From NCBI GenBank assembly GCA_964449575.1, contig CAYUYZ010000001.1, forward strand, positions 111,944 through 175,943: a stretch of DNA of 64,000 bases, given 5' to 3'. This stretch comes from an uncultured Stakelama sp. Lineage in GTDB: Bacteria > Pseudomonadota > Alphaproteobacteria > Sphingomonadales > Sphingomonadaceae. The position numbers and the translations under genes are program-made. Under the pieces are notes generated by a model. The model saw nothing but the letters and a program-made list of their open reading frames with translations, was not told where the DNA came from and ran no database searches. Below are positions 1 to 64,000 of the stretch, in pieces; within the stretch, counting starts at the first letter, position 1; each line of letters begins with the position of its first letter.

Positions 1-1
1 T

Positions 2-1327
2 GTCTTCCGCGTCGGCAAGTTCAAATCGTTCGTCGAACCCTATACCCGCACCGATGAATCGCCCGAATCGAAGGAAGCGAGCACCGCGCTTTATGGCGCG
101 ATTGCGGCCGACTGGCGCGAAACGATCGCCAAGGCGCGGCCCAAGGCGCAAGTCGCGGGCTATCTCACCAACCCGGCGCAGCTGATCGCCGCCACCAAGG
201 GCGACATCGCCAAGGCCAATCTGGCCGCAGGGCTGATCGACAAGCTCGGCGACCGCGCCGATTTCGACAAGCGCGTTGCCGCTGTCGCGGGCGCGGCGCC
301 GGCCAAGAGCAATGTCGGCTTTGCGGCGATCAAATATGACACTTATCTTGAGGCGCATCCGCTGCCGACGTCGGGCGATGCCATCGGCATCGTCACGGTC
401 GCGGGCGACATCGTTGATGGCAAGGCCGATCCGGGCACGGCGGGCGGCGACACGATCGCGGCGCTGGTGCGCGATGGGCTGAAGAACAAGTCGCTCAAGG
501 CGCTGGTCGTGCGCGTCGATTCGCCGGGTGGCTCGGCGCTGGCGTCGGAAACGATTCGCCGCGCGGTGCTGGAAGCCAAGGCGCAGAAGCTGCCGATCGT
601 CGTGTCGATGGGCGGCGTCGCGGCGTCGGGCGGCTATTGGGTGGCGACCGCTGGCGACACGATTTTTGCCGAGCCGAACACGATCACCGGCTCGATCGGC
701 ATTTTCGGGATCATCCCCAGCTTTGAAAAGAGCCTCGAAAAGCTCGGCATCAGCGCTGACGGCGTGAAGACCTCCCCGCTGTCGGGCCAGCCCGATGTTT
801 TCGGTGGGTTGAACGACGAGGTGAGCACGATCCTGCAAGCCGGGATCGAGCATGGCTATGCCCAGTTCATCGACCGCGTCGCCAAAGCGCGCAAGAAAAC
901 GCCTGAGCAAGTCGATGCGATTGCGCAAGGCCGCGTCTGGGATGGCGGCACCGCGCGGCAGATTGGCCTCGTGGACCGGTTCGGCAATCTGCAGGACGCG
1001 ATCGATGAAGCCGCCAAGCGCGCCGGGCTCGACCCCAAGAAGGTGCATGCCGAATATCTCGAAAAGGCGCCCGATCGCTGGACCAAGTTCCTGAGCGACT
1101 TCCTGCGCAAGGACGAGGAGGACAAGGGCGACGCGGGCGATGCCTTCACCCGCATTGCGGCCGAACGGCGTGCGGTGTTCGCGCAGGCGCTGGGCGATGT
1201 GAAGCGGATTGCCACGGGCGCGGCGATCCAGGCGCGCTGCCTTGAGTGCGCGGCACTTCAGCCCGCGCATCCGTCGGCAGCCGATCAATCGCTGCTGGCA
1301 CTGGTGATGACGCGGCTGGGCCTGTAA
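2..1327 (+). CDS. sppA: signal peptide peptidase SppA (S49 family), 5' end outside window
   Basis: The frame is open from the window edge. The translation contains VVRVDSPGGSALASE, GGVAASGGYWVA and ITGSIGIFG, typical of SppA. Confidence 0.85.
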   Translation, partial: VFRVGKFKSFVEPYTRTDESPESKEASTALYGAIAADWRETIAKARPKAQVAGYLTNPAQLIAATKGDIAKANLAAGLIDKLGDRADFDKRVAAVAGAAPAKSNVGFAAIKYDTYLEAHPLPTSGDAIGIVTVAGDIVDGKADPGTAGGDTIAALVRDGLKNKSLKALVVRVDSPGGSALASETIRRAVLEAKAQKLPIVVSMGGVAASGGYWVATAGDTIFAEPNTITGSIGIFGIIPSFEKSLEKLGISADGVKTSPLSGQPDVFGGLNDEVSTILQAGIEHGYAQFIDRVAKARKKTPEQVDAIAQGRVWDGGTARQIGLVDRFGNLQDAIDEAAKRAGLDPKKVHAEYLEKAPDRWTKFLSDFLRKDEEDKGDAGDAFTRIAAERRAVFAQALGDVKRIATGAAIQARCLECAALQPAHPSAADQSLLALVMTRLGL

Positions 1328-1365
1328 TCCCCAAACAATAATCATTCGATTGTGAAGGGGCCCCG

Positions 1366-1938
1366 ATGATTGCGATTCGCGCTGCGCGACCCGAAGATGC
1401 CGCCGCGATTGCGGCGATTTATGCCCCGCATGTGCTGACCGGCACGGCGTCGTTCGAGGTCGAGGCACCCGATGCGCGGCAGATACGCAGCCGGATGGCG
1501 GCGTCTGATGGGCTCTACCCGTGGATCGTCGCCACCAATGGCGAGGCCGATGATGAGGATGGCGGCGGCGTGCTCGCCTTTGCCTATGCCGCCAAGTTCC
1601 GCGAGCGCCCCGCCTATCGCTATGCGGTTGAAACGACCGTCTATGTGACGTCGGCAACGCAGGGGCAGGGCGTGGGTCGGCTGCTCTATCAGGCGCTGAT
1701 CGATACGCTGCGCACGCAGGGCTTTACCCAGGCGATCGCGGGGATTGCGCTGCCCAATGATTACTCAATCCGGCTGCATGAATCGGTCGGCTTCCGGCGC
1801 GCGGGTGTTTACCGCGAAGTCGGCTACAAGCATGACCGCTGGATCGATGTCGGCATCTGGCAGCGCGAGCTGCACGAACCGGCCGTGCCGCCGGTCGAGC
1901 CCAAACCCTTCACCGAAGTGGTGCTGGTGCGGAGCTGA
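1366..1938 (+). CDS. GNAT family N-acetyltransferase (phosphinothricin acetyltransferase-like)
   Basis: 190-aa ORF. IRAARPEDAAAIAAIY at the N-terminus and a QGQGVGRLLY acetyl-CoA loop are typical of the GNAT/PAT family. Confidence 0.8.
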   Translation: MIAIRAARPEDAAAIAAIYAPHVLTGTASFEVEAPDARQIRSRMAASDGLYPWIVATNGEADDEDGGGVLAFAYAAKFRERPAYRYAVETTVYVTSATQGQGVGRLLYQALIDTLRTQGFTQAIAGIALPNDYSIRLHESVGFRRAGVYREVGYKHDRWIDVGIWQRELHEPAVPPVEPKPFTEVVLVRS

Positions 1939-2612
1939 TGCGCGCGAGCGCTCGCCTGGTGCTGGCGCCGTTGCTGCTCGGCTGGAGCGTGCCCGCGCTT
2001 GCCGATGACGATGGCCAGGCCTGGAGCCAGTTGCTCGTCCAGGGGCCGATCAAGGGCGATGTGATCTTCTGGGCCGAGGCGCAGACGCGGCTTACCGATG
2101 CCACACGCGCGACGCAGATCGTGCTGCGCCCCGCGATCGGCGTGCGCCTGGCGCGCGATACGACGGCGCATTTCGGCTATGCCTTTGTCCACACCGATCC
2201 TGCAAATGGCGCGGCGACCGACGAGCACCGGCTGTGGCAGCAACTGAGCTTCCCGATCCTGCGCAACCCGCGCGGGCTGTACGTCTGGGGCCGGTCGCGG
2301 ATCGAGCAGCGGAAGTTTGAGGGGCGGCGCGACACCGGCGTGCGGTTACGCCAGTTCGTGCGTGCCCAAATGCCGCTGCGGCGCGGCGGCAAGCTGTCGG
2401 GCGTGGTGTTCGTCGAAGGTTTCTATGCAGCCAATACCACCGATTGGGGCGCACGAGCGGGCATGGATCAGGTCCGCAGCTTCGCGGGGGTGTCGATCCC
2501 GCTCGGCCGCCAAGTCAGTATCGAGCCCGGCTATCTCAACCAGACGATCTTCCGGCGCGGGCCCGACCGGATGAACCACATCGCCAGCCTGAACCTGTTC
2601 GTGCGGCTTTAG
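1938..2612 (+). CDS. secreted/outer-membrane protein, DUF2490-like
   Basis: 224-aa ORF whose ATG overlaps the upstream stop (ATGA). It has a signal peptide ending ALADDDGQAW. The family assignment is from memory only. Confidence 0.5.
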   Translation: MRASARLVLAPLLLGWSVPALADDDGQAWSQLLVQGPIKGDVIFWAEAQTRLTDATRATQIVLRPAIGVRLARDTTAHFGYAFVHTDPANGAATDEHRLWQQLSFPILRNPRGLYVWGRSRIEQRKFEGRRDTGVRLRQFVRAQMPLRRGGKLSGVVFVEGFYAANTTDWGARAGMDQVRSFAGVSIPLGRQVSIEPGYLNQTIFRRGPDRMNHIASLNLFVRL

Positions 2613-3304
2613 CGATCTGGCGCGCGATAGGCGGGCAGCGCGAGCTTCCAGCGGATTGCCGCCCCCCGCAAGGCAAAGCCCGCCGCCGCGCCCACGCCCG
2701 CTGCGACTTCGCCCGGCAGCCCGATCGTCACCAGCACGACGTATAGCCCGGCACTCAACGCCGCCGCCGTCACATAAATTTCGGGCCGCATGATGATCGA
2801 CGGCTCGCCCGCCAGCACGTCGCGGATGATGCCGCCGACGCACGCCGACATCACCCCCATCAGCGCGGCGGGCACCACCGGTACGCCATAGGACAGCGCC
2901 TTGGCCGCGCCATAAACGGCATAGGCGGCGAGCCCGACCGCATCGAACCAGTCGAGCGCGGTGCCGCGCCACCAGCGTTCGGGCGTGACATAGATCAGGA
3001 AGGCAATGACGAGGCAGGTCGCCGCCGCGCGGCTGTCCTGCAACCAGAAGACCGGCGCGCCGATCAGCAGATCGCGCACCGTCCCGCCGCCCACCCCGGT
3101 CGCGAGCGCGAAGAAGGCAAGCGTCACCATCGTCTGCCCGCGCCGCGCCGCCGCCAGCGCGCCTGACGCTGCGAACACCGCCAGCCCCGCAAGATCGAGC
3201 AGCGGGCCGACGGTCTGGGTAAAGCCGATGAGGGGTGGGGGCAGCATGGCCGCGACGATAGCGGCGCCAGACCCGAGGGCAACCGCGCGCGGCATTTGCC
3301 GCAT
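2609..3304 (-). CDS. trimeric intracellular cation channel / UPF0126 (YadS/YicG) family membrane protein
   Basis: Polytopic membrane ORF with the duplicated glycine motifs GVGGGTVRDLL and GGIIRDVLAGEP. The exact start is uncertain. Confidence 0.8.
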   Translation of the reverse strand: MRQMPRAVALGSGAAIVAAMLPPPLIGFTQTVGPLLDLAGLAVFAASGALAAARRGQTMVTLAFFALATGVGGGTVRDLLIGAPVFWLQDSRAAATCLVIAFLIYVTPERWWRGTALDWFDAVGLAAYAVYGAAKALSYGVPVVPAALMGVMSACVGGIIRDVLAGEPSIIMRPEIYVTAAALSAGLYVVLVTIGLPGEVAAGVGAAAGFALRGAAIRWKLALPAYRAPDR

Positions 3305-3404
3305 CGCGGTCGTAACGCGCTTGACGCCGCCGCGCGGATCGTTAGGGCGGTCGACGGGCCACGCGGTCCCAACGCCGCGCGTGCTCTCTGTAAGGAGAGA
3401 CTAC

Positions 3405-4565
3405 ATGACCGAGACTGCTGCGATTGACGCCACCACTGCGTCTGCGCCTGAAAAACCCTCCACAAAACCTGACCGCCCCTATTTTTCATCGGGGCCGTGC
3501 GCCAAGCCGCCGGGCTGGGACGCCGCCAAGCTCGCGACCGGATCGCTTGGCCGCTCGCACCGCTCGAAGATCGGCAAGGCGCGGTTGCAACATGCGATCG
3601 ACCTGACCCGCACGATTTTGCGCGTACCCGATACCCACCGGATCGGCATCGTCCCTGCGTCGGACACTGGCGCCTATGAAATGGCGATGTGGACGATGCT
3701 GGGCGCTCGCCCCGTCACCGCAATCGCCTGGGAAAGCTTTGGCGAAGGCTGGGTGACCGATGCCGCCAAGCAGTTGAAGCTCGATCCCAATATCCTCCGC
3801 GCCGATTATGGTCAGCTGCCCGATCTGGGCGCGGTCGATTGGAGCCACGACGTGCTGTTCACCTGGAATGGCACCACCAGCGGCGTGCGTGTACCAAATG
3901 GCGACTGGATCGCCGACGATCGACAGGGCCTCAGCTTCAACGACGCGACCAGCGCGGTGTTCGCTTATGATATGCCTTGGGACAAGCTCGATGTGACGAC
4001 TTTCTCATGGCAGAAGGTCTTGGGCGGCGAGGGCGCGCACGGCGTCATCATCCTCGGCCCGCGCGCGGTCGAGCGGCTGACCAGCTATACCCCCGCTTGG
4101 CCGCTGCCGAAGATCTTCCGGCTGGTGTCGAAGGGCGCGCTGACCGAGGGCATTTTCAAGGGCGAGACGATCAACACGCCGTCGATGCTCGCGGTTGAGG
4201 ATGTGATTTTCGCGCTTGAATGGGCGGAAACGCTGGGCGGGCTCGACGGCCTTATCGCACGGTCGGATGCCAATGCGGCGGCGCTCGACGCGATTGTTGA
4301 GGCGCGCGACTGGCTCGGTCATCTCGCGCCCGATCCGGCGACGCGGTCGCGGACCAGCGTCTGCCTGACGGTGGAAGGCGCCGACGAAGCGCTGATCAAG
4401 CGGATGGCGGGCGCGCTGGAAAAGGAAGGCGCGGCGTTCGATGTCGCCGGCTACCGCGACGCGCCGCCGGGCTTGCGCATCTGGTGCGGCGCGACGGTCG
4501 ATACCGCCGATGTCGAAGCGCTCGGGCTATGGCTCGACTGGGCTTACGCCGTCGCCAAGCAGTAA
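3405..4565 (+). CDS. serC: phosphoserine aminotransferase
   Basis: The ATG at 3405 is preceded by AAGGAGAGA. The product starts MTETAAID...RPYFSSGPCAKPPGW. The upstream part of the 3006 ORF overlaps the opposite-strand membrane gene. It is followed by serA. Confidence 0.9.
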   Translation: MTETAAIDATTASAPEKPSTKPDRPYFSSGPCAKPPGWDAAKLATGSLGRSHRSKIGKARLQHAIDLTRTILRVPDTHRIGIVPASDTGAYEMAMWTMLGARPVTAIAWESFGEGWVTDAAKQLKLDPNILRADYGQLPDLGAVDWSHDVLFTWNGTTSGVRVPNGDWIADDRQGLSFNDATSAVFAYDMPWDKLDVTTFSWQKVLGGEGAHGVIILGPRAVERLTSYTPAWPLPKIFRLVSKGALTEGIFKGETINTPSMLAVEDVIFALEWAETLGGLDGLIARSDANAAALDAIVEARDWLGHLAPDPATRSRTSVCLTVEGADEALIKRMAGALEKEGAAFDVAGYRDAPPGLRIWCGATVDTADVEALGLWLDWAYAVAKQ

Positions 4566-4568
4566 TTC

Positions 4569-4648
4569 GTCACCCCGGCCTTGTGCCGGGGTCCAGCTTC
4601 TTTCCGCCGCCCGCCGAAAGCGGGGCCCCGGGTCAAGCCCGGGGTGAC
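4569..4648. repeat. palindromic intergenic repeat, family 1 (GTCACCCCGGCCTTGTGCCGGGGTCC ... CCCGGGGTGAC)
   Basis: Outer arms GTCACCCCGG / CCGGGGTGAC enclose two internal hairpins. A second copy lies at 44466-44551. Confidence 0.8.
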
Positions 4649-4670
4649 GGCAAGTTTAGGAACCACTCCC

Positions 4671-6248
4671 ATGCCCAAAGTCCTCATTTCCGACAAAATG
4701 GACCCCAATGCCGCCGCCATTTTCCGTGCGCGCGGCGTCGAGGTCGACGAAATCACTGGCCAGACCCCCGAAGAACTGATGGCGATCATCGGCAACTATG
4801 ACGGGCTCGCGATCCGCAGCTCGACCAAGGTGACCAAGGCGATCCTCGAGCATGCCACCAACCTGAAAGTCATCGGCCGCGCCGGGATCGGCGTCGATAA
4901 CGTCGATATCCCTGCCGCCAGCGCCAAGGGCGTGGTGGTGATGAATACCCCGTTCGGCAATTCGATCACGACCGCCGAACACGCGATCGCGCTGATGTTC
5001 GCGCTCGCCCGCCAGCTGCCCGAGGCCGACGCCTCGACCCAAGCCGGCAAGTGGGAAAAGAACCGCTTCATGGGCGTCGAGCTGACGTCGAAGACACTCG
5101 GGCTGATCGGTGCCGGTAATATCGGCTCGATTGTCGCCGACCGCGCGCTCGGCCTTAAGATGAAGGTGATCGCCTATGATCCCTTCCTCACGCCCGAACG
5201 CGCGCTCGAAATGGGCGTCGAGAAGGTGACGCTCGACGATTTGCTCGCGCGTGCCGATTTCATCACGCTCCACACGCCGCTGACCGACCAGACCCGCAAC
5301 ATCCTGTCGGCGGAAAACCTCGCCAAGACCAAGAGGGGCGTGCGCATCATCAATTGCGCGCGCGGCGGACTGATCGACGAGGCAGCGCTCAAGGCGGGCC
5401 TCGATTCCGGCCATATTGCAGGCGCGGCGCTCGATGTGTTCCAGACCGAACCGGCGAAGGAATCGCCACTGTTCGGCACCCCGGGCTTCGTCTCGACGCC
5501 GCATCTGGGCGCCTCGACCACCGAAGCGCAGGTCAATGTCGCGCTTCAGGTCGCCGAGCAGATGGCCGATTTCCTCGTGACGGGCGGCATCACCAACGCG
5601 CTCAACGTGCCGTCGCTGTCGGCGGAAGAAGCGCCCAAGCTGAAGCCTTATATGGCACTGGCCGAAAAGCTCGGGTCGCTGGTCGGGCAGCTCGCCCACG
5701 GCGCGCTGTCGGGCATTTCGGTCGAGGTCGAAGGCGCGGCGGCGCAGCTCAACCAGAAGCCGATCACCAGCGCCGTGCTGGCGGGCATGATGCGCGTCCA
5801 CTCCGACATCGTGAACATGGTCAACGCGCCCTTCCTCGCCAAGGAACGCGGGCTCGACGTGCGCGAAATCCGCCACGACCGCGAAGGCGATTACCACACG
5901 ATGGTGCGCGTGACGGTGAAGACCGAGGCGGGCGACAAGTCGGTTGCGGGGACGCTGTTCGGTGACGCCGCGCCGCGCCTGGTCGAATTGTTCGGCATCA
6001 AGGTCGAGGCCGATCTGGTCGGGCACATGCTTTATGTGGTGAACGAAGACGCGCCGGGCTTCATCGGACGGCTGGGTACCTTGCTCGGCACGCAAGGCGT
6101 CAACATCGGCACTTTCCACCTCGGGCGCCGCTCGGCAGGGGGCGAAGCAATCGTGCTGCTGTCGGTCGACGAAGCCGTGACGCCTGCGCTGATCACCAAT
6201 GTCCGCACGCTGCCCGGTGTGAAGACGGTGATGGCGCTCGCGTTTTGA
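4671..6248 (+). CDS. serA: D-3-phosphoglycerate dehydrogenase
   Basis: The product starts MPKVLISDKMDP at the ATG at 4671. It has the GAGNIGS Rossmann motif and a C-terminal ACT-like region, 525 aa in all. The longer ORF N-terminus runs through the repeat element. Confidence 0.95.
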   Translation: MPKVLISDKMDPNAAAIFRARGVEVDEITGQTPEELMAIIGNYDGLAIRSSTKVTKAILEHATNLKVIGRAGIGVDNVDIPAASAKGVVVMNTPFGNSITTAEHAIALMFALARQLPEADASTQAGKWEKNRFMGVELTSKTLGLIGAGNIGSIVADRALGLKMKVIAYDPFLTPERALEMGVEKVTLDDLLARADFITLHTPLTDQTRNILSAENLAKTKRGVRIINCARGGLIDEAALKAGLDSGHIAGAALDVFQTEPAKESPLFGTPGFVSTPHLGASTTEAQVNVALQVAEQMADFLVTGGITNALNVPSLSAEEAPKLKPYMALAEKLGSLVGQLAHGALSGISVEVEGAAAQLNQKPITSAVLAGMMRVHSDIVNMVNAPFLAKERGLDVREIRHDREGDYHTMVRVTVKTEAGDKSVAGTLFGDAAPRLVELFGIKVEADLVGHMLYVVNEDAPGFIGRLGTLLGTQGVNIGTFHLGRRSAGGEAIVLLSVDEAVTPALITNVRTLPGVKTVMALAF

Positions 6249-6267
6249 GGAAGCTAAGGGGCGGGGG

Positions 6268-7380
6268 ATGACCTCCTCGCTCCTGCCCGAAGGCTTTCAC
6301 GATCGCCTGCCACCCTTTGCCGATGCCGCCGCTTCGCTCGAAGCGCGGTTGCTCGGCGCGGCCTTTGCGCATGGCTATGAGCGCGTCGATCCGCCGCTGG
6401 TCGAGTTCTTCGAAGGGCTCGCCCAGCGGCTGAAGGCGTCGCGGACGATCGACGCGGTGCGCTATGTCGATCCGGTGTCGCAGCGCACGCTGGCGATCCG
6501 GCCTGACATCACCGCGCAAGTCGGGCGGATCGCGGCGACGCGGATGGCGCACCACCCGCGCCCGGTGCGGCTGTCCTATGCGGGGCAAGTGCTCAAGCTG
6601 CGCGCCGCCGAGCTCGATCCCGAGCGGGAGATGCGACAGGTCGGCTGCGAGCTGATCGGGCTCGATAATGTTGCCGCCGCGCAGGAGATCGTCGGCGTCG
6701 CGGTTGAGGCATTGCAGGCGGCAGGTGTCGCCGGGCTGTCGATCGACTTCACCTTGCCCGATCTGGTCGACACGCTCGCGGCGGGGCCGCTGCCGGTGGC
6801 GGCCGACCGGATCGAGTGGCTCAAGGATCGACTCGACGCCAAGGACGCAGGCGCAGTCGCGGCGATCGATGCGCGCTATTTGCCGCTGATTGAAGCGGCG
6901 GGGCCGTTCGCGGCGGCGCATGACCGGCTCTGCGCGTTCGATGTCGGTGGTGCACTGCGGTCACGCCTCGACGGGTTGTGGAAGATTGCCGAGGCGCTCG
7001 ACGGCCGGATCGCGATGACGCTCGACCCGACTGAGCGCCACGGGTTCGAATATCAAAGCTGGATCGGCTTTTCGATTTTCGCCGGTGGCGTGCGTGGCGA
7101 AATCGGGCGCGGCGGCAGCTATACCGTGCTGCACGACGATGGCCGCGAGGAGCCGGCGATCGGCTTTTCGCTCTACCCCGACGCGATCGTCGACGGTGGC
7201 TTGAGCGTGCCGCAGCGGCGGCGGCTGTTCGTCCCGATCGGCACCGATCCGGCGCTGGCGGGGGCGATGCGCGCGGAAGGCTGGGTGACGGTGGCGCAGT
7301 TGGATGCGAGCGACAGCCCTGGGGCTCAGCTTTGTACCCATATAATCGATGGCGCTGAGCCACGCCCGATCGATACCTGA
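6268..7380 (+). CDS. hisZ: ATP phosphoribosyltransferase regulatory subunit
   Basis: 370-aa ORF beginning LLPEGFHDRLP, with HisRS-like class II core motifs and no anticodon-binding domain. Confidence 0.85.
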   Translation: MTSSLLPEGFHDRLPPFADAAASLEARLLGAAFAHGYERVDPPLVEFFEGLAQRLKASRTIDAVRYVDPVSQRTLAIRPDITAQVGRIAATRMAHHPRPVRLSYAGQVLKLRAAELDPEREMRQVGCELIGLDNVAAAQEIVGVAVEALQAAGVAGLSIDFTLPDLVDTLAAGPLPVAADRIEWLKDRLDAKDAGAVAAIDARYLPLIEAAGPFAAAHDRLCAFDVGGALRSRLDGLWKIAEALDGRIAMTLDPTERHGFEYQSWIGFSIFAGGVRGEIGRGGSYTVLHDDGREEPAIGFSLYPDAIVDGGLSVPQRRRLFVPIGTDPALAGAMRAEGWVTVAQLDASDSPGAQLCTHIIDGAEPRPIDT

Positions 7381-7415
7381 TACCAAGTCTCAATGGCTCC
7401 GACTCATCTTCTTAA

Positions 7416-7447
7416 GCCCCTCCCCTTCAGGAGTGCAGGGGAGGGGC
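7416..7447. terminator. 11-bp perfect hairpin between convergent genes
   Basis: GCCCCTCCCCT (7416-7426) pairs with AGGGGAGGGGC (7437-7447). It sits between hisZ (+) and the 7570-8133 gene (-), and there is no clean U-tract. Confidence 0.4.
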
Positions 7448-7569
7448 TATAGGTTCTGCTCCGTAAGACTTGGTATGAGGCGCTGCATCGTTTCCCGATT
7501 GCGGCTGACGGCACTCCAAGGCCTTTGGGTGAATCAATGCCGCGCCATGCCGCCGTTGCCGCGCCGGTC

Positions 7570-8133
7570 TCATCCGCCGCTCGTGTCGCTGCCTCTCGAA
7601 GTCTCGAGAATCTGCGCTGCGAGCGGCTTCAGGATTTCAAAGGCCTCGGCCGCCGGGATCACCTGATAATTGGGCAAAGGCGTGAGATTGGGCGGGTAGG
7701 GAATGAACAATTCCTGCCCATCACCCTCCAATTTCAACGCGCTGAATTTGAGCGGCGCCGATTGCACGACGCGCGCCGTGAAATCGGGGCCAAGGCTCTC
7801 GGCCTGGGCGATCGCTGCTTCCAGCCCGTCCTTTGCCGGACCTTCGTGCAGCGCGATCGGATCACCTGCCCCGTCGCTTTCGACTTCGGCCAGCGCGCGA
7901 CCACCACCGTGCAGCAAGTTGCGCCACTGCGTGGTTTGGACGGCGTCGCTCGGCGAACCATGCGCGACCGCGTCGAGCGACAGATAATCGACCTGATACG
8001 GCGTGCCAAGCGTAAGCCCCGCATCCTCGGCAAAGCCCGTCGCGCGAAGCCGCGCCAAGTCATCGCCCCAATTGAGCGCATGCAGCTTTTCCAGCGTGCC
8101 GACCGGACCGCCAGCGGTGAAAGAAATGGTCAT
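7570..8133 (-). CDS. hypothetical protein, partner of the papain-like peptidase
   Basis: 187-aa ORF 12 nt downstream of the peptidase stop, with AAGGAG 8 nt before its ATG. I recognise no family. Confidence 0.6.
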   Translation of the reverse strand: MTISFTAGGPVGTLEKLHALNWGDDLARLRATGFAEDAGLTLGTPYQVDYLSLDAVAHGSPSDAVQTTQWRNLLHGGGRALAEVESDGAGDPIALHEGPAKDGLEAAIAQAESLGPDFTARVVQSAPLKFSALKLEGDGQELFIPYPPNLTPLPNYQVIPAAEAFEILKPLAAQILETSRGSDTSGG

Positions 8134-8145
8134 CTCGCGGGCTCC

Positions 8146-8844
8146 TTACTGCTTCTTCGTGTAATAGGTGTGCGTCCAGCTGCCACCGCCGTGATAGCTC
8201 GATGGATAGGAAGCATAGGCCACCGTCGACGTCCCATACCACGGATCCTGAATGACAATCGTATTGCCGTTGTTGTTGTATCCGGTGACCATCATGAAAT
8301 GCGCGCCGCCGCCATTCCACGCGACCCGCGTGCCGACCGGCTGCCCGACGTCCACCCGACCTTGGAGCACCGCAAAGCTCGCCGTTCCGCCCGCCATGCT
8401 GTCAAAGGAGCGCGCGGCCTGCAACGCCTGATCGAGATAGCCATATTGGTTGCATCCGCTGGGATTACTGCAACAGGTCGTCTTTGACTGACATGCGTTG
8501 GCGATTCCGCACTGCGTATAGGTGCCATTGCCCCAATAGAAATTGCCGACCGAAGCGCCATTCGCGGCCCAGCACCAGTTCGATTGGGTCTGCTGCTGCA
8601 TGAACGACGCCAGATTGGTCGACTTCAGGAACAACGGCCAGGACAAATTCGGGCTCGACTGGCAGCCGACGGGATAGAGGCCAACCATCACGGCGCCATA
8701 TTGCAGACTGGACTGATAAGTGAACCCGCCAGCATTGGCGGCGTCAGCAAGCGCTGCCATTTGACTCTGGCTGACGTTCTGCTGAATCGCGCCGAAGCTT
8801 ACGGGACAGCCATTAAATCCATAATTCATCTGATAATAGGGCAC
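8146..8844 (-). CDS. papain-like cysteine peptidase (Peptidase_C39_2 / C70-like fold)
   Basis: 232-aa Cys-rich ORF. Putative catalytic residues are Cys in QSNWCWAANGASV, His in GGGAHFMMVTGY, and IQDPWYG. There is no signal peptide, and G+C is visibly lower than in the neighbours. Confidence 0.7.
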   Translation of the reverse strand: MPYYQMNYGFNGCPVSFGAIQQNVSQSQMAALADAANAGGFTYQSSLQYGAVMVGLYPVGCQSSPNLSWPLFLKSTNLASFMQQQTQSNWCWAANGASVGNFYWGNGTYTQCGIANACQSKTTCCSNPSGCNQYGYLDQALQAARSFDSMAGGTASFAVLQGRVDVGQPVGTRVAWNGGGAHFMMVTGYNNNGNTIVIQDPWYGTSTVAYASYPSSYHGGGSWTHTYYTKKQ

Positions 8845-9257
8845 CGTAAAGTCCTCCCCCAGCGGCTCGTTCGATCAATGTCGATTCGTTCATTATTGGA
8901 CAAGATGCAGAATTGATTCAATTTCTGTGGGAGTCAACCCCATAGGGTAATTCATTTGCAGTAACAGGAATGTAATTTTCACGATACTAATGCTGTAACG
9001 GAGTAGCCTCCACGTTAAAGCAGTCATATTGTCGCATTGCAGCGAAAAGTCCGTTCCGGACAACGGCGTGATGCGGTCCGCTAGGGTTGGCGCGGACAGC
9101 CAACCGAATGGCGATCTTTCAGTTCGCGCGCTTGACTCGCTTCGGTTGCGCCCTTTAACCGCGCAGCCAACCGAGCCGCTGCGCTCCTCATTCCGTCTGC
9201 GGGTTGCGTGCTGTCGAAGGATGACGCGACCCCCTCGGCAGGGCAAAAGGTATCATC

Positions 9258-10547
9258 ATGGCAAATGTCGCGGTAATCGGCGCCCAATGGGGCGATGAGG
9301 GCAAGGGCAAGATCGTTGATTGGCTCGCCGAGCGCGCCGATGTCGTCGTGCGGTTTCAGGGCGGGCATAATGCTGGCCATACGCTCGTCGTCGGCGACAA
9401 GGTCTATAAGCTGTCGCTGCTGCCGTCGGGCATCGTGCGCGGCACGCCGAGCGTGATCGGCAATGGCGTGGTGCTCGATCCGTGGCATCTGCGCGATGAA
9501 GTCGCCAAGCTGCGCGGGCAGGGGGTGGAAATTACCCCCGACACGCTGATGATTGCCGATAACTGCGCGCTGATCCTGCCGTTCCACCGCGATCTCGATG
9601 CGCTGCGCGAGGATGCGTCCGGTGCAGGCAAGATCGGTACGACGCGGCGCGGCATTGGTCCGGCTTATGAGGATAAGGTAGGCCGCCGCGCGATCCGCGT
9701 GTGCGATTTGGCGCATCTCGATGACCTCGGGCCGCAGCTCGACCGGCTGACGGCGCACCACGACGCCTTGCGCGCCGGGTTTGGCGAGCCGCCCGTCGAC
9801 CGCGCCGCGCTGATCGAACAGCTTCGCGAGATCGCCGGTTTCGTGCTGCCGTTCGTGCGGCCGGTGTGGCGCGACCTCAACGCGGCGCGCGCGGCGGGCA
9901 AGCGCATTCTGTTCGAAGGCGCGCAGGGCGTGCTGCTCGACGTCGACCACGGCACGTATCCGTTCGTCACCTCGTCGAACACGATCGCGGGCACGGCGTC
10001 GGGCGGGTCGGGGCTGGGGCCGAGTGCGGTCGGTTTCGTGCTGGGGATCGCCAAGGCCTATACGACCCGCGTCGGATCAGGCCCGTTCCCGACCGAGCTC
10101 GAGGATGACATCGGCGAGCGGCTCGGCACGCGCGGGCATGAATTCGGCACGGTGACGGGGCGCAAGCGGCGCTGCGGCTGGTTCGACGCCGTGTTGGTGC
10201 GCCAATCGGCGGCGGTCAGCGGCATCACCGGCATCGCGCTGACCAAGCTCGACGTGCTCGACGGGTTCGGTGAGGTGAAGATCTGCACCGGCTATCGGCT
10301 GGGAGAGCGCGTGCTCGATTATTTCCCGGCGCATGCCGCGGAGCAGGCGGCGGTCGAGCCGATCTATGAGACGTTGCCGGGCTGGCATGAAACCACCGCG
10401 GGTGCGCGGAGTTGGGCCGATCTGCCGGCGGCCGCGATCAAATACATCAAGCGCGTCGAGGAACTGATCCGCTGCCCGGTCGCGCTGGTCTCGACCAGCC
10501 CCGAGCGCGAGGACACAATCCTGGTCCGCGATCCGTTCGCGGACTGA
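9258..10547 (+). CDS. purA: adenylosuccinate synthase
   Basis: 429-aa ORF beginning [21 protein letters not shown], the canonical PurA N-terminus. Confidence 0.97.
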
Positions 10548-11615
10548 TCAGCCGCACTGGCCGCGGTGGCGGAGCTTGTGATCGGCGAGCACGAGCGCGA
10601 CCATTGCTTCGACCACGGGCGTGCCGCGAATGCCGACGCAGGGGTCGTGGCGGCCTTTGGTCATGATCTCGGTCGCGTCACCGTCGCGGGTGATCGTTTC
10701 GACCGGGGTCAGGATCGAGCTCGTCGGCTTGAAAGCAACGCGGAGCCGGATTGGCTGGCCGGTCGAAATGCCGCCCGCGATGCCGCCTGCGTGATTGGCG
10801 AGGAACTCGGGGCCGTCGGCGCCGGGACGCATCGCGTCGGCATTGTCCTCGCCCCGCAGCGCCGCCGCGCCGAAGCCGTCGCCGATCTCGACGCCCTTGA
10901 CCGCGTTGATGCTCATGCACGCGCTCGCCAGATCGGCGTCGAGCTTGGCATAAAGCGGCGCCCCCCAGCCGGCGGGCACGCCAACCGCCTCGCAGGCGAT
11001 CACCGCGCCGAGCGACGACCCGGCCTTGCGCGCGTCATCGACCAGCTTTTCCCAGCGAAGCGCGGCCCTGGCGTCGGGGCAGAAGAACGGATTGGCGTCA
11101 ATCTCGTCGCCGTCGAAATTGGCGGGGTCGATGGCGTCGCCGCCGATTGCCTCGACCCAGGCGCGGATGCTGACTTCGGGGATGACGAGCCGCGCGACCG
11201 CACCCGCCGCCACCCGCATCGCGGTTTCGCGCGCGGATGATCGCCCGCCACCGCGATAGTCGCGAAAGCCGTATTTGGCGTCATAGGCATAATCGGCATG
11301 GCCGGGGCGATAGGCCTTGGCGACGTCCGAATAATCCTTCGATCGTTGGTCGACATTGTCGATGATGAGGCTGATCGGCGTGCCGGTGGTGCGCCCCTCA
11401 AACACGCCCGAGAGGATTCGCACGACATCGGGTTCCTGCCGCTGCGTGGTGAAGCGGCTGGTGCCGGGGCGGCGCTTGTCGAGGAAGGGCTGGATATCGG
11501 CTTCGGTGAGGGGGATTCCCGGCGGGCAGCCATCGACGACCGCGCCAATCGCGGGGCCGTGGCTCTCACCCCAGCTGGTGAAGCGGAACAGATGGCCGAA
11601 GCTGTTGTGGCTCAT
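10548..11615 (-). CDS. aroC: chorismate synthase
   Basis: 355-aa ORF beginning [20 protein letters not shown]. It is convergent with purA with zero spacing. Confidence 0.97.
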
Positions 11616-11619
11616 AAGT

Positions 11620-11901
11620 TCATTTCACGCCGAGGTGACGGTGCAGCGCCAAATAAAGGTTGTTGATCAGCATCGCAGCGAGGATAGGGCTAACAAGGCC
11701 TAACAAGATGCGCGTTGCGCTGTCAGGCGACAAGAATGCCAGCCATATCGTCAGTAACGAAATCGCCATGAAACCCCAAATTCTGAACCCTTCGATAGCT
11801 GCAAGAGCCCAGCTCTTCAGTCGAAACCATTCTAGTGCGACAAATACCAAGGCCATAACAGCCGCGCCGAGTTGACCCCAACCAAGCTCCATTGCACTCA
11901 T
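11620..11901 (-). CDS. small hypothetical membrane protein
   Basis: 93 aa with about three hydrophobic helices. Its ATG overlaps the fabI stop (ATGA), and it ends 4 nt before the aroC start. G+C is lower than the flanks. Confidence 0.55.
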
Positions 11902-12701
11902 CCGAGCGTAATATCCGGCGCGTCCTCCGCCTTCATGCCGATGACGTTGTAGCCCGCATCGACGTGATGCGTCTCACCCGTCACGCCGCTCGACAAGTCG
12001 CTGAGCAGGTAGAGCCCCGCGCCGCCGACATCCTCGATCGTCACGTTGCGCTTCAGCGGCGAATTATATTCGTTCCACTTAAGGATCAGCCGGAAATCGC
12101 CGATGCCGCTTGCCGCGAGCGTCTTGATCGGCCCCGCCGAGATCGCATTCACCCGGATGTTGTGACGCCCCAGATCGACCGCGAGATATTGCACGCTGGT
12201 CTCGAGCGCGGCCTTGGCGACGCCCATCACATTGTAATGCGGGATCACTTTTTCGGCGCCATAATAGCTGAGCGTCAGCAGCGCCCCGCCATTGGGCATC
12301 ATCGCCGACGCGCGCTTGGCGACGGCGACGAACGAATAGACGCTGATGTTCATCGTCATCAGGAAATTGTCGAGGCTGGTGTCGACATAGCCGCCGCGCA
12401 GCTCGTTCTTGTCCGAAAAGCCGATCGCGTGGACGACGAAGTCGATCGTCGGCCATTCGACCGCCAGCGCGGCGAAGGTCGTGTCGAGCGCGGCCATGTC
12501 CGACACGTCGCAGTCGAACAGCCGCGCGACACCAAGCTGCTCGGCGAGCGGGCGCACGCGCTTTTCCATCGCCTCGCCCTGATAGCTGAAAGCGAGTTCG
12601 GCCCCGGCCTCGCTCAATTTCTTGGCAATCCCCCAGGCCAGCGAGCGATCATTGGCGAGCCCCATGATCAGCCCGCGCTTTCCGTGCATCAAATTCGTCA
12701 C
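11898..12701 (-). CDS. fabI: enoyl-[acyl-carrier-protein] reductase (NADH)
   Basis: 267-aa ORF beginning GKRGLIMGLANDRSLAWGIAK. SDR fold with Tyr and Lys active-site spacing. Confidence 0.95.
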   Translation of the reverse strand: MTNLMHGKRGLIMGLANDRSLAWGIAKKLSEAGAELAFSYQGEAMEKRVRPLAEQLGVARLFDCDVSDMAALDTTFAALAVEWPTIDFVVHAIGFSDKNELRGGYVDTSLDNFLMTMNISVYSFVAVAKRASAMMPNGGALLTLSYYGAEKVIPHYNVMGVAKAALETSVQYLAVDLGRHNIRVNAISAGPIKTLAASGIGDFRLILKWNEYNSPLKRNVTIEDVGGAGLYLLSDLSSGVTGETHHVDAGYNVIGMKAEDAPDITLG

Positions 12702-13573
12702 GCTTGTTGCGCCTCCGCATCGTTGTCGTCGCTTCCTACTCCCTGTTCATCGGCTTCCGCCAGTGCCGCGTTCAATTGCGCACCAACAACAAGGCCCAAG
12801 CCCACCAGAAAAAAGAAGATCAGCGCAATCATCACGCCCGCCAGACTGCCATAAGTCAGGTCGTAGCTGGCGAAGCTGGCGAGCAAGGTCGGCAGCAGCG
12901 CGGTGACGCTGAGCCACCAGACCGCCGTGAAGACGGCGCCCGGCCATTTCGGCGCGCGGCTGTCGCGATATTGCGGCGGGGTGAGCGAGTAGAACAGCAT
13001 GTAGAGCGCGCCGAACAGCGCCGCAGCCGGTGCCAATCGCGAGACCGACACAATCGTCGCGGCGTTTTTGGCAAAGGGCATTGCGCGGACGATGAATTGC
13101 TCGGCCGCGACCAACGTTACCTGAAAGCTGAACGCAACGAGCGCGAGCAGCAGCGAGGCAAGCACCAGCACGATCGACCACAAACGATAGTGCCAAAAGG
13201 GGCGTACCGATTTGACGCCGTATGCGCGGCGCAGGATGTCGCGGATTGTCTCGACGAAGCTCGCCGTGGTCCACAGCCCGACGGCGGCGCCGAACCAGAG
13301 CAGCGATCCTGACCTTGCGGCGAGCACATCGGCGATCGGCGTTTGCAGCACCATTGCGACTTGCGGCGGCACGTTACGCAGGAAGACGTCGACGGTGCGC
13401 AGGCCCTCATCTGTGCGCCCGAACAGTCGCGCGACGGCAGCCGCCACGATGAAGAAGGGGAAGAGCGCGACCAGCGACAGATAGGCGAGATTGCCCGCGT
13501 GGATGAAGCCGTCGCTGAACACGCCGACGAGCACGCGGCGGACGACTTCGCGGACATAGCTGCCCGGCGCCAT
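12698..13573 (-). CDS. YihY/BrkB (virulence factor BrkB) family membrane protein
   Basis: The start is taken at MAPGSYVREV (13573). Membrane helices follow GNLAYLSLVALFPFF. The longer ORF N-terminus has no support. Confidence 0.8.
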   Translation of the reverse strand: MAPGSYVREVVRRVLVGVFSDGFIHAGNLAYLSLVALFPFFIVAAAVARLFGRTDEGLRTVDVFLRNVPPQVAMVLQTPIADVLAARSGSLLWFGAAVGLWTTASFVETIRDILRRAYGVKSVRPFWHYRLWSIVLVLASLLLALVAFSFQVTLVAAEQFIVRAMPFAKNAATIVSVSRLAPAAALFGALYMLFYSLTPPQYRDSRAPKWPGAVFTAVWWLSVTALLPTLLASFASYDLTYGSLAGVMIALIFFFLVGLGLVVGAQLNAALAEADEQGVGSDDNDAEAQQA

Positions 13574-13667
13574 GAATGCGACGCGGCTGTTGAGCGTCAG
13601 GCCTTCGCCCGGGTGGCGGCGGCGCGCCTCGGGCGAAGTGGGGGAAAAATCCTTCACTGGGGTTCGA

Positions 13668-14600
13668 TCAGATGTCGAACTTGCCGCGCGGATTGCTTTT
13701 GTCGCGGCCGGGCCAGTTCTGGACGAATTCGACCAGGGCATCATCGCCCACCGGCAGATCGACCATCAAGGTCACCAGCTGATCGCCGCGCACCCCGGTC
13801 TTGCCATGGAACCCGCGCCCTTTGAGCCGCAGCACCTTGCCCGAGCTCGATCCGGCCGGGATCGTCAGCATCACCGCGCCCGACACCGTCGGCACGCGCA
13901 CGCTCGCGCCGAGCACGGCTTCGCTCAGGCTGACCGGCAGGTCGAGCCGGACATCATCGCCGTCGCGCGTGAAGAAGCGGTGCGGGTGAATGTCGATGGT
14001 GACGATCGCGTCGCCGGGGCCGCCGGGGCCGGGATCGCCCTTGCCCGACAGCCGCATCTGCGTGCCGGTCTCGACACCCGCAGGCAGCTTCAGGTCGATC
14101 GTCTTGCCATCGGCGAGCGTGATGCGCTGCGGATTGAGGCAGGCGGCGTCCGCGAACGGCACCGCCAGGCGATACGGGCGGTTGGCGCCCTTGGGCTGCG
14201 GCCCGCGCCGCCCGAAACCACCCGAGAAGCCGCCGCCAGCCTTGCGCCCGCCGAACAGTCCTTCGAAGATATCGCTGAAATCGCCGCTGTCGCCGCCTGC
14301 ATCAAAGCTGCCCGGCCCCGGCGAAAAGCCGCTGTTGTTCGGCGTCGGCCCCTGACGAAAGCCGAAGCCCGCCGGATTGCCATCGCCGTCGATCTCGCCG
14401 CGATCGAACCGCGCGCGCTTGTCCTTGTCGGACAGCAGATCATAGGCATTGGTGACGCGCGAAAACCGTTCCGTCGCCTTCGGATTATCCTTGTTGCGGT
14501 CGGGGTGCAGTTCCTTGGCGAGCTTGCGATACGCCTTTTTGATGTCGGCTTCGCTCGCGCCGCGCGCCACGCCCAGAATTTGATACGGATCGGCCATCAT
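13668..14600 (-). CDS. DnaJ-domain protein, CbpA-like (J domain plus C-terminal substrate domains, no zinc finger)
   Basis: The product starts [36 protein letters not shown] with a canonical HPD. It has a G/F-rich linker and a DnaJ C-terminal domain. The rest of the 531-aa ORF upstream is a shadow extension. Confidence 0.85.
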
Positions 14601-14747
14601 GCTCCCGTCGCTTGATTGGCGCCTATTTGGGCGATCACACGGCCAAGCGCAAATGCTGCGGGCAAATTCTTGGACGCGCACCCTGACCCCGACCCTGAAC
14701 CTGCGCCGAGGGTGACGCATGCCTGCCAAGCCGCTAGAGCGCGCGGC

Positions 14748-15323
14748 ATGACCGATCCCTTTGCCCTGTTCGATGCCTGGTACGCCGAAGCGCGCGCCAG
14801 CGAGATCAACGATTCGAATGCGATGGCGCTCGCGACCAGCGATGCCGACGGGCGGCTGGGGCTGCGCATGGTGCTGCTGAAAGGGCATGGGCCCGACGGT
14901 TTCGTTTTCTATACCAATCAGGAAGGCCGCAAGGCTGCCGATCTGGCCGCCAATCCTCAGGCCGCGTTGCTGTTCCACTGGAAGTCGCTGCGGCGCCAGA
15001 TCCGTATCGAAGGGCCGGTATCGACGGTGAGCGAGGCCGAGGCCGATGCCTATTTCGCGACGCGCAGCCGGGATTCGCGGCTCGGGGCGTGGGCGAGCGA
15101 TCAGTCGCGGCCGCTCGACAGCCGCGCGACCTTCGAAGCGCGCTTCGCCGACATGCAGGCGCGGTTCGAGGGCGGCGACGTGCCGCGCCCGCCGCATTGG
15201 TCGGGCTATCGCGTGACGCCCACGGCAATCGAATTCTGGCAGGACCGCGAGCACCGGCTGCACGAACGGCGGCTGTTCACCCGCGACCGTGACGGCTGGG
15301 CCGAGGGGCTGCTGTATCCGTGA
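14748..15323 (+). CDS. pdxH: pyridoxamine 5'-phosphate oxidase
   Basis: The product starts [15 protein letters not shown] and ends [17 protein letters not shown]...LYP, the PdxH signature. Confidence 0.9.
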
Positions 15324-16294
15324 CCATCGGCAACCATCATGATGATCGCGCGACGCTCGCCGCCGAGATGGGGACGATCACCCAGCGCGCGGCGATCGCG
15401 AGCGTGGCCACTGCCACGCTGCTGTTGGGGGTGAAGGGGTTCGCCGCGTTCCATACCGGATCGGTGGCGATGCTGGCGTCGCTCGCCGATAGTGGCCTTG
15501 ATCTGGTCGCGTCGCTGATGACCTTGTTCGGCGTGCGGCTGGCGGCGCAACCCGCCGATCACGACCACCGCTTTGGCCACGGCAAGGCGGAGGCGCTGGT
15601 GGCGCTGGTGCAGGTCGCGCTGATCGCTGCGTCGGCCTTTGCGATTTGCTGGCGTGCGATCGGGCAATTGGCCGGCGCGCAGCCGATTGAGGACATCGGC
15701 TTTGGCATCGGTGCGTCGGTCGTGGCGATGGTCGCGACGGCGATGCTGATCACCTATCAGCGTCACGTCATCGCGCGCACCGGATCGGTCGCGATCAAGA
15801 CCGATCATATGCATTACCAGTCCGATCTGGTGATCAATGCCGCCGTCGTGGTCGCGCTGGTGATGGAACAGCAATTGGGGCTGAAGGGTGCTGATGCGCT
15901 GTTCGGCATCGGCATCGCGATCTGGCTGCTGTGGGGCGCGTGGCGCGGATCGAGCGAGGCGATCAACCAGTTGATGGACAAGGAGTGGCCCGAACCGAAG
16001 CGCCGCCGCTTTGTCGAAGTCGCGAGCCGCCATCCCGAGCTGAAAGGGCTGCACGATCTGCGCACGCGCACCAGTGGCGCGACCGATTTCGTCCAGTTCC
16101 ACATGTGGATGGACCCGAATATGACGGTGGCCGAGGCGCATGATGTGGTCGAGGATATCGAGCGGCGGCTGGCGGCTGAATTTCCCGGCACTGAAATCCT
16201 GATCCACATCGATCCCGAGGGGCAAGTCGATCACCCCGGCAACCCGCTGGTTGAGGCGGACGAAATCGCCAAGCTTAAGGGAAGTCCCGCATGA
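15320..16294 (+). CDS. cation diffusion facilitator family transporter
   Basis: The GTG start overlaps the pdxH stop (GTGA). It has six TM helices, [11 protein letters not shown], and a C-terminal cytoplasmic domain. Confidence 0.85.
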
Positions 16295-17088
16295 TGCGCC
16301 TGCCGATCGTCCAGATCGATGCCTTTGCCGACCGGCCGTTCACCGGCAATCCGGCGGCGGTGATGCCGCTCGACGCGTGGCTCGACGACGCTGTGCTGCA
16401 AGCCATCGCGCTGGAGAATAACCTGAGCGAGACCGCGTTTCTGGTGAAGGATGCGAGCGGCGCCGCCGATTATGAGCTGCGCTGGTTTACCCCCGCAGCC
16501 GAAGTGGTGCTGTGCGGCCATGCGACGCTCGCGAGCGGGCATTATCTGCTCGAAGCCGACCCGGCGCTGGCGCGGGTGACGTTTCGCACGCGGCGGGCGG
16601 GCATGCTGTCGGTCGCGCGGGCGGGGGCGGGCTATGAGCTAGGCTTGCCGGCGTGGGTGCCGGTGCCCAAGCCGCTGCCGGAAATCGTCGCCGCGCTGGG
16701 GATCGAGGCTGAGTTTTCGACGCTTTGGCATGAGTCCGGCTATCCGCTGATCGTCGTTGATCGCGCGGCCGTGGTGCGGGAATTGGCGCCCGATCTGGGC
16801 GCGCTGGCCAAGCTTGGTCCGCTGGTCGCGATCGTCACCGCGCCGGGGGACGACAGCGACGTGATCAGCCGCGTGTTCACGCCCTTCTACGACATTCCCG
16901 AAGACCCGGTGACGGGCTCCGCCCATGCGGTGCTGACGCCCTATTGGGCCGACCGGTTGGGGCGCGACAGCTTCACGGCGTTCCAGGCATCGAAGCGCGG
17001 CGGGCGACTGACGTGTCGGCTCGACGGCGACCGGGTGGTGCTGGGCGGGCGCTGCGTGACGGTGATCGAGGGGATTTTCTTGCTGTAG
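16291..17088 (+). CDS. PhzF family isomerase
   Basis: 265-aa ORF with VDAFADRPFTGNPAAV, NLSETAF and CGHATLA motifs. Confidence 0.85.
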   Translation: MMRLPIVQIDAFADRPFTGNPAAVMPLDAWLDDAVLQAIALENNLSETAFLVKDASGAADYELRWFTPAAEVVLCGHATLASGHYLLEADPALARVTFRTRRAGMLSVARAGAGYELGLPAWVPVPKPLPEIVAALGIEAEFSTLWHESGYPLIVVDRAAVVRELAPDLGALAKLGPLVAIVTAPGDDSDVISRVFTPFYDIPEDPVTGSAHAVLTPYWADRLGRDSFTAFQASKRGGRLTCRLDGDRVVLGGRCVTVIEGIFLL

Positions 17089-17112
17089 AGGGTGGTCACC
17101 TCGTCTTCTCGA

Positions 17113-17484
17113 TCACGCGCCGAAGTGACGAAAGCGCCTCCGCCCGCGCCCTGATCGATACCCTCCCGACCGCGCATGACGCCGCATGGGTTCGCAGGCG
17201 ACACCATCGTTATCGCCATCCATCTCTGCCCGATATCCTGGTTCGCCCCGGTAGATCGGCGCCGTGCCCGCCGCGCGCGCTTCATCGCACCCGCCCCAAA
17301 AGTCGCCCGAACGCGGCTCGCGCTGTCGTTTCAAGCCGGTCGCGATTGCAACGTCATTCCCCCGCGCGGCGACCGCAGCAAGGCCCTGCGGTGTAACCAC
17401 GAGCGAGCCAATCCCCAGAATGGTGCCCAGCGCCGCGCCACCGATCAGGATGGACGTCGCTGACAGCGTATGCAAATTGCCCAT
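17113..17484 (-). CDS. excalibur calcium-binding domain protein
   Basis: 123 aa with an N-terminal TM/signal segment and a DGDNDGVACE motif. Confidence 0.6.
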   Translation of the reverse strand: MGNLHTLSATSILIGGAALGTILGIGSLVVTPQGLAAVAARGNDVAIATGLKRQREPRSGDFWGGCDEARAAGTAPIYRGEPGYRAEMDGDNDGVACEPMRRHARSGGYRSGRGRRRFRHFGA

Positions 17485-17574
17485 ATGCCAGTGATACTAG
17501 CACTCGGTAAACGACTCGTATTCGTGAGGTTCGTGCGTTGACGAGCCGCTGATTTAATTCGCTCGATCGGGACG

Positions 17575-18186
17575 TCACGCCCCCGTCGCAAACGCCCCGC
17601 GCACCTTGCCCACGGCATCGCGGTAGGGCGCCCGGATCGCATCGATGTCAGCCGCATAATCGCCGGTCGGGTGGAAAACGCCCGCGATGCGGATCGTGCG
17701 GGTGCCATAGTCGAGCACGGTCAGAATGATCGGCACCTCCGCCTGAACGGCGATATGGTAGAAGCCGGTTTTCCATTCACGCGTCAGGCTGCGCGTGCCT
17801 TCGGGCGGGATGGCGAGGATCATCGTGTCGGCGGCGGCAAAGGCATCGGCCATCACGCGCACCACATCATTGCTCGCGGCGCGGTCGATCGGCACGCAGC
17901 CGAGCCATAGCATCACCCGCCCGAACGGCCCGGTGGTGAGGCTCTTCTTGCCCATCCAGCGCAGGCTCACCCGGAAATAGCCGGCCGCCGCGAGCATATT
18001 GAGCCCGTCCCAGTTCGAGGTGTGGGGTGCTGCGACCAGCACGGCCTTGGCGAGCGGCGGCCAATCGCCGCGCATCTTCCAGCCGCCGAGCCGTAGAAAC
18101 ATGACGCACAGCCAGCGCAGCATTTCGCCGCCGATCCCGCGATAGGGACCGGGCCGGCCGCTGCGCGCCGTGGTTACGTCATCCAT
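17575..18186 (-). CDS. 1-acyl-sn-glycerol-3-phosphate acyltransferase family protein
   Basis: 203 aa. AAPHTSNWDG is the HX4D acyltransferase motif, and PEGTRS is motif III. Confidence 0.75.
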   Translation of the reverse strand: MDDVTTARSGRPGPYRGIGGEMLRWLCVMFLRLGGWKMRGDWPPLAKAVLVAAPHTSNWDGLNMLAAAGYFRVSLRWMGKKSLTTGPFGRVMLWLGCVPIDRAASNDVVRVMADAFAAADTMILAIPPEGTRSLTREWKTGFYHIAVQAEVPIILTVLDYGTRTIRIAGVFHPTGDYAADIDAIRAPYRDAVGKVRGAFATGA

Positions 18187-18340
18187 GCATCCGATCCCCC
18201 TTTATCGGCGCGAGCCTAGCATCAATCGGGGGCGGCGCATCGACTCATTACGGGGATGCATCGGCGCGGCGTGCGGCAAACGCTCAATCAAGGGGGGAGA
18301 GATGCGGCCTCAGCCGACACGGCGCGCGCGAACGCCGCGC

Positions 18341-18374
18341 AATAAAATGGGGGCCGGCATTGCTGCCAGCCCCC
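18341..18374 (-). terminator. intrinsic terminator (minus strand)
   Basis: The minus strand reads GGGGGCUGGCA-GCAA-UGCCGGCCCCC followed by AUUUUAUU. The stem has a single mismatch and a GNRA loop. The plus-strand reading has no U-tract. Confidence 0.55.
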
Positions 18375-18790
18375 TGTCGCCGGACTTCGGCACCGCGACT
18401 TCCATGGCTTTCGCCGCTTGCTCGCGCCACCTGGTTTCGGCGGCATGCACGGCCCCACCGCGGGGGGCGTTAGGCCGCACGTGACCGCTCCCGTTCGATC
18501 GGCCGGAGATGACTTCCAAGGCTTGCGCCTCTTCCCTCATCCGCCGGTTGGTCAGCCGTGAACGATCGGCATGTTTTCCGCACCGAAGCGCTTCCCTCAT
18601 GCCTTGGACGCCGGTTCTTCCTTTCCCGATTCGCCCCGTCGCAAGCGACGTTGCTCATCCTTCAGTCCGATCGACTTCCCGCCTGGATCCTTGCGCGGTT
18701 TGCTAAAAGCCACCTGCGCCGGTTTTCCCGACCTAAGCTGCTGGTCTTTCAGTGGTTTCCCGCCTGTCCGACCCGCTGCCTACAAATGAA
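18341..18790 (-). ncRNA. candidate structured sRNA or leader, GGGAA-rich (family unknown)
   Basis: An ~800-nt gene-free gap. Six GGGAA motifs occur on the minus strand between 18532 and 18761. There are two similar nested hairpin modules (18501-18547, 18569-18603) and a terminator at the 3' end. The 5' end is not defined. Confidence 0.3.
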
Positions 18791-18840
18791 TGGTGTCACC
18801 GAATCCGAGTCGCACCAAGCGCAATCACGCGCGGCGAGCC

Positions 18841-18858
18841 TGTGGATAATGTGGATAT
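18841..18858. promoter_or_regulatory. two adjacent DnaA-box-like 9-mers
   Basis: TGTGGATAA (the perfect complement of TTATCCACA) is directly followed by TGTGGATAT (one mismatch). Confidence 0.4.
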
Positions 18859-18939
18859 CGTGGAGCGAATCGGAACGCGCCTTGCGGCGACGCGTTGCTT
18901 CGATGCGACCTAAATGGCGCCTTGTTGTTTCAGGTTCAT

Positions 18940-18965
18940 GAAACTGCCCGCATAAATTGCGCGTT
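18940..18965 (+). promoter_or_regulatory. EcfG-type (general stress sigma) promoter-like element
   Basis: GAAAC-N17-CGTT lies 36 nt upstream of the ATG at 19001. The consensus recalled from memory is GGAAC-N16/17-CGTT. Confidence 0.35.
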
Positions 18966-19000
18966 ACGGCCCCATTCTCAACCTGAAGCAGGAGCTTGCA

Positions 19001-19309
19001 ATGCGTAATCTACTGATGGTGATCGCTGCCGCCGGACTGATCGTGCCGCCCGCCGCGATGAGCTTTCCGACCAAGGCCGAAGCGAAAGAGAAGAAGCATC
19101 GCGCCTATACCTATCGCCGGGGTGGCCGCACCTATTGTCGCCATTCGGACGGCACCACCGGGCTGATCGTGGGTGGCGTCGGCGGTGCCGTGGTCGGCAA
19201 TTCGGTCGACAATGGCGGGCTGCTGGGGACAGCGCTTGGCGCGGTTGGCGGGGCGCTCGCCGGGCGCGCGGTCGACCGTACGCTGACCGCCAATAAACGC
19301 TGCCGCTAA
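19001..19309 (+). CDS. glycine-zipper 2TM domain protein (17-kDa surface-antigen-like)
   Basis: 102 aa with a signal peptide and GLIVGGVGGAVVGNSVDNGGLLGTALGAVGGALAG. It is a paralog of the C-terminus of the next gene. Confidence 0.75.
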   Translation: MRNLLMVIAAAGLIVPPAAMSFPTKAEAKEKKHRAYTYRRGGRTYCRHSDGTTGLIVGGVGGAVVGNSVDNGGLLGTALGAVGGALAGRAVDRTLTANKRCR

Positions 19310-19332
19310 GCGCTGCCGCCAAGCTGTCGCGG

Positions 19333-19363
19333 GCGTGAACCCGTTGTTGTTTCGGGTTCACGC
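19333..19363 (+). terminator. 11-bp perfect hairpin after the glycine-zipper gene
   Basis: GCGTGAACCCG-ttgttgttt-CGGGTTCACGC lies 24 nt after the stop. There is no U-tract. Confidence 0.4.
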
Positions 19364-19386
19364 AACCGCGCCGGTCCTGATCCGTT
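19362..19386 (+). promoter_or_regulatory. EcfG-type promoter-like element
   Basis: GCAAC-N16-CGTT lies 33 nt upstream of the ATG at 19419. The upstream 25-mer is paralogous to the one at 18921-18945. Confidence 0.3.
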
Positions 19387-19418
19387 GAGGGAGGACCAAC
19401 CACCACAGGAGAATTCCC

Positions 19419-19913
19419 ATGCGCAAGGCCATGATGGCGCTGGCGGCACTGACTGCTTTTTGCAGTGCAATGCCCGCGACGGCGCAGGAGTATCAGAATG
19501 ATCGGCGCGCCGACCGTCGCGATGCCCGGCAGGATAATCGCGCCGACCGCCGCGATGCTCGACAGGATAATCGCGAGGCGCGCCGCGATTGGCGCCAATA
19601 TCGCCGCTACGACTATAACCGGCTGCCGCGGGGCCAGCAGCGCTATTATGCCGACCAATATTATCGCGACGGGCGCTATTATCAGCAGCGTCGGCTGAGC
19701 CGCAACGACCGGGTCTATCGCGGCAATGACGGTCGATACTATTGCCGCCGCAACGATGGCACGACGGGCCTGATCATCGGCGGTGCCGCTGGCGGCCTGC
19801 TCGGCAACTCGATCGCGCCGGGCGGCTCGAAGACGCTGGGGACTATCCTGGGCGCCTTGGGCGGTGCAGCGATCGGCAATTCGGTGGATCGTGGCAACAT
19901 CAACTGCCGCTGA
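19419..19913 (+). CDS. glycine-zipper 2TM domain protein with Arg/Asp-rich repeat region
   Basis: 164 aa with a signal peptide, an RADRRDARQDN tandem repeat, a Tyr/Arg-rich segment, and GLIIGGAAGGLLGNSI...LGALGGAAIGNSV. Confidence 0.7.
   Translation: MRKAMMALAALTAFCSAMPATAQEYQNDRRADRRDARQDNRADRRDARQDNREARRDWRQYRRYDYNRLPRGQQRYYADQYYRDGRYYQQRRLSRNDRVYRGNDGRYYCRRNDGTTGLIIGGAAGGLLGNSIAPGGSKTLGTILGALGGAAIGNSVDRGNINCR
19509..19574 (+). repeat. 33-bp in-frame tandem repeat, 2 full copies plus a partial
   Basis: GCCGACCGTCGCGATGCCCGGCAGGATAATCGC is followed by GCCGACCGCCGCGATGCTCGACAGGATAATCGC. Confidence 0.8.
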
Positions 19914-19970
19914 TCAATGGCTGTCGTGATGTGACGTGGGCTCGGCGGCAACGCCGGGCCCGCGTCGCGT

Positions 19971-20192
19971 TCAGAGAATGCCGAAGCCGAGCCACAGCCG
20001 CACGAACCCAACCACGATCACGAAGATGTTGAAGTTGCGCCCCGATTGGTGGCGCGAAAACATGCCGACGACTGCGCCGACGATCGCGATCGGAATCGAC
20101 AGCCAGTTGAGCGCGCCCAGGAGCGGGATGAAGCCGATCAGCGCGATCGGCAGCGCGATCAGGCCAATGAGGATCGAAATCAAGTTGAGCAT
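19971..20192 (-). CDS. small hypothetical membrane protein
   Basis: 73 aa, almost entirely hydrophobic, with two to three helices. Confidence 0.5.
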   Translation of the reverse strand: MLNLISILIGLIALPIALIGFIPLLGALNWLSIPIAIVGAVVGMFSRHQSGRNFNIFVIVVGFVRLWLGFGIL

Positions 20193-20288
20193 GCGGATCC
20201 TTTAGCCGATCCGTGAGTGTGTTGCAATGATAATGCACTTACGCCGAAGCCACGCTTCTTTAACCGTCTTGCGGCATGAACGGCGGCT

Positions 20289-21047
20289 ATGTCGATCTGT
20301 TCCCCTTTGCGCGCCGCGACTGTGGCGATGATCGCCCTGCTGCTGCCGCTTGCCGCCTGCGGTGGCGGGGGCGCCGACAATAGCCTCGATGCGCTCGACG
20401 CCGAGTTGAATGACGGCAATGCGCAAGCCAATGCCCGCGACCCGGCGCTGACGAGCGCGCTGCACGACCAGATCATGGTCGACCCCAATCTCGCCAGCCA
20501 AAGCAACCGCGACGCGATCCGCCCGCCGAGCCAGCCCTATGCCGCGCCGGTGCCGACTGCGAAAGGCGCGCCGGTTGCGGGTGATGTGCGGGTGAGCGAG
20601 GCGACCAAGACCGCGCCTGCCGCCAAATCCGATTGCCCCAATTGCAAGGCGCAGCGCGAGTCGATGACGCTCGGAGGCCTTGCGTCGCGTCAGGCTGATC
20701 GGCGCACGGCGGCTTGTGCCGCCAATGTCAGCTATTCGACGCGCTGGTCGCTGCGGCTGCCCGCCGACATGCCGCTCTATCCTGACGCACATGTGGTCGA
20801 AGCCGCAGGCAATGCCGACAATGGCTGTGCTCTGCGCATCGTCAGCTTCACCAGCCGCGCGCCGGTGCAAAGCGTGATCGATTTCTACTACACGCGCGCG
20901 ACCAATGGCGGCTATTCGGCGGATCATCAGGCCGATGCCGAAGGGCATGTGCTGGCGGGATCGCGCGGCAATGATGCCTATGCGGTGTTCGTGACCAAGG
21001 TGGGGGGCGGGACGCAGGTCGATCTGGTCGCCAATAACGGGCGTTAA
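20289..21047 (+). CDS. hypothetical lipoprotein
   Basis: 252 aa. The signal peptide carries the lipobox LPLAAC followed by GGGG. Confidence 0.6.
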   Translation: MSICSPLRAATVAMIALLLPLAACGGGGADNSLDALDAELNDGNAQANARDPALTSALHDQIMVDPNLASQSNRDAIRPPSQPYAAPVPTAKGAPVAGDVRVSEATKTAPAAKSDCPNCKAQRESMTLGGLASRQADRRTAACAANVSYSTRWSLRLPADMPLYPDAHVVEAAGNADNGCALRIVSFTSRAPVQSVIDFYYTRATNGGYSADHQADAEGHVLAGSRGNDAYAVFVTKVGGGTQVDLVANNGR

Positions 21048-21058
21048 CCGGCTTTTTT

Positions 21059-21249
21059 GGTTCACGCGGAGGCGCGGCGACGCGGAGATTTTTGTTCGCG
21101 CAGAGGCGCAGAGGGCGCAGAGAGACGTTGCTCGCGGCGATCCTTCGGCGCAGCCGAAACCAGGTAGCCCGTTGTATCACTGGATAAAGGTCTCGCTGAC
21201 GCGAGACAGTGGCAACACGCCTCAGCGTCTCCGTGCCTCCGCGTGAACC
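21059..21249. repeat. MITE-like element with ~26-bp imperfect terminal inverted repeats (family 4, GGTTCACGCGGAGGCGCGG...)
   Basis: The left end GGTTCACGCGGAGGCGCGGCGACGCGG matches the reverse complement of the right end AGCGTCTCCGTGCCTCCGCGTGAACC. It lies between the lipoprotein gene and crcB. Confidence 0.6.
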
Positions 21250-21302
21250 AACCTCGAGCCCCCACCAGTTCCCAAAGCGCCCGGTTCGCGCTAGGCGCGG
21301 GC

Positions 21303-21668
21303 ATGGTCAATCTTTTCCTCGTGATGGCAGGCGGCGCCTTGGGGGCCGGGGCGCGCTACCTTGTCGGGCTGTCGTTCGCCGGTGCGCGTTACCCTTGGGG
21401 GACGCTCGCGGTGAATATCGCGGGCGCGCTGGCGATGGGCTTGCTCGCGGGTGTCGTCGCCAAGGGGCTGGCGGGGGAGCCTGCGCGGTTGTTGCTTGGG
21501 GTTGGCGTGCTGGGTGGTTTCACGACTTTTTCCGCATTCTCGCTCGAGCTGGTGACGATGGCCGAGCGGGGCGCGCTCGCCACCGCGCTGGGCTATGCGG
21601 TGGCCTCGGTGATCGGCTCGGTGCTGGCGCTCGCCGCGGGCCTTGCCGCCGTGAGGGCCATCGCATGA
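21303..21668 (+). CDS. crcB: fluoride ion channel CrcB
   Basis: The product starts MVNLFLVMAGGALGAGARYLVG. 121 aa with four TM helices. The upstream part of the ORF lies inside the repeat element. Confidence 0.85.
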   Translation: MVNLFLVMAGGALGAGARYLVGLSFAGARYPWGTLAVNIAGALAMGLLAGVVAKGLAGEPARLLLGVGVLGGFTTFSAFSLELVTMAERGALATALGYAVASVIGSVLALAAGLAAVRAIA

Positions 21669-22768
21669 GCGACGTGCGGCAATTCACCGTCTCGGCCGAG
21701 GATGACGGCATCCGGCTCGATCGCTGGTTCAAGCGGCATCTCGAGGACACGAGCTTCACCACCGTCGCCAAATGGGCGCGCACCGGGCAGCTGCGCATCG
21801 ACGGCGCGCGCGCGACGCCGGGCGACCGGCTGGTCGCGGGGCAAGTGCTCCGCCTGCCGCCAGCCGAGCCGCCGCGAACCGATGCGCCGCAGAAGCGCGA
21901 ACGCGCGCCGATCACCGAGGATCAGGCCGCCTTCATCCAGGAAATGGTGATCCACAAGGATGCCCAAGCAATCGTGCTCAACAAGCCGCCCGGCCTCGCA
22001 ACGCAAGGGGGCACCAAGACCACCGAGCATGTCGATGCCCTCCTCGACGGCGTGCAGTTCGAAAGCGAAGGACGCCCGAAGCTCGTCCACCGGCTCGACA
22101 AGGATACCAGCGGCGTGCTGCTGGTCGCGCGCAATGCCCGCGCCGCCGGGTTCTTCGCCAAGAGCTTCTCCAGCCGCACCGCGCGCAAAGTCTATTGGGC
22201 GCTCGTCGTCGGCGTGCCGCACATCCACGACGGGATGATCGAGCTGCCGATCGCCAAGCAACCCGGCACCGGCGGCGAGAAGATGCACGTCGACGAAGCT
22301 GAGGGCGCCGCCGCGCGCACCCGCTACCGCGTGATCGAGCGCGCCGGCAACCGCGCGGCCTGGGTCGAGCTGCAACCCTTTACCGGGCGCACGCATCAGC
22401 TGCGCGTGCACATGGCCGCGATTGGCCACCCGATCGTCGGCGACGGCAAGTACGGCGGGCAAGCGGCGTTCCTGACCGGGGGCGTCAGCCGCAAGATGCA
22501 CCTGCACGCCAGGCGGCTGCGGATCGACCATCCCGACGGCGGGCAGATTGACGTCGGCGCCGAGCTGCCGCACCACTTCGTCGAAAGCCTCGCGCTGCTG
22601 GGGTTCGAGGAGCGGCAGGGCGACCTGATGCCGCTCGACGAGCCGAAGTTCAGCGAGACGGCCGAAGGGAAGCGCCGCGCCACCGCCGCCATCGCCAAGT
22701 CGCGGCGGCAGGACCGCAAGGGCGAGCGGCGCGGGCGGACCAGGGCTGCGCCACCGCCGAAGCGGTAG
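21665..22768 (+). CDS. RluA-family 23S rRNA pseudouridine synthase (RluC/RluD-like)
   Basis: The ATG overlaps the crcB stop (ATGA). It has an S4 domain (IRLDRWFKRHL), HRLDKDTSGVLLVAR and RTHQLRVH motifs. Confidence 0.85.
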   Translation: MSDVRQFTVSAEDDGIRLDRWFKRHLEDTSFTTVAKWARTGQLRIDGARATPGDRLVAGQVLRLPPAEPPRTDAPQKRERAPITEDQAAFIQEMVIHKDAQAIVLNKPPGLATQGGTKTTEHVDALLDGVQFESEGRPKLVHRLDKDTSGVLLVARNARAAGFFAKSFSSRTARKVYWALVVGVPHIHDGMIELPIAKQPGTGGEKMHVDEAEGAAARTRYRVIERAGNRAAWVELQPFTGRTHQLRVHMAAIGHPIVGDGKYGGQAAFLTGGVSRKMHLHARRLRIDHPDGGQIDVGAELPHHFVESLALLGFEERQGDLMPLDEPKFSETAEGKRRATAAIAKSRRQDRKGERRGRTRAAPPPKR

Positions 22769-22774
22769 CGGGCG

Positions 22775-23374
22775 ATGCACCCGAACAACGCCTTTCGCGG
22801 GAAGCCGGGGAGCGATCCGCTCGACGAGATCGCGGCGATTGCGTTCGCGCGGATCTTCGCTGCGACCCCGGAAGGCCCGCGCGTTGCCCATGCCCCGGTG
22901 CTGCGGACGGGCCCCGACCGGCTGCGCTTTCACTTGGCGAATTATAATGCGCTCGTGCCGCCTCTGAATGGCGCGACCGCGCTGATCGTGGCCGAAGGCC
23001 CCAACGGCTATCTGAGCGCGAACTGGTACGCCGATGTGCGCGGCGCGGTGCCGACGTGGAACTATGTCGCGGTCGAGGCTGAGGGGACGGTCGCCGCACT
23101 CGACCGGGCGGCGCTGATCGATTTGCTCGACGGCTTGTCGGCCGCGCTCGAACCTCGAGTCGGCGAGGACTGGACGCGGGCGAAGATGGAAGTGCCGCGC
23201 TTCGAGGCGATGCTGAACGCGATCACGGCGTTCGAGATGACGGTGACCGCGACACGCGCGACGCACAAGCTGAGCCAGAACAAGACCGCGGCTGAAGCCG
23301 AGCGGCTGATCGCGGCGATGGCCGCGCAGAGCGATGCGGCGACCGCTGAAGCGATGCGCAAGGCTCGGGACTAG
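22775..23374 (+). CDS. FMN-binding negative transcriptional regulator (PaiB family)
   Basis: 199 aa with VPTWNYVAVEAEG and HKLSQNK motifs typical of PaiB. Confidence 0.8.
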   Translation: MHPNNAFRGKPGSDPLDEIAAIAFARIFAATPEGPRVAHAPVLRTGPDRLRFHLANYNALVPPLNGATALIVAEGPNGYLSANWYADVRGAVPTWNYVAVEAEGTVAALDRAALIDLLDGLSAALEPRVGEDWTRAKMEVPRFEAMLNAITAFEMTVTATRATHKLSQNKTAAEAERLIAAMAAQSDAATAEAMRKARD

Positions 23375-23425
23375 CGGCGCGCAACCGCCCCCTAATCGGT
23401 CTCCGCGCCGTGCGGCAAGCGCTGC

Positions 23426-24172
23426 TTAGCGGCGGAACAGGCCTTTGAGCCAGCTCGGCACACCCGATGATTTTTTCGCATCGGCATCGTCATCGCTGCT
23501 CGAATCCACCTGACGGCGGATGGCTCTGATCCGCGCTGATGCATCGTCGGCGGAGATGCTGCGGTAATCGAGCGGCTCGGTTGGGCGTGGTTCGCGGATG
23601 TCGTCGGCGACATCGTCGGGGTCGACCGGAAGCTGGTCGTGGAAATCGTCCGCATTGTCATAGCTTGCCACCTCGCGCCCGGGGAGCGTGAGCCGTTGCA
23701 GATCGGGGTGAAGTTTGACCCGGGCATTGGTCATCGACTGCTGGCGCTCGAGCAGCAGGTCGATATCGCCCAGCCTGCCGTCTTCGATCGCTTCGGCAAA
23801 TTCGGAGTCGGGCTCATGTCCCGCCGCCTGCAAGAAATCATAAGCGATTTCGGCGCGGGGGTAGCCCGATGTGTTGAAGCGTTCGGCGATGTAGCGCAGC
23901 ATCGGCGCGACGGCATAAGGGTCATCGCCCATCTTGGCGCCGTCGGTTTCATAGTCATAGGCGGTGGGCTCGCCGCGCCAGAAGATCAGCATCGCGGTGG
24001 CTTTGTCGCAGCTCGGCTGGCTGACGATCCAGAACAGGCCGTTGAGCCCGTCATCCCAATTATGCGTGAACGCATAGCGATGCCAGTCATCGGGCGACCG
24101 ACTTTGGAGGAATTGAAGTTCCTGCGCGCGAAAACGCGCTTCGGCCTGCTCGAACTGATCGACTTGCTGCAT
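23426..24172 (-). CDS. hypothetical protein (DUF4274-like N-terminal region, acidic C-terminus)
   Basis: 248-aa ORF with good codon bias. The family call is from memory only. Confidence 0.5.
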   Translation of the reverse strand: MQQVDQFEQAEARFRAQELQFLQSRSPDDWHRYAFTHNWDDGLNGLFWIVSQPSCDKATAMLIFWRGEPTAYDYETDGAKMGDDPYAVAPMLRYIAERFNTSGYPRAEIAYDFLQAAGHEPDSEFAEAIEDGRLGDIDLLLERQQSMTNARVKLHPDLQRLTLPGREVASYDNADDFHDQLPVDPDDVADDIREPRPTEPLDYRSISADDASARIRAIRRQVDSSSDDDADAKKSSGVPSWLKGLFRR

Positions 24173-24368
24173 GGTCGCTTCGATTCCGGTCTGGTGACGA
24201 CGACAAATGTTAGGGGGAGCGTAGCCGAAGAGGTTTAAGGCATGTTGAATGCGTCGATGCCGGGCGGTTTGGGGTGAGGGGGCGGGTTAGCGCGGGACGC
24301 CTTCGGGTTTTTAGGACCCGCTGTCGGTTGGTTTCGGGCGACGTCCGGACACCTTGTGCGTCGCCTAG

Positions 24369-24404
24369 GGCCTGTTTCTCGACTTCGCTCGAAACGAACG
24401 GGGG
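24369..24404. repeat. solo half-copy of palindromic repeat family 2
   Basis: GGCCTGTTTCTCGACTTCGCTCGAAACGAACGGGG, with no partner arm upstream. Confidence 0.7.
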
Positions 24405-24859
24405 GTGGAGGATCCGCGGGTCAGCGCAGAGGACACGCCAAGGCGCGGGCGCGTGGATACGCGCTCGCGGGGAGACGGGGGGGGACAATCGACCGGCGCG
24501 TCCTGCCACGGGCATCCGGGGCTTGACGACTTTGGGTAGTTCAATCTGCAAGCGTCAAGGCTTGGCAAGTCGACGATGAAGGTGCACGCCCCGGCTCCGA
24601 CACCGGTCAAAGTGGCATCCGCATCGGCGTTGAGGGAAACCCCGCCACCGCTGCTTCGCGTGCATTTAGCCTAGTCTCCTTCACCGCCCAGTTGCGGAAA
24701 ATCCGTCTTCTATCCACGGATGGCTCCGCGCCGGTCGATTGATCGGTCGGGGTTTAGCCCTGCCGATCGCAGCCATCATTCCGCTTACGTACCGGCCGGA
24801 TACGGTTGGAATGACGGGCAGACTTATAACCCAAATGGTTGTAAATGTCAAGCGAAGAT

Positions 24860-24867
24860 GTTGCTGT
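24860..24867. repeat. target-site duplication (left copy) GTTGCTGT
   Basis: An identical 8-mer directly abuts the outer ends of both terminal inverted repeats; the other copy is at 32153-32160. Confidence 0.85.
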
Positions 24868-24911
24868 GGTGGTGACGCAGTTTGAATTCTGGGGTTAGGG
24901 AAACTCAACAC
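24868..24911. repeat. terminal inverted repeat (transposase-proximal end)
   Basis: GGTGGTGACGCAGTTTGAATTCTGGGGTTAGGGAAACTCAACAC. Confidence 0.9.
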
Positions 24912-24939
24912 TGGCCTTGTATCGCGCCGGGAGCGCCTC

Positions 24940-26106
24940 TCAGCGCGGTCCACGATAGCCGCCCTGATTCCTATAGGACCCGAGGCACATTTTGCAGATA
25001 TAGTGCCGATCAGGTTCGAGTTCCACCGCAGCGGCCATCGCCTCGCCAAATGAGTGATGTCCCTTCCAACTGCCGTGTTTGCCAGTGCTTCGATCGGCCT
25101 CGTCCCGCCGCTTGCTGTGATGGCAATCAGACGTGTGGATGTTTGCCCGATATTGGGTCGGGTTATGATAGACCCAATGGGAAGGCGCATTTTCATTTGC
25201 GGGCACGGGTGCCCCTGCATCGTCATTAGCTGCCTGCTGTCGCAGACGTTCCTTCACGAACGCATTCGTCCGATCGACCAGCTCAGAGACTTCCCAAATG
25301 TGATCTGTCAGCCCCGCCGCCATCGCTGGGGGCATACGAAGTTTGCTGTGGATACGACAAAAGTTGGTGTACATTGCCCAGAGAGCGAGATGTCGTTTGG
25401 CGTTCAGCAGCTTTTTCGAGAACGCGTTAGTCCTTCGGGTAAAGCGCTTGATGTCCATGCGAACATTGAGATTTACTCGTTCAATGTAAGACGTGTGAAT
25501 CTCTCCGAATAGCGGGCTTCCGATGATGGGCACACGATCCGCCCCAACGTACCGCTCTCGGCCCAGCTTCTTGCCATTTTTCCCGAACTTTTCGTATTTT
25601 TTGATAAACATACCGAACTCGGCATCGGTCCCAAATGCAACCGCTGCCGCTTCTTTGTAGGCGGGAAGGCCGTCGGTAATGATGGTTGGCCGAACCGCGA
25701 AGCCACCTGCCGGCGCTCGCCGAAGTTTGCGCGCAATCGATTTGAAAAAGTCGGTCGCGTCATACACTTCGCGAGTGGCGGGCAGAAAATCGACAATCAT
25801 CTTGGATTCGGCATCGACAGCTAGATATACCCAGACGGTGCCAAGCCCGGATTTCGGCTGACCAGTTCTCCGGTCAACACGATCCCGCGTCCCCACGAAA
25901 GTGTGAAACTCGTCCGCCTGTATCCAGCGGCACTCCAAATCTCTGAGCTCCTCGAAATAGGCGATCGCCATGTCGCCGGCATCCTCGAACAGCTTCATCA
26001 CCGTGTTGAAACTGTGCTGGTGCTTGCGCTCAACAGAGCGGAGGGACGCCCCTTCAACGAGGTCGTGGAGTATCATCTTCTGTCGAGAAGCGTCCAGTCG
26101 GTTCAC
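24940..26106 (-). CDS. IS1 family transposase, single-ORF type with extra Cys/His-rich C-terminal region
   Basis: 388 aa. It has an N-terminal HTH and IQADEFHTFVG, VWVYLAVDAESKMIVDF, IITDGLPAYKEA, TSYIERVNLNVRMDIKRFTRRTNAFSKK, which parallel the IS1 InsAB' DDE region. Confidence 0.8.
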   Translation of the reverse strand: MNRLDASRQKMILHDLVEGASLRSVERKHQHSFNTVMKLFEDAGDMAIAYFEELRDLECRWIQADEFHTFVGTRDRVDRRTGQPKSGLGTVWVYLAVDAESKMIVDFLPATREVYDATDFFKSIARKLRRAPAGGFAVRPTIITDGLPAYKEAAAVAFGTDAEFGMFIKKYEKFGKNGKKLGRERYVGADRVPIIGSPLFGEIHTSYIERVNLNVRMDIKRFTRRTNAFSKKLLNAKRHLALWAMYTNFCRIHSKLRMPPAMAAGLTDHIWEVSELVDRTNAFVKERLRQQAANDDAGAPVPANENAPSHWVYHNPTQYRANIHTSDCHHSKRRDEADRSTGKHGSWKGHHSFGEAMAAAVELEPDRHYICKMCLGSYRNQGGYRGPR

Positions 26107-26214
26107 CTGATTTGTTCTCCTTTCGTTTTTTGTGCTTCACAATCTCAGTTTCGGCGCTATACCGGGTCAACGAATCGGCACCCGATGCCGTGACCCATAG
26201 AGGGCCAGAGCAAA

Positions 26215-26415
26215 ATGGCAAGTTTTGATTTTGTGCTGATTGGCAGTGCTGTGCCGCAAAGGATCGAAGTGCCTGCCGACAACCTGACCAGTCTGGCGGC
26301 CTACATCGCGGGCGACCGGTTCATCACTGGCGAGCTTGCGCCCGATGAGTGGGGCGAAATCCGGCGTGTTTTGATTCCGACCAACCGGATACAAATGATT
26401 TTGGAGGGCGAGTAA
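26215..26415 (+). CDS. small hypothetical protein (first cargo gene)
   Basis: 66 aa. Its stop overlaps the next ATG (TAATG). There is a weak GAGGG upstream and no recognisable family. Confidence 0.4.
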   Translation: MASFDFVLIGSAVPQRIEVPADNLTSLAAYIAGDRFITGELAPDEWGEIRRVLIPTNRIQMILEGE

Positions 26416-26984
26416 TGAAGACTAGATTTGTTGAGGGAGTAGGCAACGTCGGTTTGAGCTACTTCACGCCGGCGGAAGTCGCCGCGATGACCGGGTTGGG
26501 TGCTGATTTGCAGCGGGTCTGGCGTCGCCGCGACCAACTGGCCGCGCCTGCGGAGGGCCAGATTGGTATCGACGCCGAAGAAGTGGCGGCGGTGGCAGTC
26601 CGTCATGCACTTACCACCTTTGGATTTTCTCCGACCGACACACTGTCGATCAGCCGTGAAGCAGCTTCCCAAGTTCTGTTCTATGCGCTCCTTTCGGACA
26701 CAGGGGCCGCTGACATCCGGGGGCCTCTCAAACGAATTGCAGAAATTGCCGGACAGTTTGAACAGGACGAGCGAATCGCGATGGCGATTTCCGGCATCAC
26801 CCAACCGATCACGCACTTGTGGAGCGCGGGACCGCCGGCGGTGGAATTTGCCAATGATGCCGCCGCCATGCTCTCGGAAGAGCGTTACCCCGTGATGCTC
26901 GTGATCGATTTAGCCTTGATGGGGCATAAGCTCGTCAGGGCCAGCACGAAGCCGCTCTTCCTCATTGATGTCACGAGCTTTTAG
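26415..26984 (+). CDS. hypothetical protein with putative N-terminal MerR/excisionase-like HTH
   Basis: 189 aa. The ATG is preceded by GGAGGG. FTPAEVAAMTGLGADLQRVWRRR resembles a short HTH. The start of the ORF-track entry was trimmed to this ATG. Confidence 0.5.
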   Translation: MKTRFVEGVGNVGLSYFTPAEVAAMTGLGADLQRVWRRRDQLAAPAEGQIGIDAEEVAAVAVRHALTTFGFSPTDTLSISREAASQVLFYALLSDTGAADIRGPLKRIAEIAGQFEQDERIAMAISGITQPITHLWSAGPPAVEFANDAAAMLSEERYPVMLVIDLALMGHKLVRASTKPLFLIDVTSF

Positions 26985-27071
26985 TGGTTGTTTCGATGTG
27001 GATACCGTACTTGGGCGCAGCGGCATGTCAGACCTCGCTCGGGCATCAACACAAGAGAAAGGGGGACGAGC

Positions 27072-29165
27072 GTGTCGGCAATTTTTGACCTAACGCAAAA
27101 TCCGTTCGCAATCTTGGGTGTGAGTCCGAGGTCCGGCACCACCGAAATCGCGGATGCCAAAGCCGATCGGCTGTTCGACAGCGAATATGACGAAGCGGCT
27201 TTGGAAGTCGCGCATTCCGAACTGATCGTGGAGAGAAAGCGGTTGTTTCACGAGGTGTCGTGGCTTGCCGATTTGGCTCCCAACCGAGCGCGCGCGATTG
27301 TTGCGGAGCTTCCAAAGGTGGACTCTGCATGCGCAGCCAATGTCGTGCCCACCGAGGCTCAGCTTTCTCGCGTTAATGTTGCTGCTGATCTGCTTATGCG
27401 CTTCCCGCATGCGAGGGATTTGGCCCAAGAGTTGTTGGACGGGCACAACCAGATCGATTGGCGTTCTGTTCGCCAAACCATCGACGAAACCCGGGCTTTA
27501 TCGGGATTCGGTCTCACGAAGGATGACGCTTGGAAGAGGGCTCAGTCCGACTTGATTGACCGACATGCCGAGGCGTTGCTTGCCACCGTCACCATGACCG
27601 AAGATGGACCAGAGCTGCTTGCTTCGATGCTCGCGGCGTCACCGTCGGCAAAAATCCCTACCAATGGCCTGTTGGAGCGAACTGTTACGCAGTATGATCG
27701 CTGGTCAGTCCCACGGCTTGAACAGCTCTCTGAACAAATTGATGCGTCTTTGGCAGCGCTTAAGGCGGGTACCGACACAGAGGTTAATCTGTCGAGGTTG
27801 GAAAACCTCTTAGCCGATTGGGATCGGATCAGCCAACCGGTTCAGCTCAGGGATCAAGCAAAGGGTCTCGATGAGCCGCGATCGTTGCGACTCTTCAAGC
27901 ACGTGCGCGAAGTAGCGATTTGGTTCGCCAACGAACGCGATAACAACGAAGCGGCGCGCCGAATTACGGCGGCGTTCGCCGCCGCATTCTCGGAGCTTCC
28001 GACCGTGGCAGCGATGACAGCCGCCGATCTCAAGACCCTAAATGAAAACATTACCCACGCCGAGGCTTTGAAGGCGCTTCACCCCCTTGAAGTCGCGGCG
28101 GACGGGGCGATCGAAAAATTGTCCGATGCGGCAAAGCAGATTCGTGCTGGTGGCTTTGCGGCCGGAAAGCACGGCGTGATTGGGAGTCTATTCGCTGCAT
28201 TTGACGGCGTCCGCGAAAAGGTTGGCATGTTGCCCGACGCCAACACGCCTTGGCTGCTCGTCAGGTCGGTCGCGCTGGCACTACACAATGATCTCAAGGC
28301 ATCAGACGAGGCAAGAATTCTCATCGAGGCGATCATCGGAACGGCCCCCGATCAGGCGCGGGGTATGCTCGATGAAGATCTTCGTACCCTCCGATCTGTA
28401 ACATTACAGGATTCGTTCAACCGCGCGCTGGAAAGAAACGACTGGCGGGCTGCGCGCAACATGGTTGCGGCCATGATCGAAGCGGACCCAGAGCAAGCCG
28501 GTGAACTTCTGAAAGTTCAATCCTCTCTCGACGGTAAGTTGAGTAGTAGGAATTGGAAAAGGATCGGGTGGGGCATCGCTGCTGGGTTCGTATTTCTGAT
28601 CGTCATCAACGATAACGCAAGCAAGCCTACGCCCAGCGCCGCACCCGCATATAGCTATGATCCGTCAACCGAGCCTGCTTCTGGTTCGGATACGAGTGAG
28701 GCTCCGGTCACACCTCCGGACGCTGCGCCGATGGATACGACAGAGCAAGAACCACCGATGTTTAATATAGAAGGTTTGACTCTTCCGCAGCTAAGATTCT
28801 GCAAGTTCGAAAACGCACGTTTAGATATTCTTAAAGACCTCGTAACGACCGCCATGGCAAGCGAGTACAACGCGAAAGTCGATAACTACAATAACCGCTG
28901 CGGGCGATTTCGTTATAAAGAAAGCGACATGACTCAAATCGACGCAGAGATTGCTGCAAAAGGGCCGCAAATACGGGCTGAAGCCACAAAACTCCTTTCG
29001 ACTTGGCGAGCGTTAAGCATGCCTGAATGGGCCGCCGACCCTGTCGTCCCGAGCACAGCTTCTCCACAAACACAGCGGCCTTCTCCGCTGGATGATCTGG
29101 GTCTTGGAACCCAATCAACGCCCGAGGATCAAACTCCAGCCGAAGCGAAACCCGATGACAACTGA
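27072..29165 (+). CDS. single-pass membrane protein with HPD-less J-like N-terminus
   Basis: The GTG start is preceded by AAAGGGGGA. NPFAILGVSPRSGTTEIADAKADRLF resembles J-domain helices I-II, but no HPD follows. It has a long helical middle, a TM segment WGIAAGFVFLIVI, a P/S/T-rich linker and a ~130-aa C-terminal domain. Confidence 0.6.
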   Translation: MSAIFDLTQNPFAILGVSPRSGTTEIADAKADRLFDSEYDEAALEVAHSELIVERKRLFHEVSWLADLAPNRARAIVAELPKVDSACAANVVPTEAQLSRVNVAADLLMRFPHARDLAQELLDGHNQIDWRSVRQTIDETRALSGFGLTKDDAWKRAQSDLIDRHAEALLATVTMTEDGPELLASMLAASPSAKIPTNGLLERTVTQYDRWSVPRLEQLSEQIDASLAALKAGTDTEVNLSRLENLLADWDRISQPVQLRDQAKGLDEPRSLRLFKHVREVAIWFANERDNNEAARRITAAFAAAFSELPTVAAMTAADLKTLNENITHAEALKALHPLEVAADGAIEKLSDAAKQIRAGGFAAGKHGVIGSLFAAFDGVREKVGMLPDANTPWLLVRSVALALHNDLKASDEARILIEAIIGTAPDQARGMLDEDLRTLRSVTLQDSFNRALERNDWRAARNMVAAMIEADPEQAGELLKVQSSLDGKLSSRNWKRIGWGIAAGFVFLIVINDNASKPTPSAAPAYSYDPSTEPASGSDTSEAPVTPPDAAPMDTTEQEPPMFNIEGLTLPQLRFCKFENARLDILKDLVTTAMASEYNAKVDNYNNRCGRFRYKESDMTQIDAEIAAKGPQIRAEATKLLSTWRALSMPEWAADPVVPSTASPQTQRPSPLDDLGLGTQSTPEDQTPAEAKPDDN

Positions 29166-29535
29166 AAACGCTGCCATAGACCCTACTTTGGCACTGACCC
29201 AGGTCGCCGTGGAAATGTGGAAATTGCTGCGGGCGTTCGAGCGGACCTTTGTCGATCTGCCGGCGGAAAAGCTCCCTAATCGAGTGGCTCAGCATCGCTA
29301 CTCTACGTCACGATTGAATGCCCTGTTAGATGGCGTGGGAATAAAGCTGCTAACATTCGATGGGGAGCAATTCACCGCCCACTTGCCCGTCAGCCCGGCG
29401 AATGCTGACGACATTGAAGACGCAGATAGTGCAGTCATTGAATCAACAATCGAGCCGACGATCATTGGCCACAACGTGGTACTTCACATCGGAAAAGTGA
29501 TGCTTGCGGGGAATAAAAATGTATCTCGGGATTGA
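29155..29535 (+). CDS. GrpE-like putative nucleotide exchange factor (short)
   Basis: 126 aa, overlapping the upstream gene by 11 nt. LNALLDGVGIKLLTFDGEQFTAHLPVS...VIESTIEPTIIGHNVVLHIGKVML parallels the GrpE C-terminal pattern (GV..I...G..FDP..H.A ... V..GY......LR.A.V.V). Confidence 0.5.
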   Translation: MTTENAAIDPTLALTQVAVEMWKLLRAFERTFVDLPAEKLPNRVAQHRYSTSRLNALLDGVGIKLLTFDGEQFTAHLPVSPANADDIEDADSAVIESTIEPTIIGHNVVLHIGKVMLAGNKNVSRD

Positions 29536-32041
29536 CCTTGGCACCTCAAACTCGGCGGTCGTCGGCAATGACGATGGTGTTTTGCGCCTTTTCAAAACCG
29601 CCGATGGCCGGGACGTATTGCCGAGTGCCATTTATATCGACCGGCGTGGAAACCGATTTGTCGGCAAGAAGGCGCAGGATCAGGCTTCGCTCGCACCGGA
29701 AAACGTCGCGCAAGGCTTTAAGCGCCTGATGGGCACCTCGACCCCTTTCAGTTTTGCGGGCAGCGATTTTCAAATGAGTCCCGAGGAGGCCAGCGCGGAA
29801 GTTCTGAGGACTTTGGTGTCACAAGTTAAAACCGAGGCTGGAGATGTGATCATTCAAGGCACGGTCATCACCGTGCCCGCTGCATTCAATCAAATGCAGT
29901 CTGAAGCGACCATTCGATCTGCGGCAGCGGCAGGCTTAACTGCTGTTGGCTTGCTGCAAGAACCTGTGGCTGCCGCATTGTCGTCCTTGGAGGTCGCGAC
30001 CAACAAGGATGGAATTTTCCTCGTTTACGATCTCGGCGGCGGAACGTTCGACGTGGCACTGGTTCAAAGTACCCGTGGAGCGGTGACGGTCTTGGCACAC
30101 GAGGGTGTAAATATGCTCGGCGGTCGCGATTTTGATCGCAGTATCGTCAACAGCGTCGTTCGCCCTTGGCTCTTGGAAAATTACGATCTCCCAAACGACT
30201 TTCAAAAAGACCCGCGATTTCGTCGTCTTGTTCGGCTGGCTGGCATGAAGGCTGAAGAGGCCAAGATCGACCTTTCGACGAGAGACACAGTGCAAATCTT
30301 CGTTGCTGAGGAGGAGGCCCGCGTCGAAGATCGGTCGGGGCAGGAGATATTCATTGATGTGCCCTTGCATCGCAGCCGTCTCGAAGAATTGACACGAGAC
30401 GGTGTCGATACGTCGATCGAACTGTGCAGAAAGATTCTATCAGACAATGGTTTGTCGCACGACGATGTTGACCGACTCGTATTCATCGGAGGTCCTTCAA
30501 AGATGCCCTCGATCCGTGATCGAGTGCCCAAAGAGCTTGGCATCGCCCCTGATCTTCGCACTGATCCGATGACCGCAGTTGCGCGCGGAGCCGCGATCTT
30601 TGCGGAAAGCCGAAATTGGGGTGAGGCCGGGAAAACGGTACGAAAGGCTACGCGCGGATCGAAGAAGACTGCCAGCACGATCGGTGTTTCATATGATTTT
30701 GAAGCCCGGACGACGTCTGGAGAGGCTCGGATCAGAATCACGGCAACGGGCGAGACGGCCGGTTTCAGAGTTTCTTTGACGAATGATGACATGTGGGATT
30801 CAGGGCAAATCGATCTACAAAAATCACAAACTCTTGTAGTTCCGCTATCTCGAAAGGGTGCAAATCGCGTCCAGATTACTGTTACCGACAATCAGGGTGC
30901 GCCGGTAACAGCAGCATCTGCCGAATTAGTCATTACCAAGATCGATGCTAGTGCTGCGGGCATTCCTGCGACGCAAACGATCGCAGTAAAATTGCGGACC
31001 GGAGATGGGCCCTTTGCACGCAATGAGCTGAGTCCGCTCTTTGAGAAAGGGACAATCCTACCCGCCTCCGGCGTGAAGCGGTTTCGGGCATCGGAAACAC
31101 TCAGAGGAGATGTCGATGGTCATCTAGACGTAGAGATTTTCGAAAAGACCCACGGCGTCCCCGAACCTGAGTTGAACCTTTTCATCGGATGTTACCGCAT
31201 CACGGATGAAATGCTTGAGCAAGATGCCGTAGTGCGGAAGGGTGACGAAGTTATCGTTCATTGGAATGTGGACGACAACATGCTCCTTAGCTGCGCGATC
31301 GAGCTGCCTGCGCTCGGCCTAAAACTCGATGACCATCGCTTTTATGTCCCATCGATCGGCCACAAAAATTATGATGGTGAGACTGGGCGTTTGATTGCTT
31401 CCAAAGCACTTGCAGATGCTCAGCAGGACTTGAACGTCGTGGGCGAGGCTTTGGAAGGCAAAGCCGGCAATGAAATCGCCGCTCTGCGCAGACGCATCGA
31501 TCGCCAACTCAACGAACTCGCCAAAGGGGACGATGCCGACGTGTCTCGATCGGTAGAGGAGGAGGCACGTCATGTCCGACAGGAAGTTTCACGGCTCAAG
31601 CATGACCCTGCATTTCGAAAACAGGTTCTAGCCGCCGACGTTGATCGCGCCACGGACATATTCGCCGAGCTGGTAGACGACGCCGACGATGAGACAATCG
31701 CACGTCTGAAGCAACTTGTAGCCACAGCGGAGCGGAGTTTGGCCGCAGATGATCTGGAGACCGCCGAGCGGGCTGTCGAAGACATCAGGATGCTCGTCGG
31801 AGCCGCCGTCCGTCGTCAGCCGGCCTACATGGTCGCCGCGTTTGAGCGCGCCGCAAGTGAGGGTTACCTCGCGATTGATCAGGCTCTTCACGATCGAATC
31901 GTTCTTGAGGGAGAAAAGGCACTAGAAAGAGGTGATCTTACGGCCTTGAATGCTGCTACTTTCGCGCTTTATCAAAATCGCGCAGAGGTCGATGGACCGA
32001 ACGGCGATCTTGCAAACCTTGCTGGCTTGATGAGCGTTTAG
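29519..32041 (+). CDS. divergent Hsp70 family ATPase (840 aa) with long non-canonical C-terminal half
   Basis: The product starts MYLGIDLGTSNSAV. It also has VYDLGGGTFDVALV, FIGGPSKMPSIRDRV and AVARGAAIFAE, the Hsp70 phosphate-1, phosphate-2 and adenosine motifs. It overlaps the GrpE-like gene by 17 nt. Confidence 0.85.
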   Translation: MYLGIDLGTSNSAVVGNDDGVLRLFKTADGRDVLPSAIYIDRRGNRFVGKKAQDQASLAPENVAQGFKRLMGTSTPFSFAGSDFQMSPEEASAEVLRTLVSQVKTEAGDVIIQGTVITVPAAFNQMQSEATIRSAAAAGLTAVGLLQEPVAAALSSLEVATNKDGIFLVYDLGGGTFDVALVQSTRGAVTVLAHEGVNMLGGRDFDRSIVNSVVRPWLLENYDLPNDFQKDPRFRRLVRLAGMKAEEAKIDLSTRDTVQIFVAEEEARVEDRSGQEIFIDVPLHRSRLEELTRDGVDTSIELCRKILSDNGLSHDDVDRLVFIGGPSKMPSIRDRVPKELGIAPDLRTDPMTAVARGAAIFAESRNWGEAGKTVRKATRGSKKTASTIGVSYDFEARTTSGEARIRITATGETAGFRVSLTNDDMWDSGQIDLQKSQTLVVPLSRKGANRVQITVTDNQGAPVTAASAELVITKIDASAAGIPATQTIAVKLRTGDGPFARNELSPLFEKGTILPASGVKRFRASETLRGDVDGHLDVEIFEKTHGVPEPELNLFIGCYRITDEMLEQDAVVRKGDEVIVHWNVDDNMLLSCAIELPALGLKLDDHRFYVPSIGHKNYDGETGRLIASKALADAQQDLNVVGEALEGKAGNEIAALRRRIDRQLNELAKGDDADVSRSVEEEARHVRQEVSRLKHDPAFRKQVLAADVDRATDIFAELVDDADDETIARLKQLVATAERSLAADDLETAERAVEDIRMLVGAAVRRQPAYMVAAFERAASEGYLAIDQALHDRIVLEGEKALERGDLTALNAATFALYQNRAEVDGPNGDLANLAGLMSV

Positions 32042-32109
32042 TTGGCTGCCTCGGGATACGCGCTGAACGGAGCCATCGCGGCCTGCTATCGCCGCCCCAC
32101 TTTCGCGGA

Positions 32110-32152
32110 GTGTTAGTTTCCCTAACCCCAGGATTCAAACTGCGTCACCACC
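32110..32152. repeat. terminal inverted repeat (cargo-proximal end)
   Basis: The reverse complement reads GGTGGTGACGCAGTTTGAATCCTGGGGTTAGGGAAACTAACAC. Confidence 0.9.
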
Positions 32153-32160
32153 GTTGCTGT
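32153..32160. repeat. target-site duplication (right copy) GTTGCTGT
   Basis: Identical to 24860-24867. Confidence 0.85.
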
Positions 32161-32272
32161 GGGCGGTGGGCTCGTGACCCTGAAAAGGGGGAATGGCGGG
32201 AACTGGGAGAAAGCCGACGGGCAGCTTTCGGCTCACGCTCCTACGAAGCGGACGCTAGTTTTGCTGGAAAGT

Positions 32273-32788
32273 TCAATTGCGATTGCCGCCCATCAGACCA
32301 ATCGAAAGCGATCTTCGCCAGCCCGCCGCTGCCACGATGCGGCCCGCCTCAAATGTAAAGGTAACAGGGAAGGCAACCCTTGCGGTCGCGTCAATGAACT
32401 CAACCTCGACCTTCTGTACCGCGCACGCATTTTGGATCGGTGTCGGTATGCTGTCCCATCCGTAGTAACGGAACGAAGAAGGATTCATGTGCCTCGTAAG
32501 GGCTCGCAATCCGTCGACGCCTGAACCCATCGGAAGGCCGACATCGCCCCCACCTGAGGAGAACGTTGCGGAAGGCGAAACCAACTGAGCCAAGCGCGGA
32601 TCGGCCTTTGAAGAAGGCGTCGCCGCCCATCGCACCGCGTCCACCGCTCGCTTGCTGAGGATAGCCTGCAATTCCCCGATCGTTTGGACTTTGTCTAAGC
32701 CGCACCCAGCAGGCGTAGCTGCCGAAGCTGCCAGCGGTGCGAAAAACGAGGTTGCGATCAATATGGTCGCTTGAACAGAGAACCCCAT
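32273..32788 (-). CDS. hypothetical secreted protein
   Basis: 171 aa with a signal peptide ending LAASAATPAG. It lies outside the transposon but also has lower G+C. Confidence 0.55.
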   Translation of the reverse strand: MGFSVQATILIATSFFAPLAASAATPAGCGLDKVQTIGELQAILSKRAVDAVRWAATPSSKADPRLAQLVSPSATFSSGGGDVGLPMGSGVDGLRALTRHMNPSSFRYYGWDSIPTPIQNACAVQKVEVEFIDATARVAFPVTFTFEAGRIVAAAGWRRSLSIGLMGGNRN

Positions 32789-32976
32789 AAAATGGATCTT
32801 CCTTTGAAGCTCAATCGCTGCAACCCGTCGGTCAGTACGGGCATGGCATGTTGTGGCCTGGATGAACGACTGCCCGCAATCAGGAATCGCGGTGTTGCCT
32901 TGGAATGGCTATTTCTGGCCGTTAGCCGTCAAAGCCCTACCCATCGCCCCTACCTCTACGACGCGATCCGACGCGC

Positions 32977-33513
32977 CTATTTCTCCTCCACCGGCGGCAA
33001 TTCCATCCGGTCGGCGACGGCGGCGGCGGTCGGGGCGGCGGGGGCGCGGCAGCCTTTGCTGAGGCCAAGGCCTTTCAGATAGGCGCGGCGGACCGAGCCG
33101 GCATAGGCGGCGGCTTCGGCGCGGCGCTGGGCCTTGTCGGCGCCGGTGATGACGCGGACGAGGCCAAGGCCGGGGATCAGCGTGTTGACGGCCGCCTTGG
33201 TCGCGGCCGAGGCGACATAGGCGCCTTCGCCCTTTTTCTTGCCTTCAACATCGACATCTTCGCCGAGCGCAGCAGTCAGTGTGGCGATCTGCTCGGCGAT
33301 TTGCGCGCAGGTGCGCGTGCCCTCGGTGCTGTACGGCGCGGATACCGCGAGCAGCAGGGATTCGGGAATCTTGTCCTTCTGGAGCCGCGCATCGCGCAAC
33401 GGCTGCGTTGCCGCGCGGCGAACGCTGGTGTCCTGTTGCTGCGCGGCGGCTGCCCCGACCAAAAGTCCGATCAGCACGGTTGCGCTGGCGATTGCCTTGA
33501 GTTGCATCATCAT
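32977..33513 (-). CDS. hypothetical secreted protein
   Basis: The start is taken at MMMQLKAIASATVLIGLLVGAAAAQ, preceded by GGGAGA. 178 aa. The upstream part of the 282-aa ORF is unsupported. Confidence 0.55.
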   Translation of the reverse strand: MMMQLKAIASATVLIGLLVGAAAAQQQDTSVRRAATQPLRDARLQKDKIPESLLLAVSAPYSTEGTRTCAQIAEQIATLTAALGEDVDVEGKKKGEGAYVASAATKAAVNTLIPGLGLVRVITGADKAQRRAEAAAYAGSVRRAYLKGLGLSKGCRAPAAPTAAAVADRMELPPVEEK

Positions 33514-33639
33514 TCTCCCTTGGCCGAAGTGCCGCCATCCTATGCCGGTACCGGAACGATGTCGAAGCGCCTGAACGCGCGAACTGGTTCCGAATTGCGC
33601 TTGTTTACGCGAAATGCAGCGCTGCGCGTATAACAGGCC

Positions 33640-35190
33640 ATGATGCGGCGTTTGCTGACCCTGATTATACTGATCGCCACGGCGGGCGCGCTGTTTGCGG
33701 CGTGGATGCATCCGCGCGTGATCGATCCGCGCAATATCGGCTGGCTGCTCGACGGGCATGACCGCGGGCAAAGCGCGATTGGCCTCGCGGCCTATCTGGC
33801 GGGCGGCGGCTGGCCGTCGCTGCATAATTCGCTGCTGTCGGCGCCCGAGGGGACGAGCCTGTTGCTGACCGACAGCATCCCGCTGCTCGGGCTATTGCTT
33901 GGGCCGTTTGCAGGGTCGCTGGCGGGGATGCAGTTCGTCGGGGCCTGGCTGTTTGCGTGCGTGGTGCTGCAAACGCTGTTCGCCTGGGCGCTCGTCCGCC
34001 CGCATGCGCCCGATCTGCCGAGCGCGTGGTTCGGCGCGGTCCTGCTCGCGGCGATGCCGATGCTGTTCAACCGCTTTGGCCATGCGAGCCTGTGCGCGCA
34101 GTGGCTGATCCTGTGGGCGCTGTGGATCTATGTCGAGCCGCGCCGCGCCGAGCGGCCCCTGTGGTGGATCGCGGTGCTCGGGGTGGCGGCGCTGGTGCAC
34201 AGCTATCTGCTGCTAATGGTCGCGAGCATCTGGGCTGGGTGGCTGCTGCGACAAATGGGGGCGCCCGGACGGGTACGCACGCTGGGTGAGGCGGCGGCGA
34301 CGATTGGCTTTGTCGCGTTGCTGCTGGCGGGGCAGGGGGTGTTTGGCGGTGGTTTCCTGTCGACGGGCACTTATGGCGCGTTTCCAATGGCGCTCGATGC
34401 GTGGTGGAACCCGGCCAATCCGGGGTATTCGGCGCTGCTGCCGTCGTCGCCTGAGGATCATGGCCGGGGGTTTGAAGGGCTGAATTATCTGGGCGCGGGG
34501 GTGATGCTCGCGGTGGTGGTGGCGGCGGTGACGCGAAAGGCGGCGCTGCGGCATTTGCTGTGGCTGGTGCCGGGATTTGTGGTGCTGGGGGTGATTGCGA
34601 TCGGGCCGCAGCCGTTGCTGTGGGGCAAGCCGGTGGCGACCCTGCACCTGCCGCCGTGGCTGATCGATGCGCTTGATCCGGTGCGCGCGGGCGGGCGGCT
34701 GTTCTGGCCCGCGACTTATGCGCTGACCTATGCGGGCGTTGTCGGCGTGCTGGCGCTGCGGCGCGCGACGCTGGTGCTGGCGGCAGCGGTGGCGTTGCAG
34801 GCGGTCGATCTGGCGCCGATGCTCGCGGCGATCCGCACGACAAGCGCGCGTGCCGATGATCCGACGGTGTTCACCCGCACGCGCGATCCGCGCTGGCCGG
34901 GGCTGATCGCGCGCGCGACGCGGGTCGATTTCACCCCCGCCGATCCCTTTGTGGACTTGCAGGTGATGGAAGAAGTGACGTGGCGCGCGGTGCTGGCGAA
35001 GCGCCCGGTCGGCTTTACTTATACCGCGCGGGTGTCAGCCAAGTCGCGCGCGCGGCTGGCGGGTGAGCGGGCGGCGTTTGAGCGGGGTGAGCTGGCGCCG
35101 GGGCATTTGGTGATTGTGCAGGATGGCAAGCTGCCGGCGGCGTTGCGGTCACGCGGAGTGCGGATAGATGGGGTGGTGGTGGTGCGATAG
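33640..35190 (+). CDS. hypothetical polytopic membrane protein (possibly glycosyltransferase-like)
   Basis: 516 aa with more than 10 predicted TM helices followed by a soluble C-terminal domain. The family is not recognised with confidence. Confidence 0.6.
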   Translation: MMRRLLTLIILIATAGALFAAWMHPRVIDPRNIGWLLDGHDRGQSAIGLAAYLAGGGWPSLHNSLLSAPEGTSLLLTDSIPLLGLLLGPFAGSLAGMQFVGAWLFACVVLQTLFAWALVRPHAPDLPSAWFGAVLLAAMPMLFNRFGHASLCAQWLILWALWIYVEPRRAERPLWWIAVLGVAALVHSYLLLMVASIWAGWLLRQMGAPGRVRTLGEAAATIGFVALLLAGQGVFGGGFLSTGTYGAFPMALDAWWNPANPGYSALLPSSPEDHGRGFEGLNYLGAGVMLAVVVAAVTRKAALRHLLWLVPGFVVLGVIAIGPQPLLWGKPVATLHLPPWLIDALDPVRAGGRLFWPATYALTYAGVVGVLALRRATLVLAAAVALQAVDLAPMLAAIRTTSARADDPTVFTRTRDPRWPGLIARATRVDFTPADPFVDLQVMEEVTWRAVLAKRPVGFTYTARVSAKSRARLAGERAAFERGELAPGHLVIVQDGKLPAALRSRGVRIDGVVVVR

Positions 35191-35213
35191 GGCCGAGGTT
35201 TCCGCGTCCCAAT

Positions 35214-35238
35214 TCCCCTCCCTTGTCCAGGGAGGGGA
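35214..35238. terminator. bidirectional hairpin terminator
   Basis: TCCCCTCCCT-tgtcc-AGGGAGGGGA followed by TTTAT, between convergent genes. Confidence 0.5.
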
Positions 35239-35246
35239 TTTATGGA

Positions 35247-36209
35247 TCATATGGCACCGCGATACCGCATCGCCACATCGCATCTCGCATAACGCGCGCC
35301 GTAATCGCGCATGATCTCAGCATCATGCTTGAAGCCGAGCTTTTCGTAGAGGTGGATGGCGGCGGCGCAGCGATGACTGGTGAGGAGATAGAGTTTTTCG
35401 ACGCGCATAGCCTCGGCACGGGCGATCGTTGCGGCGAGCAGATATTCGCCCGCTTTGCGCCCGCGCGCGCTTTCGCGCACGCCCATTTTGGTGAGTTCGA
35501 ATGCGCCTTCGCCAGTCTTTTGCAGCGCGCAGGTGCCGACGATGCCGAGTCCGGCGGCTTCGACGAACAGGATCGTGCCGCCCGCATCGACGATCCGCCC
35601 GCGCGGATCGCGCAGGACCTCGCGGTCAGTGTCCTCCAGCCGGAACATCGCCTCGATCCACTCGGCGTTGATGTCGTGGAAATCGCGCGCGAGATCGTCG
35701 GCGAATTCGTGGATTTTGAGGCCCGGTGTTGCATGCAGCGGGTTGGCGGCGAGGCGCGTTTCGATCGCGCCGATCTGGTCGAGCAGCGGGCCGCTCAGCC
35801 CCGCGAGCAGGTCAATCACTGCCGCCTCGACACGCGGCCACACCTCGATCCTTGCGCGGGCGAGCGCGGCAGTGCCGGCGGGGGTGAGCGACATATGCTT
35901 CTGGCGCTGGTCACCGGGTGCGCGCGCGCTGTCGACCAGCCCAAGCGTCACCAGATTGGCGAGCGTGCGCGTGATCGCGGGCTGGCTGAGGCCGAGCGTT
36001 TCGGCCAGCGCCGACACCGTCATCGCGCCCGCGCGGTCGAGCGTGGCGAGCAGCGGATACTGACTCGGCTGGATCGGCAACCCCGCCTCGGCGCTGATCC
36101 GGCTGACATCGGCTTGCATCCGTTCGGCAAGGCGCTTGAGGCGGCTGCCGAGGAAAAGTTCGCCGTGTTGGGTGATGATGTCTGGCATGGTCCTCTCCGG
36201 GGTTCCCAT
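35247..36209 (-). CDS. MarR-type HTH fused to GNAT N-acetyltransferase
   Basis: 320 aa. The N-terminal half is MarR-like (LSQPAITRTLANL). The C-terminal half is GNAT (RGRKAGEYLL...LYEKLGF). Confidence 0.8.
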   Translation of the reverse strand: MGTPERTMPDIITQHGELFLGSRLKRLAERMQADVSRISAEAGLPIQPSQYPLLATLDRAGAMTVSALAETLGLSQPAITRTLANLVTLGLVDSARAPGDQRQKHMSLTPAGTAALARARIEVWPRVEAAVIDLLAGLSGPLLDQIGAIETRLAANPLHATPGLKIHEFADDLARDFHDINAEWIEAMFRLEDTDREVLRDPRGRIVDAGGTILFVEAAGLGIVGTCALQKTGEGAFELTKMGVRESARGRKAGEYLLAATIARAEAMRVEKLYLLTSHRCAAAIHLYEKLGFKHDAEIMRDYGARYARCDVAMRYRGAI

Positions 36210-36266
36210 AGCAGGTTATATAACCTGCTATGGGAATTCAAGAGAGAGGGATTTGGTGAGTGCCTC

Positions 36267-36353
36267 CCCCCGTTCGTTTCGAGCGCAGTCGAGAAACAGG
36301 CCACAAGCGACGTCGCTCCGGGCCTGTTTCTCGACTGCGCTCGAAACGAACGG
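36267..36353. repeat. palindromic repeat family 2, full copy (perfect 33-bp arms)
   Basis: CCGTTCGTTTCGAGCGCAGTCGAGAAACAGGCC, an 18-nt spacer, then the exact reverse complement. Confidence 0.9.
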
Positions 36354-36408
36354 TGGAAGGTGGAAGGTGGAAGGTGGAGGGCGGACGGTGAAGGTAGAAG
36401 GAGTTGGG

Positions 36409-37464
36409 TTACTTCTTCATCGCTTCCAGCAGCCGCTTCACCTCTTGCGAGCGGCCTCTGGGCAGGATCAGCACGTCGTTGCCGCTCGCCACCACGATCA
36501 GGTCCGATACGCCGACCATCGCGATGCGGATGCCGTCCGAGCGGACGAGGCAGTCGACGGTGTCAAGCGTGACGACATCGCCCTTGCAGCTATTGCCATG
36601 GCCGTCACAGTCGCTCAGTGTGTGCAGCGCGTCCCAACTGCCGACATCACTCCACCCCATGTCGACGGGCACGCAGGCGACGCGGTCCGCCTTTTCCATC
36701 ACCGCATAGTCAATCGAATCGGCAGGGCTGGCGGCGAAGGCATCGGCGTTGGGATAGACGCGCGTGCCTTCATGCCGCGCACGGCTCATCGCCTGTTGCG
36801 TCGCGATCAGCATCTCGGGCGCGTGCTGGCCGAGCGCGGCGAGGTACATGTCGGCGCGGAACAGGAAAATGCCGCCATTCCAATAATGTCCACCCGCCGC
36901 GAGCATCGCCTGCGCGCGGTCGAGCGGCGGCTTTTCGACGAAGCTTTCGACGCGGTGGACGCCGGGCGCGATCTCGTCGCCGACATGGATATAGCCATAG
37001 CCGGTCTCGGGCGCGGTCGGCTGGATGCCGAACGTCACGAGCCAGCCTTCGCGCACCATCGGCAGCGCGCGTTCGATCGCGGCGTGAAAGGCGGGCACAT
37101 CGTCGATGACATGATCCGACGGCATGACAAGGATGGGGTCGGCGCCGCCCCCCGCCGCAATCGCCGCGAGGGCAATCGCCGGGGCGGTGTTGCGCCCCAT
37201 CGGCTCAAGGATCAGCGCCTGTGCCCCCGCTTCGATGCCCGCAAGCTGGGCTTCGACCAGATCGGCGTGAAAGGCATTGGCGACGACGATGGGTGCAGCA
37301 AACAGCGCATGCGCGGCGGTGCGCTGTGCGGTCAGTTGCAGCATCGTTTCGTCAGCCGTCAGCGGCAGCATCTGCTTGGGCATTTCGGGCCGCGACATCG
37401 GCCATAGCCGCGTGCCCGATCCGCCCGACAGGATGATGGGGATGATCGGTGCGGGCGTCGTCAT
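36409..37464 (-). CDS. manC: mannose-1-phosphate guanylyltransferase
   Basis: The product starts MTTPAPIIPIILSGGSGTRLWPMSR at 37464. 351 aa. The remainder of the 883-aa ORF upstream is a shadow extension. Confidence 0.88.
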   Translation of the reverse strand: MTTPAPIIPIILSGGSGTRLWPMSRPEMPKQMLPLTADETMLQLTAQRTAAHALFAAPIVVANAFHADLVEAQLAGIEAGAQALILEPMGRNTAPAIALAAIAAGGGADPILVMPSDHVIDDVPAFHAAIERALPMVREGWLVTFGIQPTAPETGYGYIHVGDEIAPGVHRVESFVEKPPLDRAQAMLAAGGHYWNGGIFLFRADMYLAALGQHAPEMLIATQQAMSRARHEGTRVYPNADAFAASPADSIDYAVMEKADRVACVPVDMGWSDVGSWDALHTLSDCDGHGNSCKGDVVTLDTVDCLVRSDGIRIAMVGVSDLIVVASGNDVLILPRGRSQEVKRLLEAMKK

Positions 37465-37623
37465 GAATGCTCTCCTAGGCCCGGACCCCTTAGCGGCATC
37501 AGCGCCAAAGGAAAACGCGCCACGCCCCAAAAGCGCCGCGCGGCCCCCTCGCAAATTTTTTCGAAGCGCCGCTGCCGATATGTCGGATTTGTTTACACCT
37601 GTCGCGCTAGACCGATCCTCGCG

Positions 37624-39012
37624 ATGATCAGGCTCTTCAAACATTATGTGCCGAACGCCGTGCTGCTGCTCGGCCTGTTCGATCTGATTGTGCTGGGCGT
37701 TGCCGCCGAGCTCGGCTGGGTGCTGCGCGCGGGACAGATCGGCATGATGGTCGATCCGATCGTGACGCGCTTGCCGCAGCTCGGCATTTTCATCGTCTCG
37801 CTTGAAACCGCGATGATCGCGGTCGGCGTCTATGGCCCCGGCGCGCTTCAGTCGATTCGCTTTGCCACCGCGCGGCTGATCGTCGCGGTGTCGCTCGGCG
37901 TGATCGTGCAAGCGACGATCTTCTTCCTGGTCCCTGATCTGACCTTCTGGCGATCGAACCTGCTTTACGCGATGGGCTTTTCGATCCTCGGGCTGATTGG
38001 CTTGCGCATCCTGCTCGGCAAGACGCTCGGCAGCCAGGCGTTCAAGCGGCGTATTGTTGTGCTGGGGGCGGGCACGCGGGCGCAGCGGTTGAAGACGCTG
38101 GCGCAGCGCCCCGGCTCGGCGTTTGTCGTCGTCGGCTATGTGTCGATGTCGGAAGCGAACCGGGTGATCCCCGAAGCGATTGCGCGCGACGCGATCTATA
38201 ACCTCGCCGACCATGTCGTGCTGTTGAACGCCAGCGAAGTGGTGCTCGCGCTCGAAGAACGCCGCAACGCGCTGCCGCTGAAGGACCTGCTGCGGATCAA
38301 GACGACCGGCGTCCATGTCAACGAAATCTCGACGTTCCTCGAGCGTGAGACGGGCCGCGTCGATCTCGACAGCGTCAATCCGAGCTGGCTGATTTTCTCT
38401 GACGGATTCTCCTCGGGGCGGATGTTGTCGAGCGCGTTCAAGCGGCTGTTCGATATCGCTGCCAGCCTGGTGCTGCTCGCGCTGGCCTTGCCGATCATCA
38501 TCGTCACCGCGATCATCGTGAAGGCCGAAAGCAAGGGGCCGGCCTTTTACCGCCAGCGCCGCGTCGGGCTGTATGGCGTCGGGTTCGACATCATCAAGCT
38601 GCGGTCGATGCGGCAGGACGCCGAAGTCGCGGGCAAGGCGGTGTGGGCCGAAAAAGATGACCCGCGCATCACCCGCGTCGGTCGCTTCATCCGCAAGGTG
38701 CGCATCGACGAACTGCCGCAGGCGTGGAGCGTGCTCAAAGGCGAAATGAGCTTCGTCGGCCCGCGCCCCGAGCGCCCGCAATTCGTCGACGATCTCGAAC
38801 AAAAGCTGCCCTATTATGCCGAGCGGCATATGGTGAAGCCGGGGATCACCGGCTGGGCGCAGATCAACTATCCCTATGGCGCGTCGATCGAGGACAGCCG
38901 CCAGAAGCTTGAATATGATCTGTACTATGCGAAGAATTATTCGCCCTTCCTCGACATCCTGATCCTGCTCCAGACGATCCGTGTGGTGCTCTGGCCGGAG
39001 GGTGCGCGGTGA
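37624..39012 (+). CDS. PEP-CTERM/exosortase-system-associated sugar transferase (TIGR03013-type polyprenyl glycosylphosphotransferase)
   Basis: 462 aa. The product starts MIRLFKHYVPN, has N-terminal TM helices, and carries a bacterial sugar transferase C-terminus (RPERPQFV, PGITGWAQI). Confidence 0.85.
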   Translation: MIRLFKHYVPNAVLLLGLFDLIVLGVAAELGWVLRAGQIGMMVDPIVTRLPQLGIFIVSLETAMIAVGVYGPGALQSIRFATARLIVAVSLGVIVQATIFFLVPDLTFWRSNLLYAMGFSILGLIGLRILLGKTLGSQAFKRRIVVLGAGTRAQRLKTLAQRPGSAFVVVGYVSMSEANRVIPEAIARDAIYNLADHVVLLNASEVVLALEERRNALPLKDLLRIKTTGVHVNEISTFLERETGRVDLDSVNPSWLIFSDGFSSGRMLSSAFKRLFDIAASLVLLALALPIIIVTAIIVKAESKGPAFYRQRRVGLYGVGFDIIKLRSMRQDAEVAGKAVWAEKDDPRITRVGRFIRKVRIDELPQAWSVLKGEMSFVGPRPERPQFVDDLEQKLPYYAERHMVKPGITGWAQINYPYGASIEDSRQKLEYDLYYAKNYSPFLDILILLQTIRVVLWPEGAR

Positions 39013-41048
39013 TCCTGTGGGGGCATGCGCTGGCGGCGTTGCTGTTCGGGCTGCTCGCACTGTCGCAGATCAGGCATGCGGCCGATGCCTTGCCGCGGCT
39101 CACTTTCGTGCTTGCGCTCGGCGCGACCGCGCTGTGGGCGCTGGCGGTGGCCGGGATCGGCAGCGTCGATCTGACCACGAACCTGCTTGAAGCATTGCGC
39201 GATCTTGGCTGGCTGAGCTTCATGTTCGCGCTGGTGCGGCGTGATGGGCGTGCGCCCGAACGCGCGGCGATCCAGATCATCTATGGCGTCGTCGCGACGA
39301 TCGTTTTGGCGAGCGGGATGCTGGCGATCGCCACTGCCGCGCTGCCGCCCGCTGATGCGCCCGTGTTGATGGCGGCGCGCGTGGTGTTGCAGATGATGGT
39401 GGCGGTGAGCGCACTGGTGCTGATCAATCACCTTTACGCTGCCGTCGCGCCGGGCGCGCGCGGGGGCATAAGGCTGGTGGTGGTCGCGCTTGCGGCGATG
39501 TGGTCGGTCGATTTGGCGCTGTTCGCGACGGCGTATGCCAGTGCGGGCTGGCCGGTGGGGCTGGTCGCGATGCGCGGACTGGCACTCGCCATGCTGGCCC
39601 CGATCTTTGCGCTGGCGGTGCATCGCAATGGCGACTGGACGCTGCAATTGTCGCGCACCGTCGCCTATCAGTCGCTGTCGCTGGCGGCGATTGCGCTGTA
39701 CGTAATCGCGATGGGCATGGCGACGAGCCTGCTCGCAACGATCGGCGGGCCGTCGGCGCGAATTGTGCAGACGGCGTTTGTGTTCGGCACCACCGCGGCG
39801 CTGTTCGCGATCCTGTCGACGCCGTGGCTGCGCGCCTGGACGCGGGTGAAGCTCGCCAAGCATTTGTTCGCGCACCGTTACGATTATCGCCAGGAATGGC
39901 TGCGCTTCACCGACACGCTCGGCAAGCCGGGTGAGGATGCCGCGCCGCTCGAAACGCGCATCGTCAAGGCGGTCGCCGACCTGACCGATTCGACCGCCGG
40001 GCTGCTGCTGGTGCGCGACGGCGTCGGGCTGGGGCAGGGTGCGTCGTGGCACTGGGACGGCGACAGCTTTGCCACCGATGGCGAGCTGCCGCGCTATCTG
40101 GAAGCGACTGGGCGGATCATTGCGCTCGACGCCGTCCGCAACGATGCCGCAACGCCCGAAGAAGCGCGCGCGGTCCCGAGCTGGATGGTCGACCGGGCGG
40201 ACGCCTGGGTGCTGCTGCCATTGCTCCATTTCGGCAAGCTGACGGGGGCGATCCTGCTCGCACGCCCGCCGATCGACCGCGCCCCCGACTGGGAGGATTT
40301 CGACTTGCTCCACCTCGCCGGCCGCCAGGTCGCGAGCTATCTGGCCGAAGCGCGCGCGCAACAGGCGCTGGCGGAGGCGCAGCGCTTCGACGAATTCAAC
40401 CGCCGTTTCGCCTTCATCATGCACGACATCAAAAATCTGGTGAGCCAGTTGAGCCTCGTCGCGCGCAATGCCGAGCGCCACGCCGACAATCCCGATTTCC
40501 GCGCCGACATGATCGCGACCTTGCAGGATTCGGCGGCGCGGATGAACGACCTGCTCGCGCGCCTGTCGCAGCATCACCAGACGCGGTCGGAAGCGATTGA
40601 GACGATCGATCTGGCGGCGCTGGTTGGGCGCGTCGCCGCGCGGCGCAGCGCGCAGCATCCGATCGTCACGGGCGGGGTGAGCGATGCGGTGGCCGCTGCC
40701 GATCCGGCGCGGCTCGAACAGATTCTCGACCATCTGCTGCAAAATGCGATCGAAGCGAGCCCGCCTGCCGATCCGGTCGCGCTGGTGGTCGGTGCCGATG
40801 GCGACAGCGTGCATGTCGATGTGGTCGATCACGGCGCGGGCATGAGCCCGGCTTTCGTGCGCGAGCGGCTGTTCAAGCCCTTTGTGTCGTCGAAAGTCGG
40901 CGGCTTTGGGCTGGGCGCCTTTGAGGCGCGCCAGTTGGCCGAGGCGATGGGCGGGAGCGTCGAGGTGGCGAGCCGCGAAGGTGAGGGCACGCGCTTTCGC
41001 GTGAGCCTGCCCGCCGTCGTCGCCCCTGCGCTGGGAGCAGCGGCATGA
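39009..41048 (+). CDS. prsK: PEP-CTERM system histidine kinase PrsK
   Basis: 679 aa with a multi-TM N-terminus, a GAF-like middle, the H-box FIMHDIKNLVSQL and an HATPase domain. It overlaps both neighbours by 4 nt. Confidence 0.8.
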   Translation: MILWGHALAALLFGLLALSQIRHAADALPRLTFVLALGATALWALAVAGIGSVDLTTNLLEALRDLGWLSFMFALVRRDGRAPERAAIQIIYGVVATIVLASGMLAIATAALPPADAPVLMAARVVLQMMVAVSALVLINHLYAAVAPGARGGIRLVVVALAAMWSVDLALFATAYASAGWPVGLVAMRGLALAMLAPIFALAVHRNGDWTLQLSRTVAYQSLSLAAIALYVIAMGMATSLLATIGGPSARIVQTAFVFGTTAALFAILSTPWLRAWTRVKLAKHLFAHRYDYRQEWLRFTDTLGKPGEDAAPLETRIVKAVADLTDSTAGLLLVRDGVGLGQGASWHWDGDSFATDGELPRYLEATGRIIALDAVRNDAATPEEARAVPSWMVDRADAWVLLPLLHFGKLTGAILLARPPIDRAPDWEDFDLLHLAGRQVASYLAEARAQQALAEAQRFDEFNRRFAFIMHDIKNLVSQLSLVARNAERHADNPDFRADMIATLQDSAARMNDLLARLSQHHQTRSEAIETIDLAALVGRVAARRSAQHPIVTGGVSDAVAAADPARLEQILDHLLQNAIEASPPADPVALVVGADGDSVHVDVVDHGAGMSPAFVRERLFKPFVSSKVGGFGLGAFEARQLAEAMGGSVEVASREGEGTRFRVSLPAVVAPALGAAA

Positions 41049-42394
41049 CGATGAAGAAACTGCTGATTGTCGAGGATGATCTGGGTCTCCAGCGGCAATT
41101 GCGCTGGGCCTATGAAGGCTATGAAGTGCTTGCCGCCGCCGACCGCACGACGGCAATCGACTTGCTGCGCGCCGAAGAACCCGATGTGGTGACGCTCGAC
41201 CTTGGCCTGCCGCCCGATCCCGACGGGGTGAGCGAAGGCTTTGCGACGCTGGCCGAGATTTTGCGGCTGAAGCCCGACACCAAGGTGATTGTCGCCTCCG
41301 GCCACGGCGCGCGCGAAAGTGCGCTGCGGGCGATCGGCGAGGGCGCGTGGGATTTCTACCAGAAGCCCATCGACATCGACGCACTCGGCATGATCGTGTC
41401 GCGCGCTTTCCATGTCCATGCGCTTGAGGCCGAGAACCGGCGGCTGGCGGCGCAAGCGGGTGGCGCGGTCGGGCTGGGCGGGATCATTTCGGCAAGCCCC
41501 GAGATGCTGAAGGTCACGCGCACGATCGAGCGCGTGGCCGCTGCCGATGTGTCGGTGATGCTGCTCGGCGCGAGCGGCACCGGCAAGGAATTGCTTGCGC
41601 GCGGGCTGCATGATGCGTCGCCCCGGCGCAAAGGCGCGTTCGTCGCGATCAATTGCGCGGCAATCCCTGAGACCTTGCTCGAAAGCGAGCTGTTCGGGCA
41701 TGAGAAGGGCGCGTTCACCGGCGCGATCAAGACCACCGAAGGCAAGATCGAGCAGGCACAAGGGGGGACTTTGTTCCTCGACGAAGTTGGCGACATCCCG
41801 CTGCCGCTCCAGGTCAAGCTGTTGCGTTTCCTGCAGGAGCGGGTGATCGAGCGGATCGGCGGGCGGAAAGCAATTCCGGTCGATACGCGGATCGTGTGCG
41901 CGACGCATCAGGATGTCGATGCGATGATCGCCGACGGGCGTTTCCGCGACGATCTGTACTACCGGCTGGCCGAGATTGTGGTGCGTATCCCCTCGCTTGC
42001 CGAACGACCGGGCGACGCGGTGCTGCTCGCGCGGCATTTTGTCGCCAAGCATGCCAAGGCAATGCATTCCGCCGTCACCGGCCTGTCGCCCGATGCTTGT
42101 GCGGCGATCGACGGTTGGAGCTGGCCGGGCAATGTCCGCGAGCTGGAAAACCGCGTGAAGCGCGCGGTGATCATGGCTGAGGGCAAGCTGGTCGCCGCCG
42201 CCGATCTCGACTTGCCGGGAGCGGCGGGCGCGCAGCCGATCAATTTGAAAGCGATCCGCGAAGCCGCCGATCGCGCGGCGATCAGCAATGCGCTGGCGCG
42301 CGCCGATGGCAATATCAGCAACACCGCAAAGCTGCTCGGGATCAGCCGCCCGACGCTTTACGACCTTTTGAAGAGCTATGACCTCCATGCGTAA
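41045..42394 (+). CDS. prsR: PEP-CTERM-box response regulator PrsR (sigma-54-dependent enhancer-binding protein)
   Basis: 449 aa. It has a receiver domain with VVTLDLGLPPDPDG, an AAA+ domain with GASGTGKE and GAFTGA, and a C-terminal Fis-type HTH. Confidence 0.88.
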   Translation: MTMKKLLIVEDDLGLQRQLRWAYEGYEVLAAADRTTAIDLLRAEEPDVVTLDLGLPPDPDGVSEGFATLAEILRLKPDTKVIVASGHGARESALRAIGEGAWDFYQKPIDIDALGMIVSRAFHVHALEAENRRLAAQAGGAVGLGGIISASPEMLKVTRTIERVAAADVSVMLLGASGTGKELLARGLHDASPRRKGAFVAINCAAIPETLLESELFGHEKGAFTGAIKTTEGKIEQAQGGTLFLDEVGDIPLPLQVKLLRFLQERVIERIGGRKAIPVDTRIVCATHQDVDAMIADGRFRDDLYYRLAEIVVRIPSLAERPGDAVLLARHFVAKHAKAMHSAVTGLSPDACAAIDGWSWPGNVRELENRVKRAVIMAEGKLVAAADLDLPGAAGAQPINLKAIREAADRAAISNALARADGNISNTAKLLGISRPTLYDLLKSYDLHA

Positions 42395-44438
42395 GTATCT
42401 GGTTCTGGGCGGCGTGGGTGGCCTTGTCGCGGCACTGGGGGCGGGGGCGCTGTGGATGGCGCGCGCGCCCGCCGCTGATGCCGCGCAGGCGAAGCATCAG
42501 CTTGCGGTCAGCCTGACGTTGCTCGAGCGCGGCAATGCGACGGCGGCGCGGAGCTGGGCGCTGAAGGCGACGCGGAACGACCCCAAATGGGGGCTGGCGC
42601 AGGCGGTGCTCGCGCGCACTTATCTGGCGCTGGGCGAGGGGCTGGCGGCGCAGGCGGCGCTGGGGCGCGCCAAGGATGCCGGCTTCGATATGGCCCGCAC
42701 CCACCAATTACAGGCCGAAGCGCTGCTGCTGCAGGGCCTGCCCGAACGCGCGTTGAAGGAAGCGCGCAAAGCCCCGCCGCGCTATGGCCGTTACGCGTTG
42801 CGCATCGCCGCGCGCGCGATGGCGGCGCAGGGCGATTTGCCGAGCGCGCAATTGCTGCTCGGCGCGGTGCTCGCCGATCAGGACGGCAAGGATGCCAATG
42901 CGTGGGTCGATCTCGGCCGCGTGCGTCAGCAGACCGGCGATGTCGGCGGCGCGATCGATGCCGCCACGCGGGCGCTCTCGCTCGACCGCCGCAATGTCGA
43001 TGCGCTCACGCTTCGTGGCGAGTTGGTGCGCGGGCAATATGGGCTGGTCGCCGCACTCCCGTGGTTTGAGGATGCGCTGAAGATCGATCCGTGGCGCTAT
43101 GGCACGCTGATCGATTATGCCGCGACGCTCGGCGATGCCGGGCGCTACAGCGACATGCTGCGCGCCAGCCGCCGCGCGCTGGCGGTGCGGCCGGGCAGTG
43201 CCGATGCGCTTTACCTGCAAGCGGTGATGGCCGCGCGGGCGGGGAATGACGATCTCGCGCGCGTACTGCTCCAGCGGACCGGCGGTGCGCTCGACGGGCG
43301 GCCGGGGCCGTTGCTGCTTTCGGGCATGATCGATTATGCCAATGGCGGCTATCAGCAAGCGGTCGAGAAATGGCGCGCGGTGGTGCGTGCAGCACCGATG
43401 AATCTGGTCGCGCGGCGGTTGCTCGGCGCGGCACTGCTCGACGGCGGCGATCCCAAGGGTGCGATCGAGGCTTTGCGCCCGGTGGCTCTCCGCAGCGATG
43501 CCGACAGCTATACGCTGCAACTCGTCGGGCGCGCATTCGAAGCGACCGGCGAGCGCGACTGGGCGGTGCGCTTCCTCGATCGCTCGGCGATTCCGGTGCA
43601 GGCGGCCGCCCTCCAGTTCGGCACTGACGATGATCTCGGCATACTGGCGCAGGCGGTCGATGACGCGCCCGGATCGCCGGTCGCGCGCGTCAATCTGGTG
43701 CGCGCGCTGCTGTTCAAGGGGATGACGGGCGAAGCGCTCGATCAGGCCAAGACGATCGTGCGTGCCTATCCGGGCGTGCCGCAAGCGCATCTGGTGCTCG
43801 GCGATACGCTGATGACGTTGAAGCGCTTCGACGAAGCGGCGAGCGCCTATGCTCGCGCCGCCAATCTGCGCTTTGATGAGGCAACGATGCTGCGCTCGGT
43901 CGAGGCGCTTGAGGCGAGCGGCAAGCGCGACAAGGCGGCAGTGGTGGTGGCGCTGTTCCTCGCGCAGAACCCCGGCAATGTCGCCGCGCGGCGGCTGAGC
44001 GCGCATTGGCAGATCGCGAGCGCGCAGTGGGATGCGGCGATCGACACGCTCGAAGGCCTGCGCGCCGACATCGGCAATCGCGACGCGGCGCTGCTGGCCG
44101 AACTGGCGCTGGCTTATGCGGGCGCGGACGAGAAAGAAGCAGCGGAACTGTACGCGGCGGCGGCCTATGAGCTGGCGCCGCTCAACCCCGCGGTGGTCGA
44201 TGCTTATGGCTGGGTCGCCTATCAGGCGGGCGGGACCGATCAGGCGGTCGAGCTGCTGCGCAAGGCGGTGGCAATCGCGCCGGGGCATGGCGGCTTGCGC
44301 TGGCATTTGGCGCAGGCGTTGGCGGAAGCCGGGGATGCGGGCGCGGCCAAGGCGAACATCGCGGCGGCGCTGGCCGATCCGGGGTTTGCGGACCGGGTAC
44401 CGGCAAAGGCTTTGGCGGTGGCGCTGGCGAAGGGGTGA
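42378..44438 (+). CDS. prsT: TPR-repeat protein, PrsT-like
   Basis: 686 aa with a signal/TM segment followed by continuous TPR-like repeats. It sits immediately after prsR. The start could be 42387. Confidence 0.7.
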   Translation: MTSMRKYLVLGGVGGLVAALGAGALWMARAPAADAAQAKHQLAVSLTLLERGNATAARSWALKATRNDPKWGLAQAVLARTYLALGEGLAAQAALGRAKDAGFDMARTHQLQAEALLLQGLPERALKEARKAPPRYGRYALRIAARAMAAQGDLPSAQLLLGAVLADQDGKDANAWVDLGRVRQQTGDVGGAIDAATRALSLDRRNVDALTLRGELVRGQYGLVAALPWFEDALKIDPWRYGTLIDYAATLGDAGRYSDMLRASRRALAVRPGSADALYLQAVMAARAGNDDLARVLLQRTGGALDGRPGPLLLSGMIDYANGGYQQAVEKWRAVVRAAPMNLVARRLLGAALLDGGDPKGAIEALRPVALRSDADSYTLQLVGRAFEATGERDWAVRFLDRSAIPVQAAALQFGTDDDLGILAQAVDDAPGSPVARVNLVRALLFKGMTGEALDQAKTIVRAYPGVPQAHLVLGDTLMTLKRFDEAASAYARAANLRFDEATMLRSVEALEASGKRDKAAVVVALFLAQNPGNVAARRLSAHWQIASAQWDAAIDTLEGLRADIGNRDAALLAELALAYAGADEKEAAELYAAAAYELAPLNPAVVDAYGWVAYQAGGTDQAVELLRKAVAIAPGHGGLRWHLAQALAEAGDAGAAKANIAAALADPGFADRVPAKALAVALAKG

Positions 44439-44465
44439 GGGGCTGGCCCCTCGCTCCCCCAAACC

Positions 44466-44551
44466 GTCACCCCGGCCTTGTGCCGGGGTCCACTGAGCCG
44501 CAGGCGGCATCGCTGGTGGAGGCGTGGGCCCCGGCACAAGGCCGGGGTGAC
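44466..44551. repeat. palindromic repeat family 1, full copy (23-bp perfect arms)
   Basis: GTCACCCCGGCCTTGTGCCGGGG ... CCCCGGCACAAGGCCGGGGTGAC. Confidence 0.9.
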
Positions 44552-44628
44552 GATGGGGTGTGATAGGGTTTGATGGGGCCGACGTCTCGTTAGGCGAACG
44601 TCCTAGATCGGTGGGAAGCTGCCGCCTC

Positions 44629-44832
44629 TTAGTCGTCAAGTTCGACGCGGACGCACGATACGAAAATGCCGGACACGCCCTCCTCGCGATGCCAAATCTC
44701 GACCACCTTATAGTAGTTGAAATAGCCGCCCATCTCTTTGGAGATGGTCTCTCCGAGGCGAGGAAAAAATGCAAAGTCGCCCACAAAGAGCGCTTTCAAC
44801 TCATCCTTCTCGTAAACTTCGACGCTCGGCAT
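44629..44832 (-). CDS. small hypothetical protein
   Basis: 67 aa from the ATG at 44832, preceded by GGGAGGAG. Low G+C, no recognised family. Confidence 0.45.
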   Translation of the reverse strand: MPSVEVYEKDELKALFVGDFAFFPRLGETISKEMGGYFNYYKVVEIWHREEGVSGIFVSCVRVELDD

Positions 44833-44940
44833 AGCGCTCCTCCCTAGGCCGTTTTGAAGCACCGGTGAGATGACCGCAATTCGGCGCTAGCCGCCATTCG
44901 GTTTCTGAGTTCGCAATCTAGCGGCGCTCGCCACTCTCCC

Positions 44941-46713
44941 CTACCCCTCCACCATCTCCGCCAGTTCCAACCAACGCAACTCCGCCGCTTCCTTCTCCGC
45001 CCGCGCCGCGTCGACCGCCTTGGTCAGCATCTCGAACCGCGCGAGATCCTTCGCGTATAGCCCCGGATCGGCCAGCGCCGCCTCATCGCGCGCAATCGCG
45101 GCGTCCAAAGCCTCGATCCGCTTGGGCAATTGCTCGTAATCGCGCTGGTCCTTGTAGGTCAGCCGCACCTTGGGCGGGGGCGGCGGCGCGGGAGCGGGCG
45201 CCGCCGCCTTCGCGATCTTCTTCGCGCCGGGCCGCTGGCGCTTGGCTTCCCAATCGGCATAGCCGCCCGCGACGACATCGACCGTCCCTGAGCCGTCGAG
45301 CCCGAGCGTCACCGTCACCGTGCGGTCGAGGAAATCGCGGTCGTGGCTGACGATCAGCACGGTGCCGCCATAATCGCCAATCACTTCCTGGAGCAGATCG
45401 AGCGTTTCGAGATCGAGATCGTTGGTCGGCTCGTCGAGCACCAGCAGGTTCGATGGCCGCGCGAATTCGCGCGCGAGCAGCAGCCGCGAGCGCTCGCCGC
45501 CCGAGAGCGTACCGATCTTGGCGTCGACCATGTTGCCGTCGAACAGGAATTCCTTGAGGTAGCCGACGACGTGCTTCTTGGCGCCAAGCACTTCGATCCA
45601 GTCGCCGCCGTCGGCCAGCACGTCGCGGATCGTTTTCTCCGGCGCCATCAGCTTGCGCTGCTGGTCGATCACCACGCCGTCGAGCGTCTTCGCGAGCCGG
45701 ATCGTGCCGCTGTCGGGCGCAAGCTCGCCGGTCAGCAATTTGATCAGCGTCGTTTTGCCCGCGCCGTTCCGGCCAACAATCCCGATCCGATCACCGCGCG
45801 TCACCCGCAGCAACAAGTCGCGGATGATCGTGCGGTCGCCATAAGACTTGGAGATATGCTTGGCGTCGATCACCACCTTGGTCTTGGCATCATCGCTGGC
45901 GATCGCGAGGTTCGCCGCACCCTGCGGCCCCAGCATCGACGCGCGTTCGGCGCGCATTTCCTTGAGCTTCGACAGCCGCCCCTGGTTGCGCCGCCGCCGC
46001 CCGGTCACACCGCGCAGCAGCCAATGCTCCTCGATCTTGAGCTTGGCGTCGAGCCGTTCGGCATTGCGCTCTTCCTCGGCATAGACTTGCTCGGTCCACG
46101 CCTCGAACCCGCCGAAGCCGACTTCGGCACGGCGGATCGCGCCGCGATCGAGCCACAGGGTCTGCCTGGTCAGCCGCGTCAGGAAAGTGCGATCGTGGCT
46201 GATGACGATGAACGCGCCATTATAGCGCGCGAGCCAATTCTCGAGCCATTCGATCGCGGCGATGTCGAGATGGTTGGTCGGTTCGTCGAGCAGCAGCACG
46301 TCGGGACCTTGCGCCAGCGCGCGTACAATCGCCGCACGCCGCCGCTCGCCGCCCGATGCGCTCGCCGCCTCGCGGTCGAGGTCGATACCGAGCTGATCGG
46401 CAATCGCATCGGCTTCATAGCCAAGCGGGGCATCGTCGCCCGCCATCACGAAATCGCGCAAGGTCGCATGGCCCGCGACGCTCGGGTCCTGTTCAAGCAG
46501 GATCACCTTGGTACCCGGCACGATCGTGCGCCGCCCTTCGTCGCAATCGATCACGCCGGCGATGAGCTTCAAGAGCGTCGTCTTGCCCGCGCCGTTGCGG
46601 CCGATCAGCGCGAGTCGGTCGCGCTGGCCGACATGGATGTCGAGCCCGCGAAACAGCCAGCCCGATCCCTGAACGAGGCCGAGATTTTCATATGCGAGAA
46701 TTGGTGCTGCCAT
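44941..46713 (-). CDS. ABC-F family ATPase (Uup-like)
   Basis: 590 aa from MAAPILAYENLG. It has two ABC cassettes ([10 protein letters not shown] twice, LSGGE signatures) and a C-terminal coiled coil. Confidence 0.9.
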   Translation of the reverse strand: MAAPILAYENLGLVQGSGWLFRGLDIHVGQRDRLALIGRNGAGKTTLLKLIAGVIDCDEGRRTIVPGTKVILLEQDPSVAGHATLRDFVMAGDDAPLGYEADAIADQLGIDLDREAASASGGERRRAAIVRALAQGPDVLLLDEPTNHLDIAAIEWLENWLARYNGAFIVISHDRTFLTRLTRQTLWLDRGAIRRAEVGFGGFEAWTEQVYAEEERNAERLDAKLKIEEHWLLRGVTGRRRRNQGRLSKLKEMRAERASMLGPQGAANLAIASDDAKTKVVIDAKHISKSYGDRTIIRDLLLRVTRGDRIGIVGRNGAGKTTLIKLLTGELAPDSGTIRLAKTLDGVVIDQQRKLMAPEKTIRDVLADGGDWIEVLGAKKHVVGYLKEFLFDGNMVDAKIGTLSGGERSRLLLAREFARPSNLLVLDEPTNDLDLETLDLLQEVIGDYGGTVLIVSHDRDFLDRTVTVTLGLDGSGTVDVVAGGYADWEAKRQRPGAKKIAKAAAPAPAPPPPPKVRLTYKDQRDYEQLPKRIEALDAAIARDEAALADPGLYAKDLARFEMLTKAVDAARAEKEAAELRWLELAEMVEG

Positions 46714-46724
46714 AGCGAGCGCGC

Positions 46725-48128
46725 TTAGGGGGCTGGCGGCGGTCCAGCAAGCGCGCTGCAGGGGCCGGGCGCCAGAACGAACTGCGGGACGCCGCCGTCG
46801 ACCCGCATTGTCCCGCACGGGAGGAGATCGGCGGGGAGGGTCGCTAGCCCTTCGCGCGTCAGCAGCGCCGCCACGCGGGCGAGCCCACCGGGCAGCGCGC
46901 GCTCGATCGCGGCTTCGGCCCGCGCGCGGTCGCCGAGGCCGCCTGCGCGGTTGATCTCGGCGATGATCGGCAGCAGCCCCGGCTTGCCCGCCGCTCGGAG
47001 CTGCGCATCGAGGATCGTCGCGGTCAACTGCCCCTCGTCATAGGGGAATTGCTGCGCGGCATCGTCGGTCCAGAACCGCTCGAAGCGTTGCTGCGGCGTG
47101 AGCGAAAGCGCAGGCGAGATCGCATAGCGCTTCAGCAAGGCGTTGAACTGCTTCGTCCAGCGCGCGGCATCCCAATCACCCGTGCGCAGCATCGCCTGCG
47201 CGCTGAACCAGTCGTTGAAGCCCTCGGTCAGCCAATAGCTGGTCGCGTCATCGCTGCCGCTCTTGAACCAGCGATGCGCATATTCATGCCCGAGCAGCCG
47301 GGGCAGATCGCGAAACGGCATGTTCGGCGTGCCCGTCAGCGCGAAGCCGGCGGTGCGGCCAGTGCCGCCATAGGAAAGCGATGTCGGCTTCGGCTGGGTC
47401 AGCGGCGTGAGCGTCACGAGGAACGGAATCGCGCGCGCGCCGAGCATCGCATTTTCGGTCGCGAGGACTTTCTGCGTGTGATCGGCGAGCTGGGCATCGG
47501 TGAACCCCCATTGCCCGAGCAGCGCGAAGCGCAGCCGCGTGCCGCCGACGCGCCGCTCGCTCAGCCGCAAGTCGCGCCCGCCGGTGAATATCCCCTGCGC
47601 CACCTGGTTCGCGGTCAGCCCCGGCGGCGGCGTGTCGAGATCGCTCGCGACGCGCCAACCCTTTGGCACCGCACCCCAGGCGAAGCGCGCGGGGCGGTCC
47701 TCGCCGCCCGTTGGGATCACGATCACCCCCTCGCCGTGGAGCGTCAGCCAGTTGCGTTCGATCCACGGCAGCGCCTTGTGAAAATCGGCGCCCGGCAGCA
47801 GCGGGTCGGGGTCGGTGACGGCATAGCGGATCGTCAGCAGCGCGCCGGGCTTGTGCCGGATGCGCTTCACGTCGGGCTTGTCGGTGTCGGCAATCGTGCC
47901 GCCGGTGACGCGCCAGCCGCCGATGTTGCGCCACAGCGTGTCGCTGCCCGCCCAGGTGTTCGGCAGATCGAGATCGGTGATCCCGTCGGCATCGCCGCGC
48001 ATCGTCACGGTGACGCTTACCCTCGGCAGCGTGTCGGTCGGGGATATCGATAGCTGGTAGCCGATCGGCTCAGCCGCAGGGGCGGCGCAAGGCATGGCCA
48101 GCATAAGCACGGCGACGAGGAGCTTCAT
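46725..48128 (-). CDS. secreted gluzincin metallopeptidase (M1/M61-like)
   Basis: 467 aa with a signal peptide, HEYAH followed by WLTEGF (the HEXXH...E arrangement). Confidence 0.7.
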   Translation of the reverse strand: MKLLVAVLMLAMPCAAPAAEPIGYQLSISPTDTLPRVSVTVTMRGDADGITDLDLPNTWAGSDTLWRNIGGWRVTGGTIADTDKPDVKRIRHKPGALLTIRYAVTDPDPLLPGADFHKALPWIERNWLTLHGEGVIVIPTGGEDRPARFAWGAVPKGWRVASDLDTPPPGLTANQVAQGIFTGGRDLRLSERRVGGTRLRFALLGQWGFTDAQLADHTQKVLATENAMLGARAIPFLVTLTPLTQPKPTSLSYGGTGRTAGFALTGTPNMPFRDLPRLLGHEYAHRWFKSGSDDATSYWLTEGFNDWFSAQAMLRTGDWDAARWTKQFNALLKRYAISPALSLTPQQRFERFWTDDAAQQFPYDEGQLTATILDAQLRAAGKPGLLPIIAEINRAGGLGDRARAEAAIERALPGGLARVAALLTREGLATLPADLLPCGTMRVDGGVPQFVLAPGPCSALAGPPPAP

Positions 48129-48203
48129 GATGCTTTTCCTGAGCCGCTGCTGTCGATACCATTCATTGGCTATTCAATGGGCCGATCCTATGCAAGCTGC
48201 ACC

Positions 48204-48512
48204 ATGATGTTTCGCGCCGCCCTTTTTGCCCCCGTGTTCGTGCTCGCAGGTCTGCTGGCCGCCGTGCCTGCTGATGCGCAGCGGCGCGGCGAAAGCCGCG
48301 ATGTTTTTCAGGCCATGCGCACAGGCAAGCTGTTGTCGATCCGCGATATCGAACGGCGGGTGACGCCGATGATGAATGGCGCGCAATATCTGGGTTTCGA
48401 CTTTGATTCGGACAGCGGGATTTACACGCTAAAGTTCCTGCGCAATGGAAATGTCATCTGGGTCGCGGTGGACGGCCATTCGGGGCAAATCATCGGCCGC
48501 ACGGGCAATTGA
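48204..48512 (+). CDS. PepSY domain protein
   Basis: Signal peptide MMFRAALFAPVFVLAGLLAAVPADA. The PepSY-like C-terminus reads YTLKFLRNGNVIWVAVDGHSGQIIG. It lies upstream of a two-component pair. Confidence 0.7.
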   Translation: MMFRAALFAPVFVLAGLLAAVPADAQRRGESRDVFQAMRTGKLLSIRDIERRVTPMMNGAQYLGFDFDSDSGIYTLKFLRNGNVIWVAVDGHSGQIIGRTGN

Positions 48513-48539
48513 CTCCCCGCGAACAAGAAGGGTGACAGC

Positions 48540-49205
48540 ATGCGCGTTCTGATCGTCGAGGACGAACCCAGCCTGGGCCAGCAGCTCAAGAATACGCTCG
48601 AAGGCGCGGGCTATGCGATCGACCTCGCCACCGATGGCGAGGAAGGGCATTTCCTGGGGAGCACCGAAGCCTATGACGCGGTGGTGCTTGATCTTGGCTT
48701 GCCCGAGATCGACGGGCTGACGGTGCTCGATCGCTGGCGCCGCGAGGGGCATGTGATGCCGGTGCTGGTGCTGACCGCGCGCGACAGCTGGTCGGACAAG
48801 GTGGCGGGGCTTGATGCCGGCGCCGATGATTATGTCGCCAAGCCCTTCCAGTCGGAGGAACTGATCGCGCGGCTGCGCGCGCTGATCCGCCGCGCGTCGG
48901 GCAATGCCTCGTCCGAACTGACGGCGGGTGACGTGCGGCTCGACACCCGCAGCGGCAAGGTGACCAAGGCGGGTGAGCCGGTGAAGCTGACCGCGCAGGA
49001 ATATAAGCTGCTGAGCTATTTGCTCCACCACAAGGGCAAGGTCGTCAGCCGCACCGAGCTGATCGAGCATATCTATGACCAGGATTTTGATCGCGATTCG
49101 AACACGATCGAAGTGTTCGTCACGCGTATCCGCAAGAAGCTGGGGCAGGATGTGATCACCACGATCCGGGGCCTTGGCTATAGCCTCGAAGAACCGAATG
49201 GCTGA
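48540..49205 (+). CDS. OmpR-family response regulator
   Basis: 221 aa with a receiver domain (VVLDLGLPEIDG) and a winged-helix domain (LTAQEYKLLSYL...IRGLGYSL). Confidence 0.92.
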   Translation: MRVLIVEDEPSLGQQLKNTLEGAGYAIDLATDGEEGHFLGSTEAYDAVVLDLGLPEIDGLTVLDRWRREGHVMPVLVLTARDSWSDKVAGLDAGADDYVAKPFQSEELIARLRALIRRASGNASSELTAGDVRLDTRSGKVTKAGEPVKLTAQEYKLLSYLLHHKGKVVSRTELIEHIYDQDFDRDSNTIEVFVTRIRKKLGQDVITTIRGLGYSLEEPNG

Positions 49206-49224
49206 GATGCTTCAATGACCACAA

Positions 49225-49314
49225 CCGTTTGCCCTGAGCTTGTCGAAGGGCCGTCCTTCTTTCTCCGACGCTGGGAAAAGAAGGACAGTGCTTCGACAAG
49301 CTCAGCACGAACGG
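49225..49314. repeat. palindromic repeat family 3 (CCGTTTGCCCTGAGCTTGTCGAAGGGC ... GCTTCGACAAGCTCAGCACGAACGG)
   Basis: A long imperfect inverted repeat with a nested inner palindrome (CCGTCCTTCTTT / AAGAAGGACAG), between the regulator and kinase genes. Confidence 0.8.
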
Positions 49315-49334
49315 GGAGAGGGTAAAGGCATATC

Positions 49335-50726
49335 ATGGACGCGGTAACCGTTTCTGCGCCGCCCGCGACCGAGCCGACCGCACCCCCACGGCGGGCGACC
49401 GGATCGCTCAGCCGCCGGATGATCCTGATTGCGACTTTGTGGATTTCGGTGCTGCTCGCAGGCGGCGCCTTCGCGCTCGACCGCGTGCTTTCGAACGCGA
49501 TCACGCGCAATTTTGATGATCAGCTCGAATATGTGCTGAAGACGCTGATCCTGTCGGCGCAGATCGGCCCCGACAGTGAAGTCATTTTCAACCGCGAGCC
49601 CGCCGACCAGCGCTTTCTCGAACCCTATTCGGGGCTTTATTGGCAAGTGAGTGCCAAGGGGCGCGAGGATTTCCCCTCGCGGTCGCTGTGGGACCGGCGG
49701 CTGGCGTACGGTCAGGATCATAATGATCGCGAGGTCCATCTCTATGACAGCCGTCAATTCGGCGAGGAGAAGCTGCGGATCGTCGAGCGCGACGTGAAGC
49801 TGCCCGGATCGCCGGTGCGGTGGCGCTTCAAGATCGCGGGCAATCGCGACACGCTCGACGCACAGATTTCAGCGCTGCGCCAGATTCTCGCGATCAGCTT
49901 TGCGTTGCTGGCGCTGGGCCTCATCATCATGGCGGGGTTGCAGACCTTTTATGGCCTGCGCCCATTACGCAAAGTGCGCGAGGAAATCGCCCGCATGCGC
50001 AGCGGGGCCGCGCGCCGGATCGAAGCGCCGATGCCGGTTGAAGTGATGCCGCTGGTCGACGAGCTCAACGCGCTGATTGCGCACAATGAGCGCCAGGCCG
50101 AAGAAGCGCGCCGCCACGCGGGCAATCTGGCGCATGCGCTCAAGACGCCGCTGACGGTGATCATGAACGCGGCGACCGCGCGGGCCGATGATCTGTCGCC
50201 GACGGTGATCCGTGAAGCGACGACGATGCGCCGCCAGGTCGACCACCATCTCGCGCGCGCCAGAGCGGTGGGGCGGCGCGGGCACGCGCACAGCCGCGCG
50301 GCCGTATGGCCAAGCCTTGAATCGGTCGAGCGCGCGGTCGGGCGACTGTATCCGCATGTGCGCTTCGACGCTGATGGGCCGAAGGAGTTGCAGGTCCATG
50401 TCGAGCGCCAGGACCTCGACGAAATGCTCGGCAATCTGATTGAGAATGCAGCCAAATATGGCGGCGGCAGCGTGTTCGTGACGGTGAAGCCGGTCGGTGC
50501 CTTCGTCGAATTTCTGGTCGAGGACGACGGGCCGGGCATTCCCGAAGCCGATCGCCAGCGGCTGTTCGATCGCGGTGCGCGGCTCGATACGGGCAAGCCG
50601 GGGACGGGGCTGGGTCTGGCGATCGTGCGCGACGTGGCGGAGATTTACGAAGGCGGGGTCGAGCTCGACGAGAGCGAGGACCTTGGCGGGTTGCTGGTGC
50701 GGCTGAAACTGCCGGTGGCGGGGTGA
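49335..50726 (+). CDS. sensor histidine kinase (HAMP-HisKA-HATPase)
   Basis: 463 aa with two TM segments, the H-box NLAHALKTPL, and N, G1 and G2 boxes (DDGPGIP, GTGLGLAI). Confidence 0.9.
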   Translation: MDAVTVSAPPATEPTAPPRRATGSLSRRMILIATLWISVLLAGGAFALDRVLSNAITRNFDDQLEYVLKTLILSAQIGPDSEVIFNREPADQRFLEPYSGLYWQVSAKGREDFPSRSLWDRRLAYGQDHNDREVHLYDSRQFGEEKLRIVERDVKLPGSPVRWRFKIAGNRDTLDAQISALRQILAISFALLALGLIIMAGLQTFYGLRPLRKVREEIARMRSGAARRIEAPMPVEVMPLVDELNALIAHNERQAEEARRHAGNLAHALKTPLTVIMNAATARADDLSPTVIREATTMRRQVDHHLARARAVGRRGHAHSRAAVWPSLESVERAVGRLYPHVRFDADGPKELQVHVERQDLDEMLGNLIENAAKYGGGSVFVTVKPVGAFVEFLVEDDGPGIPEADRQRLFDRGARLDTGKPGTGLGLAIVRDVAEIYEGGVELDESEDLGGLLVRLKLPVAG

Positions 50727-51430
50727 GCGATATGGCGATTGGGGTGGGTGAAGCTGACAGCTGCCGGATCATCACGATCGATCGCCCGCCGGTAAATGCG
50801 CTCGATCTCGACGCGATTGTGGCGCTGGAAGCCGCGTTCGCGGGCGCGGCAAGCGATTGCCCGCGCGCCGTGGTGCTGACGGGGGCGGGCAGCGCCTTTT
50901 GCGCCGGTGTCGATACCCGCGCCTTTGGTGGCTATGACCGCGCGACGCGGCACCAGATGGTCCGCGCGATCACGCGGATGGTCGCGGTGCTGCTGGCGAT
51001 TCCGGTGCCGGTGGTGGCGGCGGTGAACGGCCATGCGCTCGGCGGCGGCTTCGTGCTGATGCTGGGCGGTGATTACCGGCTGGTGGCGGATGCCGATGGC
51101 GCCAAGCTCGGGCTGACTGAGGCGAAGGCGGGGGTGCCGTTCCCGGCAGGGCCGAGCGCGGTGATTGCGGCCGAACTCGCGCCATCGCTGCTGCGGCGGC
51201 TCACGCTGACCAGCGCGACGCTGGGCCCCGCCGAAGCAGTTGCCGCTGACATCGTTGATGCTTTGGTCGCGCCAGAGGATTTGATCGCCCGGGCCTGCGC
51301 TGCAGCGGTGGCAATGGCCGCGCAACCGGCCTTTGATGCGGTGAAGCGTCAGGTGCGCGGACCGCTCGCGGCAAGGGTGGCAGCGCTTGCTGCGTCGGGT
51401 GAGGAGCCGTTTCTGGCCGCCTTTGGCTAG
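50723..51430 (+). CDS. enoyl-CoA hydratase/isomerase family protein
   Basis: 235 aa with crotonase motifs (VVLTGAGSAFCAGVD, AAVNGHALGGG). Confidence 0.85.
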   Translation: MSDMAIGVGEADSCRIITIDRPPVNALDLDAIVALEAAFAGAASDCPRAVVLTGAGSAFCAGVDTRAFGGYDRATRHQMVRAITRMVAVLLAIPVPVVAAVNGHALGGGFVLMLGGDYRLVADADGAKLGLTEAKAGVPFPAGPSAVIAAELAPSLLRRLTLTSATLGPAEAVAADIVDALVAPEDLIARACAAAVAMAAQPAFDAVKRQVRGPLAARVAALAASGEEPFLAAFG

Positions 51431-51451
51431 ACCCGGAAAACTTTACCCTGA

Positions 51452-51531
51452 CCCGTTCGTTTCGAGCGAAGTCGAGAAACAGGCCAAAGGCGGTGCGCAA
51501 CGTGTCTCGACTTCGCTCGACACTAACGGGG
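51452..51531. repeat. palindromic repeat family 2, degenerate copy
   Basis: The left arm CCCGTTCGTTTCGAGCGAAGTCGAGAAACAGGCC is intact. The right arm is decayed (GTCTCGACTTCGCTCGACACTAACGGGGG). Confidence 0.75.
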
Positions 51532-51559
51532 GAGTGGGTCGAGTGACAGTGGCCCCGCC

Positions 51560-52567
51560 TCACGCCGCCGCGCGCAACTCCTGCATCGCTGCCGCCGCAT
51601 AGCTGAGGCTGGCTTTGCGCGCCTCATGGTCGAAGATCGAGCTCGTCAGGATCAGCTCATCGGCGCCGGTGCGGGCGACGAACGACGCGATTCCGCGCGC
51701 AAGTTTCGCCGGGCCGCCGGTCGCCGAGCATTGCAGCACATGGCCGAGGATCGCGGCGGCACTGTCGGGCAGGCTCTCGCGATAGCCCGCGACCGGCGGC
51801 GGCAGTTGGCGCGGCTGGCCGGTGCGTAGTGCGACGAACGCCTGCGCCTGCGAACTCGCGAGATACTCGGCCTCGGCATCGGTTGCCGCACCGAACACGT
51901 TGAACCCGGCGGCGACATAGGGCCGGTCGAGCACCGCCGAGGGGCGGAACGTCTTGCGGTAGATCGACAGCGCCGCATCGAGCGCATCGGGCGCGAAATG
52001 CGAGGCAAAGGCATAGGGCAGTCCGAGCGCGGCGGCGAGTTGCGCGCCGAAGGTGCTCGACCCGAGAATCCACATCTCGACCTTGGCGCCAGCGCCCGGC
52101 ATCGCGCGGATGCCGGTCTGGCCGTCGTCCGCAAAATAGCTCTGAATTTCGAGCACATCCTGCGGGAACGCATTGGGGTCGCTGTCGAGATTACGCCGCA
52201 GTGCTTGCGACACGCGCTGGTCCGATCCCGGCGCGCGCCCGAGCCCGAGGTCGATCCGCCCGGGAAACAGCGCGTCGAGCGTGCCGAATTGTTCGGCGAC
52301 CACGAGCGGCGCATGGTTGGGCAGCATGATCCCGCCCGCACCGACCCGGATGCTGCGCGTCGCAGCGGCGACATGGCCGATCACCACCGCCGCCGCACCG
52401 CCCGCGATCCCCGGCATGCCGTGATGCTCGGCAATCCAGTAGCGGGTGAAGCCAAGGCTTTCGGCTTGGCGCGCGAGATCGGCGGTGTTGGCAAAGGCCT
52501 GCGCCACCGTGCCGCCTTCGACGACGGGGACCAGATCGAGGAGCGAGTATTTCGTCATGGGGGACAA
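51560..52567 (-). CDS. LLM-class flavin-dependent oxidoreductase (luciferase-like, YhbW-type)
   Basis: 335 aa with [16 protein letters not shown] and [11 protein letters not shown] motifs. Confidence 0.88.
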
Positions 52568-52777
52568 GATGGGGAAGATCGGGGGGGAGTGCTAGGGGCT
52601 GTGGTGTGGCTGCTGGGGTTGGAGTGTCAGTCGACGAGCGCAGACACGTAACCGCAGGGCGGCTGACTTTATTGGATTGCGATCCGGCAGCTTTGGGGCG
52701 ATCAGATAACGGACGCGAAGGTGGGAAAGATGTCGCCATCGCATGCAACCTACGAGTTTTTTTGGGCGGAACCGGCG

Positions 52778-53221
52778 ATGATCAAGGCATTGTTACGGTC
52801 GATCTTGGCAATTGCAGCGCTATCGGCCCCCGCGGCAGCTACGGAGTTCGAGGCGCAGCCGCCCAGCCCTTGCTTGAAATCGCTTCAGCGCCAATCAAAC
52901 GCACGGACACTCACACCGGCAACTGCATTTCTGTTTGATAACAACGTCCTTATAATCGTTCCAAAGGTCTGCGGTAAAGGCAGTACGATGTTGCTCTCAA
53001 CGTCCGATAATAAACGGGTTGCTTTGGCAAATTCGATACGCCGAAAACTCCTTCCTTCGTCGTCATCATCACAGTCACCGATAGGCCTTGATGCCATAGT
53101 TCGTGGAAGGGTAGACTTCTCGAATAGAGGTTTTACATTGTTACACGGCGAGGTTGTTCAATTTCGCGTCCTTAGCGTCAATCAAAGCCAGAAGGCATAC
53201 ACCATTGCTGGCGGCCACTAA
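52778..53221 (+). CDS. hypothetical secreted protein
   Basis: 147 aa from MIKALLRSILAIAALSAPAAA. Low G+C, no recognised family. Confidence 0.45.
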   Translation: MIKALLRSILAIAALSAPAAATEFEAQPPSPCLKSLQRQSNARTLTPATAFLFDNNVLIIVPKVCGKGSTMLLSTSDNKRVALANSIRRKLLPSSSSSQSPIGLDAIVRGRVDFSNRGFTLLHGEVVQFRVLSVNQSQKAYTIAGGH

Positions 53222-53328
53222 CGCGAGTAGCATAAGAAATTCCATTTGATACTACATCCGATACGTGAATGGCGGAACCGGTGGTCCCCCGCTTGCCCCC
53301 ATCGCCCGCGCCGCTTAGGACCACGCCC

Positions 53329-53994
53329 ATGCTCGCGCGCCTGGCCTCGATCCGGAACTGGATCTTCGATCTCGACAACACGCTCTACCCTGCCCGCGCC
53401 AATATCGCCGGGCAGATGGACGCGCGGATCACGCAGTATATCGCCGACACGCTCGGGCTCGAGTGGGCCGATGCGCGCACGCTCCAGAAGAAATTCTTCC
53501 ACGAAAAGGGCACGACGCTCGCAGGGCTGATCGCGCATCACGGCGTCGATCCGCATCATTATCTTGAGTTTGTGCATGATCTCGAAATGGACGTGCTCGA
53601 ACATGATGCGCCGCTGGTCGCCGCGATCGCGCAACTGCCGGGGCGCAAACTCATCTTCACCAACGCCGATGCGCCCTATGCGACGCGGGTGCTCGCGCGG
53701 CTCGGCCTCTCCGACAGTTTCGAGGCGATCCACGACATCCACGCGACCAATTACGTCCCCAAGCCCGAGCCGCAAGTTTATCGCGGGCTGTGCGCAGCCT
53801 ATGATCTCGACCCCGCGCAGAGCTTGTTCGTCGAGGATATGGCGCGCAATCTCGCGCCCGCCAAGGCGATCGGCATGACGACGGTGTGGGTCAATAACGG
53901 CTCCGAACAACCGCCGGGCGGCGTGCCCGATTATATCGATTTCACGATTTCTGATCTCAGCCACTGGTTGCATGACATAATGGAGGCAGCATGA
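53329..53994 (+). CDS. pyrimidine 5'-nucleotidase (HAD superfamily)
   Basis: [10 protein letters not shown] is HAD motif I, and FTNA and VEDMARNL are later motifs. The start could be 53269. Confidence 0.8.
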
Positions 53995-54818
53995 CCGAAG
54001 CCCTGCAAACGACGATCGACGCGGCATGGGAAGCGCGTGACAGCATCGGCTTTGCGACCACCGGTGCGGTGCGCGACGCGGTCGATGCGGCGCTGGCGAT
54101 GCTCGATGCCGGCACCGCGCGCGTGGCCGAGCCCGACAGCCATGGCGGTTGGCGGGTCAATCAGTGGCTGAAGAAAGCCGTGCTGCTGTCGTTCCGGCTG
54201 AACGATAACATGCTGATCGCGGGCGGGCCGGGCGACGGGCCGTGGTTTGACAAGGTGCCGTCGAAATTCGCCGGTTGGGGCGACGCCGAGTTCCGCGACG
54301 CGGGCTTTCGTGCGGTACCGGGCAGCATCGTGCGGCGCGGCGCCTATATCGCCAAGGGCGCGGTGCTGATGCCGAGCTTCGTCAACATCGGCGCGCATGT
54401 CGGCGAAGGCACGATGGTCGACACCTGGGCGACGGTGGGGAGCTGCGCGCAGATCGGCCGCAATGTCCATCTGTCGGGCGGCGCGGGGATTGGCGGCGTG
54501 CTCGAGCCATTACAGGCGGGCCCCGTGGTGATCGAGGACGGCGCCTTCATCGGCGCGCGGGCCGAAGTGGCCGAAGGCGTGCGCGTTGGCGAAGGCGCGG
54601 TGCTGTCGATGGGCGTGTATCTCGGCGCCTCAACCAAGATCATCGACCGCGCGACGGGCGAGGTCCACCGCGGCTTCGTGCCGCCCTATTCGGTGGTGGT
54701 ACCGGGGACGATCGGCGGCGGGGATGGCGTGCCTGCGCTCTATTGCGCGGTGATCGTGAAGCAGGTCGACGCGCAGACGCGGTCGAAGACGAGCATCAAC
54801 GAGTTGCTGCGGGATTAG
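53991..54818 (+). CDS. dapD: 2,3,4,5-tetrahydropyridine-2,6-dicarboxylate N-succinyltransferase
   Basis: 275 aa with hexapeptide repeats and the typical DapD N-terminus (IDAAWEARD). Its ATG overlaps the upstream stop. Confidence 0.95.
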
Positions 54819-55010
54819 GGAGGGTAACCCAACCCTCATCACTTTCACGCTCCCGATCGAACGAAAGCTATACTCTTTTCGGACTTCATTTGCAGCGATC
54901 TGGAAAGCCCTCCGGGACGAATTGCGCTACCGGCATCTCGACGAGATTTTACTGTTGTAGAGAAACGAACAACTGCGGTACAAACCAATAAATCGTAAAA
55001 TTTCGATTCT

Positions 55011-55490
55011 GTGACTATTCACGAGTGGGGGTCTCGCCTGCCCTTGATATCAAAGCCGTTCATTCTGTGTAGCGCCGTTTCGGTAGTAATTTTGCTCGCA
55101 TCAGCGGAAATCGCTCGTGCGCAAGAACCGCCACGACTCTCGCCGCGGGACGCTGAAGATTATGATCGAAATATGAGCTTAATTGCCAGTCTCCAGAAGG
55201 GGATTGTGAGACACAACGCCTCAATTGAGCGGCTCATCAATCAGGTGATCGCGCTCAAGAAAGCTCTTTCGACGCAAAATCGTGTATTTGCGCCAGAATA
55301 TTTCGATCCTCCTTTATTTCCGCCGAGCGCAGAATTGAGCAGGACGATTGAGGGTCAACGCCAAGTGATCGCGATGTTGAGCACAACCCTGGAAAGCCGT
55401 CTTGCGATAGAGCGGCGGCTCAAACAACGACGCGATCAGCTTCGTCAAGAATTACGGCGGGCGGACCGCGACGCGAGGGCAAGCAAATGA
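55011..55490 (+). CDS. hypothetical secreted coiled-coil protein
   Basis: 159 aa with a GTG start, a signal/TM segment and a helical Arg/Gln-rich C-terminus. It lies in a low-G+C islet. Confidence 0.45.
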   Translation: MTIHEWGSRLPLISKPFILCSAVSVVILLASAEIARAQEPPRLSPRDAEDYDRNMSLIASLQKGIVRHNASIERLINQVIALKKALSTQNRVFAPEYFDPPLFPPSAELSRTIEGQRQVIAMLSTTLESRLAIERRLKQRRDQLRQELRRADRDARASK

Positions 55491-55876
55491 CCAACAATCA
55501 ATATGACGCGGATGAAGCACTCCTAACCGAGGCAAGACTTGCGGTGGCTGATAGACCGCCCGTCGTGTCGAAGTTGGAAGTCCCATCGTCCATCCCTCGC
55601 TGGTGGACGACCCAGAACGCAATGACCATGTCGTCAATCGTGCTCGCTTTCGGGGTAATTGTGCTGGGTTTGGCGGCTTGGTTGGTTAAGAGCGGTCACT
55701 CGGCGACGTCTGTTCTTCGCATTTTTGGCACGGTACTGGTGATAGTTATGGTGACATTCCTCGTGGTGGCCGGCTATGACGACAAGCAAATCGCGGCGCC
55801 GCTTGGACTGCTCGGTACTATCGTCGGGTATCTGCTCGGTCGGGATGCTGGACGCGCTCAGGATTCGAAGGAATGA
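55487..55876 (+). CDS. hypothetical membrane protein (3 TM)
   Basis: 129 aa. Its ATG overlaps the upstream stop (ATGA). Low-G+C islet. Confidence 0.5.
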   Translation: MTNNQYDADEALLTEARLAVADRPPVVSKLEVPSSIPRWWTTQNAMTMSSIVLAFGVIVLGLAAWLVKSGHSATSVLRIFGTVLVIVMVTFLVVAGYDDKQIAAPLGLLGTIVGYLLGRDAGRAQDSKE

Positions 55877-56071
55877 CGAACCCCTAATCTGCAATAGCAG
55901 TCTCTCCTGAAGGGGATCCTCGGGGGATTTTTGTTTGGTGAGCGATTGGTGCTCTGCGCAGCTTGCACATTGAATCGGGCCCACTGCTAACCACCCTTCC
56001 CCCCACCCCCATTCTCGACAACCCGCCCTCAACCGCCTATCGCCCACCCCTACAGAACAAGGGGAGCCCCA

Positions 56072-57040
56072 ATGCCGAAAGCCAGCAAGACGCTCGACCG
56101 CGTCCTCGTGCTCGAAATGGTGCGCGTTACCGAAGCTGCGGCCGTCGCCGCCGCCAGCCTGATCGGGCGCGGGGATGAGAAGGCCGCCGATGCCGCCGCG
56201 GTCGAAGCGATGCGGGAGGCGCTCAACAAGCTCTACATGGACGGCACCGTGGTGATCGGTGAGGGCGAGCGCGACGAAGCGCCGATGCTCTATATCGGCG
56301 AAAAGGTCGGCTCGGCGATCGGCAAGGGACCGAAGATCGACATTGCGCTCGACCCCCTCGAAGGCACGACGATCACCGCGAAGGCCGGGCCGAATGCGCT
56401 CGCGGTGCTGGCGATTGCCGAGGAAGGCTGCCTGCTCAACGCGCCCGACGTCTATATGGACAAGATCGCGGTCGGGCCGGGTTACCCCAAGGACCTGATC
56501 GACCTCGACAAGACGCCGACCGAAAATGTGAAGGCGCTGGCCAAGGCCAAGGGCGTGAAGCCCAAGGAGATCATCGCCTGCGTGCTCGATCGCCCGCGCC
56601 ACGAAAAGCTGATCAAGGAACTCCGCAAGATCGGCTGTGGCATCGTGCTGATCGACGATGGCGATGTCGCGGGTGTGATCGCGACGACGAACCCTGAAAC
56701 CAACATCGATATCTATATCGGCCAGGGCGGCGCGCCTGAAGGCGTGCTGGCGGCGGCGGCGCTGCGCTGCGTCGGCGGGCAGTTCAAGGGGCGGCTCGTC
56801 TTCCGCAACGATGATGAGCGCGCGCGCGCGGCGAAATGGGGCGTCACCGATCTCGACAAGCAGTACGACCTGAAGGAACTGGCGAAGGGCGACTGCATTT
56901 TTGCCGCGACCGGCGTGACCGACGGATCGCTGCTCGGTGGCGTCAAGCGCGTCGGCGGCAAGCTGATCACGCACAGCGTCGTGATGCGCGCGTCGAGCGG
57001 CACCGTGCGCTGGGTCAAGGGCGAACGCCGGATCGATTGA
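56072..57040 (+). CDS. glpX: class II fructose-1,6-bisphosphatase
   Basis: 322 aa with LEMVRVTEAAA, GEGERDEAPML and DPLEGTT motifs. Confidence 0.95.
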   Translation: MPKASKTLDRVLVLEMVRVTEAAAVAAASLIGRGDEKAADAAAVEAMREALNKLYMDGTVVIGEGERDEAPMLYIGEKVGSAIGKGPKIDIALDPLEGTTITAKAGPNALAVLAIAEEGCLLNAPDVYMDKIAVGPGYPKDLIDLDKTPTENVKALAKAKGVKPKEIIACVLDRPRHEKLIKELRKIGCGIVLIDDGDVAGVIATTNPETNIDIYIGQGGAPEGVLAAAALRCVGGQFKGRLVFRNDDERARAAKWGVTDLDKQYDLKELAKGDCIFAATGVTDGSLLGGVKRVGGKLITHSVVMRASSGTVRWVKGERRID

Positions 57041-57110
57041 GGGCGGTTGCGCCCACCAACATGCACCGATAGCCTGTTGGGGTCCCACCCCCACGCAGGA
57101 ACCCCGCCGC

Positions 57111-58958
57111 ATGCGCCTGACCCATATCGCCGTCCTGCTCGCTGCCGTCGCGGCACCGGCTGCCTTCGCGCGTCCGCAGGCGGCCCCAGCGCCCGCCGTC
57201 GCGCCACAAGCGCCCTTCACTTTCGAAAAGCTGATGGTGCCGATGCGCGACGGGGCGAAGATGGAGACGGTGATCATCCGCCCCACCGCCGCCAAGGGGC
57301 CGCTGCCGATCCTGTTCCAGCGTACCCCTTACGGTGTTCCTCAAGGCGCGCCGCCACGCGTGCCGGGCGGGTGGAAGACCTTGGTCGACGATGGCTATAT
57401 CTTCGTGTTCCAGTCGATGCGCGGACGGTTCGGATCGGACGGGGTGTTCACCTTGTCGACGGCGCTGACGCCCAAGGGGCCGGACGAAGCGACCGACGCC
57501 TATGACGCGGTCGGCTGGCTGGTCAAAAATGTGAAGGGCAATAATGGCAAGGTCGGGATGTGGGGGATCAGCTACCCCGGTTTCGCCGCCGCGATTGCGC
57601 TCGCCAAGCCGCATCCGGCGCTGAAAGCGGTCAGCCCGCAGGCGGCGTGGATCGATTATTGGCAGAATGACGATCTCCACCGCAACGGCGCGCTGCGGCT
57701 GAGCTACACCGCCGATTGGGTATCGTCGCTCCAGCTTACCAAGGGCAATTCGCCCGATTTCGACTATGGCGGCGTCGATACCTATGATTATTTCCTGAAG
57801 CTCGGCAGCGCGGCGAACCTCGACAAAATCTGGCAGGGCAAGGTGCCGATGGCGACGGCGCTGTTCGACCACCCCAATCATGATGCTTTCTACACCGCGC
57901 AGCGCTGGTCCGATGCGCTCGGCAAGACCACGGTGCCGACGCTCAATGTCGCGGGCTTTTGGGATCAGGAAGACCCGTGGGGATCGTGGCAAATCTACGC
58001 CAAGCAGAAGCAGAATGACCCCGATCATTTGAGCCAGATGGTCGCGGGGCCCTGGGCGCACGGCACCTGGTCGGCGCCGGGCAAGGATGTCGGGCGGATT
58101 CCGGTCGCGGTCGATCATCCGCAGCAATTCCGCGACGAGATTCAGGCGCCGTTCTTCCGTTATTGGCTGCACGGCAAGGGCGCGCGCCCGAATTTCGAAG
58201 CGCGGATGTTCCAGTCGGGATCCTGGGCCTGGAAGAATTACGAAAGTTGGCCGCCCAAGGGGACGACCGCGACCGCGCTGTACCTCCACGCCGACGGCGC
58301 GCTCGATTTCACGGCGCCGGCGAGCGGCGAGGCGTGTCGCTCCTATGTGTCGGACCCGGCCAATCCGGTGCCGTTCCGCCCGCGCCCGATCTCGCCGACT
58401 TATCCGCGCCCCGAATGGCGCTGGTGGGAAGCCGAAGACCAGCGCTTCGTCGATCACCGCCCCGATGTGCTGAGCTATGTCTCGGCGCCACTGACCGAGG
58501 ATTTGACGGTGACGGGCCAGATCGCCGCCGAGCTGATGGCCTCGACCAGCGGCACCGACAGCGATTTCGTGGTCAAGCTGATCGATGTGCTGCCCGACGA
58601 TTATGAGACGTTCAATCAGGGCGCGCCGCTGGGTGCCTATACCCGGCAGCTCAACGGCTATCAGTGGCCGATCGCAATGGAAATCCGGCGCGGGCGCTTC
58701 CTGAAAAGCGACGTAACCCCGCAGGCGCTGGTGCCGGGACAAGTGACCGCGTGGGACGTGCCTTTGCGCGACCACGACCATGTCTTCAAAAAGGGCCACC
58801 GGATCATGGTGCAAATCCAGTCGAGCTGGTTCCCGGTGATCGACCGCAATCCGCAGACTTTTGTGCCGAACATCGCGAAGGCCCGGCCGGAGGATTATGT
58901 GAAGGCGGAGCAGAAGGTGTGCGCGGGATCGCGGGTGGTGTTGCCGGTGATGCGGTGA
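57111..58958 (+). CDS. CocE/NonD family hydrolase (S15 X-Pro dipeptidyl-peptidase-like)
   Basis: 615 aa with a signal peptide, a GISYPG nucleophile elbow, and a C-terminal jelly-roll region. Confidence 0.85.
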   Translation: MRLTHIAVLLAAVAAPAAFARPQAAPAPAVAPQAPFTFEKLMVPMRDGAKMETVIIRPTAAKGPLPILFQRTPYGVPQGAPPRVPGGWKTLVDDGYIFVFQSMRGRFGSDGVFTLSTALTPKGPDEATDAYDAVGWLVKNVKGNNGKVGMWGISYPGFAAAIALAKPHPALKAVSPQAAWIDYWQNDDLHRNGALRLSYTADWVSSLQLTKGNSPDFDYGGVDTYDYFLKLGSAANLDKIWQGKVPMATALFDHPNHDAFYTAQRWSDALGKTTVPTLNVAGFWDQEDPWGSWQIYAKQKQNDPDHLSQMVAGPWAHGTWSAPGKDVGRIPVAVDHPQQFRDEIQAPFFRYWLHGKGARPNFEARMFQSGSWAWKNYESWPPKGTTATALYLHADGALDFTAPASGEACRSYVSDPANPVPFRPRPISPTYPRPEWRWWEAEDQRFVDHRPDVLSYVSAPLTEDLTVTGQIAAELMASTSGTDSDFVVKLIDVLPDDYETFNQGAPLGAYTRQLNGYQWPIAMEIRRGRFLKSDVTPQALVPGQVTAWDVPLRDHDHVFKKGHRIMVQIQSSWFPVIDRNPQTFVPNIAKARPEDYVKAEQKVCAGSRVVLPVMR

Positions 58959-58965
58959 GTCTGGC

Positions 58966-59736
58966 TCAACTCTTCAGCCGCCACCCGGTCCGGAAAATCC
59001 ACGCGACCGCGCCCAGGCACAGCAGCAGGAACACGCCGGTCACACCCAGGCTCCAGCCAATGCTGACGTCGCCGCGCCCGAAGAAGGTCCAGCGAAAGCC
59101 GCTGATGAGGTACACGATCGGGTTGAGCAGCGCGACTTTCTGCCACGCCGGCGGCAGCATCGAGATCGAGTAGAAAGTGCCGCCGAGGAAGGTCAGCGGG
59201 GTGATCACCAGTAGCGGGATGATCTGCAACTGCTCGAAACTGTTCGCCCAGATGCCCAGCACGAAGCCGAACAGGCAGAAGGTGATCGCCGTCAGTGCCA
59301 TGAACGCGACCATATACACCGGATGCGCGATCGGCAGCGCGACGAACAGATGCGCGGTGGCGAAAATGACGAGGCCGAGGATCATCGACTTGGTCGCCGC
59401 CGCGCCCACGTACGCCAGCACCGTCTCGAACGGCGACAGCGGCGCCGACAGCAGCTCGTAAATCGTGCCCGACCATTTGGGCAGGTAAATGCCGAAGCTC
59501 GCATTGCCGATGCCTTCGGTCAGCATCGACAGCAGCATCAGCCCCGGCACGATGAACGCGCCGTAAGGCACGCCGTCGACGGTGTTGATCCGCCCGCCGA
59601 TGGCGGAGCCGAACACCACGAAATAGAGCGACGTCGTGATGACCGGGGTCGCCAGGCTGGTCAGGATCGTGCGGCGGAAGCGCGCGAGTTCGAAGCGGTA
59701 GATCGCGGCGACGCCCGCCCAGTTGAAGCCGTTCAT
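58966..59736 (-). CDS. ABC-2 type transporter permease
   Basis: 256 aa with six TM helices, a YadH-like pattern. It overlaps the ATPase gene by 4 nt. Confidence 0.85.
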
Positions 59737-60689
59737 GCCGCGACTTCCTCTGCCAGCGCATGCTCGCCTGCGTCGTGGAGCAGCCCCACGAAGATGTCCT
59801 CGAGCGAGCTTTGCTGGGTGTTGAGGTCCTTATACGCGATCCCCGCGTCACCGATCGCGCGTAGCAAGCCGGCGATGCCGGTGCGCTCGCTGCCCGCCTC
59901 GAACACATATTCGAGTTCGTGGCCGTCATTCTTGAGGGACGGCGCCCACTCGGTAAGCGCGGGCGGCACGGCGCTCAGCGGTTCGGTGAGCGTCACGGTG
60001 AGGGTGCGCTTGCCGAGTTTCTGCATCAACGTCGCTTTTTCCTCAACGAGGATCAGCTTGCCCTTCAGGATCACACCGACGCGGTCGGCCATTTCCTCGG
60101 CCTCTTCGATATAGTGCGTCGTGAGAATAATCGTGGTGCCGCCGTCGCGCAGCTTGCGCACCAGCGCCCACATGTCGCGGCGCAGCTCGACATCGACCCC
60201 GGCGGTCGGCTCGTCGAGGAACAGCACCTCGGGTTCGTGGGCGAGCGCCTTGGCGATCAGTACGCGGCGCTTCATCCCGCCCGACAGCGCCATGATTTTC
60301 GCGTTGCGCTTGTCCCACAGCGACAGGTCGCGCAGGATCCGCTCGATATGCGCGGGGTCGGGCTTGCGGCCGAACAGGCCCCGGCTGAACGTGACCGTGT
60401 CGATCACGCGTTCGAAAGCGTCGGTCGATAGCTCCTGCGGCACCAGCCCGATCCGGTAGCGCGCCTGGCGATAATCGCGCGCAATGTCATATCCTGCGAC
60501 GCTTACGCTGCCGCCGCTCGCGGTCACGATGCCGCAGACGATCGAGATCAGCGTCGTCTTGCCCGCGCCATTAGGGCCGAGCAGCGCGAAGATTTCCCCC
60601 TTGGCGATCGACAGATCGACATGGTCGAGCGCGGTGAGGCCCGAGGCATAGGTTTTGGTGAGACCGGAAATGGCGAGGATCGGTTCCAA
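59733..60689 (-). CDS. ABC transporter ATP-binding protein
   Basis: Walker [10 protein letters not shown], signature LSGGMKRR, Walker B LFLDEP. The start is uncertain. TTG at 60689 was chosen because the ORF N-terminus beyond it runs through a repeat element. Confidence 0.8.
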
Positions 60690-60785
60690 AGGCGTGGTGT
60701 CCCCGAATGGCGTGAGGGCTGGAGATAGGGGCGGGGGGCGGGAGCGACAATGCTCGGCGTGTCCCTTTCTGCCTAATCCCCATAT

Positions 60786-60874
60786 CCCCCGTTCGTTTCG
60801 AGCGCAGTCGGGAAACAAGCCAAGGGGGACATCGCTTGTGGCCTGTTTCTCGACTTCGCTCGAAACGAACGGGG
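60786..60874. repeat. palindromic repeat family 2, near-full copy
   Basis: CCCCCGTTCGTTTCGAGCGCAGTCGGGAAACAAGCC ... GGCCTGTTTCTCGACTTCGCTCGAAACGAACGGGG. Confidence 0.85.
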
Positions 60875-60909
60875 AAGAGAATGAAGTGGAGATCAAAGGA
60901 AAGCCGCTC

Positions 60910-61638
60910 TCAGCGCGCCTTTCGCGCCTCGGCCACCAGCCGTTTCAATTCCTCGATCGGCAGCGCCGAGGAGATGACCTGATCGCCGATCACCCAGGAC
61001 GGGGTGCCGCTCATCCCCAGCTTCTTGGCAGTGTCGAGATTGCGTGCGAGTTCGGCCTCGATCCGCGGGGAATTGGCAGCGGCCTGCACCTTGGCGAGGT
61101 CGAGCCCGGCGGTCGCGGTGGCAGCGGCAAGCGTTGCCTCGCTCACTTGACCGCCGGCGTAGAGCGCGCGGTTGAATTCGCGGAACTTGCCCATGTCGGC
61201 GGCCGCCAGGCTGTAGCGCGCGGCGGTCGCGCTTTCCTGCGACAGGATCGGCCAGTCGCGGTAGACGATGCGCAAGCCCGGATCGGCTGCGAGCAGTTCG
61301 TCGATCAGCGGGAGGCTCGATCGGCAATAGCCGCAATTATAGTCGAAATATTCGACGATCGTCACATCACCGCGCGGATTGCCTGCCCAGGCAGTGCCGA
61401 AGGGTTCGAGGATCGCAGCCTTGTCGGCGTCGATCGCTTGCCCGCTTTGGCGGCGGCGCAGCGCGCTCGATGCTTCGACCAGCACTTCGGGGTGACTGAC
61501 GAGATAGTCGTGGACGATCTGCTCGGTACGCGCGCGGTCGCTGGCGATGGGTGCCCCCATGCGGCCCGCGAAATACATCCCGCCCGCACCCAGCAACGCG
61601 GCGCCAATCGCCACCGCCAACAGCAGCAACCGGTTCAT
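60910..61638 (-). CDS. DsbA-family thiol:disulfide oxidoreductase
   Basis: 242 aa with a signal anchor and a CGYC active site in [11 protein letters not shown]. Confidence 0.85.
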
Positions 61639-62999
61639 CGCCGCCCTCTGCGTTGGTCGTCGATCACATTTTGCGTCAGCAGCACCAGATCCTGCGCGCG
61701 AATCCAGTCGGGCGTGTTGGGCGGCAGGCCCGCCAGCGCGCCGCGTGCACTGACCGACGTGGTGCGAAGATCGCCGTTGAGTGCTGCGCGTTCGGCGGTC
61801 GCGAGTAGCGCGCGGGGCACGTCGCCCTTGCGTTCGTAAACGACGCCCAATTGGAACCAGGCAAAGGGATTTTCGCTGTCGCGGCCGACTGCCTGCCGCA
61901 GCACCTTTTCGGCTTCGGGGAAATGCGCGGGGTTTTCGGTCGCGATCAATGCGTGGCCGAAGGTGGTTGCGATCAGCGGTTGGTAGCCGCTGCGCTCGGT
62001 GGCTTCGCGAAGCGGGGTCAGTGCCTCATCGGGTTTGCCTGATTCGAGCAGAATCTGGCCCTTGATCTCAAGGAAATAGGGATCGTGTGGCAGCGCCTTC
62101 ACCAGCGCATCGGCCTCGGCATTGGCTTTCTCAGGATAGCCGCCTTTGTGATAGGCATAGGCGCGCGCGTAATGGGCGTAGATGCTCTGATCCTCGACCG
62201 GATAAGCGGTCAGCGTGCGCGGCGGATCGTTGACGTACCCGGCAAGCTTGGCCTTCACCCGTTTGAACTTGTCTTCGAGCATGGGATCGGTCGGCCTGCC
62301 GAACGCGGGTGACTCGCGCACCGTTTCGGTCAGCGTCGCGACGCGCTCGCCGCTCAAGGGGTGGCTCTGCGAAAAGGGGTCGATGTTGTTATAGCCCGCG
62401 CGATACTCGAGATTTTGGAGCTTCTTGAAGAATTCGAGCATCCCGCGCCCGCTGACGCCCGCCGTTTGCAGGAACTTGGCGCCAGTCGCGTCCGCCGTTG
62501 ATTCCTGCACGCGGCTGAAGGCGAGATATTTGCCGATCGCGGCCTGCTGCCCCGCCGCGATGATGCCGGCGGCCGCGTCGCCCGACCCGGCGGCGGCGGC
62601 GGCGACGCCGAGCACGAGGCTCAAAATCTGGATCGCGACCGCAGGCTTGATGCCGGCATCGGCGAGCGGGACATGGCCGTCGGCGATATGGCCGAGTTCA
62701 TGCGCGATCACGCCCTGCACCTGATTGGCATTGTCGGCCGACGCGATCAGCCCCGAATGGACATAGACGGTCTGGCCGCCCGCAACGAACGCGTTGATCG
62801 AGTCGTCCTGGATCAGCACGACCTTGACGTTGCGCGGGGACAGCCCGGCGGCGATGATCAGGGGGCGCGACATGTCGTCGAACATCGCCTCGGTCTCGGC
62901 ATCGCGCAGGATCGACTGGGCGTGCGCAGGCTGCGCGGCGGCAAGGAGCGAAAGCGCGAGCGCGGCGACGAATTTCTTCATGAGTCGGTTATCGGCCAA
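61635..62999 (-). CDS. M48 family metalloprotease with TPR-like C-terminal domain
   Basis: 454 aa with a signal peptide, HELGHIADGH (HEXXH), and a helical-repeat C-terminus. Confidence 0.85.
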   Translation of the reverse strand: MADNRLMKKFVAALALSLLAAAQPAHAQSILRDAETEAMFDDMSRPLIIAAGLSPRNVKVVLIQDDSINAFVAGGQTVYVHSGLIASADNANQVQGVIAHELGHIADGHVPLADAGIKPAVAIQILSLVLGVAAAAAGSGDAAAGIIAAGQQAAIGKYLAFSRVQESTADATGAKFLQTAGVSGRGMLEFFKKLQNLEYRAGYNNIDPFSQSHPLSGERVATLTETVRESPAFGRPTDPMLEDKFKRVKAKLAGYVNDPPRTLTAYPVEDQSIYAHYARAYAYHKGGYPEKANAEADALVKALPHDPYFLEIKGQILLESGKPDEALTPLREATERSGYQPLIATTFGHALIATENPAHFPEAEKVLRQAVGRDSENPFAWFQLGVVYERKGDVPRALLATAERAALNGDLRTTSVSARGALAGLPPNTPDWIRAQDLVLLTQNVIDDQRRGRR

Positions 63000-63061
63000 T
63001 TCGCGATTGCGTTCAACGATTGCCGGTGCGCCCGCGCCGCCGGATCAGGCGGCACGGGCGC

Positions 63062-64000
63062 GTTAGGCGTTCAGCCGCCGAAGGTGCTGCTCCACCAGCC
63101 CTTGCGGCGCGGGGCGGCGGGGCCAGCGTCCGGGGCCGCTGCATCGTTGTTCGACGCGACCGGTTCGGGCGCTGCGTCGGCTGTCACCTCGGCGGGAGCA
63201 GCTTCGACTTCGGCAACCGGTTCGGCTTCAGCGACGTCGGCCTTTTTACGGCGCGCGCGCTTGGGCTTGGCGGCGGGTTCTTCGGCAGTTTCGGCGTCGA
63301 CCGGGGCTTCGGCCGCCGCTTCGACCGCGACCTCGGCCTTTTTGGCGCGGCTGCGCGTCCGCTTCGGTGCTTCCTCGGCGACGGGCTCGGCCTCGACGGG
63401 GGTGGTCAGCTCAGGAGCCTCAGCGACGGCTTCGGCTGCCTTGCCGCGACGACGGCGTGCGGGCTTGGCTGCGGGTTCCTCGACCGCAATTTCGGCGGTT
63501 TCGGCAAGCCCGTCGGACTCAGGCGCCGCATCGACTTCAACCGGCGCGCCAGTGTCGCTTTGCTGACCCTCGCCACGCCGACCCCGGCGACCGCGACGGC
63601 CCCGACGGCGCGATGCCCCGCCTTCGCCGCGCTCGGCGGTTTCGGCGCCAGTCGCTTCGCTGGTGTCGTCGCCGGTGTCGTCACCGGCATAGGCCTCATC
63701 GCCTCCGGCATCGACCGGACGCTCATCGTCACGCTCAAAGCCTTCGCCCGGTGCATCGCTGCGCTCACCGCCCTCCGCACTGCGACCGCGACGGCCGCGT
63801 CGACGCCGCCGTTTGCGGCGCGTGCCGTCGCCCTCGGCGGGGCGATCCTCGCGCGGGGGGCGGGCATCACGCGGACGCTCGCTGCGCTCGGCGGGTTCTT
63901 CTTCGGCTTCCTCTTCCTCGTCGATTTCTTCCTCGACGTCATCGATATCGTCGTCGAGATCGACCTTGGGCGGTTCGAAGCGCGGCGTGAAGGCCGGCGG
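63062..64000 (-). CDS. rne: ribonuclease E, C-terminal disordered scaffold region (5' end outside window; 3' end ambiguous)
   Basis: Manual translation of a Met-free open frame from the window edge gives alternating acidic and Arg-rich blocks ([38 protein letters not shown]). See the finding on the GWW tail, which lies in a different frame and ends at 63070. Confidence 0.65.

Follow-up and report, generated by a model that had tools for sequence, protein, structure and literature searches.

A 7.3-kb cargo-carrying element with a divergent IS1-type transposase in an uncultured Stakelama sp.

The DNA analysed here (the window) is a stretch of 64,000 nucleotides from an uncultured Stakelama sp., in which an element of 7,285 bp (24868-32152) lies between two inverted repeats. 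The element holds a transposase gene at its left end, a divergent control region, two further core genes and three cargo genes, and is flanked on the left by a promoter-like site. The features of the locus are listed below, with positions counted from the first letter of the window.

24823-24828, minus strand: -10-like hexamer TATAAG of the flanking promoter-like site, 17 nt downstream of TTGACA
24846-24851, minus strand: target-site motif TTGACA (GTCAA on the plus strand), 7 nt from the 8-mer and 15 nt beyond the outer end of the left repeat
24860-24867, no strand: left-hand GTTGCTGT of the 8-bp target-site duplication (present once in the empty site L103)
24868-24911, plus strand: transposase-proximal terminal inverted repeat, 44 nt, beginning GGTGGTGACGCAGTTTGAAT (alignment of both ends)
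24940-26106, minus strand: single-ORF DDE transposase, 388 aa, GTG start with an upstream AAGGAG ribosome-binding site (homology, motifs)
26107-26214, no strand: control region from which the transposase and 66-aa genes diverge (conserved palindrome)
26215-26415, plus strand: 66-aa core gene (conserved beside the transposase gene in relatives)
26415-26984, plus strand: 189-aa core gene for a putative DNA-binding protein with a MerR-type winged helix and a C-terminal alpha/beta domain (predicted fold)
27072-29165, plus strand: cargo gene 1, 697 aa, one predicted membrane helix (alternative ORF start at 26988)
29155-29535, plus strand: cargo gene 2, 126 aa, overlapping both neighbours (conserved gene order)
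29519-32041, plus strand: cargo gene 3, 840 aa, Hsp70/DnaK-type nucleotide-binding domain (domain match)
32110-32152, minus strand: cargo-side terminal inverted repeat, 43 nt (alignment of both ends)
32153-32160, no strand: right-hand GTTGCTGT of the 8-bp target-site duplication (sequence comparison and L103)

Pairwise alignment of 24868-24911 with the reverse complement of 32110-32152 reproduced the terminal repeats of the preliminary description, which differ by one T/C mismatch and one 1-nt indel, and the similarity of the two ends is confined to these 44 and 43 nt. The same perfect 8-mer abuts both outer ends, as had been noted, and the DNA outside both copies is unrelated, which excludes the concern that the identity of the 8-mers is a coincidence within a larger duplication. 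The 64-kb window has exactly two copies of a 38-nt core of the repeat (none expected in 100 shuffles), no inverted repeat in 24700-32300 is longer than the terminal pair, and the inverted-repeat search found no internal copy beside the transposase start or near 26.1 kb, even at three mismatches, just as the first reading of the sequence had it. The G+C content inside the element is ~0.55, against 0.63-0.71 in the wider flanks.

The preliminary description proposed that the 7.3 kb moves as one unit and suggested looking for an empty site, and such a site is found in a related strain. Specifically, a contig from Logan ERR14374084 (L103) matches 34349-32153 (96.5%) and continues directly into 24869-24713 (96.8%), joining flanks that are ~96.6% identical to those of the window with one ACAGCAAC only. 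Since the flanks are contiguous with a single 8-mer, the entire 7,285 bp was inserted as one unit, and the bounded, duplicated insertion is confirmed.

A search for other copies, also proposed at the outset, returned at least 26 relatives, 1.9-10.5 kb long, in which the repeats are paired and the 8-bp duplication is perfect, and 3 more in which 7 of the 8 bp agree. They include L005 (5,006 bp, transposase 84% identical, perfect duplication ATCAGTTT) as well as L015, L016 and L041. From the near-identical to the distant ones, the transposase-side repeat is always paired with a distant repeat past the cargo, and none of them stops near 26.1 kb at a repeat of its own, a possibility raised earlier. 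Close relatives share a 2.1-kb core that consists of the repeat, the transposase gene, the 66-aa gene and the gene for the 189-aa MerR/CvkR-like putative regulator. Over 24868-26975 the identity is 94% to L017 and 74% to L005, and in both cases the similarity stops where the 189-aa gene ends and returns only in the distal repeat. The core is followed by an exchangeable cargo slot whose contents differ among relatives.

It is unlikely, in our judgement, that the element transposed in and has since become fixed or immobile (domesticated or decaying), with its cargo now a resident chromosomal operon. All copies of the exact element found in public data, across all samples, occupy the same single site, and the near-invariant Cys at transposase position 331 (22 of 24 relatives) is Ser here, as might be expected of a fixed copy; but no damage is seen in the transposase ORF and its DDE triad, in either repeat or in the duplication, the insertion site is polymorphic among ~97%-identical strains (L103 being empty), and the transposase of L005, which may be the second Ser-331 sequence among the relatives, likewise belongs to an element whose duplication is perfect.

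The left end of the element adjoins a promoter-like site, TTGACA/TATAAG, which reads away from it. The empty site L103 has the same arrangement, TTGACA-N17-TATAAA, and the promoter-like site therefore predates the insertion. The sequence GTCAA, that is (C/G)TTGAC(A/T), a -35-like box pointing outward, lies 14-15 nt from the element in 18 of 28 related elements (P ~5e-33, for a motif chosen post hoc and a set in which some sites, such as L024 and L027, are orthologous rather than independent). In an independent metagenome set the motif occurs at 12 of 124 ends, all at exactly 14 nt (P ~4e-18), with at most one occurrence at any other distance. Ten of the 28 elements have no such motif, nor do the annotated plasmid relatives L229 and L230. 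A target preference for TTGAC boxes was unexpected.

The association is statistical, and we infer from it that the transposase itself may read the TTGAC box. Rather improbable, by comparison, is the explanation that the transposition machinery does not read the box and that the pattern arises from purifying selection for insertions in intergenic promoter regions, or from chance. Most insertion sites do look intergenic, about a third of the elements are without the motif, the enrichment of -10-like hexamers beside insertions is only moderate (P 3e-4), and that of promoter-like sites could partly reflect the survival of harmless intergenic insertions; selection of this kind, however, would not fix a spacing of 14-15 nt or place all 12 near-junction motifs of the independent set at one distance, and relative to the junction the motif always points the same way, although the elements themselves lie in either orientation.

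The only transposition gene was described as that of a 388-aa IS1-like single-ORF transposase, and its homology to E. coli IS1 InsB bears this out. A gap of 28 nt separates the end of the ORF from the left repeat. The catalytic residues D65, D145 and E209 of the transposase are invariant in the clade alignment, and its C-terminal ~80 aa form a Cys/His-rich extension (H324, C328, C371, C374). Comparison of a 24-member clade profile with InsB of E. coli IS1A (hhalign; probability 96.2%, E 2.5e-9) pairs the ADE, TDGxPxY, IERxNLN and RxxxFSK motifs. The element ends read GGTGGTGAC and are of the GGTnnTGAC type, as in IS1 (the IS1A termini are GGTAATGACTCC and GGTGATGCTGCC). The resemblance to the GGT(A/G)(A/G)TG start of IS1 ends, noticed in the first reading, also holds, with GGTGGTG at both ends, in agreement with the family consensus GGnnnTG, next to GGTAATG and GGTGATG in IS1A. 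Target duplications of IS1 measure 8-9 bp; here the duplication is 8 bp, as it is, without mismatch, in 26 relatives.

Under curated cut-offs the transposase falls short of the IS1 models, with 21.2 vs 24.1 bits for Pfam PF03400 and 40.9 vs 100 for NCBIfam NF033558. Many homologues at 40-68% identity carry PF03400, so IS1 membership rests on transitive homology, and the sub-threshold scores mark the transposase as a divergent member of the family. In PGAP and JGI annotations, homologues with 35-40% identity are named IS1 family transposases. The insA/insB architecture with its -1 frameshift is replaced by a single uninterrupted ORF, and the N-terminal zinc finger of the InsA type is absent, there being no Cys in the first 58 residues. 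The IS1 family in ISfinder includes 'single ORF' subgroups, and this transposase fits those and not classical IS1. Taken from sequence comparison, then, an IS1 affinity is supported by the InsB profile alignment, the GGTnnTGAC termini and the 8-bp duplication.

An assignment of the element to the IS6 or IS1595 family instead is very improbable. Cargo-carrying members of IS1595 of up to ~7.9 kb are listed, an 8-bp duplication is typical of both families, and weak IS6 matches exist (DDE_Tnp_IS240, 19.2 bits with a cut-off of 27; NCBIfam IS6, 31.3 bits with a cut-off of 125), yet the IS1 models outscore the IS6 models in both libraries, the DDE_Tnp_IS1595 and Zn_Tnp_IS1595 models gave no match even at E<=10 (only IS1 and IS240 models were reported), and the termini, the 35-40% identical homologues and the InsB comparison, which aligns every catalytic motif, all point to IS1. 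A relationship of IS1595 to IS1 has itself been described (Siguier et al. 2009, cited in PMC3129680).

The proposal that a ~1.2-kb IS1-like element on the left and a solo relic repeat on the right merely surround unrelated genes, in a composite or decayed structure, draws on the position of the transposase gene at one extreme end and on the size of classical IS1 elements (<1.5 kb), but is already refuted by the absence of the whole segment from the empty site, besides which no repeat copy lies near 26.1 kb, the duplication encloses all 7,285 bp, and relatives with 5-10.5 kb between their repeats show perfect duplications. A composite transposon was likewise rejected, as there are one transposase gene and two repeats, and no two complete IS copies. 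The organization is that of a transporter IS or unit transposon, with passengers and one transposase within one repeat pair and no flanking IS copies.

The divergent control region contains a palindrome, ATCGGCACCCGAT, at 26174-26186, beside GTCAAC (26166-26171), and ATCGG-N3-CCGAT or a near variant of it is kept in L005, L016 and L017. The stop of the 66-aa gene overlaps the start of the 189-aa gene (TAATG); the family search with the 66-aa protein gave no match, while its gene adjoins the transposase gene in L005, L015, L016, L017, L022, L034 and L041 (36-100% identity), and both genes are conserved in at least 11 loci. The AlphaFold model of the 189-aa protein (pLDDT 96.4, 99 sequences) has CvkR (7xn2; E 1.6e-3, probability 1.0) as its best PDB match, followed by CueR, CarH and GlnR, and at the sequence level there are weak MerR matches, a weak CarH match and PF13411 in one homologue. 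The protein is thus predicted to have a MerR-type N-terminal winged helix-turn-helix and would be a regulator of transposase and/or cargo transcription, for which the conserved palindrome suggests a possible operator. CvkR itself represses a CRISPR-associated transposon (PMC9938897).

The three cargo genes form one operon and are translationally coupled. Residues 3-362 of the 840-aa protein match the DnaK nucleotide-binding domain (NBD; E 2.6e-48) and are followed by a non-canonical C-terminal region of ~480 aa, in which no sequence match to the canonical substrate-binding domain was found beyond residue ~365. The 697-aa and 126-aa partners gave no family match, nor one to DnaJ or GrpE. In unrelated genomes, too, the 697-aa gene precedes the Hsp70-like gene, and the three-gene order also occurs in Alphaproteobacteria and Acidobacteria, with integrases, ParDE, MmeI-type RM and TrwB/TrwC as neighbours; the Hsp70-NBD operon is itself a widespread mobile module. 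PADLOC reported for the cassette only a trivial 39-residue match to the candidate PDC-M61B (E 6e-6).

Judged by their sequences, the cargo genes of the relatives are mostly anti-phage defence genes. Examples include type III RM (1e-278), type IIG RM (4e-282), GmrSD/NsnA with HEPN (type IV restriction being among the systems), SIR2-STAND, an Avs2-like NACHT protein, the PADLOC candidate PDC-S49 (2e-169) and ABC-3C, and the slot also holds czc-like RND and CDF metal efflux genes. Because known defence systems occupy the same slot in sister elements, the Hsp70-NBD cassette is, by analogy, most plausibly a defence or conflict system; if so, it would be a candidate for a new one.

All this is very probably best read as an intact transporter IS of a divergent, single-ORF IS1 branch, with a modular core and cargo, a likely defence cargo and a preference for sites beside TTGAC boxes. 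More specifically, the DDE transposase would bind both terminal repeats and join them to staggered target cuts 8 bp apart, the repair of which would create the duplication, and the unit so moved would comprise the conserved core, a replaceable cargo segment and the distal repeat. Insertion is non-random, with a preference of the family for sites at which the duplicated 8 bp lie 6-7 bp upstream of (C/G)TTGAC(A/T), a sigma-70 -35-like box, and this preference sets the element just upstream of a promoter with no gene broken. If the insertion is indeed directed by the sequence, this would be a promoter-proximal 'safe-site' strategy, which is not reported for IS1-type elements. Only tentatively can it be suggested that the relatives together form an undescribed IS1-derived clade, mainly of Alphaproteobacteria, that combines a MerR/CvkR-like module, a defence-dominated swappable slot and TTGAC-directed insertion.

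With IS1 (E. coli IS1A, InsA/InsAB') the element shares a homologous DDE core, GGT(A/G)(A/G)TGAC repeat starts and a short duplication of fixed length. IS1, however, uses two frames that a -1 frameshift fuses and has an N-terminal Cys zinc finger, whereas in the single 388-aa ORF an insertion of ~45 residues separates the second D from the E, and a Cys/His extension follows at the C terminus; the element is also 7.3 kb and not 0.77 kb long, contains accessory and cargo genes, and belongs to a clade in which many members have a TTGAC-proximal target. Cargo-carrying IS1 elements (the ISMhu11 subgroup) and IS1595 are alike in having one transposase and passengers in one repeat pair and an 8-bp duplication. 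In the ISfinder tables the ISMhu11 subgroup reaches ~4.6 kb, whereas the elements described here reach 7.3-10.5 kb, with a conserved MerR/CvkR-like module and mostly defence cargo. The preliminary description called a cargo-carrying IS1 unusual, which is fair, but 'unprecedented' would be untenable because transporter IS (tIS) are already an established category (PMC9330008; PMC7986276; Siguier et al. 2009, as cited in PMC3129680). The tIS concept is thus known; the regulator module, defence cargo and target preference of the clade appear undescribed.

Elements of the Tn3 family similarly have terminal repeats around a transposase gene, a divergent small DNA-binding gene and passengers, but their transposase is unrelated and much larger, their duplication is 5 bp, and their accessory gene encodes a resolvase, while no recombinase was detectable in the element. 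Tn7-like elements differ in their TnsA/B/C proteins and target selector, in place of which a single IS1-type DDE protein is found here, with no guide RNA or TnsD, and the present elements are far smaller. Tn7-like and CRISPR-associated transposons are nevertheless also unit transposons: a conserved core occupies one end, the cargo is variable and rich in defence genes, and the target is a 'safe' one. It is the fold of their MerR-type CvkR (PMC9938897) that the model of the 189-aa protein matches best.

The element spans positions 24868-32152 (7,285 bp) and is enclosed by near-identical inverted repeats: 24868-24911 (44 nt) differs from 32110-32152 (43 nt, read as its reverse complement) by a single T/C mismatch and a 1-nt indel, and the 8-mer GTTGCTGT lies directly outside both repeats (24860-24867 and 32153-32160). 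These ends are as reported in the preliminary description. When the two ends are aligned, the repeat similarity stops at the 44/43-nt boundary, and the DNA outside both 8-mers is unrelated. The 38-nt core of the repeat occurs in two exact copies in the 64-kb window (0 expected in shuffles), and the interior of the element contains no further copy, degenerate ones included.

The claim that this DNA moved as a single unit was borne out by an empty site. A contig of a related strain (L103, from Logan ERR14374084), retrieved by an exact-protein look-up with the 171-aa product encoded immediately to the right of the element, follows the window from 34349 to 32153 at 96.5% identity and then continues directly with 24869 to 24713 at 96.8%, the junction holding one ACAGCAAC only, which is the reverse complement of GTTGCTGT. 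The flanks are thus contiguous around a single 8-mer, and therefore the entire 7,285 bp came in as one piece, duplicating 8 bp. In four other public assemblies the site is occupied at this position, as in the window. The exact element was not found at any second site in public assemblies, and neither a megablast against PLSDB plasmids with the full element as query nor a search of metagenome contigs for exact copies of the subgroup's 38-nt repeat core returned a match. The G+C content is ~0.55 within the element and 0.63-0.71 in the surrounding chromosome, which encodes ordinary housekeeping proteins; tRNA and Rfam scans around the insertion site were empty. The immediate flanks (24173-24867 and 32161-32970, ~1.5 kb) have a G+C content of 0.58-0.59, are poorly coding and lie between a DUF4274 gene and small ORFs. 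Overall, the observation and its interpretation both stand, and the element is an intact, apparently recent IS1-family unit transposon, with the following gene map.

24940-26106, minus strand: 388-aa transposase (GTG start, AAGGAG ribosome-binding site ahead)
26107-26214: divergent region, 108 bp, holding a conserved palindrome
26215-26415, plus strand: 66-aa gene, whose stop overlaps the following start (TAATG)
26415-26984, plus strand: 189-aa gene, MerR/CvkR-like
27072-29165, plus strand: cargo gene 1, 697 aa
29155-29535, plus strand: cargo gene 2, 126 aa, overlapping the genes on both sides
29519-32041, plus strand: cargo gene 3, 840 aa, Hsp70-like

Family models place the transposase near IS1 at scores below their cut-offs: 21.2 bits against Pfam DDE_Tnp_IS1 (cut-off 24.1) and 40.9 bits against NCBIfam IS1 (cut-off 100), with IS6-type models scoring lower than the IS1 models. 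Among 8,000 candidates scored, 2,908 are homologues at E<=0.001, many of them with PF03400 or annotated as IS1 family transposase. A profile of 24 members of the clade matches the E. coli IS1A InsB protein (probability 96.2%, E 2.5e-9), in an alignment that pairs ADE/MDE, TDGLPAY/TDGWPLY, YIERVNLN/RIERHNLN and RRTNAFSK/RKSLSFSK, and D65, D145 and E209 are invariant. The termini of the element, GGTGGTGACGCA, also resemble the IS1A ends GGTAATGACTCC and GGTGATGCTGCC. The InsB match, the aligned catalytic motifs and the IS1A-like termini support the proposed IS1 membership, and the transposase is a divergent enzyme of this family. Unlike classical IS1 transposases, it is encoded by a single ORF, lacks the N-terminal zinc finger, and carries ~45 inserted residues that separate the second D from the E, as well as a C-terminal extension. 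In this extension H324, C328, C371 and C374 are invariant, which suggests a zinc-binding module, and searches of the tail against Pfam, NCBIfam, PADLOC, PHROGs and PDB sequences returned nothing. Residue 331 is Ser in the window copy and Cys, the second of the C-terminal Cys/His cluster, in 22/24 relatives; the adjacent His329 and His330 might stand in for it.

Beyond the transposase gene lies what may be a control module. Sequence search found 12 close homologues of the 189-aa protein, and an exhaustive profile search 540 clusters of similar length. Its AlphaFold model, built on a 99-sequence alignment, reached pLDDT 96.4 and pTM 0.92 (an earlier 12-sequence model had pLDDT 56). The top solved structure for this model is CvkR (7xn2; E 1.6e-3, probability 1.0), a MerR-type protein that represses type V-K CRISPR-associated transposons (PMC9938897); next come the N-terminal domains of CueR, CarH and GlnR. 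The divergent region holds the palindrome ATCGGCACCCGAT (26174-26186; ATCGG-N3-CCGAT), which is conserved in the closest relatives and may serve the MerR-like protein as an operator. From the CvkR-like fold of the model and the conserved palindrome, we infer that the 189-aa protein controls the divergent promoters. A GTCAAC box precedes the palindrome between the transposase and 66-aa genes (26166-26186 together). The 66-aa protein is conserved and has no match in Pfam, NCBIfam, PADLOC, PHROGs or PDB sequence searches.

A scan of genomes by transposase alignment yielded 80 loci, in which element ends were paired by the pattern GGTnGTG...AGTTT; 26 elements spanning 1.9-10.5 kb have paired ends and perfect 8-bp duplications, and three further ones match at 7/8. 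One of them, on a group of JGI contigs (L005-L012), is 5,006 bp long, with the duplication ATCAGTTT and a transposase 84% identical to that of the window. The conserved core corresponds to window 24868-26975 and comprises the repeat, the transposase gene, the control region and both the 66-aa and the 189-aa genes, with 94% DNA identity to L017 (uncultured Sphingomonas chromosome OY729425.1, at a different insertion site) and 74% to L005. In both comparisons similarity stops at the stop codon of the 189-aa gene and returns only at the distal repeat. In L017 a nested IS21 (istA/istB, 6351-8700) lies just past the 189-aa gene, and because it displaces the distal repeat, the latter was not located within 10 kb of sequence. 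At least 11 loci have the 66-aa and 189-aa genes next to that of the transposase.

The remainder of the element is a cargo slot whose content, mostly related to defence, is different in almost every member of the family.

Cargo of related elements, by locus.
L015: type III restriction-modification (PADLOC MTase_III, 1e-278)
L016: type IIG enzyme (4e-282)
L021: GmrSD/NsnA, HEPN, C5 methylase
L005: C5 methylase and HTH protein
L031: SIR2-STAND protein
L066: Avs2-like SMEK-NACHT protein and radical-SAM enzyme
L040: KAP NTPase, PADLOC candidate PDC-S49 (2e-169)
L041/L104 (S. daechungensis plasmid; PGAP labels the transposase 'IS1 family transposase'): ABC-3C, HNH, Nudix and YaaC proteins
L023-L029 (Brevundimonas): czc-like RND and CDF metal efflux
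L017: contains the nested IS21

In the window, the slot is filled by a cassette built around the 840-aa protein, whose residues 3-362 form a DnaK-type nucleotide-binding domain and whose remaining ~480 residues are without a match; it belongs to a large family of ~840-aa proteins. Genes of ~660-730 aa and ~121-140 aa precede the Hsp70-like gene in Alphaproteobacteria and Acidobacteria. Gene order and sizes of the cassette (window 27072-32041; L095-L098 and L225-L227 elsewhere) are kept across phyla. Its neighbours elsewhere include integrases, ParDE, an MmeI-type restriction system, a PD-(D/E)xK protein, HIRAN and TrwB/TrwC of a conjugative element. None of the other copies examined is surrounded by an IS1-type element; the cassette is thus an independently mobile module that the transposon picked up. 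The 697-aa and 126-aa proteins have no match in Pfam, NCBIfam, PADLOC, PHROGs or PDB sequence searches, and the sole PADLOC match of the cassette is trivial. A J domain at the N-terminus of the 697-aa protein was considered and dropped, as family and structure searches gave it no support. Hsp70-like ATPases are found in predicted conflict systems (PMC11090510, PMC7159879), but those have GTPase, tubulin or McrBC partners, which the window cassette lacks. A role in defence or conflict is our best guess, a tentative one drawn from association only, and the cassette is a candidate for a new conflict system without a catalogue entry.

The sites of insertion also share a pattern. In 18/28 elements, alignment of the flanks reveals a GTCAA whose end lies 14-15 nt beyond one of the two repeats, be it the left or the right (background 8e-4 per position; binomial P ~5e-33, for a motif picked after seeing the data), and the empty site therefore reads [8-bp duplication]-N6-7-(C/G)TTGAC(A/T)(C/T), with TTGAC directed away. 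In an independent set of 124 distinct ends (L109-L222), obtained from a metagenome scan with a degenerate repeat pattern of 15 fixed bases, GTCAA lies at exactly 14 nt in 12/124 ends and in at most one at any other distance (P = 4e-18). Flanks bearing the box are those of the element in the window (24823-24852) and of loci L005, L015, L016, L019, L020, L023-L027, L031, L040, L041, L047, L049, L050, L059 and L066. By our own tally, the motif accompanies 15/17 elements with long transposases (>=~387 aa) and 3/13 with short ones. The 189-aa protein or the C-terminal tail of the transposase as sole determinant of target choice was rejected, because the short-transposase loci L047, L050 and L059 show the motif without both.

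The best -10-like hexamer at 16-18 nt from the box has a mean match of 3.14 at motif sites versus 2.47 at controls, i.e. other (C/G)TTGAC(A/T) sites within the same loci (P 3e-4). The window site reads TTGACA-N17-TATAAG (24851 to 24823, minus strand) and the empty site in L103 TTGACA-N17-TATAAA. In both loci with third-party gene calls (L005, L104) a gene starts ~60-150 nt downstream of the box, and a GC3-based test, crude and suggestive only, found no coding-like ORF across the junction at most sites. Ahead of the promoter-like site of the window there is no convincing gene for about 250-650 nt. We conclude that the family, notably the long-transposase clade, inserts upstream of -35-like boxes at a constant spacing, with the transposase perhaps recognising either the DNA motif or a factor bound to it. 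Together, the box and the frequent -10-like hexamer suggest insertion just upstream of promoters. A 10.5-kb metal-efflux element lies at orthologous promoters of two Caulobacterales genomes in opposite orientations (L024 806-11305 and L027 806-11307), through either independent homing or inversion between the repeats.

In ISfinder, the IS1 subgroup ISMhu11 reaches ~4.6 kb and IS1595 subgroups ~7.9 kb. The category of IS that carry cargo ('transporter IS') is established (PMC9330008; PMC7986276), and the window element itself is thus of a known type. Three features of the clade may be new, namely the CvkR-like module, a cargo slot dominated by defence genes and insertion close to TTGAC. Full-text literature searches gave no account of such a module in the clade, of defence cargo in IS1-family elements or of insertion directed by -35 boxes. 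The element is a fully bounded case, with occupied and empty site, of a minimal IS1-type transposase moving a multi-kilobase payload, and its wider interest lies in the family it brings to light. With a payload that is usually an immune system, this family is a new vehicle by which defence genes pass horizontally among Alphaproteobacteria, and uncharacterised systems such as the Hsp70-NBD cassette can be sought in its cargo slot. If the transposase itself is responsible for the TTGAC preference, this would amount to compact, protein-only steering of insertions beside promoters, of relevance to transposon biologists and to builders of insertion tools.

Several minor observations concern the wider family. 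Closely spaced repeat pairs of the same type, 156-559 bp apart (L112 2760-2937, L146 1342-1900, L153 3055-3210, L166 3657-3824, L208 2172-2473), look like MITE-like non-autonomous derivatives of the IS1 clade, and the pair in L146 has a perfect 8-bp duplication, CCTTTCCG. Brevundimonas sp. SSC2 (CP059260.1) holds two copies with an identical left flank (L025 531-9800 and L072 2021-11302), the second without a target duplication; the copies may have recombined or undergone rearrangement with each other. On a Hoeflea plasmid (L229 4555-8778) and a Mesorhizobium loti plasmid (L230 4796-8165), at sites without the TTGAC box, short-transposase IS1 relatives carry 2-3 passenger genes between perfect 8-bp duplications; cargo carriage is therefore widespread in the family and not confined to the long-transposase clade.

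Follow-up and report, generated by a model that had tools for sequence, protein, structure and literature searches.

A long Hsp70, a miniature GrpE and a putative membrane adaptor, encoded by three adjoining genes, travel together as a passenger module of an IS1-like transposon in an uncultured Stakelama sp. The transposon (7,285 bp, 24868-32152) lies in the 64,000-nucleotide stretch of DNA analysed here (the window) and encloses all five plus-strand genes, designated g1 to g5 (26215-32041; Table 1). The functional unit is g3-g4-g5, three genes rather than five, because only these are conserved together elsewhere. This triad would form a self-contained, membrane-tethered Hsp70 machine, for which a role in conflict or defence is about an even prospect.

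Table 1. Features of the transposon, its genes and their protein domains (window coordinates)
Feature	Position	Strand	Basis or remark
Target-site duplication, left copy, 8 bp, GTTGCTGT	24860-24867		same octamer abuts both transposon ends
Terminal inverted repeat, left, 38 bp (GGTGGTGACGCAG...)	24868-24905	+	97% complementary to 32115-32152
Transposase, 388 aa, IS1-family-like DDE enzyme	24940-26106	-	NCBIfam/Pfam matches
g1, 66 aa, without known family	26215-26415	+	goes with transposase, outside triad
g2, 189 aa, possible MerR-type HTH protein	26415-26984	+	goes with transposase
g3, 697 aa, GTG start, predicted bitopic adaptor	27072-29165	+	AF2 model, family synteny
g3 J-like N-terminal domain without HPD, residues 5-85 (NPFAILGVSPR...DRLFDSEYDE...RKRLFHE)	27084-27326	+
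g3 single hydrophobic segment IGWGIAAGFVFLIVI, residues 498-512	28563-28607	+	predicted membrane span; RNWKR just before
g3 four-helix domain, residues 556-655, invariant Cys pair C577, C610	28737-29036	+	conserved, predicted periplasmic
g4, 126 aa, mini-GrpE	29155-29535	+	two helices and beta domain, without long N-terminal helix
g5, 840 aa, long Hsp70	29519-32041	+
g5 nucleotide-binding domain (NBD), residues 1-365	29519-30613	+	every catalytic residue present
g5 family-specific insertion, NBD to substrate-binding domain (SBD), residues 366-479	30614-30955	+	beta-rich by sequence
g5 SBD-beta-like segment, residues 480-600	30956-31318	+	hhalign, MAFFT
g5 long C-terminal region, residues 601-840, probably helical	31319-32041	+	ends in ...LAGLM..
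Terminal inverted repeat, right, 38 bp	32115-32152	-	pairs with left repeat
Target-site duplication, right copy GTTGCTGT	32153-32160		direct repeat of left copy

Synteny of the triad holds in over 20 loci, drawn from Alphaproteobacteria, Gammaproteobacteria, Acidobacteria and one cyanobacterium, and in at least 15 genome loci the order is kept with genes that overlap or abut. It is also present on plasmids of Sinorhizobium and Aminobacter and on metagenome contigs, and two public contigs (L001 and L002) carry identical gene calls for g1-g5. An earlier, sequence-only reading had described a five-gene operon. The coupled genes, their coordinates and their overlaps are indeed present: a TAATG joins g1 and g2 (26413-26417), g3 and g4 share 11 nt (29155-29165), and g4 and g5 share 17 nt (29519-29535). 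However, the unit was drawn too large; synteny across phyla extends to g3-g4-g5, but no other triad locus has g1 or g2. Many relatives add a fourth gene, which encodes an IetA-like AAA+ protein in at least nine loci and, in a single case, a PD-(D/E)xK nuclease resembling PDC-S26. The AAA+ gene, immediately downstream of the Hsp70 gene, matches IetA models with E values of 1e-24 to 1e-31, a similarity limited to the generic AAA module. The window copy has neither kind of fourth gene, which makes the earlier description of the set as self-sufficient uncertain. No toxin, nuclease or other recognisable effector domain is found within it.

Judged from its sequence, g5 is a catalytically intact, ATPase-competent Hsp70. 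It matches Pfam HSP70 with an E value of 4e-61, confined to residues 3-362, and the equivalents of DnaK D8, K70, E171, D194, T199 and D201 are invariant across 118 relatives (the D8 equivalent is gapped in one of them). Compared with DnaK, to which g5 is 27% identical, the VLLL linker is not recognisable and D481 is replaced, as are R167, R151, N170 and T173, the last four across the 118 relatives; throughout the family, other residues stand where DnaK contacts the J domain. The insertion does not align to DnaK in MAFFT, yet it is conserved family-wide. Beyond it, family columns 128-221 align to DnaK 406-489 (hhalign E 1.3e-3, probability 18.5%), in a register with which MAFFT agrees. Pfam, hhalign and MAFFT together bear out the earlier proposal of an ATPase-competent protein whose NBD is separated by additional sequence from an SBD-beta-like segment. 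The C-terminal region is conserved over its full length, its terminal motif is common to triad Hsp70s, and its matches in the PDB are designed helical proteins and no others. NCBIfam scores for g5 fall far under every named Hsp70 equivalog. A sister clade is composed of long Hsp70s that stand alone amid housekeeping genes, a setting that fits a chaperone role unlinked to conflict.

The AF2 model of g4 (pLDDT 90.5) indicates a GrpE fold, as had been proposed from the letters: Foldseek ranks 1-12 are GrpE or GrpEL1 throughout (probability 0.41-1.00, with the first nine at 0.89 or above). In a profile search against the PDB, GrpE 4ani ranks third (E 0.67), colinear over 108-191. One g4 homologue is named GrpE in UniRef; g4 has no Pfam GrpE match. 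The protein is predicted to be the nucleotide-exchange factor for g5. Counted in support of a GrpE-like g4 is the retention in g5 of the DnaK 28-33 loop (FKTADG vs ENAEGD) and of the 285-296 region, which HscA has lost by deletion and HscC lacks (Mayer 2021, PMC8215388).

The g3 family comprises 3,485 representative clusters at E<=1e-3 and 724 at E<=1e-30. In the AF2 model (mean pLDDT 80; at least 82 and mostly at least 90 across 1-470, with a dip near residue 195), an all-helical, putatively cytoplasmic region (1-495) leads into the hydrophobic segment, beyond which lie a disordered linker and a folded C-terminal domain, with an acidic tail at the end; Foldseek returns generic helical-repeat matches and nothing else (TM ~0.1). 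The N-terminal domain is kept in 20 of 20 aligned family members. Its previously suggested likeness to a J domain without HPD fits the pattern of predicted helices (11-15, 23-36, 41-62 and 70-82, which mimic J-domain helices I-IV in the model), but the sequence matches all fall below threshold: E 0.021 to DnaJ residues 4-26 in hhalign, E 0.65 to a PDB J domain, and E 0.12 or worse to Pfam DnaJ in 3 of the 20 members. The hydrophobic segment is the hydropathy peak of the protein, with a marginal 19-mer Kyte-Doolittle mean of 1.5, and g3 is predicted to cross the membrane once, N-terminus inside. Both the non-significant J-like match and the marginal hydropathy count against the explanation developed below. 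Some g3 homologues have a peptidoglycan-binding domain appended at the C-terminus. The four-helix domain, with pLDDT ~76-91 over 561-650 and lower values at the edges, contains an invariant C, N, R and C (alignment A7) and gave no match in the PDB or Pfam. The g3 protein evolves faster than g5, with identities of 35% and 55%, respectively, at one locus (L004).

Together, these features suggest how such a machine may work. Its ATPase cycle would be powered by g5, through an NBD, the insertion, the SBD-beta-like domain and the long tail, and g4, as a minimal GrpE, would free ADP from g5 and so set the cycle time. Seated in the inner membrane, g3 would place its J-like N-terminus and a helical scaffold of ~410 aa on the cytoplasmic side and its Cys-pair domain toward the periplasm or cell wall, bringing g5 to the membrane. 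Since the HPD of g3 and its partner R167 of g5 are both missing, contact between the two would be non-canonical. A change in the envelope sensed by g3 might then cause a target protein to be remodelled or sequestered at the expense of ATP, with the extra AAA+ or nuclease gene assisting in many relatives.

The same division of labour among an ATPase, an exchange factor and a J-type adaptor is found in DnaK-DnaJ-GrpE, whose catalytic residues and GrpE fold recur in the triad. However, g4 is without the long N-terminal helix of that GrpE, and g3 is membrane-bound and lacks the HPD, G/F region and client-binding domains of DnaJ. The host's own J protein (13668-14600, minus strand) does carry HPD, as noted before. 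The mitochondrial import motor PAM consists of mtHsp70, Mge1/GrpE, Tim44, Pam18 and the HPD-less J-like Pam16. It resembles the triad in combining an Hsp70 and a GrpE-type exchange factor with an HPD-less, membrane-bound J-like protein that tethers the ATPase, but this is an analogy alone, and the triad has no translocon partner and a cytoplasmic ATPase. The AAA+ gene of many relatives recalls IetAS through its match to IetA; here, the AAA module alone matches, an AAA gene is missing from the window copy, and no IetS-like protease is annotated in AAA-bearing triad loci having gene tables. Like g5, E. coli HscC is a non-housekeeping Hsp70 paralogue whose gene adjoins that of a dedicated co-chaperone anchored in the membrane (the J proteins are DjlB and DjlC); HscC is scattered in its distribution, which would fit horizontal transfer, and HscC-DjlB/DjlC has been connected with tolerance of Cd2+ and UV (PMC8215388). 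Yet HscC, at 550-580 aa, has no insertion or GrpE signature and is thought to work without an exchange factor, and DjlB and DjlC retain HPD, whereas the 840-aa triad Hsp70 has its own mini-GrpE and a partner without HPD. GAP1-N2 GTPase-centred systems, also predicted to act in conflict, likewise bring their own Hsp70 and GrpE along with a DnaJ-fused protein (Kaur et al. 2020, PMC7159879). They feature GTPases, FNIII-repeat proteins and true DnaJ domains and occur mainly in Actinobacteria and Firmicutes (PMC7159879); in contrast, the triad is mainly proteobacterial, and neither the window element nor any triad locus that was annotated individually contains a GTPase.

In 10 of 12 distinct contexts annotated one by one, the triad is accompanied by genes of mobile elements, defence or toxin-antitoxin pairs, a plain tally rather than a statistical enrichment against background; the eleventh (L038) holds predicted conflict-system components only, and an Aureimonas locus (L039) holds only metabolic genes. 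Among the neighbours are integrases, transposases plus DruA, plasmid transfer genes and a T4SS coupling protein; ParDE, Fic/VbhA, RelE and a RES toxin; and EcoRII/Vsr/Dcm, a Cas3-like helicase, a restriction endonuclease and fvmX2/3. Relatives of the triad adjoin restriction, Druantia or DISARM genes, and a pooled scan of 12 further loci matched models for type IIG restriction-modification, DruE, DrmMI, CapP, BilA, BrxP and type IV REase. The set usually travels on mobile DNA, whether on a transposon, on plasmids or in integrase-bearing loci, the mobile setting anticipated earlier, and it may serve in defence. These neighbours, the variable fourth gene and the faster divergence of g3 have been counted for a conflict role; the window copy's lack of a recognisable effector domain, the absence of a PADLOC model for g3, g4 or g5, and the metabolic setting in Aureimonas have been counted against it.

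Horizontally transferred heat-resistance loci carry chaperones and proteases. The triad could similarly be a mobile module for stress tolerance or membrane-protein quality control that holds, extracts or refolds proteins of the envelope or membrane when heat, metals or damage to the envelope stress the cell, and spreads by aiding host survival. All three of its parts are of chaperone type, the AAA+ partner of relatives recalls DnaK-ClpB cooperation, and the orphan long Hsp70s, the Aureimonas surroundings and the toxin- and nuclease-free window copy are consistent with this idea, as is membrane anchoring like that of HscC-DjlB/DjlC, with its tie to Cd2+ and UV tolerance (PMC8215388). It nevertheless appears unlikely: most of the neighbours encode integrases or belong to toxin-antitoxin, restriction and other defence systems rather than being other stress genes, a nuclease is the fourth gene in one relative, g3 diverges quickly, and loss of the canonical J interface on both partners would not be expected of a general folding machine.

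The transposon itself, whose presence and low G+C the sequence-only reading had recognised, is well delimited by its inverted repeats and target duplication. Repeats of 38 nt have an expectation of 0 by chance (100 shuffles), G+C is 0.53-0.57 within versus ~0.65 outside, and this contrast, the repeats and the conserved synteny exceed chance by far. Like IS1-family insertion sequences with passengers, the element has a DDE transposase with IS1-like signals, terminal repeats that start GGTG and an 8-bp target duplication. Unlike them, it carries ~5.8 kb of passenger genes, and its transposase scores below the cut-off of the NCBIfam IS1 model (E 2e-10, 40.9 bits against 100), with further matches to NCBIfam IS6 (E 1.6e-7) and Pfam DDE_Tnp_IS1 (E 4e-4). 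It carries g1 and g2 as backbone genes and the co-translated triad as its passenger module. That all five instead form a single functional operon, with g1 and g2 as its own regulator pair, would be in keeping with their common strand, the g1-g2 overlap, a g2-g3 spacing of just 87 nt, the failure to find a separate promoter-like site upstream of g3, and a weak resemblance of g2 residues 18-97 to the HTH portion of CarH (E 0.003), suggesting a MerR-like protein; g1 has no match in Pfam, NCBIfam, PADLOC or PHROGs. This arrangement is improbable, however: g1 and g2 are found solely alongside this transposase, one locus (L033) has all three without the triad (94% identical over window 24868-26975), and upstream of other triads lie different genes on the opposite strand. 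Least probable of all, and quite doubtful, is that the triad serves the mobile element (in maintenance, addiction, transfer control or entry exclusion) and not host defence. In favour of this are its occurrence on plasmids, its proximity to toxin-antitoxin pairs, integrases, MobA, TraA and a T4SS coupling protein, and the envelope domain that g3 is predicted to expose, as entry-exclusion proteins do. Against it, the triad also resides on the simple IS-like transposon of the window and at some chromosomal sites without transfer genes, has no conserved toxin-like partner and is not tied to any single type of mobile element.

As the sequence-only reading supposed, the system is uncharacterised, with no name in PADLOC, Pfam, NCBIfam, RefSeq annotation or the searched literature. 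The triad is thus widespread and unstudied, and its parts and surroundings make it a credible candidate for a new chaperone-driven conflict system.

Genes g1 to g5, which the sequence-only reading took to be a mobile operon, lie within a 7,285-bp transposon. Its 38-nt terminal inverted repeats are 97% complementary (0 expected in shuffles), and both are flanked by the 8-bp direct repeat GTTGCTGT, a target-site duplication. Terminal inverted repeats with a short target-site duplication are as in IS1-family elements; the transposase matches the NCBIfam IS1 model at E 2e-10 (40.9 bits, below the cut-off of 100) and IS6 at E 1.6e-7. As that reading had noted, G+C is lower inside the element (0.53-0.57) than outside (~0.65), and the TAATG, 11-nt and 17-nt gene overlaps are all present. 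Identical gene calls for g1-g5 are found on public contigs bearing the identical element. The insertion seems to be intergenic, with no convincing ORF across the reconstructed empty site. No Rfam family occurs in 23500-33500, a promoter/terminator scan gave no pattern above shuffled expectation, and the transposase region has no match among plasmids. Searches of six proteins against Pfam, NCBIfam, PADLOC and PHROGs returned just the Hsp70 nucleotide-binding domain (NBD) and weak transposase and HTH signals; the HTH signal, of MerR type and weak, is that of g2. Three more 1-kb bins of low G+C in the window (0.54-0.58 vs ~0.65) may be other foreign inserts.

The conserved unit is smaller than the five genes first proposed. 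A profile of the C-terminal half of g5, the long Hsp70, was chosen to avoid DnaK and identified 18 loci in species-representative genomes. In 14 of these, homologues of g3 (a membrane adaptor) and g4 (a miniature GrpE) stand directly upstream of the Hsp70 gene; the gene order does not vary, and in most cases the genes overlap. Taxa with this triad include Paracoccaceae, Dongia, Microvirga, Sphingomicrobium and other Alphaproteobacteria, an Acidobacteriaceae genome, Gammaproteobacteria and Pseudomonadales MAGs, and the cyanobacterium Kaiparowitsia. It is also present on metagenome contigs and carried by Sinorhizobium and Aminobacter plasmids, where the RefSeq names of its products are "hypothetical protein", "hypothetical protein" and "Hsp70 family protein". 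Among the loci examined, g1 and g2 are confined to copies of the window's own element. In another genome (L033, a 3.79-Mb contig), the stretch from the left inverted repeat through the transposase and g1 to g2 is 94% identical to window 24868-26975; beyond it come DNA with no relation to the element and an IS21, and there is neither a right repeat nor a triad. Thus, g1 and g2 belong to the transposon backbone, and the unit comprises g3, g4 and g5. The feature is real and well delimited, and the anatomy described here is very probably right.

Coordinates of the element, its genes and related features (window positions unless preceded by an L-number, which denotes a genome, plasmid or metagenome locus with relatives of the triad or the element)
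Feature	Location	Strand	Description
IS1-like element	24868-32152		7,285 bp
Left inverted repeat	24868-24905		38 nt
Right inverted repeat	32115-32152		38 nt
Transposase	24940-26106	-	388 aa
g1	26215-26415	+	66 aa
g2	26415-26984	+	189 aa
g3	27072-29165	+	697 aa, GTG start
g4	29155-29535	+	126 aa
g5	29519-32041	+	840 aa
KGLDEPRS loop	27861-27884		g3 264-271
LAGLM motif	32009-32038		C-terminus of g5
Host CbpA/DnaJ-like protein	13668-14600	-	normal J domain
Low-G+C bin	8001-9000
Low-G+C bin	53001-54000
Low-G+C bin	55001-56000
Element copy, triad absent	L033:8655-10761
J-like N-domain	L014:5752-5979		Pseudomonadales
J-like N-domain	L014:7299-7517		Pseudomonadales
AAA fourth gene	L005:11414-12742
AAA fourth gene	L007:11402-12730
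AAA fourth gene	L009:11407-12759
AAA fourth gene	L012:5096-6463
AAA fourth gene	L025:12536-13867
AAA fourth gene	L027:8207-9349
AAA fourth gene	L038:15113-16414
Nuclease fourth gene	L024:12585-13313		Sphingopyxis
Sister-clade Hsp70	L018:6283-8814
Sister-clade Hsp70	L019:8876-11191
Sister-clade Hsp70	L020:8825-11350
Sister-clade Hsp70	L022:8879-11488

The product of g5 belongs to the Hsp70 superfamily, matching Pfam HSP70 (PF00012) at E 4e-61 over residues 3-362, that is, the NBD only. The DnaK (TIGR02350) and HscA (TIGR01991) equivalog models likewise cover only the NBD, and their scores of 220 and 204 bits fall below the respective cut-offs of 822 and 709. Aligning g5 to E. coli DnaK and to 118 full-length relatives shows no change at the positions equivalent to D8, K70, E171, D194, G196-198, T199 and D201, apart from a gap at D8 in one relative. 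As first noted, the nucleotide-binding motifs are all there, and the predicted ATPase should therefore be active. The canonical J/allosteric interface is not retained: in the top 118 relatives R167 is replaced by G or A, R151 by S, N170 by Q, T173 by I or V and D481 by N, and more distant family members may instead have V, S or D at position 167. The hydrophobic VLLL linker of DnaK has no alignable counterpart. An insertion of ~115 residues (366-479) follows the NBD, confirming that extra sequence separates the ATPase domain from a beta-sandwich-like segment. The segment after it aligns with DnaK 406-489, the core of the beta-sandwich substrate-binding domain (hhalign E 1.3e-3, with low probability; the MAFFT register concurs). 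The DnaK 28-33 loop (FKTADG in g5) and the 285-296 region are both kept; HscA has a deletion of the 285-296 region and HscC lacks it, and neither of these types uses an exchange factor (PMC8215388). The last ~240 residues of g5 are conserved up to a C-terminal motif, ...LAGLM.., which lies at the extreme C-terminus of triad Hsp70s. EEVD tails dock to TPR co-chaperones and, by analogy, one may speculate that the LAGLM tail docks to the helical scaffold of g3.

Other long Hsp70s are found outside of the triad. Sister proteins with 40-45% identity occur in Rickettsiales and Rhodospirillaceae MAGs with neither g3 nor g4; no other co-chaperone partner stands beside the four genes listed in the table, whose neighbours are housekeeping genes only (RuvX, flavodoxin, epimerase, acyl-CoA dehydrogenase). 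Had this orphan clade kept R167, it would have contrasted with the triad, but the residue is absent there too. More distant "Hsp70 family protein" genes (H10-H13), with 24-29% identity to the C-terminal half of g5, are present on plasmids of the Beta- and Gammaproteobacteria Polaromonas, Vibrio, Shewanella and Aeromonas. A search of phage genomes with the C-terminal half of g5 revealed no homologue.

The GrpE resemblance of g4 is borne out by fold rather than by family profile, as neither Pfam GrpE (PF01025) nor NCBIfam gave a match at E<=0.1. The AF2 model, built from a 40-sequence alignment (pLDDT 90.5), has helices at 10-34 and 40-60 followed by a six-stranded beta domain, the helical hairpin and small Hsp70-contacting beta domain of the GrpE fold. 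A Foldseek search of the PDB places GrpE or human GrpEL1 at all of ranks 1 to 12 (TM 0.40-0.49); the first nine have probabilities of 0.89-1.00 and E values of 4e-3 to 7e-2, and ranks 10-12 are weaker (E 0.4-0.5, probability 0.41-0.60). With the g4 family profile, Geobacillus GrpE ranks third among 177,635 PDB sequences (E 0.67), in an alignment that is colinear over the Hsp70-binding half of GrpE, and one homologue is labelled GrpE in UniRef. An hhalign comparison of the family with E. coli GrpE alone gave nothing and was uninformative. The long N-terminal paired helix is missing, as only ~9 residues precede the first short helix. Together, these results indicate that g4 is a GrpE-fold protein without that helix, and it is predicted to serve as the GrpE-type exchange factor of g5.

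The third component, g3, is all-helical and well modelled over residues 1-495; with the whole model, Foldseek returned generic helical-repeat matches and no specific structural relative. Its first ~85 residues, conserved in 20 of 20 aligned members, open like a J domain (NPFAILGVSPR...), and predicted helices at 11-15, 23-36, 41-62 and 70-82 fit J-domain helices I-IV in order and length. None of the 20 has the HPD tripeptide, which J-domain proteins carry between helices II and III and whose absence had been noted earlier; the corresponding loop reads LFDSEYD in the window protein and A(L/I)xD(G/A) in relatives. The host J protein, by comparison, has a normal HPD-bearing J domain, also as claimed. 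Every J-domain signal is sub-threshold: Pfam DnaJ (PF00226) does not match the window protein and matches 3 of 20 relatives at E 0.12 or worse, the PDB J domain 2cug matches at E 0.65, and the hhalign alignment with DnaJ residues 4-26 has E 0.021 and a probability of 2%. The J-like opening first described is therefore a reasonable but unproven reading. Since HPD is lost in g3 and R167 in g5, we infer that contact between the pair, if they touch at all, differs from HPD-R167.

A single hydrophobic stretch (498-512), preceded by RNWKR, accounts for the one predicted membrane crossing that had been reported for g3. It is followed by a disordered Pro/Ser/Asp-rich linker and a four-helix domain of ~95 residues with an invariant Cys pair, for which nothing credible was found in PDB or Pfam. 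This domain is predicted to be periplasmic, and the peptidoglycan-binding domain added in some homologues supports that location. The g3 family is large, with 3,485 representative clusters (50% identity) at E<=1e-3 and 724 at E<=1e-30, and g3 diverges faster than g5 (35% vs 55% identity in L004). Its most conserved stretch is the invariant loop KGLDEPRS, between two long helices of the cytoplasmic domain, which could be a binding site. At L014, J-like N-domains open two consecutive ORFs of 319 and 369 aa in place of a single g3; the gene may have been duplicated or split, or the assembly may be at fault.

By score, length and co-chaperone logic, the triad is a dedicated Hsp70 system distinct from DnaK, HscA and HscC. 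HscC proteins are 550-580 aa long, have NBD deletions, lack an exchange factor and work with J proteins that carry HPD (PMC8215388), whereas the triad has an 840-aa Hsp70, its own GrpE-fold partner and an HPD-less adaptor. It nevertheless resembles HscC-DjlB/DjlC as a specialised Hsp70 with a membrane partner and, given the conflict role proposed below, Aravind's GTPase-centred systems, which include their own Hsp70 and GrpE. The mitochondrial import motor brings together Hsp70, GrpE and a membrane-bound J-like protein without HPD, a combination that the triad appears to parallel. In PADLOC-DB 2.0.0 there is no match for g1-g4, and the single one for g5, to PDC-M61B (E 8e-6), spans just 39 residues at the ATPase motif that the two share; the triad thus corresponds to no known defence system there. 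No name for it was found in the databases or literature searched, including Pfam, PADLOC, NCBIfam and RefSeq. The Hsp70-like CnuD of CoCoNuT systems was rejected as a counterpart: it has degenerate Walker motifs and McrBC/HEPN neighbours, and g5 keeps its catalytic residues and lacks such neighbours.

The genomic company of the triad is mostly defence, toxin-antitoxin or mobile-element genes: an integrase (L004); ParDE and two integrases (L023); MucR, a PD-(D/E)xK nuclease, MobA and an antitoxin (L024); four transposases, DruA, UmuDC and a T4SS coupling protein (L025, L026); resolvases, Dcm-Vsr-EcoRII and a Cas3-like helicase (L027, L028); a large DEAD/ResIII helicase (L029); a restriction endonuclease, Fic/VbhA, RelE/ParE and a methyltransferase (L036, a MOBQ plasmid); IS3, an integrase, an AAA ATPase with a helicase, a RES toxin and TraA (L037); and fvmX2/3 conflict-system components (L038). 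L039 has metabolic genes only. Among 123 neighbouring ORFs pooled from 12 further loci and scanned with PADLOC models, matches were to type IIG restriction-modification, DruE, DrmMI, CapP, BilA, BrxP and a type IV REase, and two integrases were present as well.

In at least nine loci, only a few bases separate the Hsp70 stop codon from the start of a ~443-aa gene. Its product joins an N-terminal half of no known kind to a classical AAA module (PF00004, E ~1e-31), and only this module matches PADLOC IetA (E 1e-24 to 1e-31). IetAS pairs the IetA ATPase with the IetS serine protease; neither is in the window, and no adjacent protease is annotated in the triad relatives where gene tables exist. 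In Sphingopyxis the triad is followed instead by a PD-(D/E)xK nuclease (PF14281, E 7e-9) resembling the PADLOC candidate PDC-S26 (E 2e-14), which suggests that add-on modules are interchangeable. The window copy lacks an AAA or nuclease gene, as the right inverted repeat lies 73 nt after g5.

Conflict or defence is the likeliest role of the triad, given its mobile, patchy, cross-phylum distribution, its neighbours, the variable, effector-like fourth genes and the fast evolution of g3. The evidence is circumstantial, the window copy has no recognisable effector, and the chance of such a role is put at even or slightly below. The main rival is that the triad is a transferable stress or membrane-proteostasis module. 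A weaker alternative is that it acts in the mobile element's own biology. The anatomy argues for a dedicated Hsp70 cycle, with g5 as ATPase and g4 as its predicted GrpE-type exchange factor, tied to a predicted bitopic g3 whose conserved C-terminal domain would lie on the far side of the membrane from the cytoplasm. A bolder proposal, judged less likely than not, sees in the triad the heart of a novel class of anti-phage or anti-plasmid defence, powered by an Hsp70 ATPase cycle with its own exchange factor. In that scheme, the bitopic, HPD-less J-like g3 would sense a signal from the periplasm or cell wall and target g5, at the membrane, to an invader or host protein for capture, unfolding or pulling, and AAA+ or nuclease modules would be exchangeable extra effectors; in its list of parts, such a system would be to bacteria what the Hsp70 import motor is to mitochondria.

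It is unusual for one large family to combine a fixed gene order, its own miniature GrpE and carriage on mobile DNA with loss of the canonical J-domain/Hsp70 contact on both sides. Should the defence role be correct, the chaperone ATPase cycle would be added to the mechanisms known to power bacterial immunity; should the triad be a stress module, membrane proteostasis would have a transferable machine of its own. Either way, it offers a compact natural system for how an Hsp70 is driven without the HPD-R167 contact and for the minimal needs of a GrpE, and the window copy, with g3-g4-g5 in ~5 kb, is a minimal ready-made cassette.
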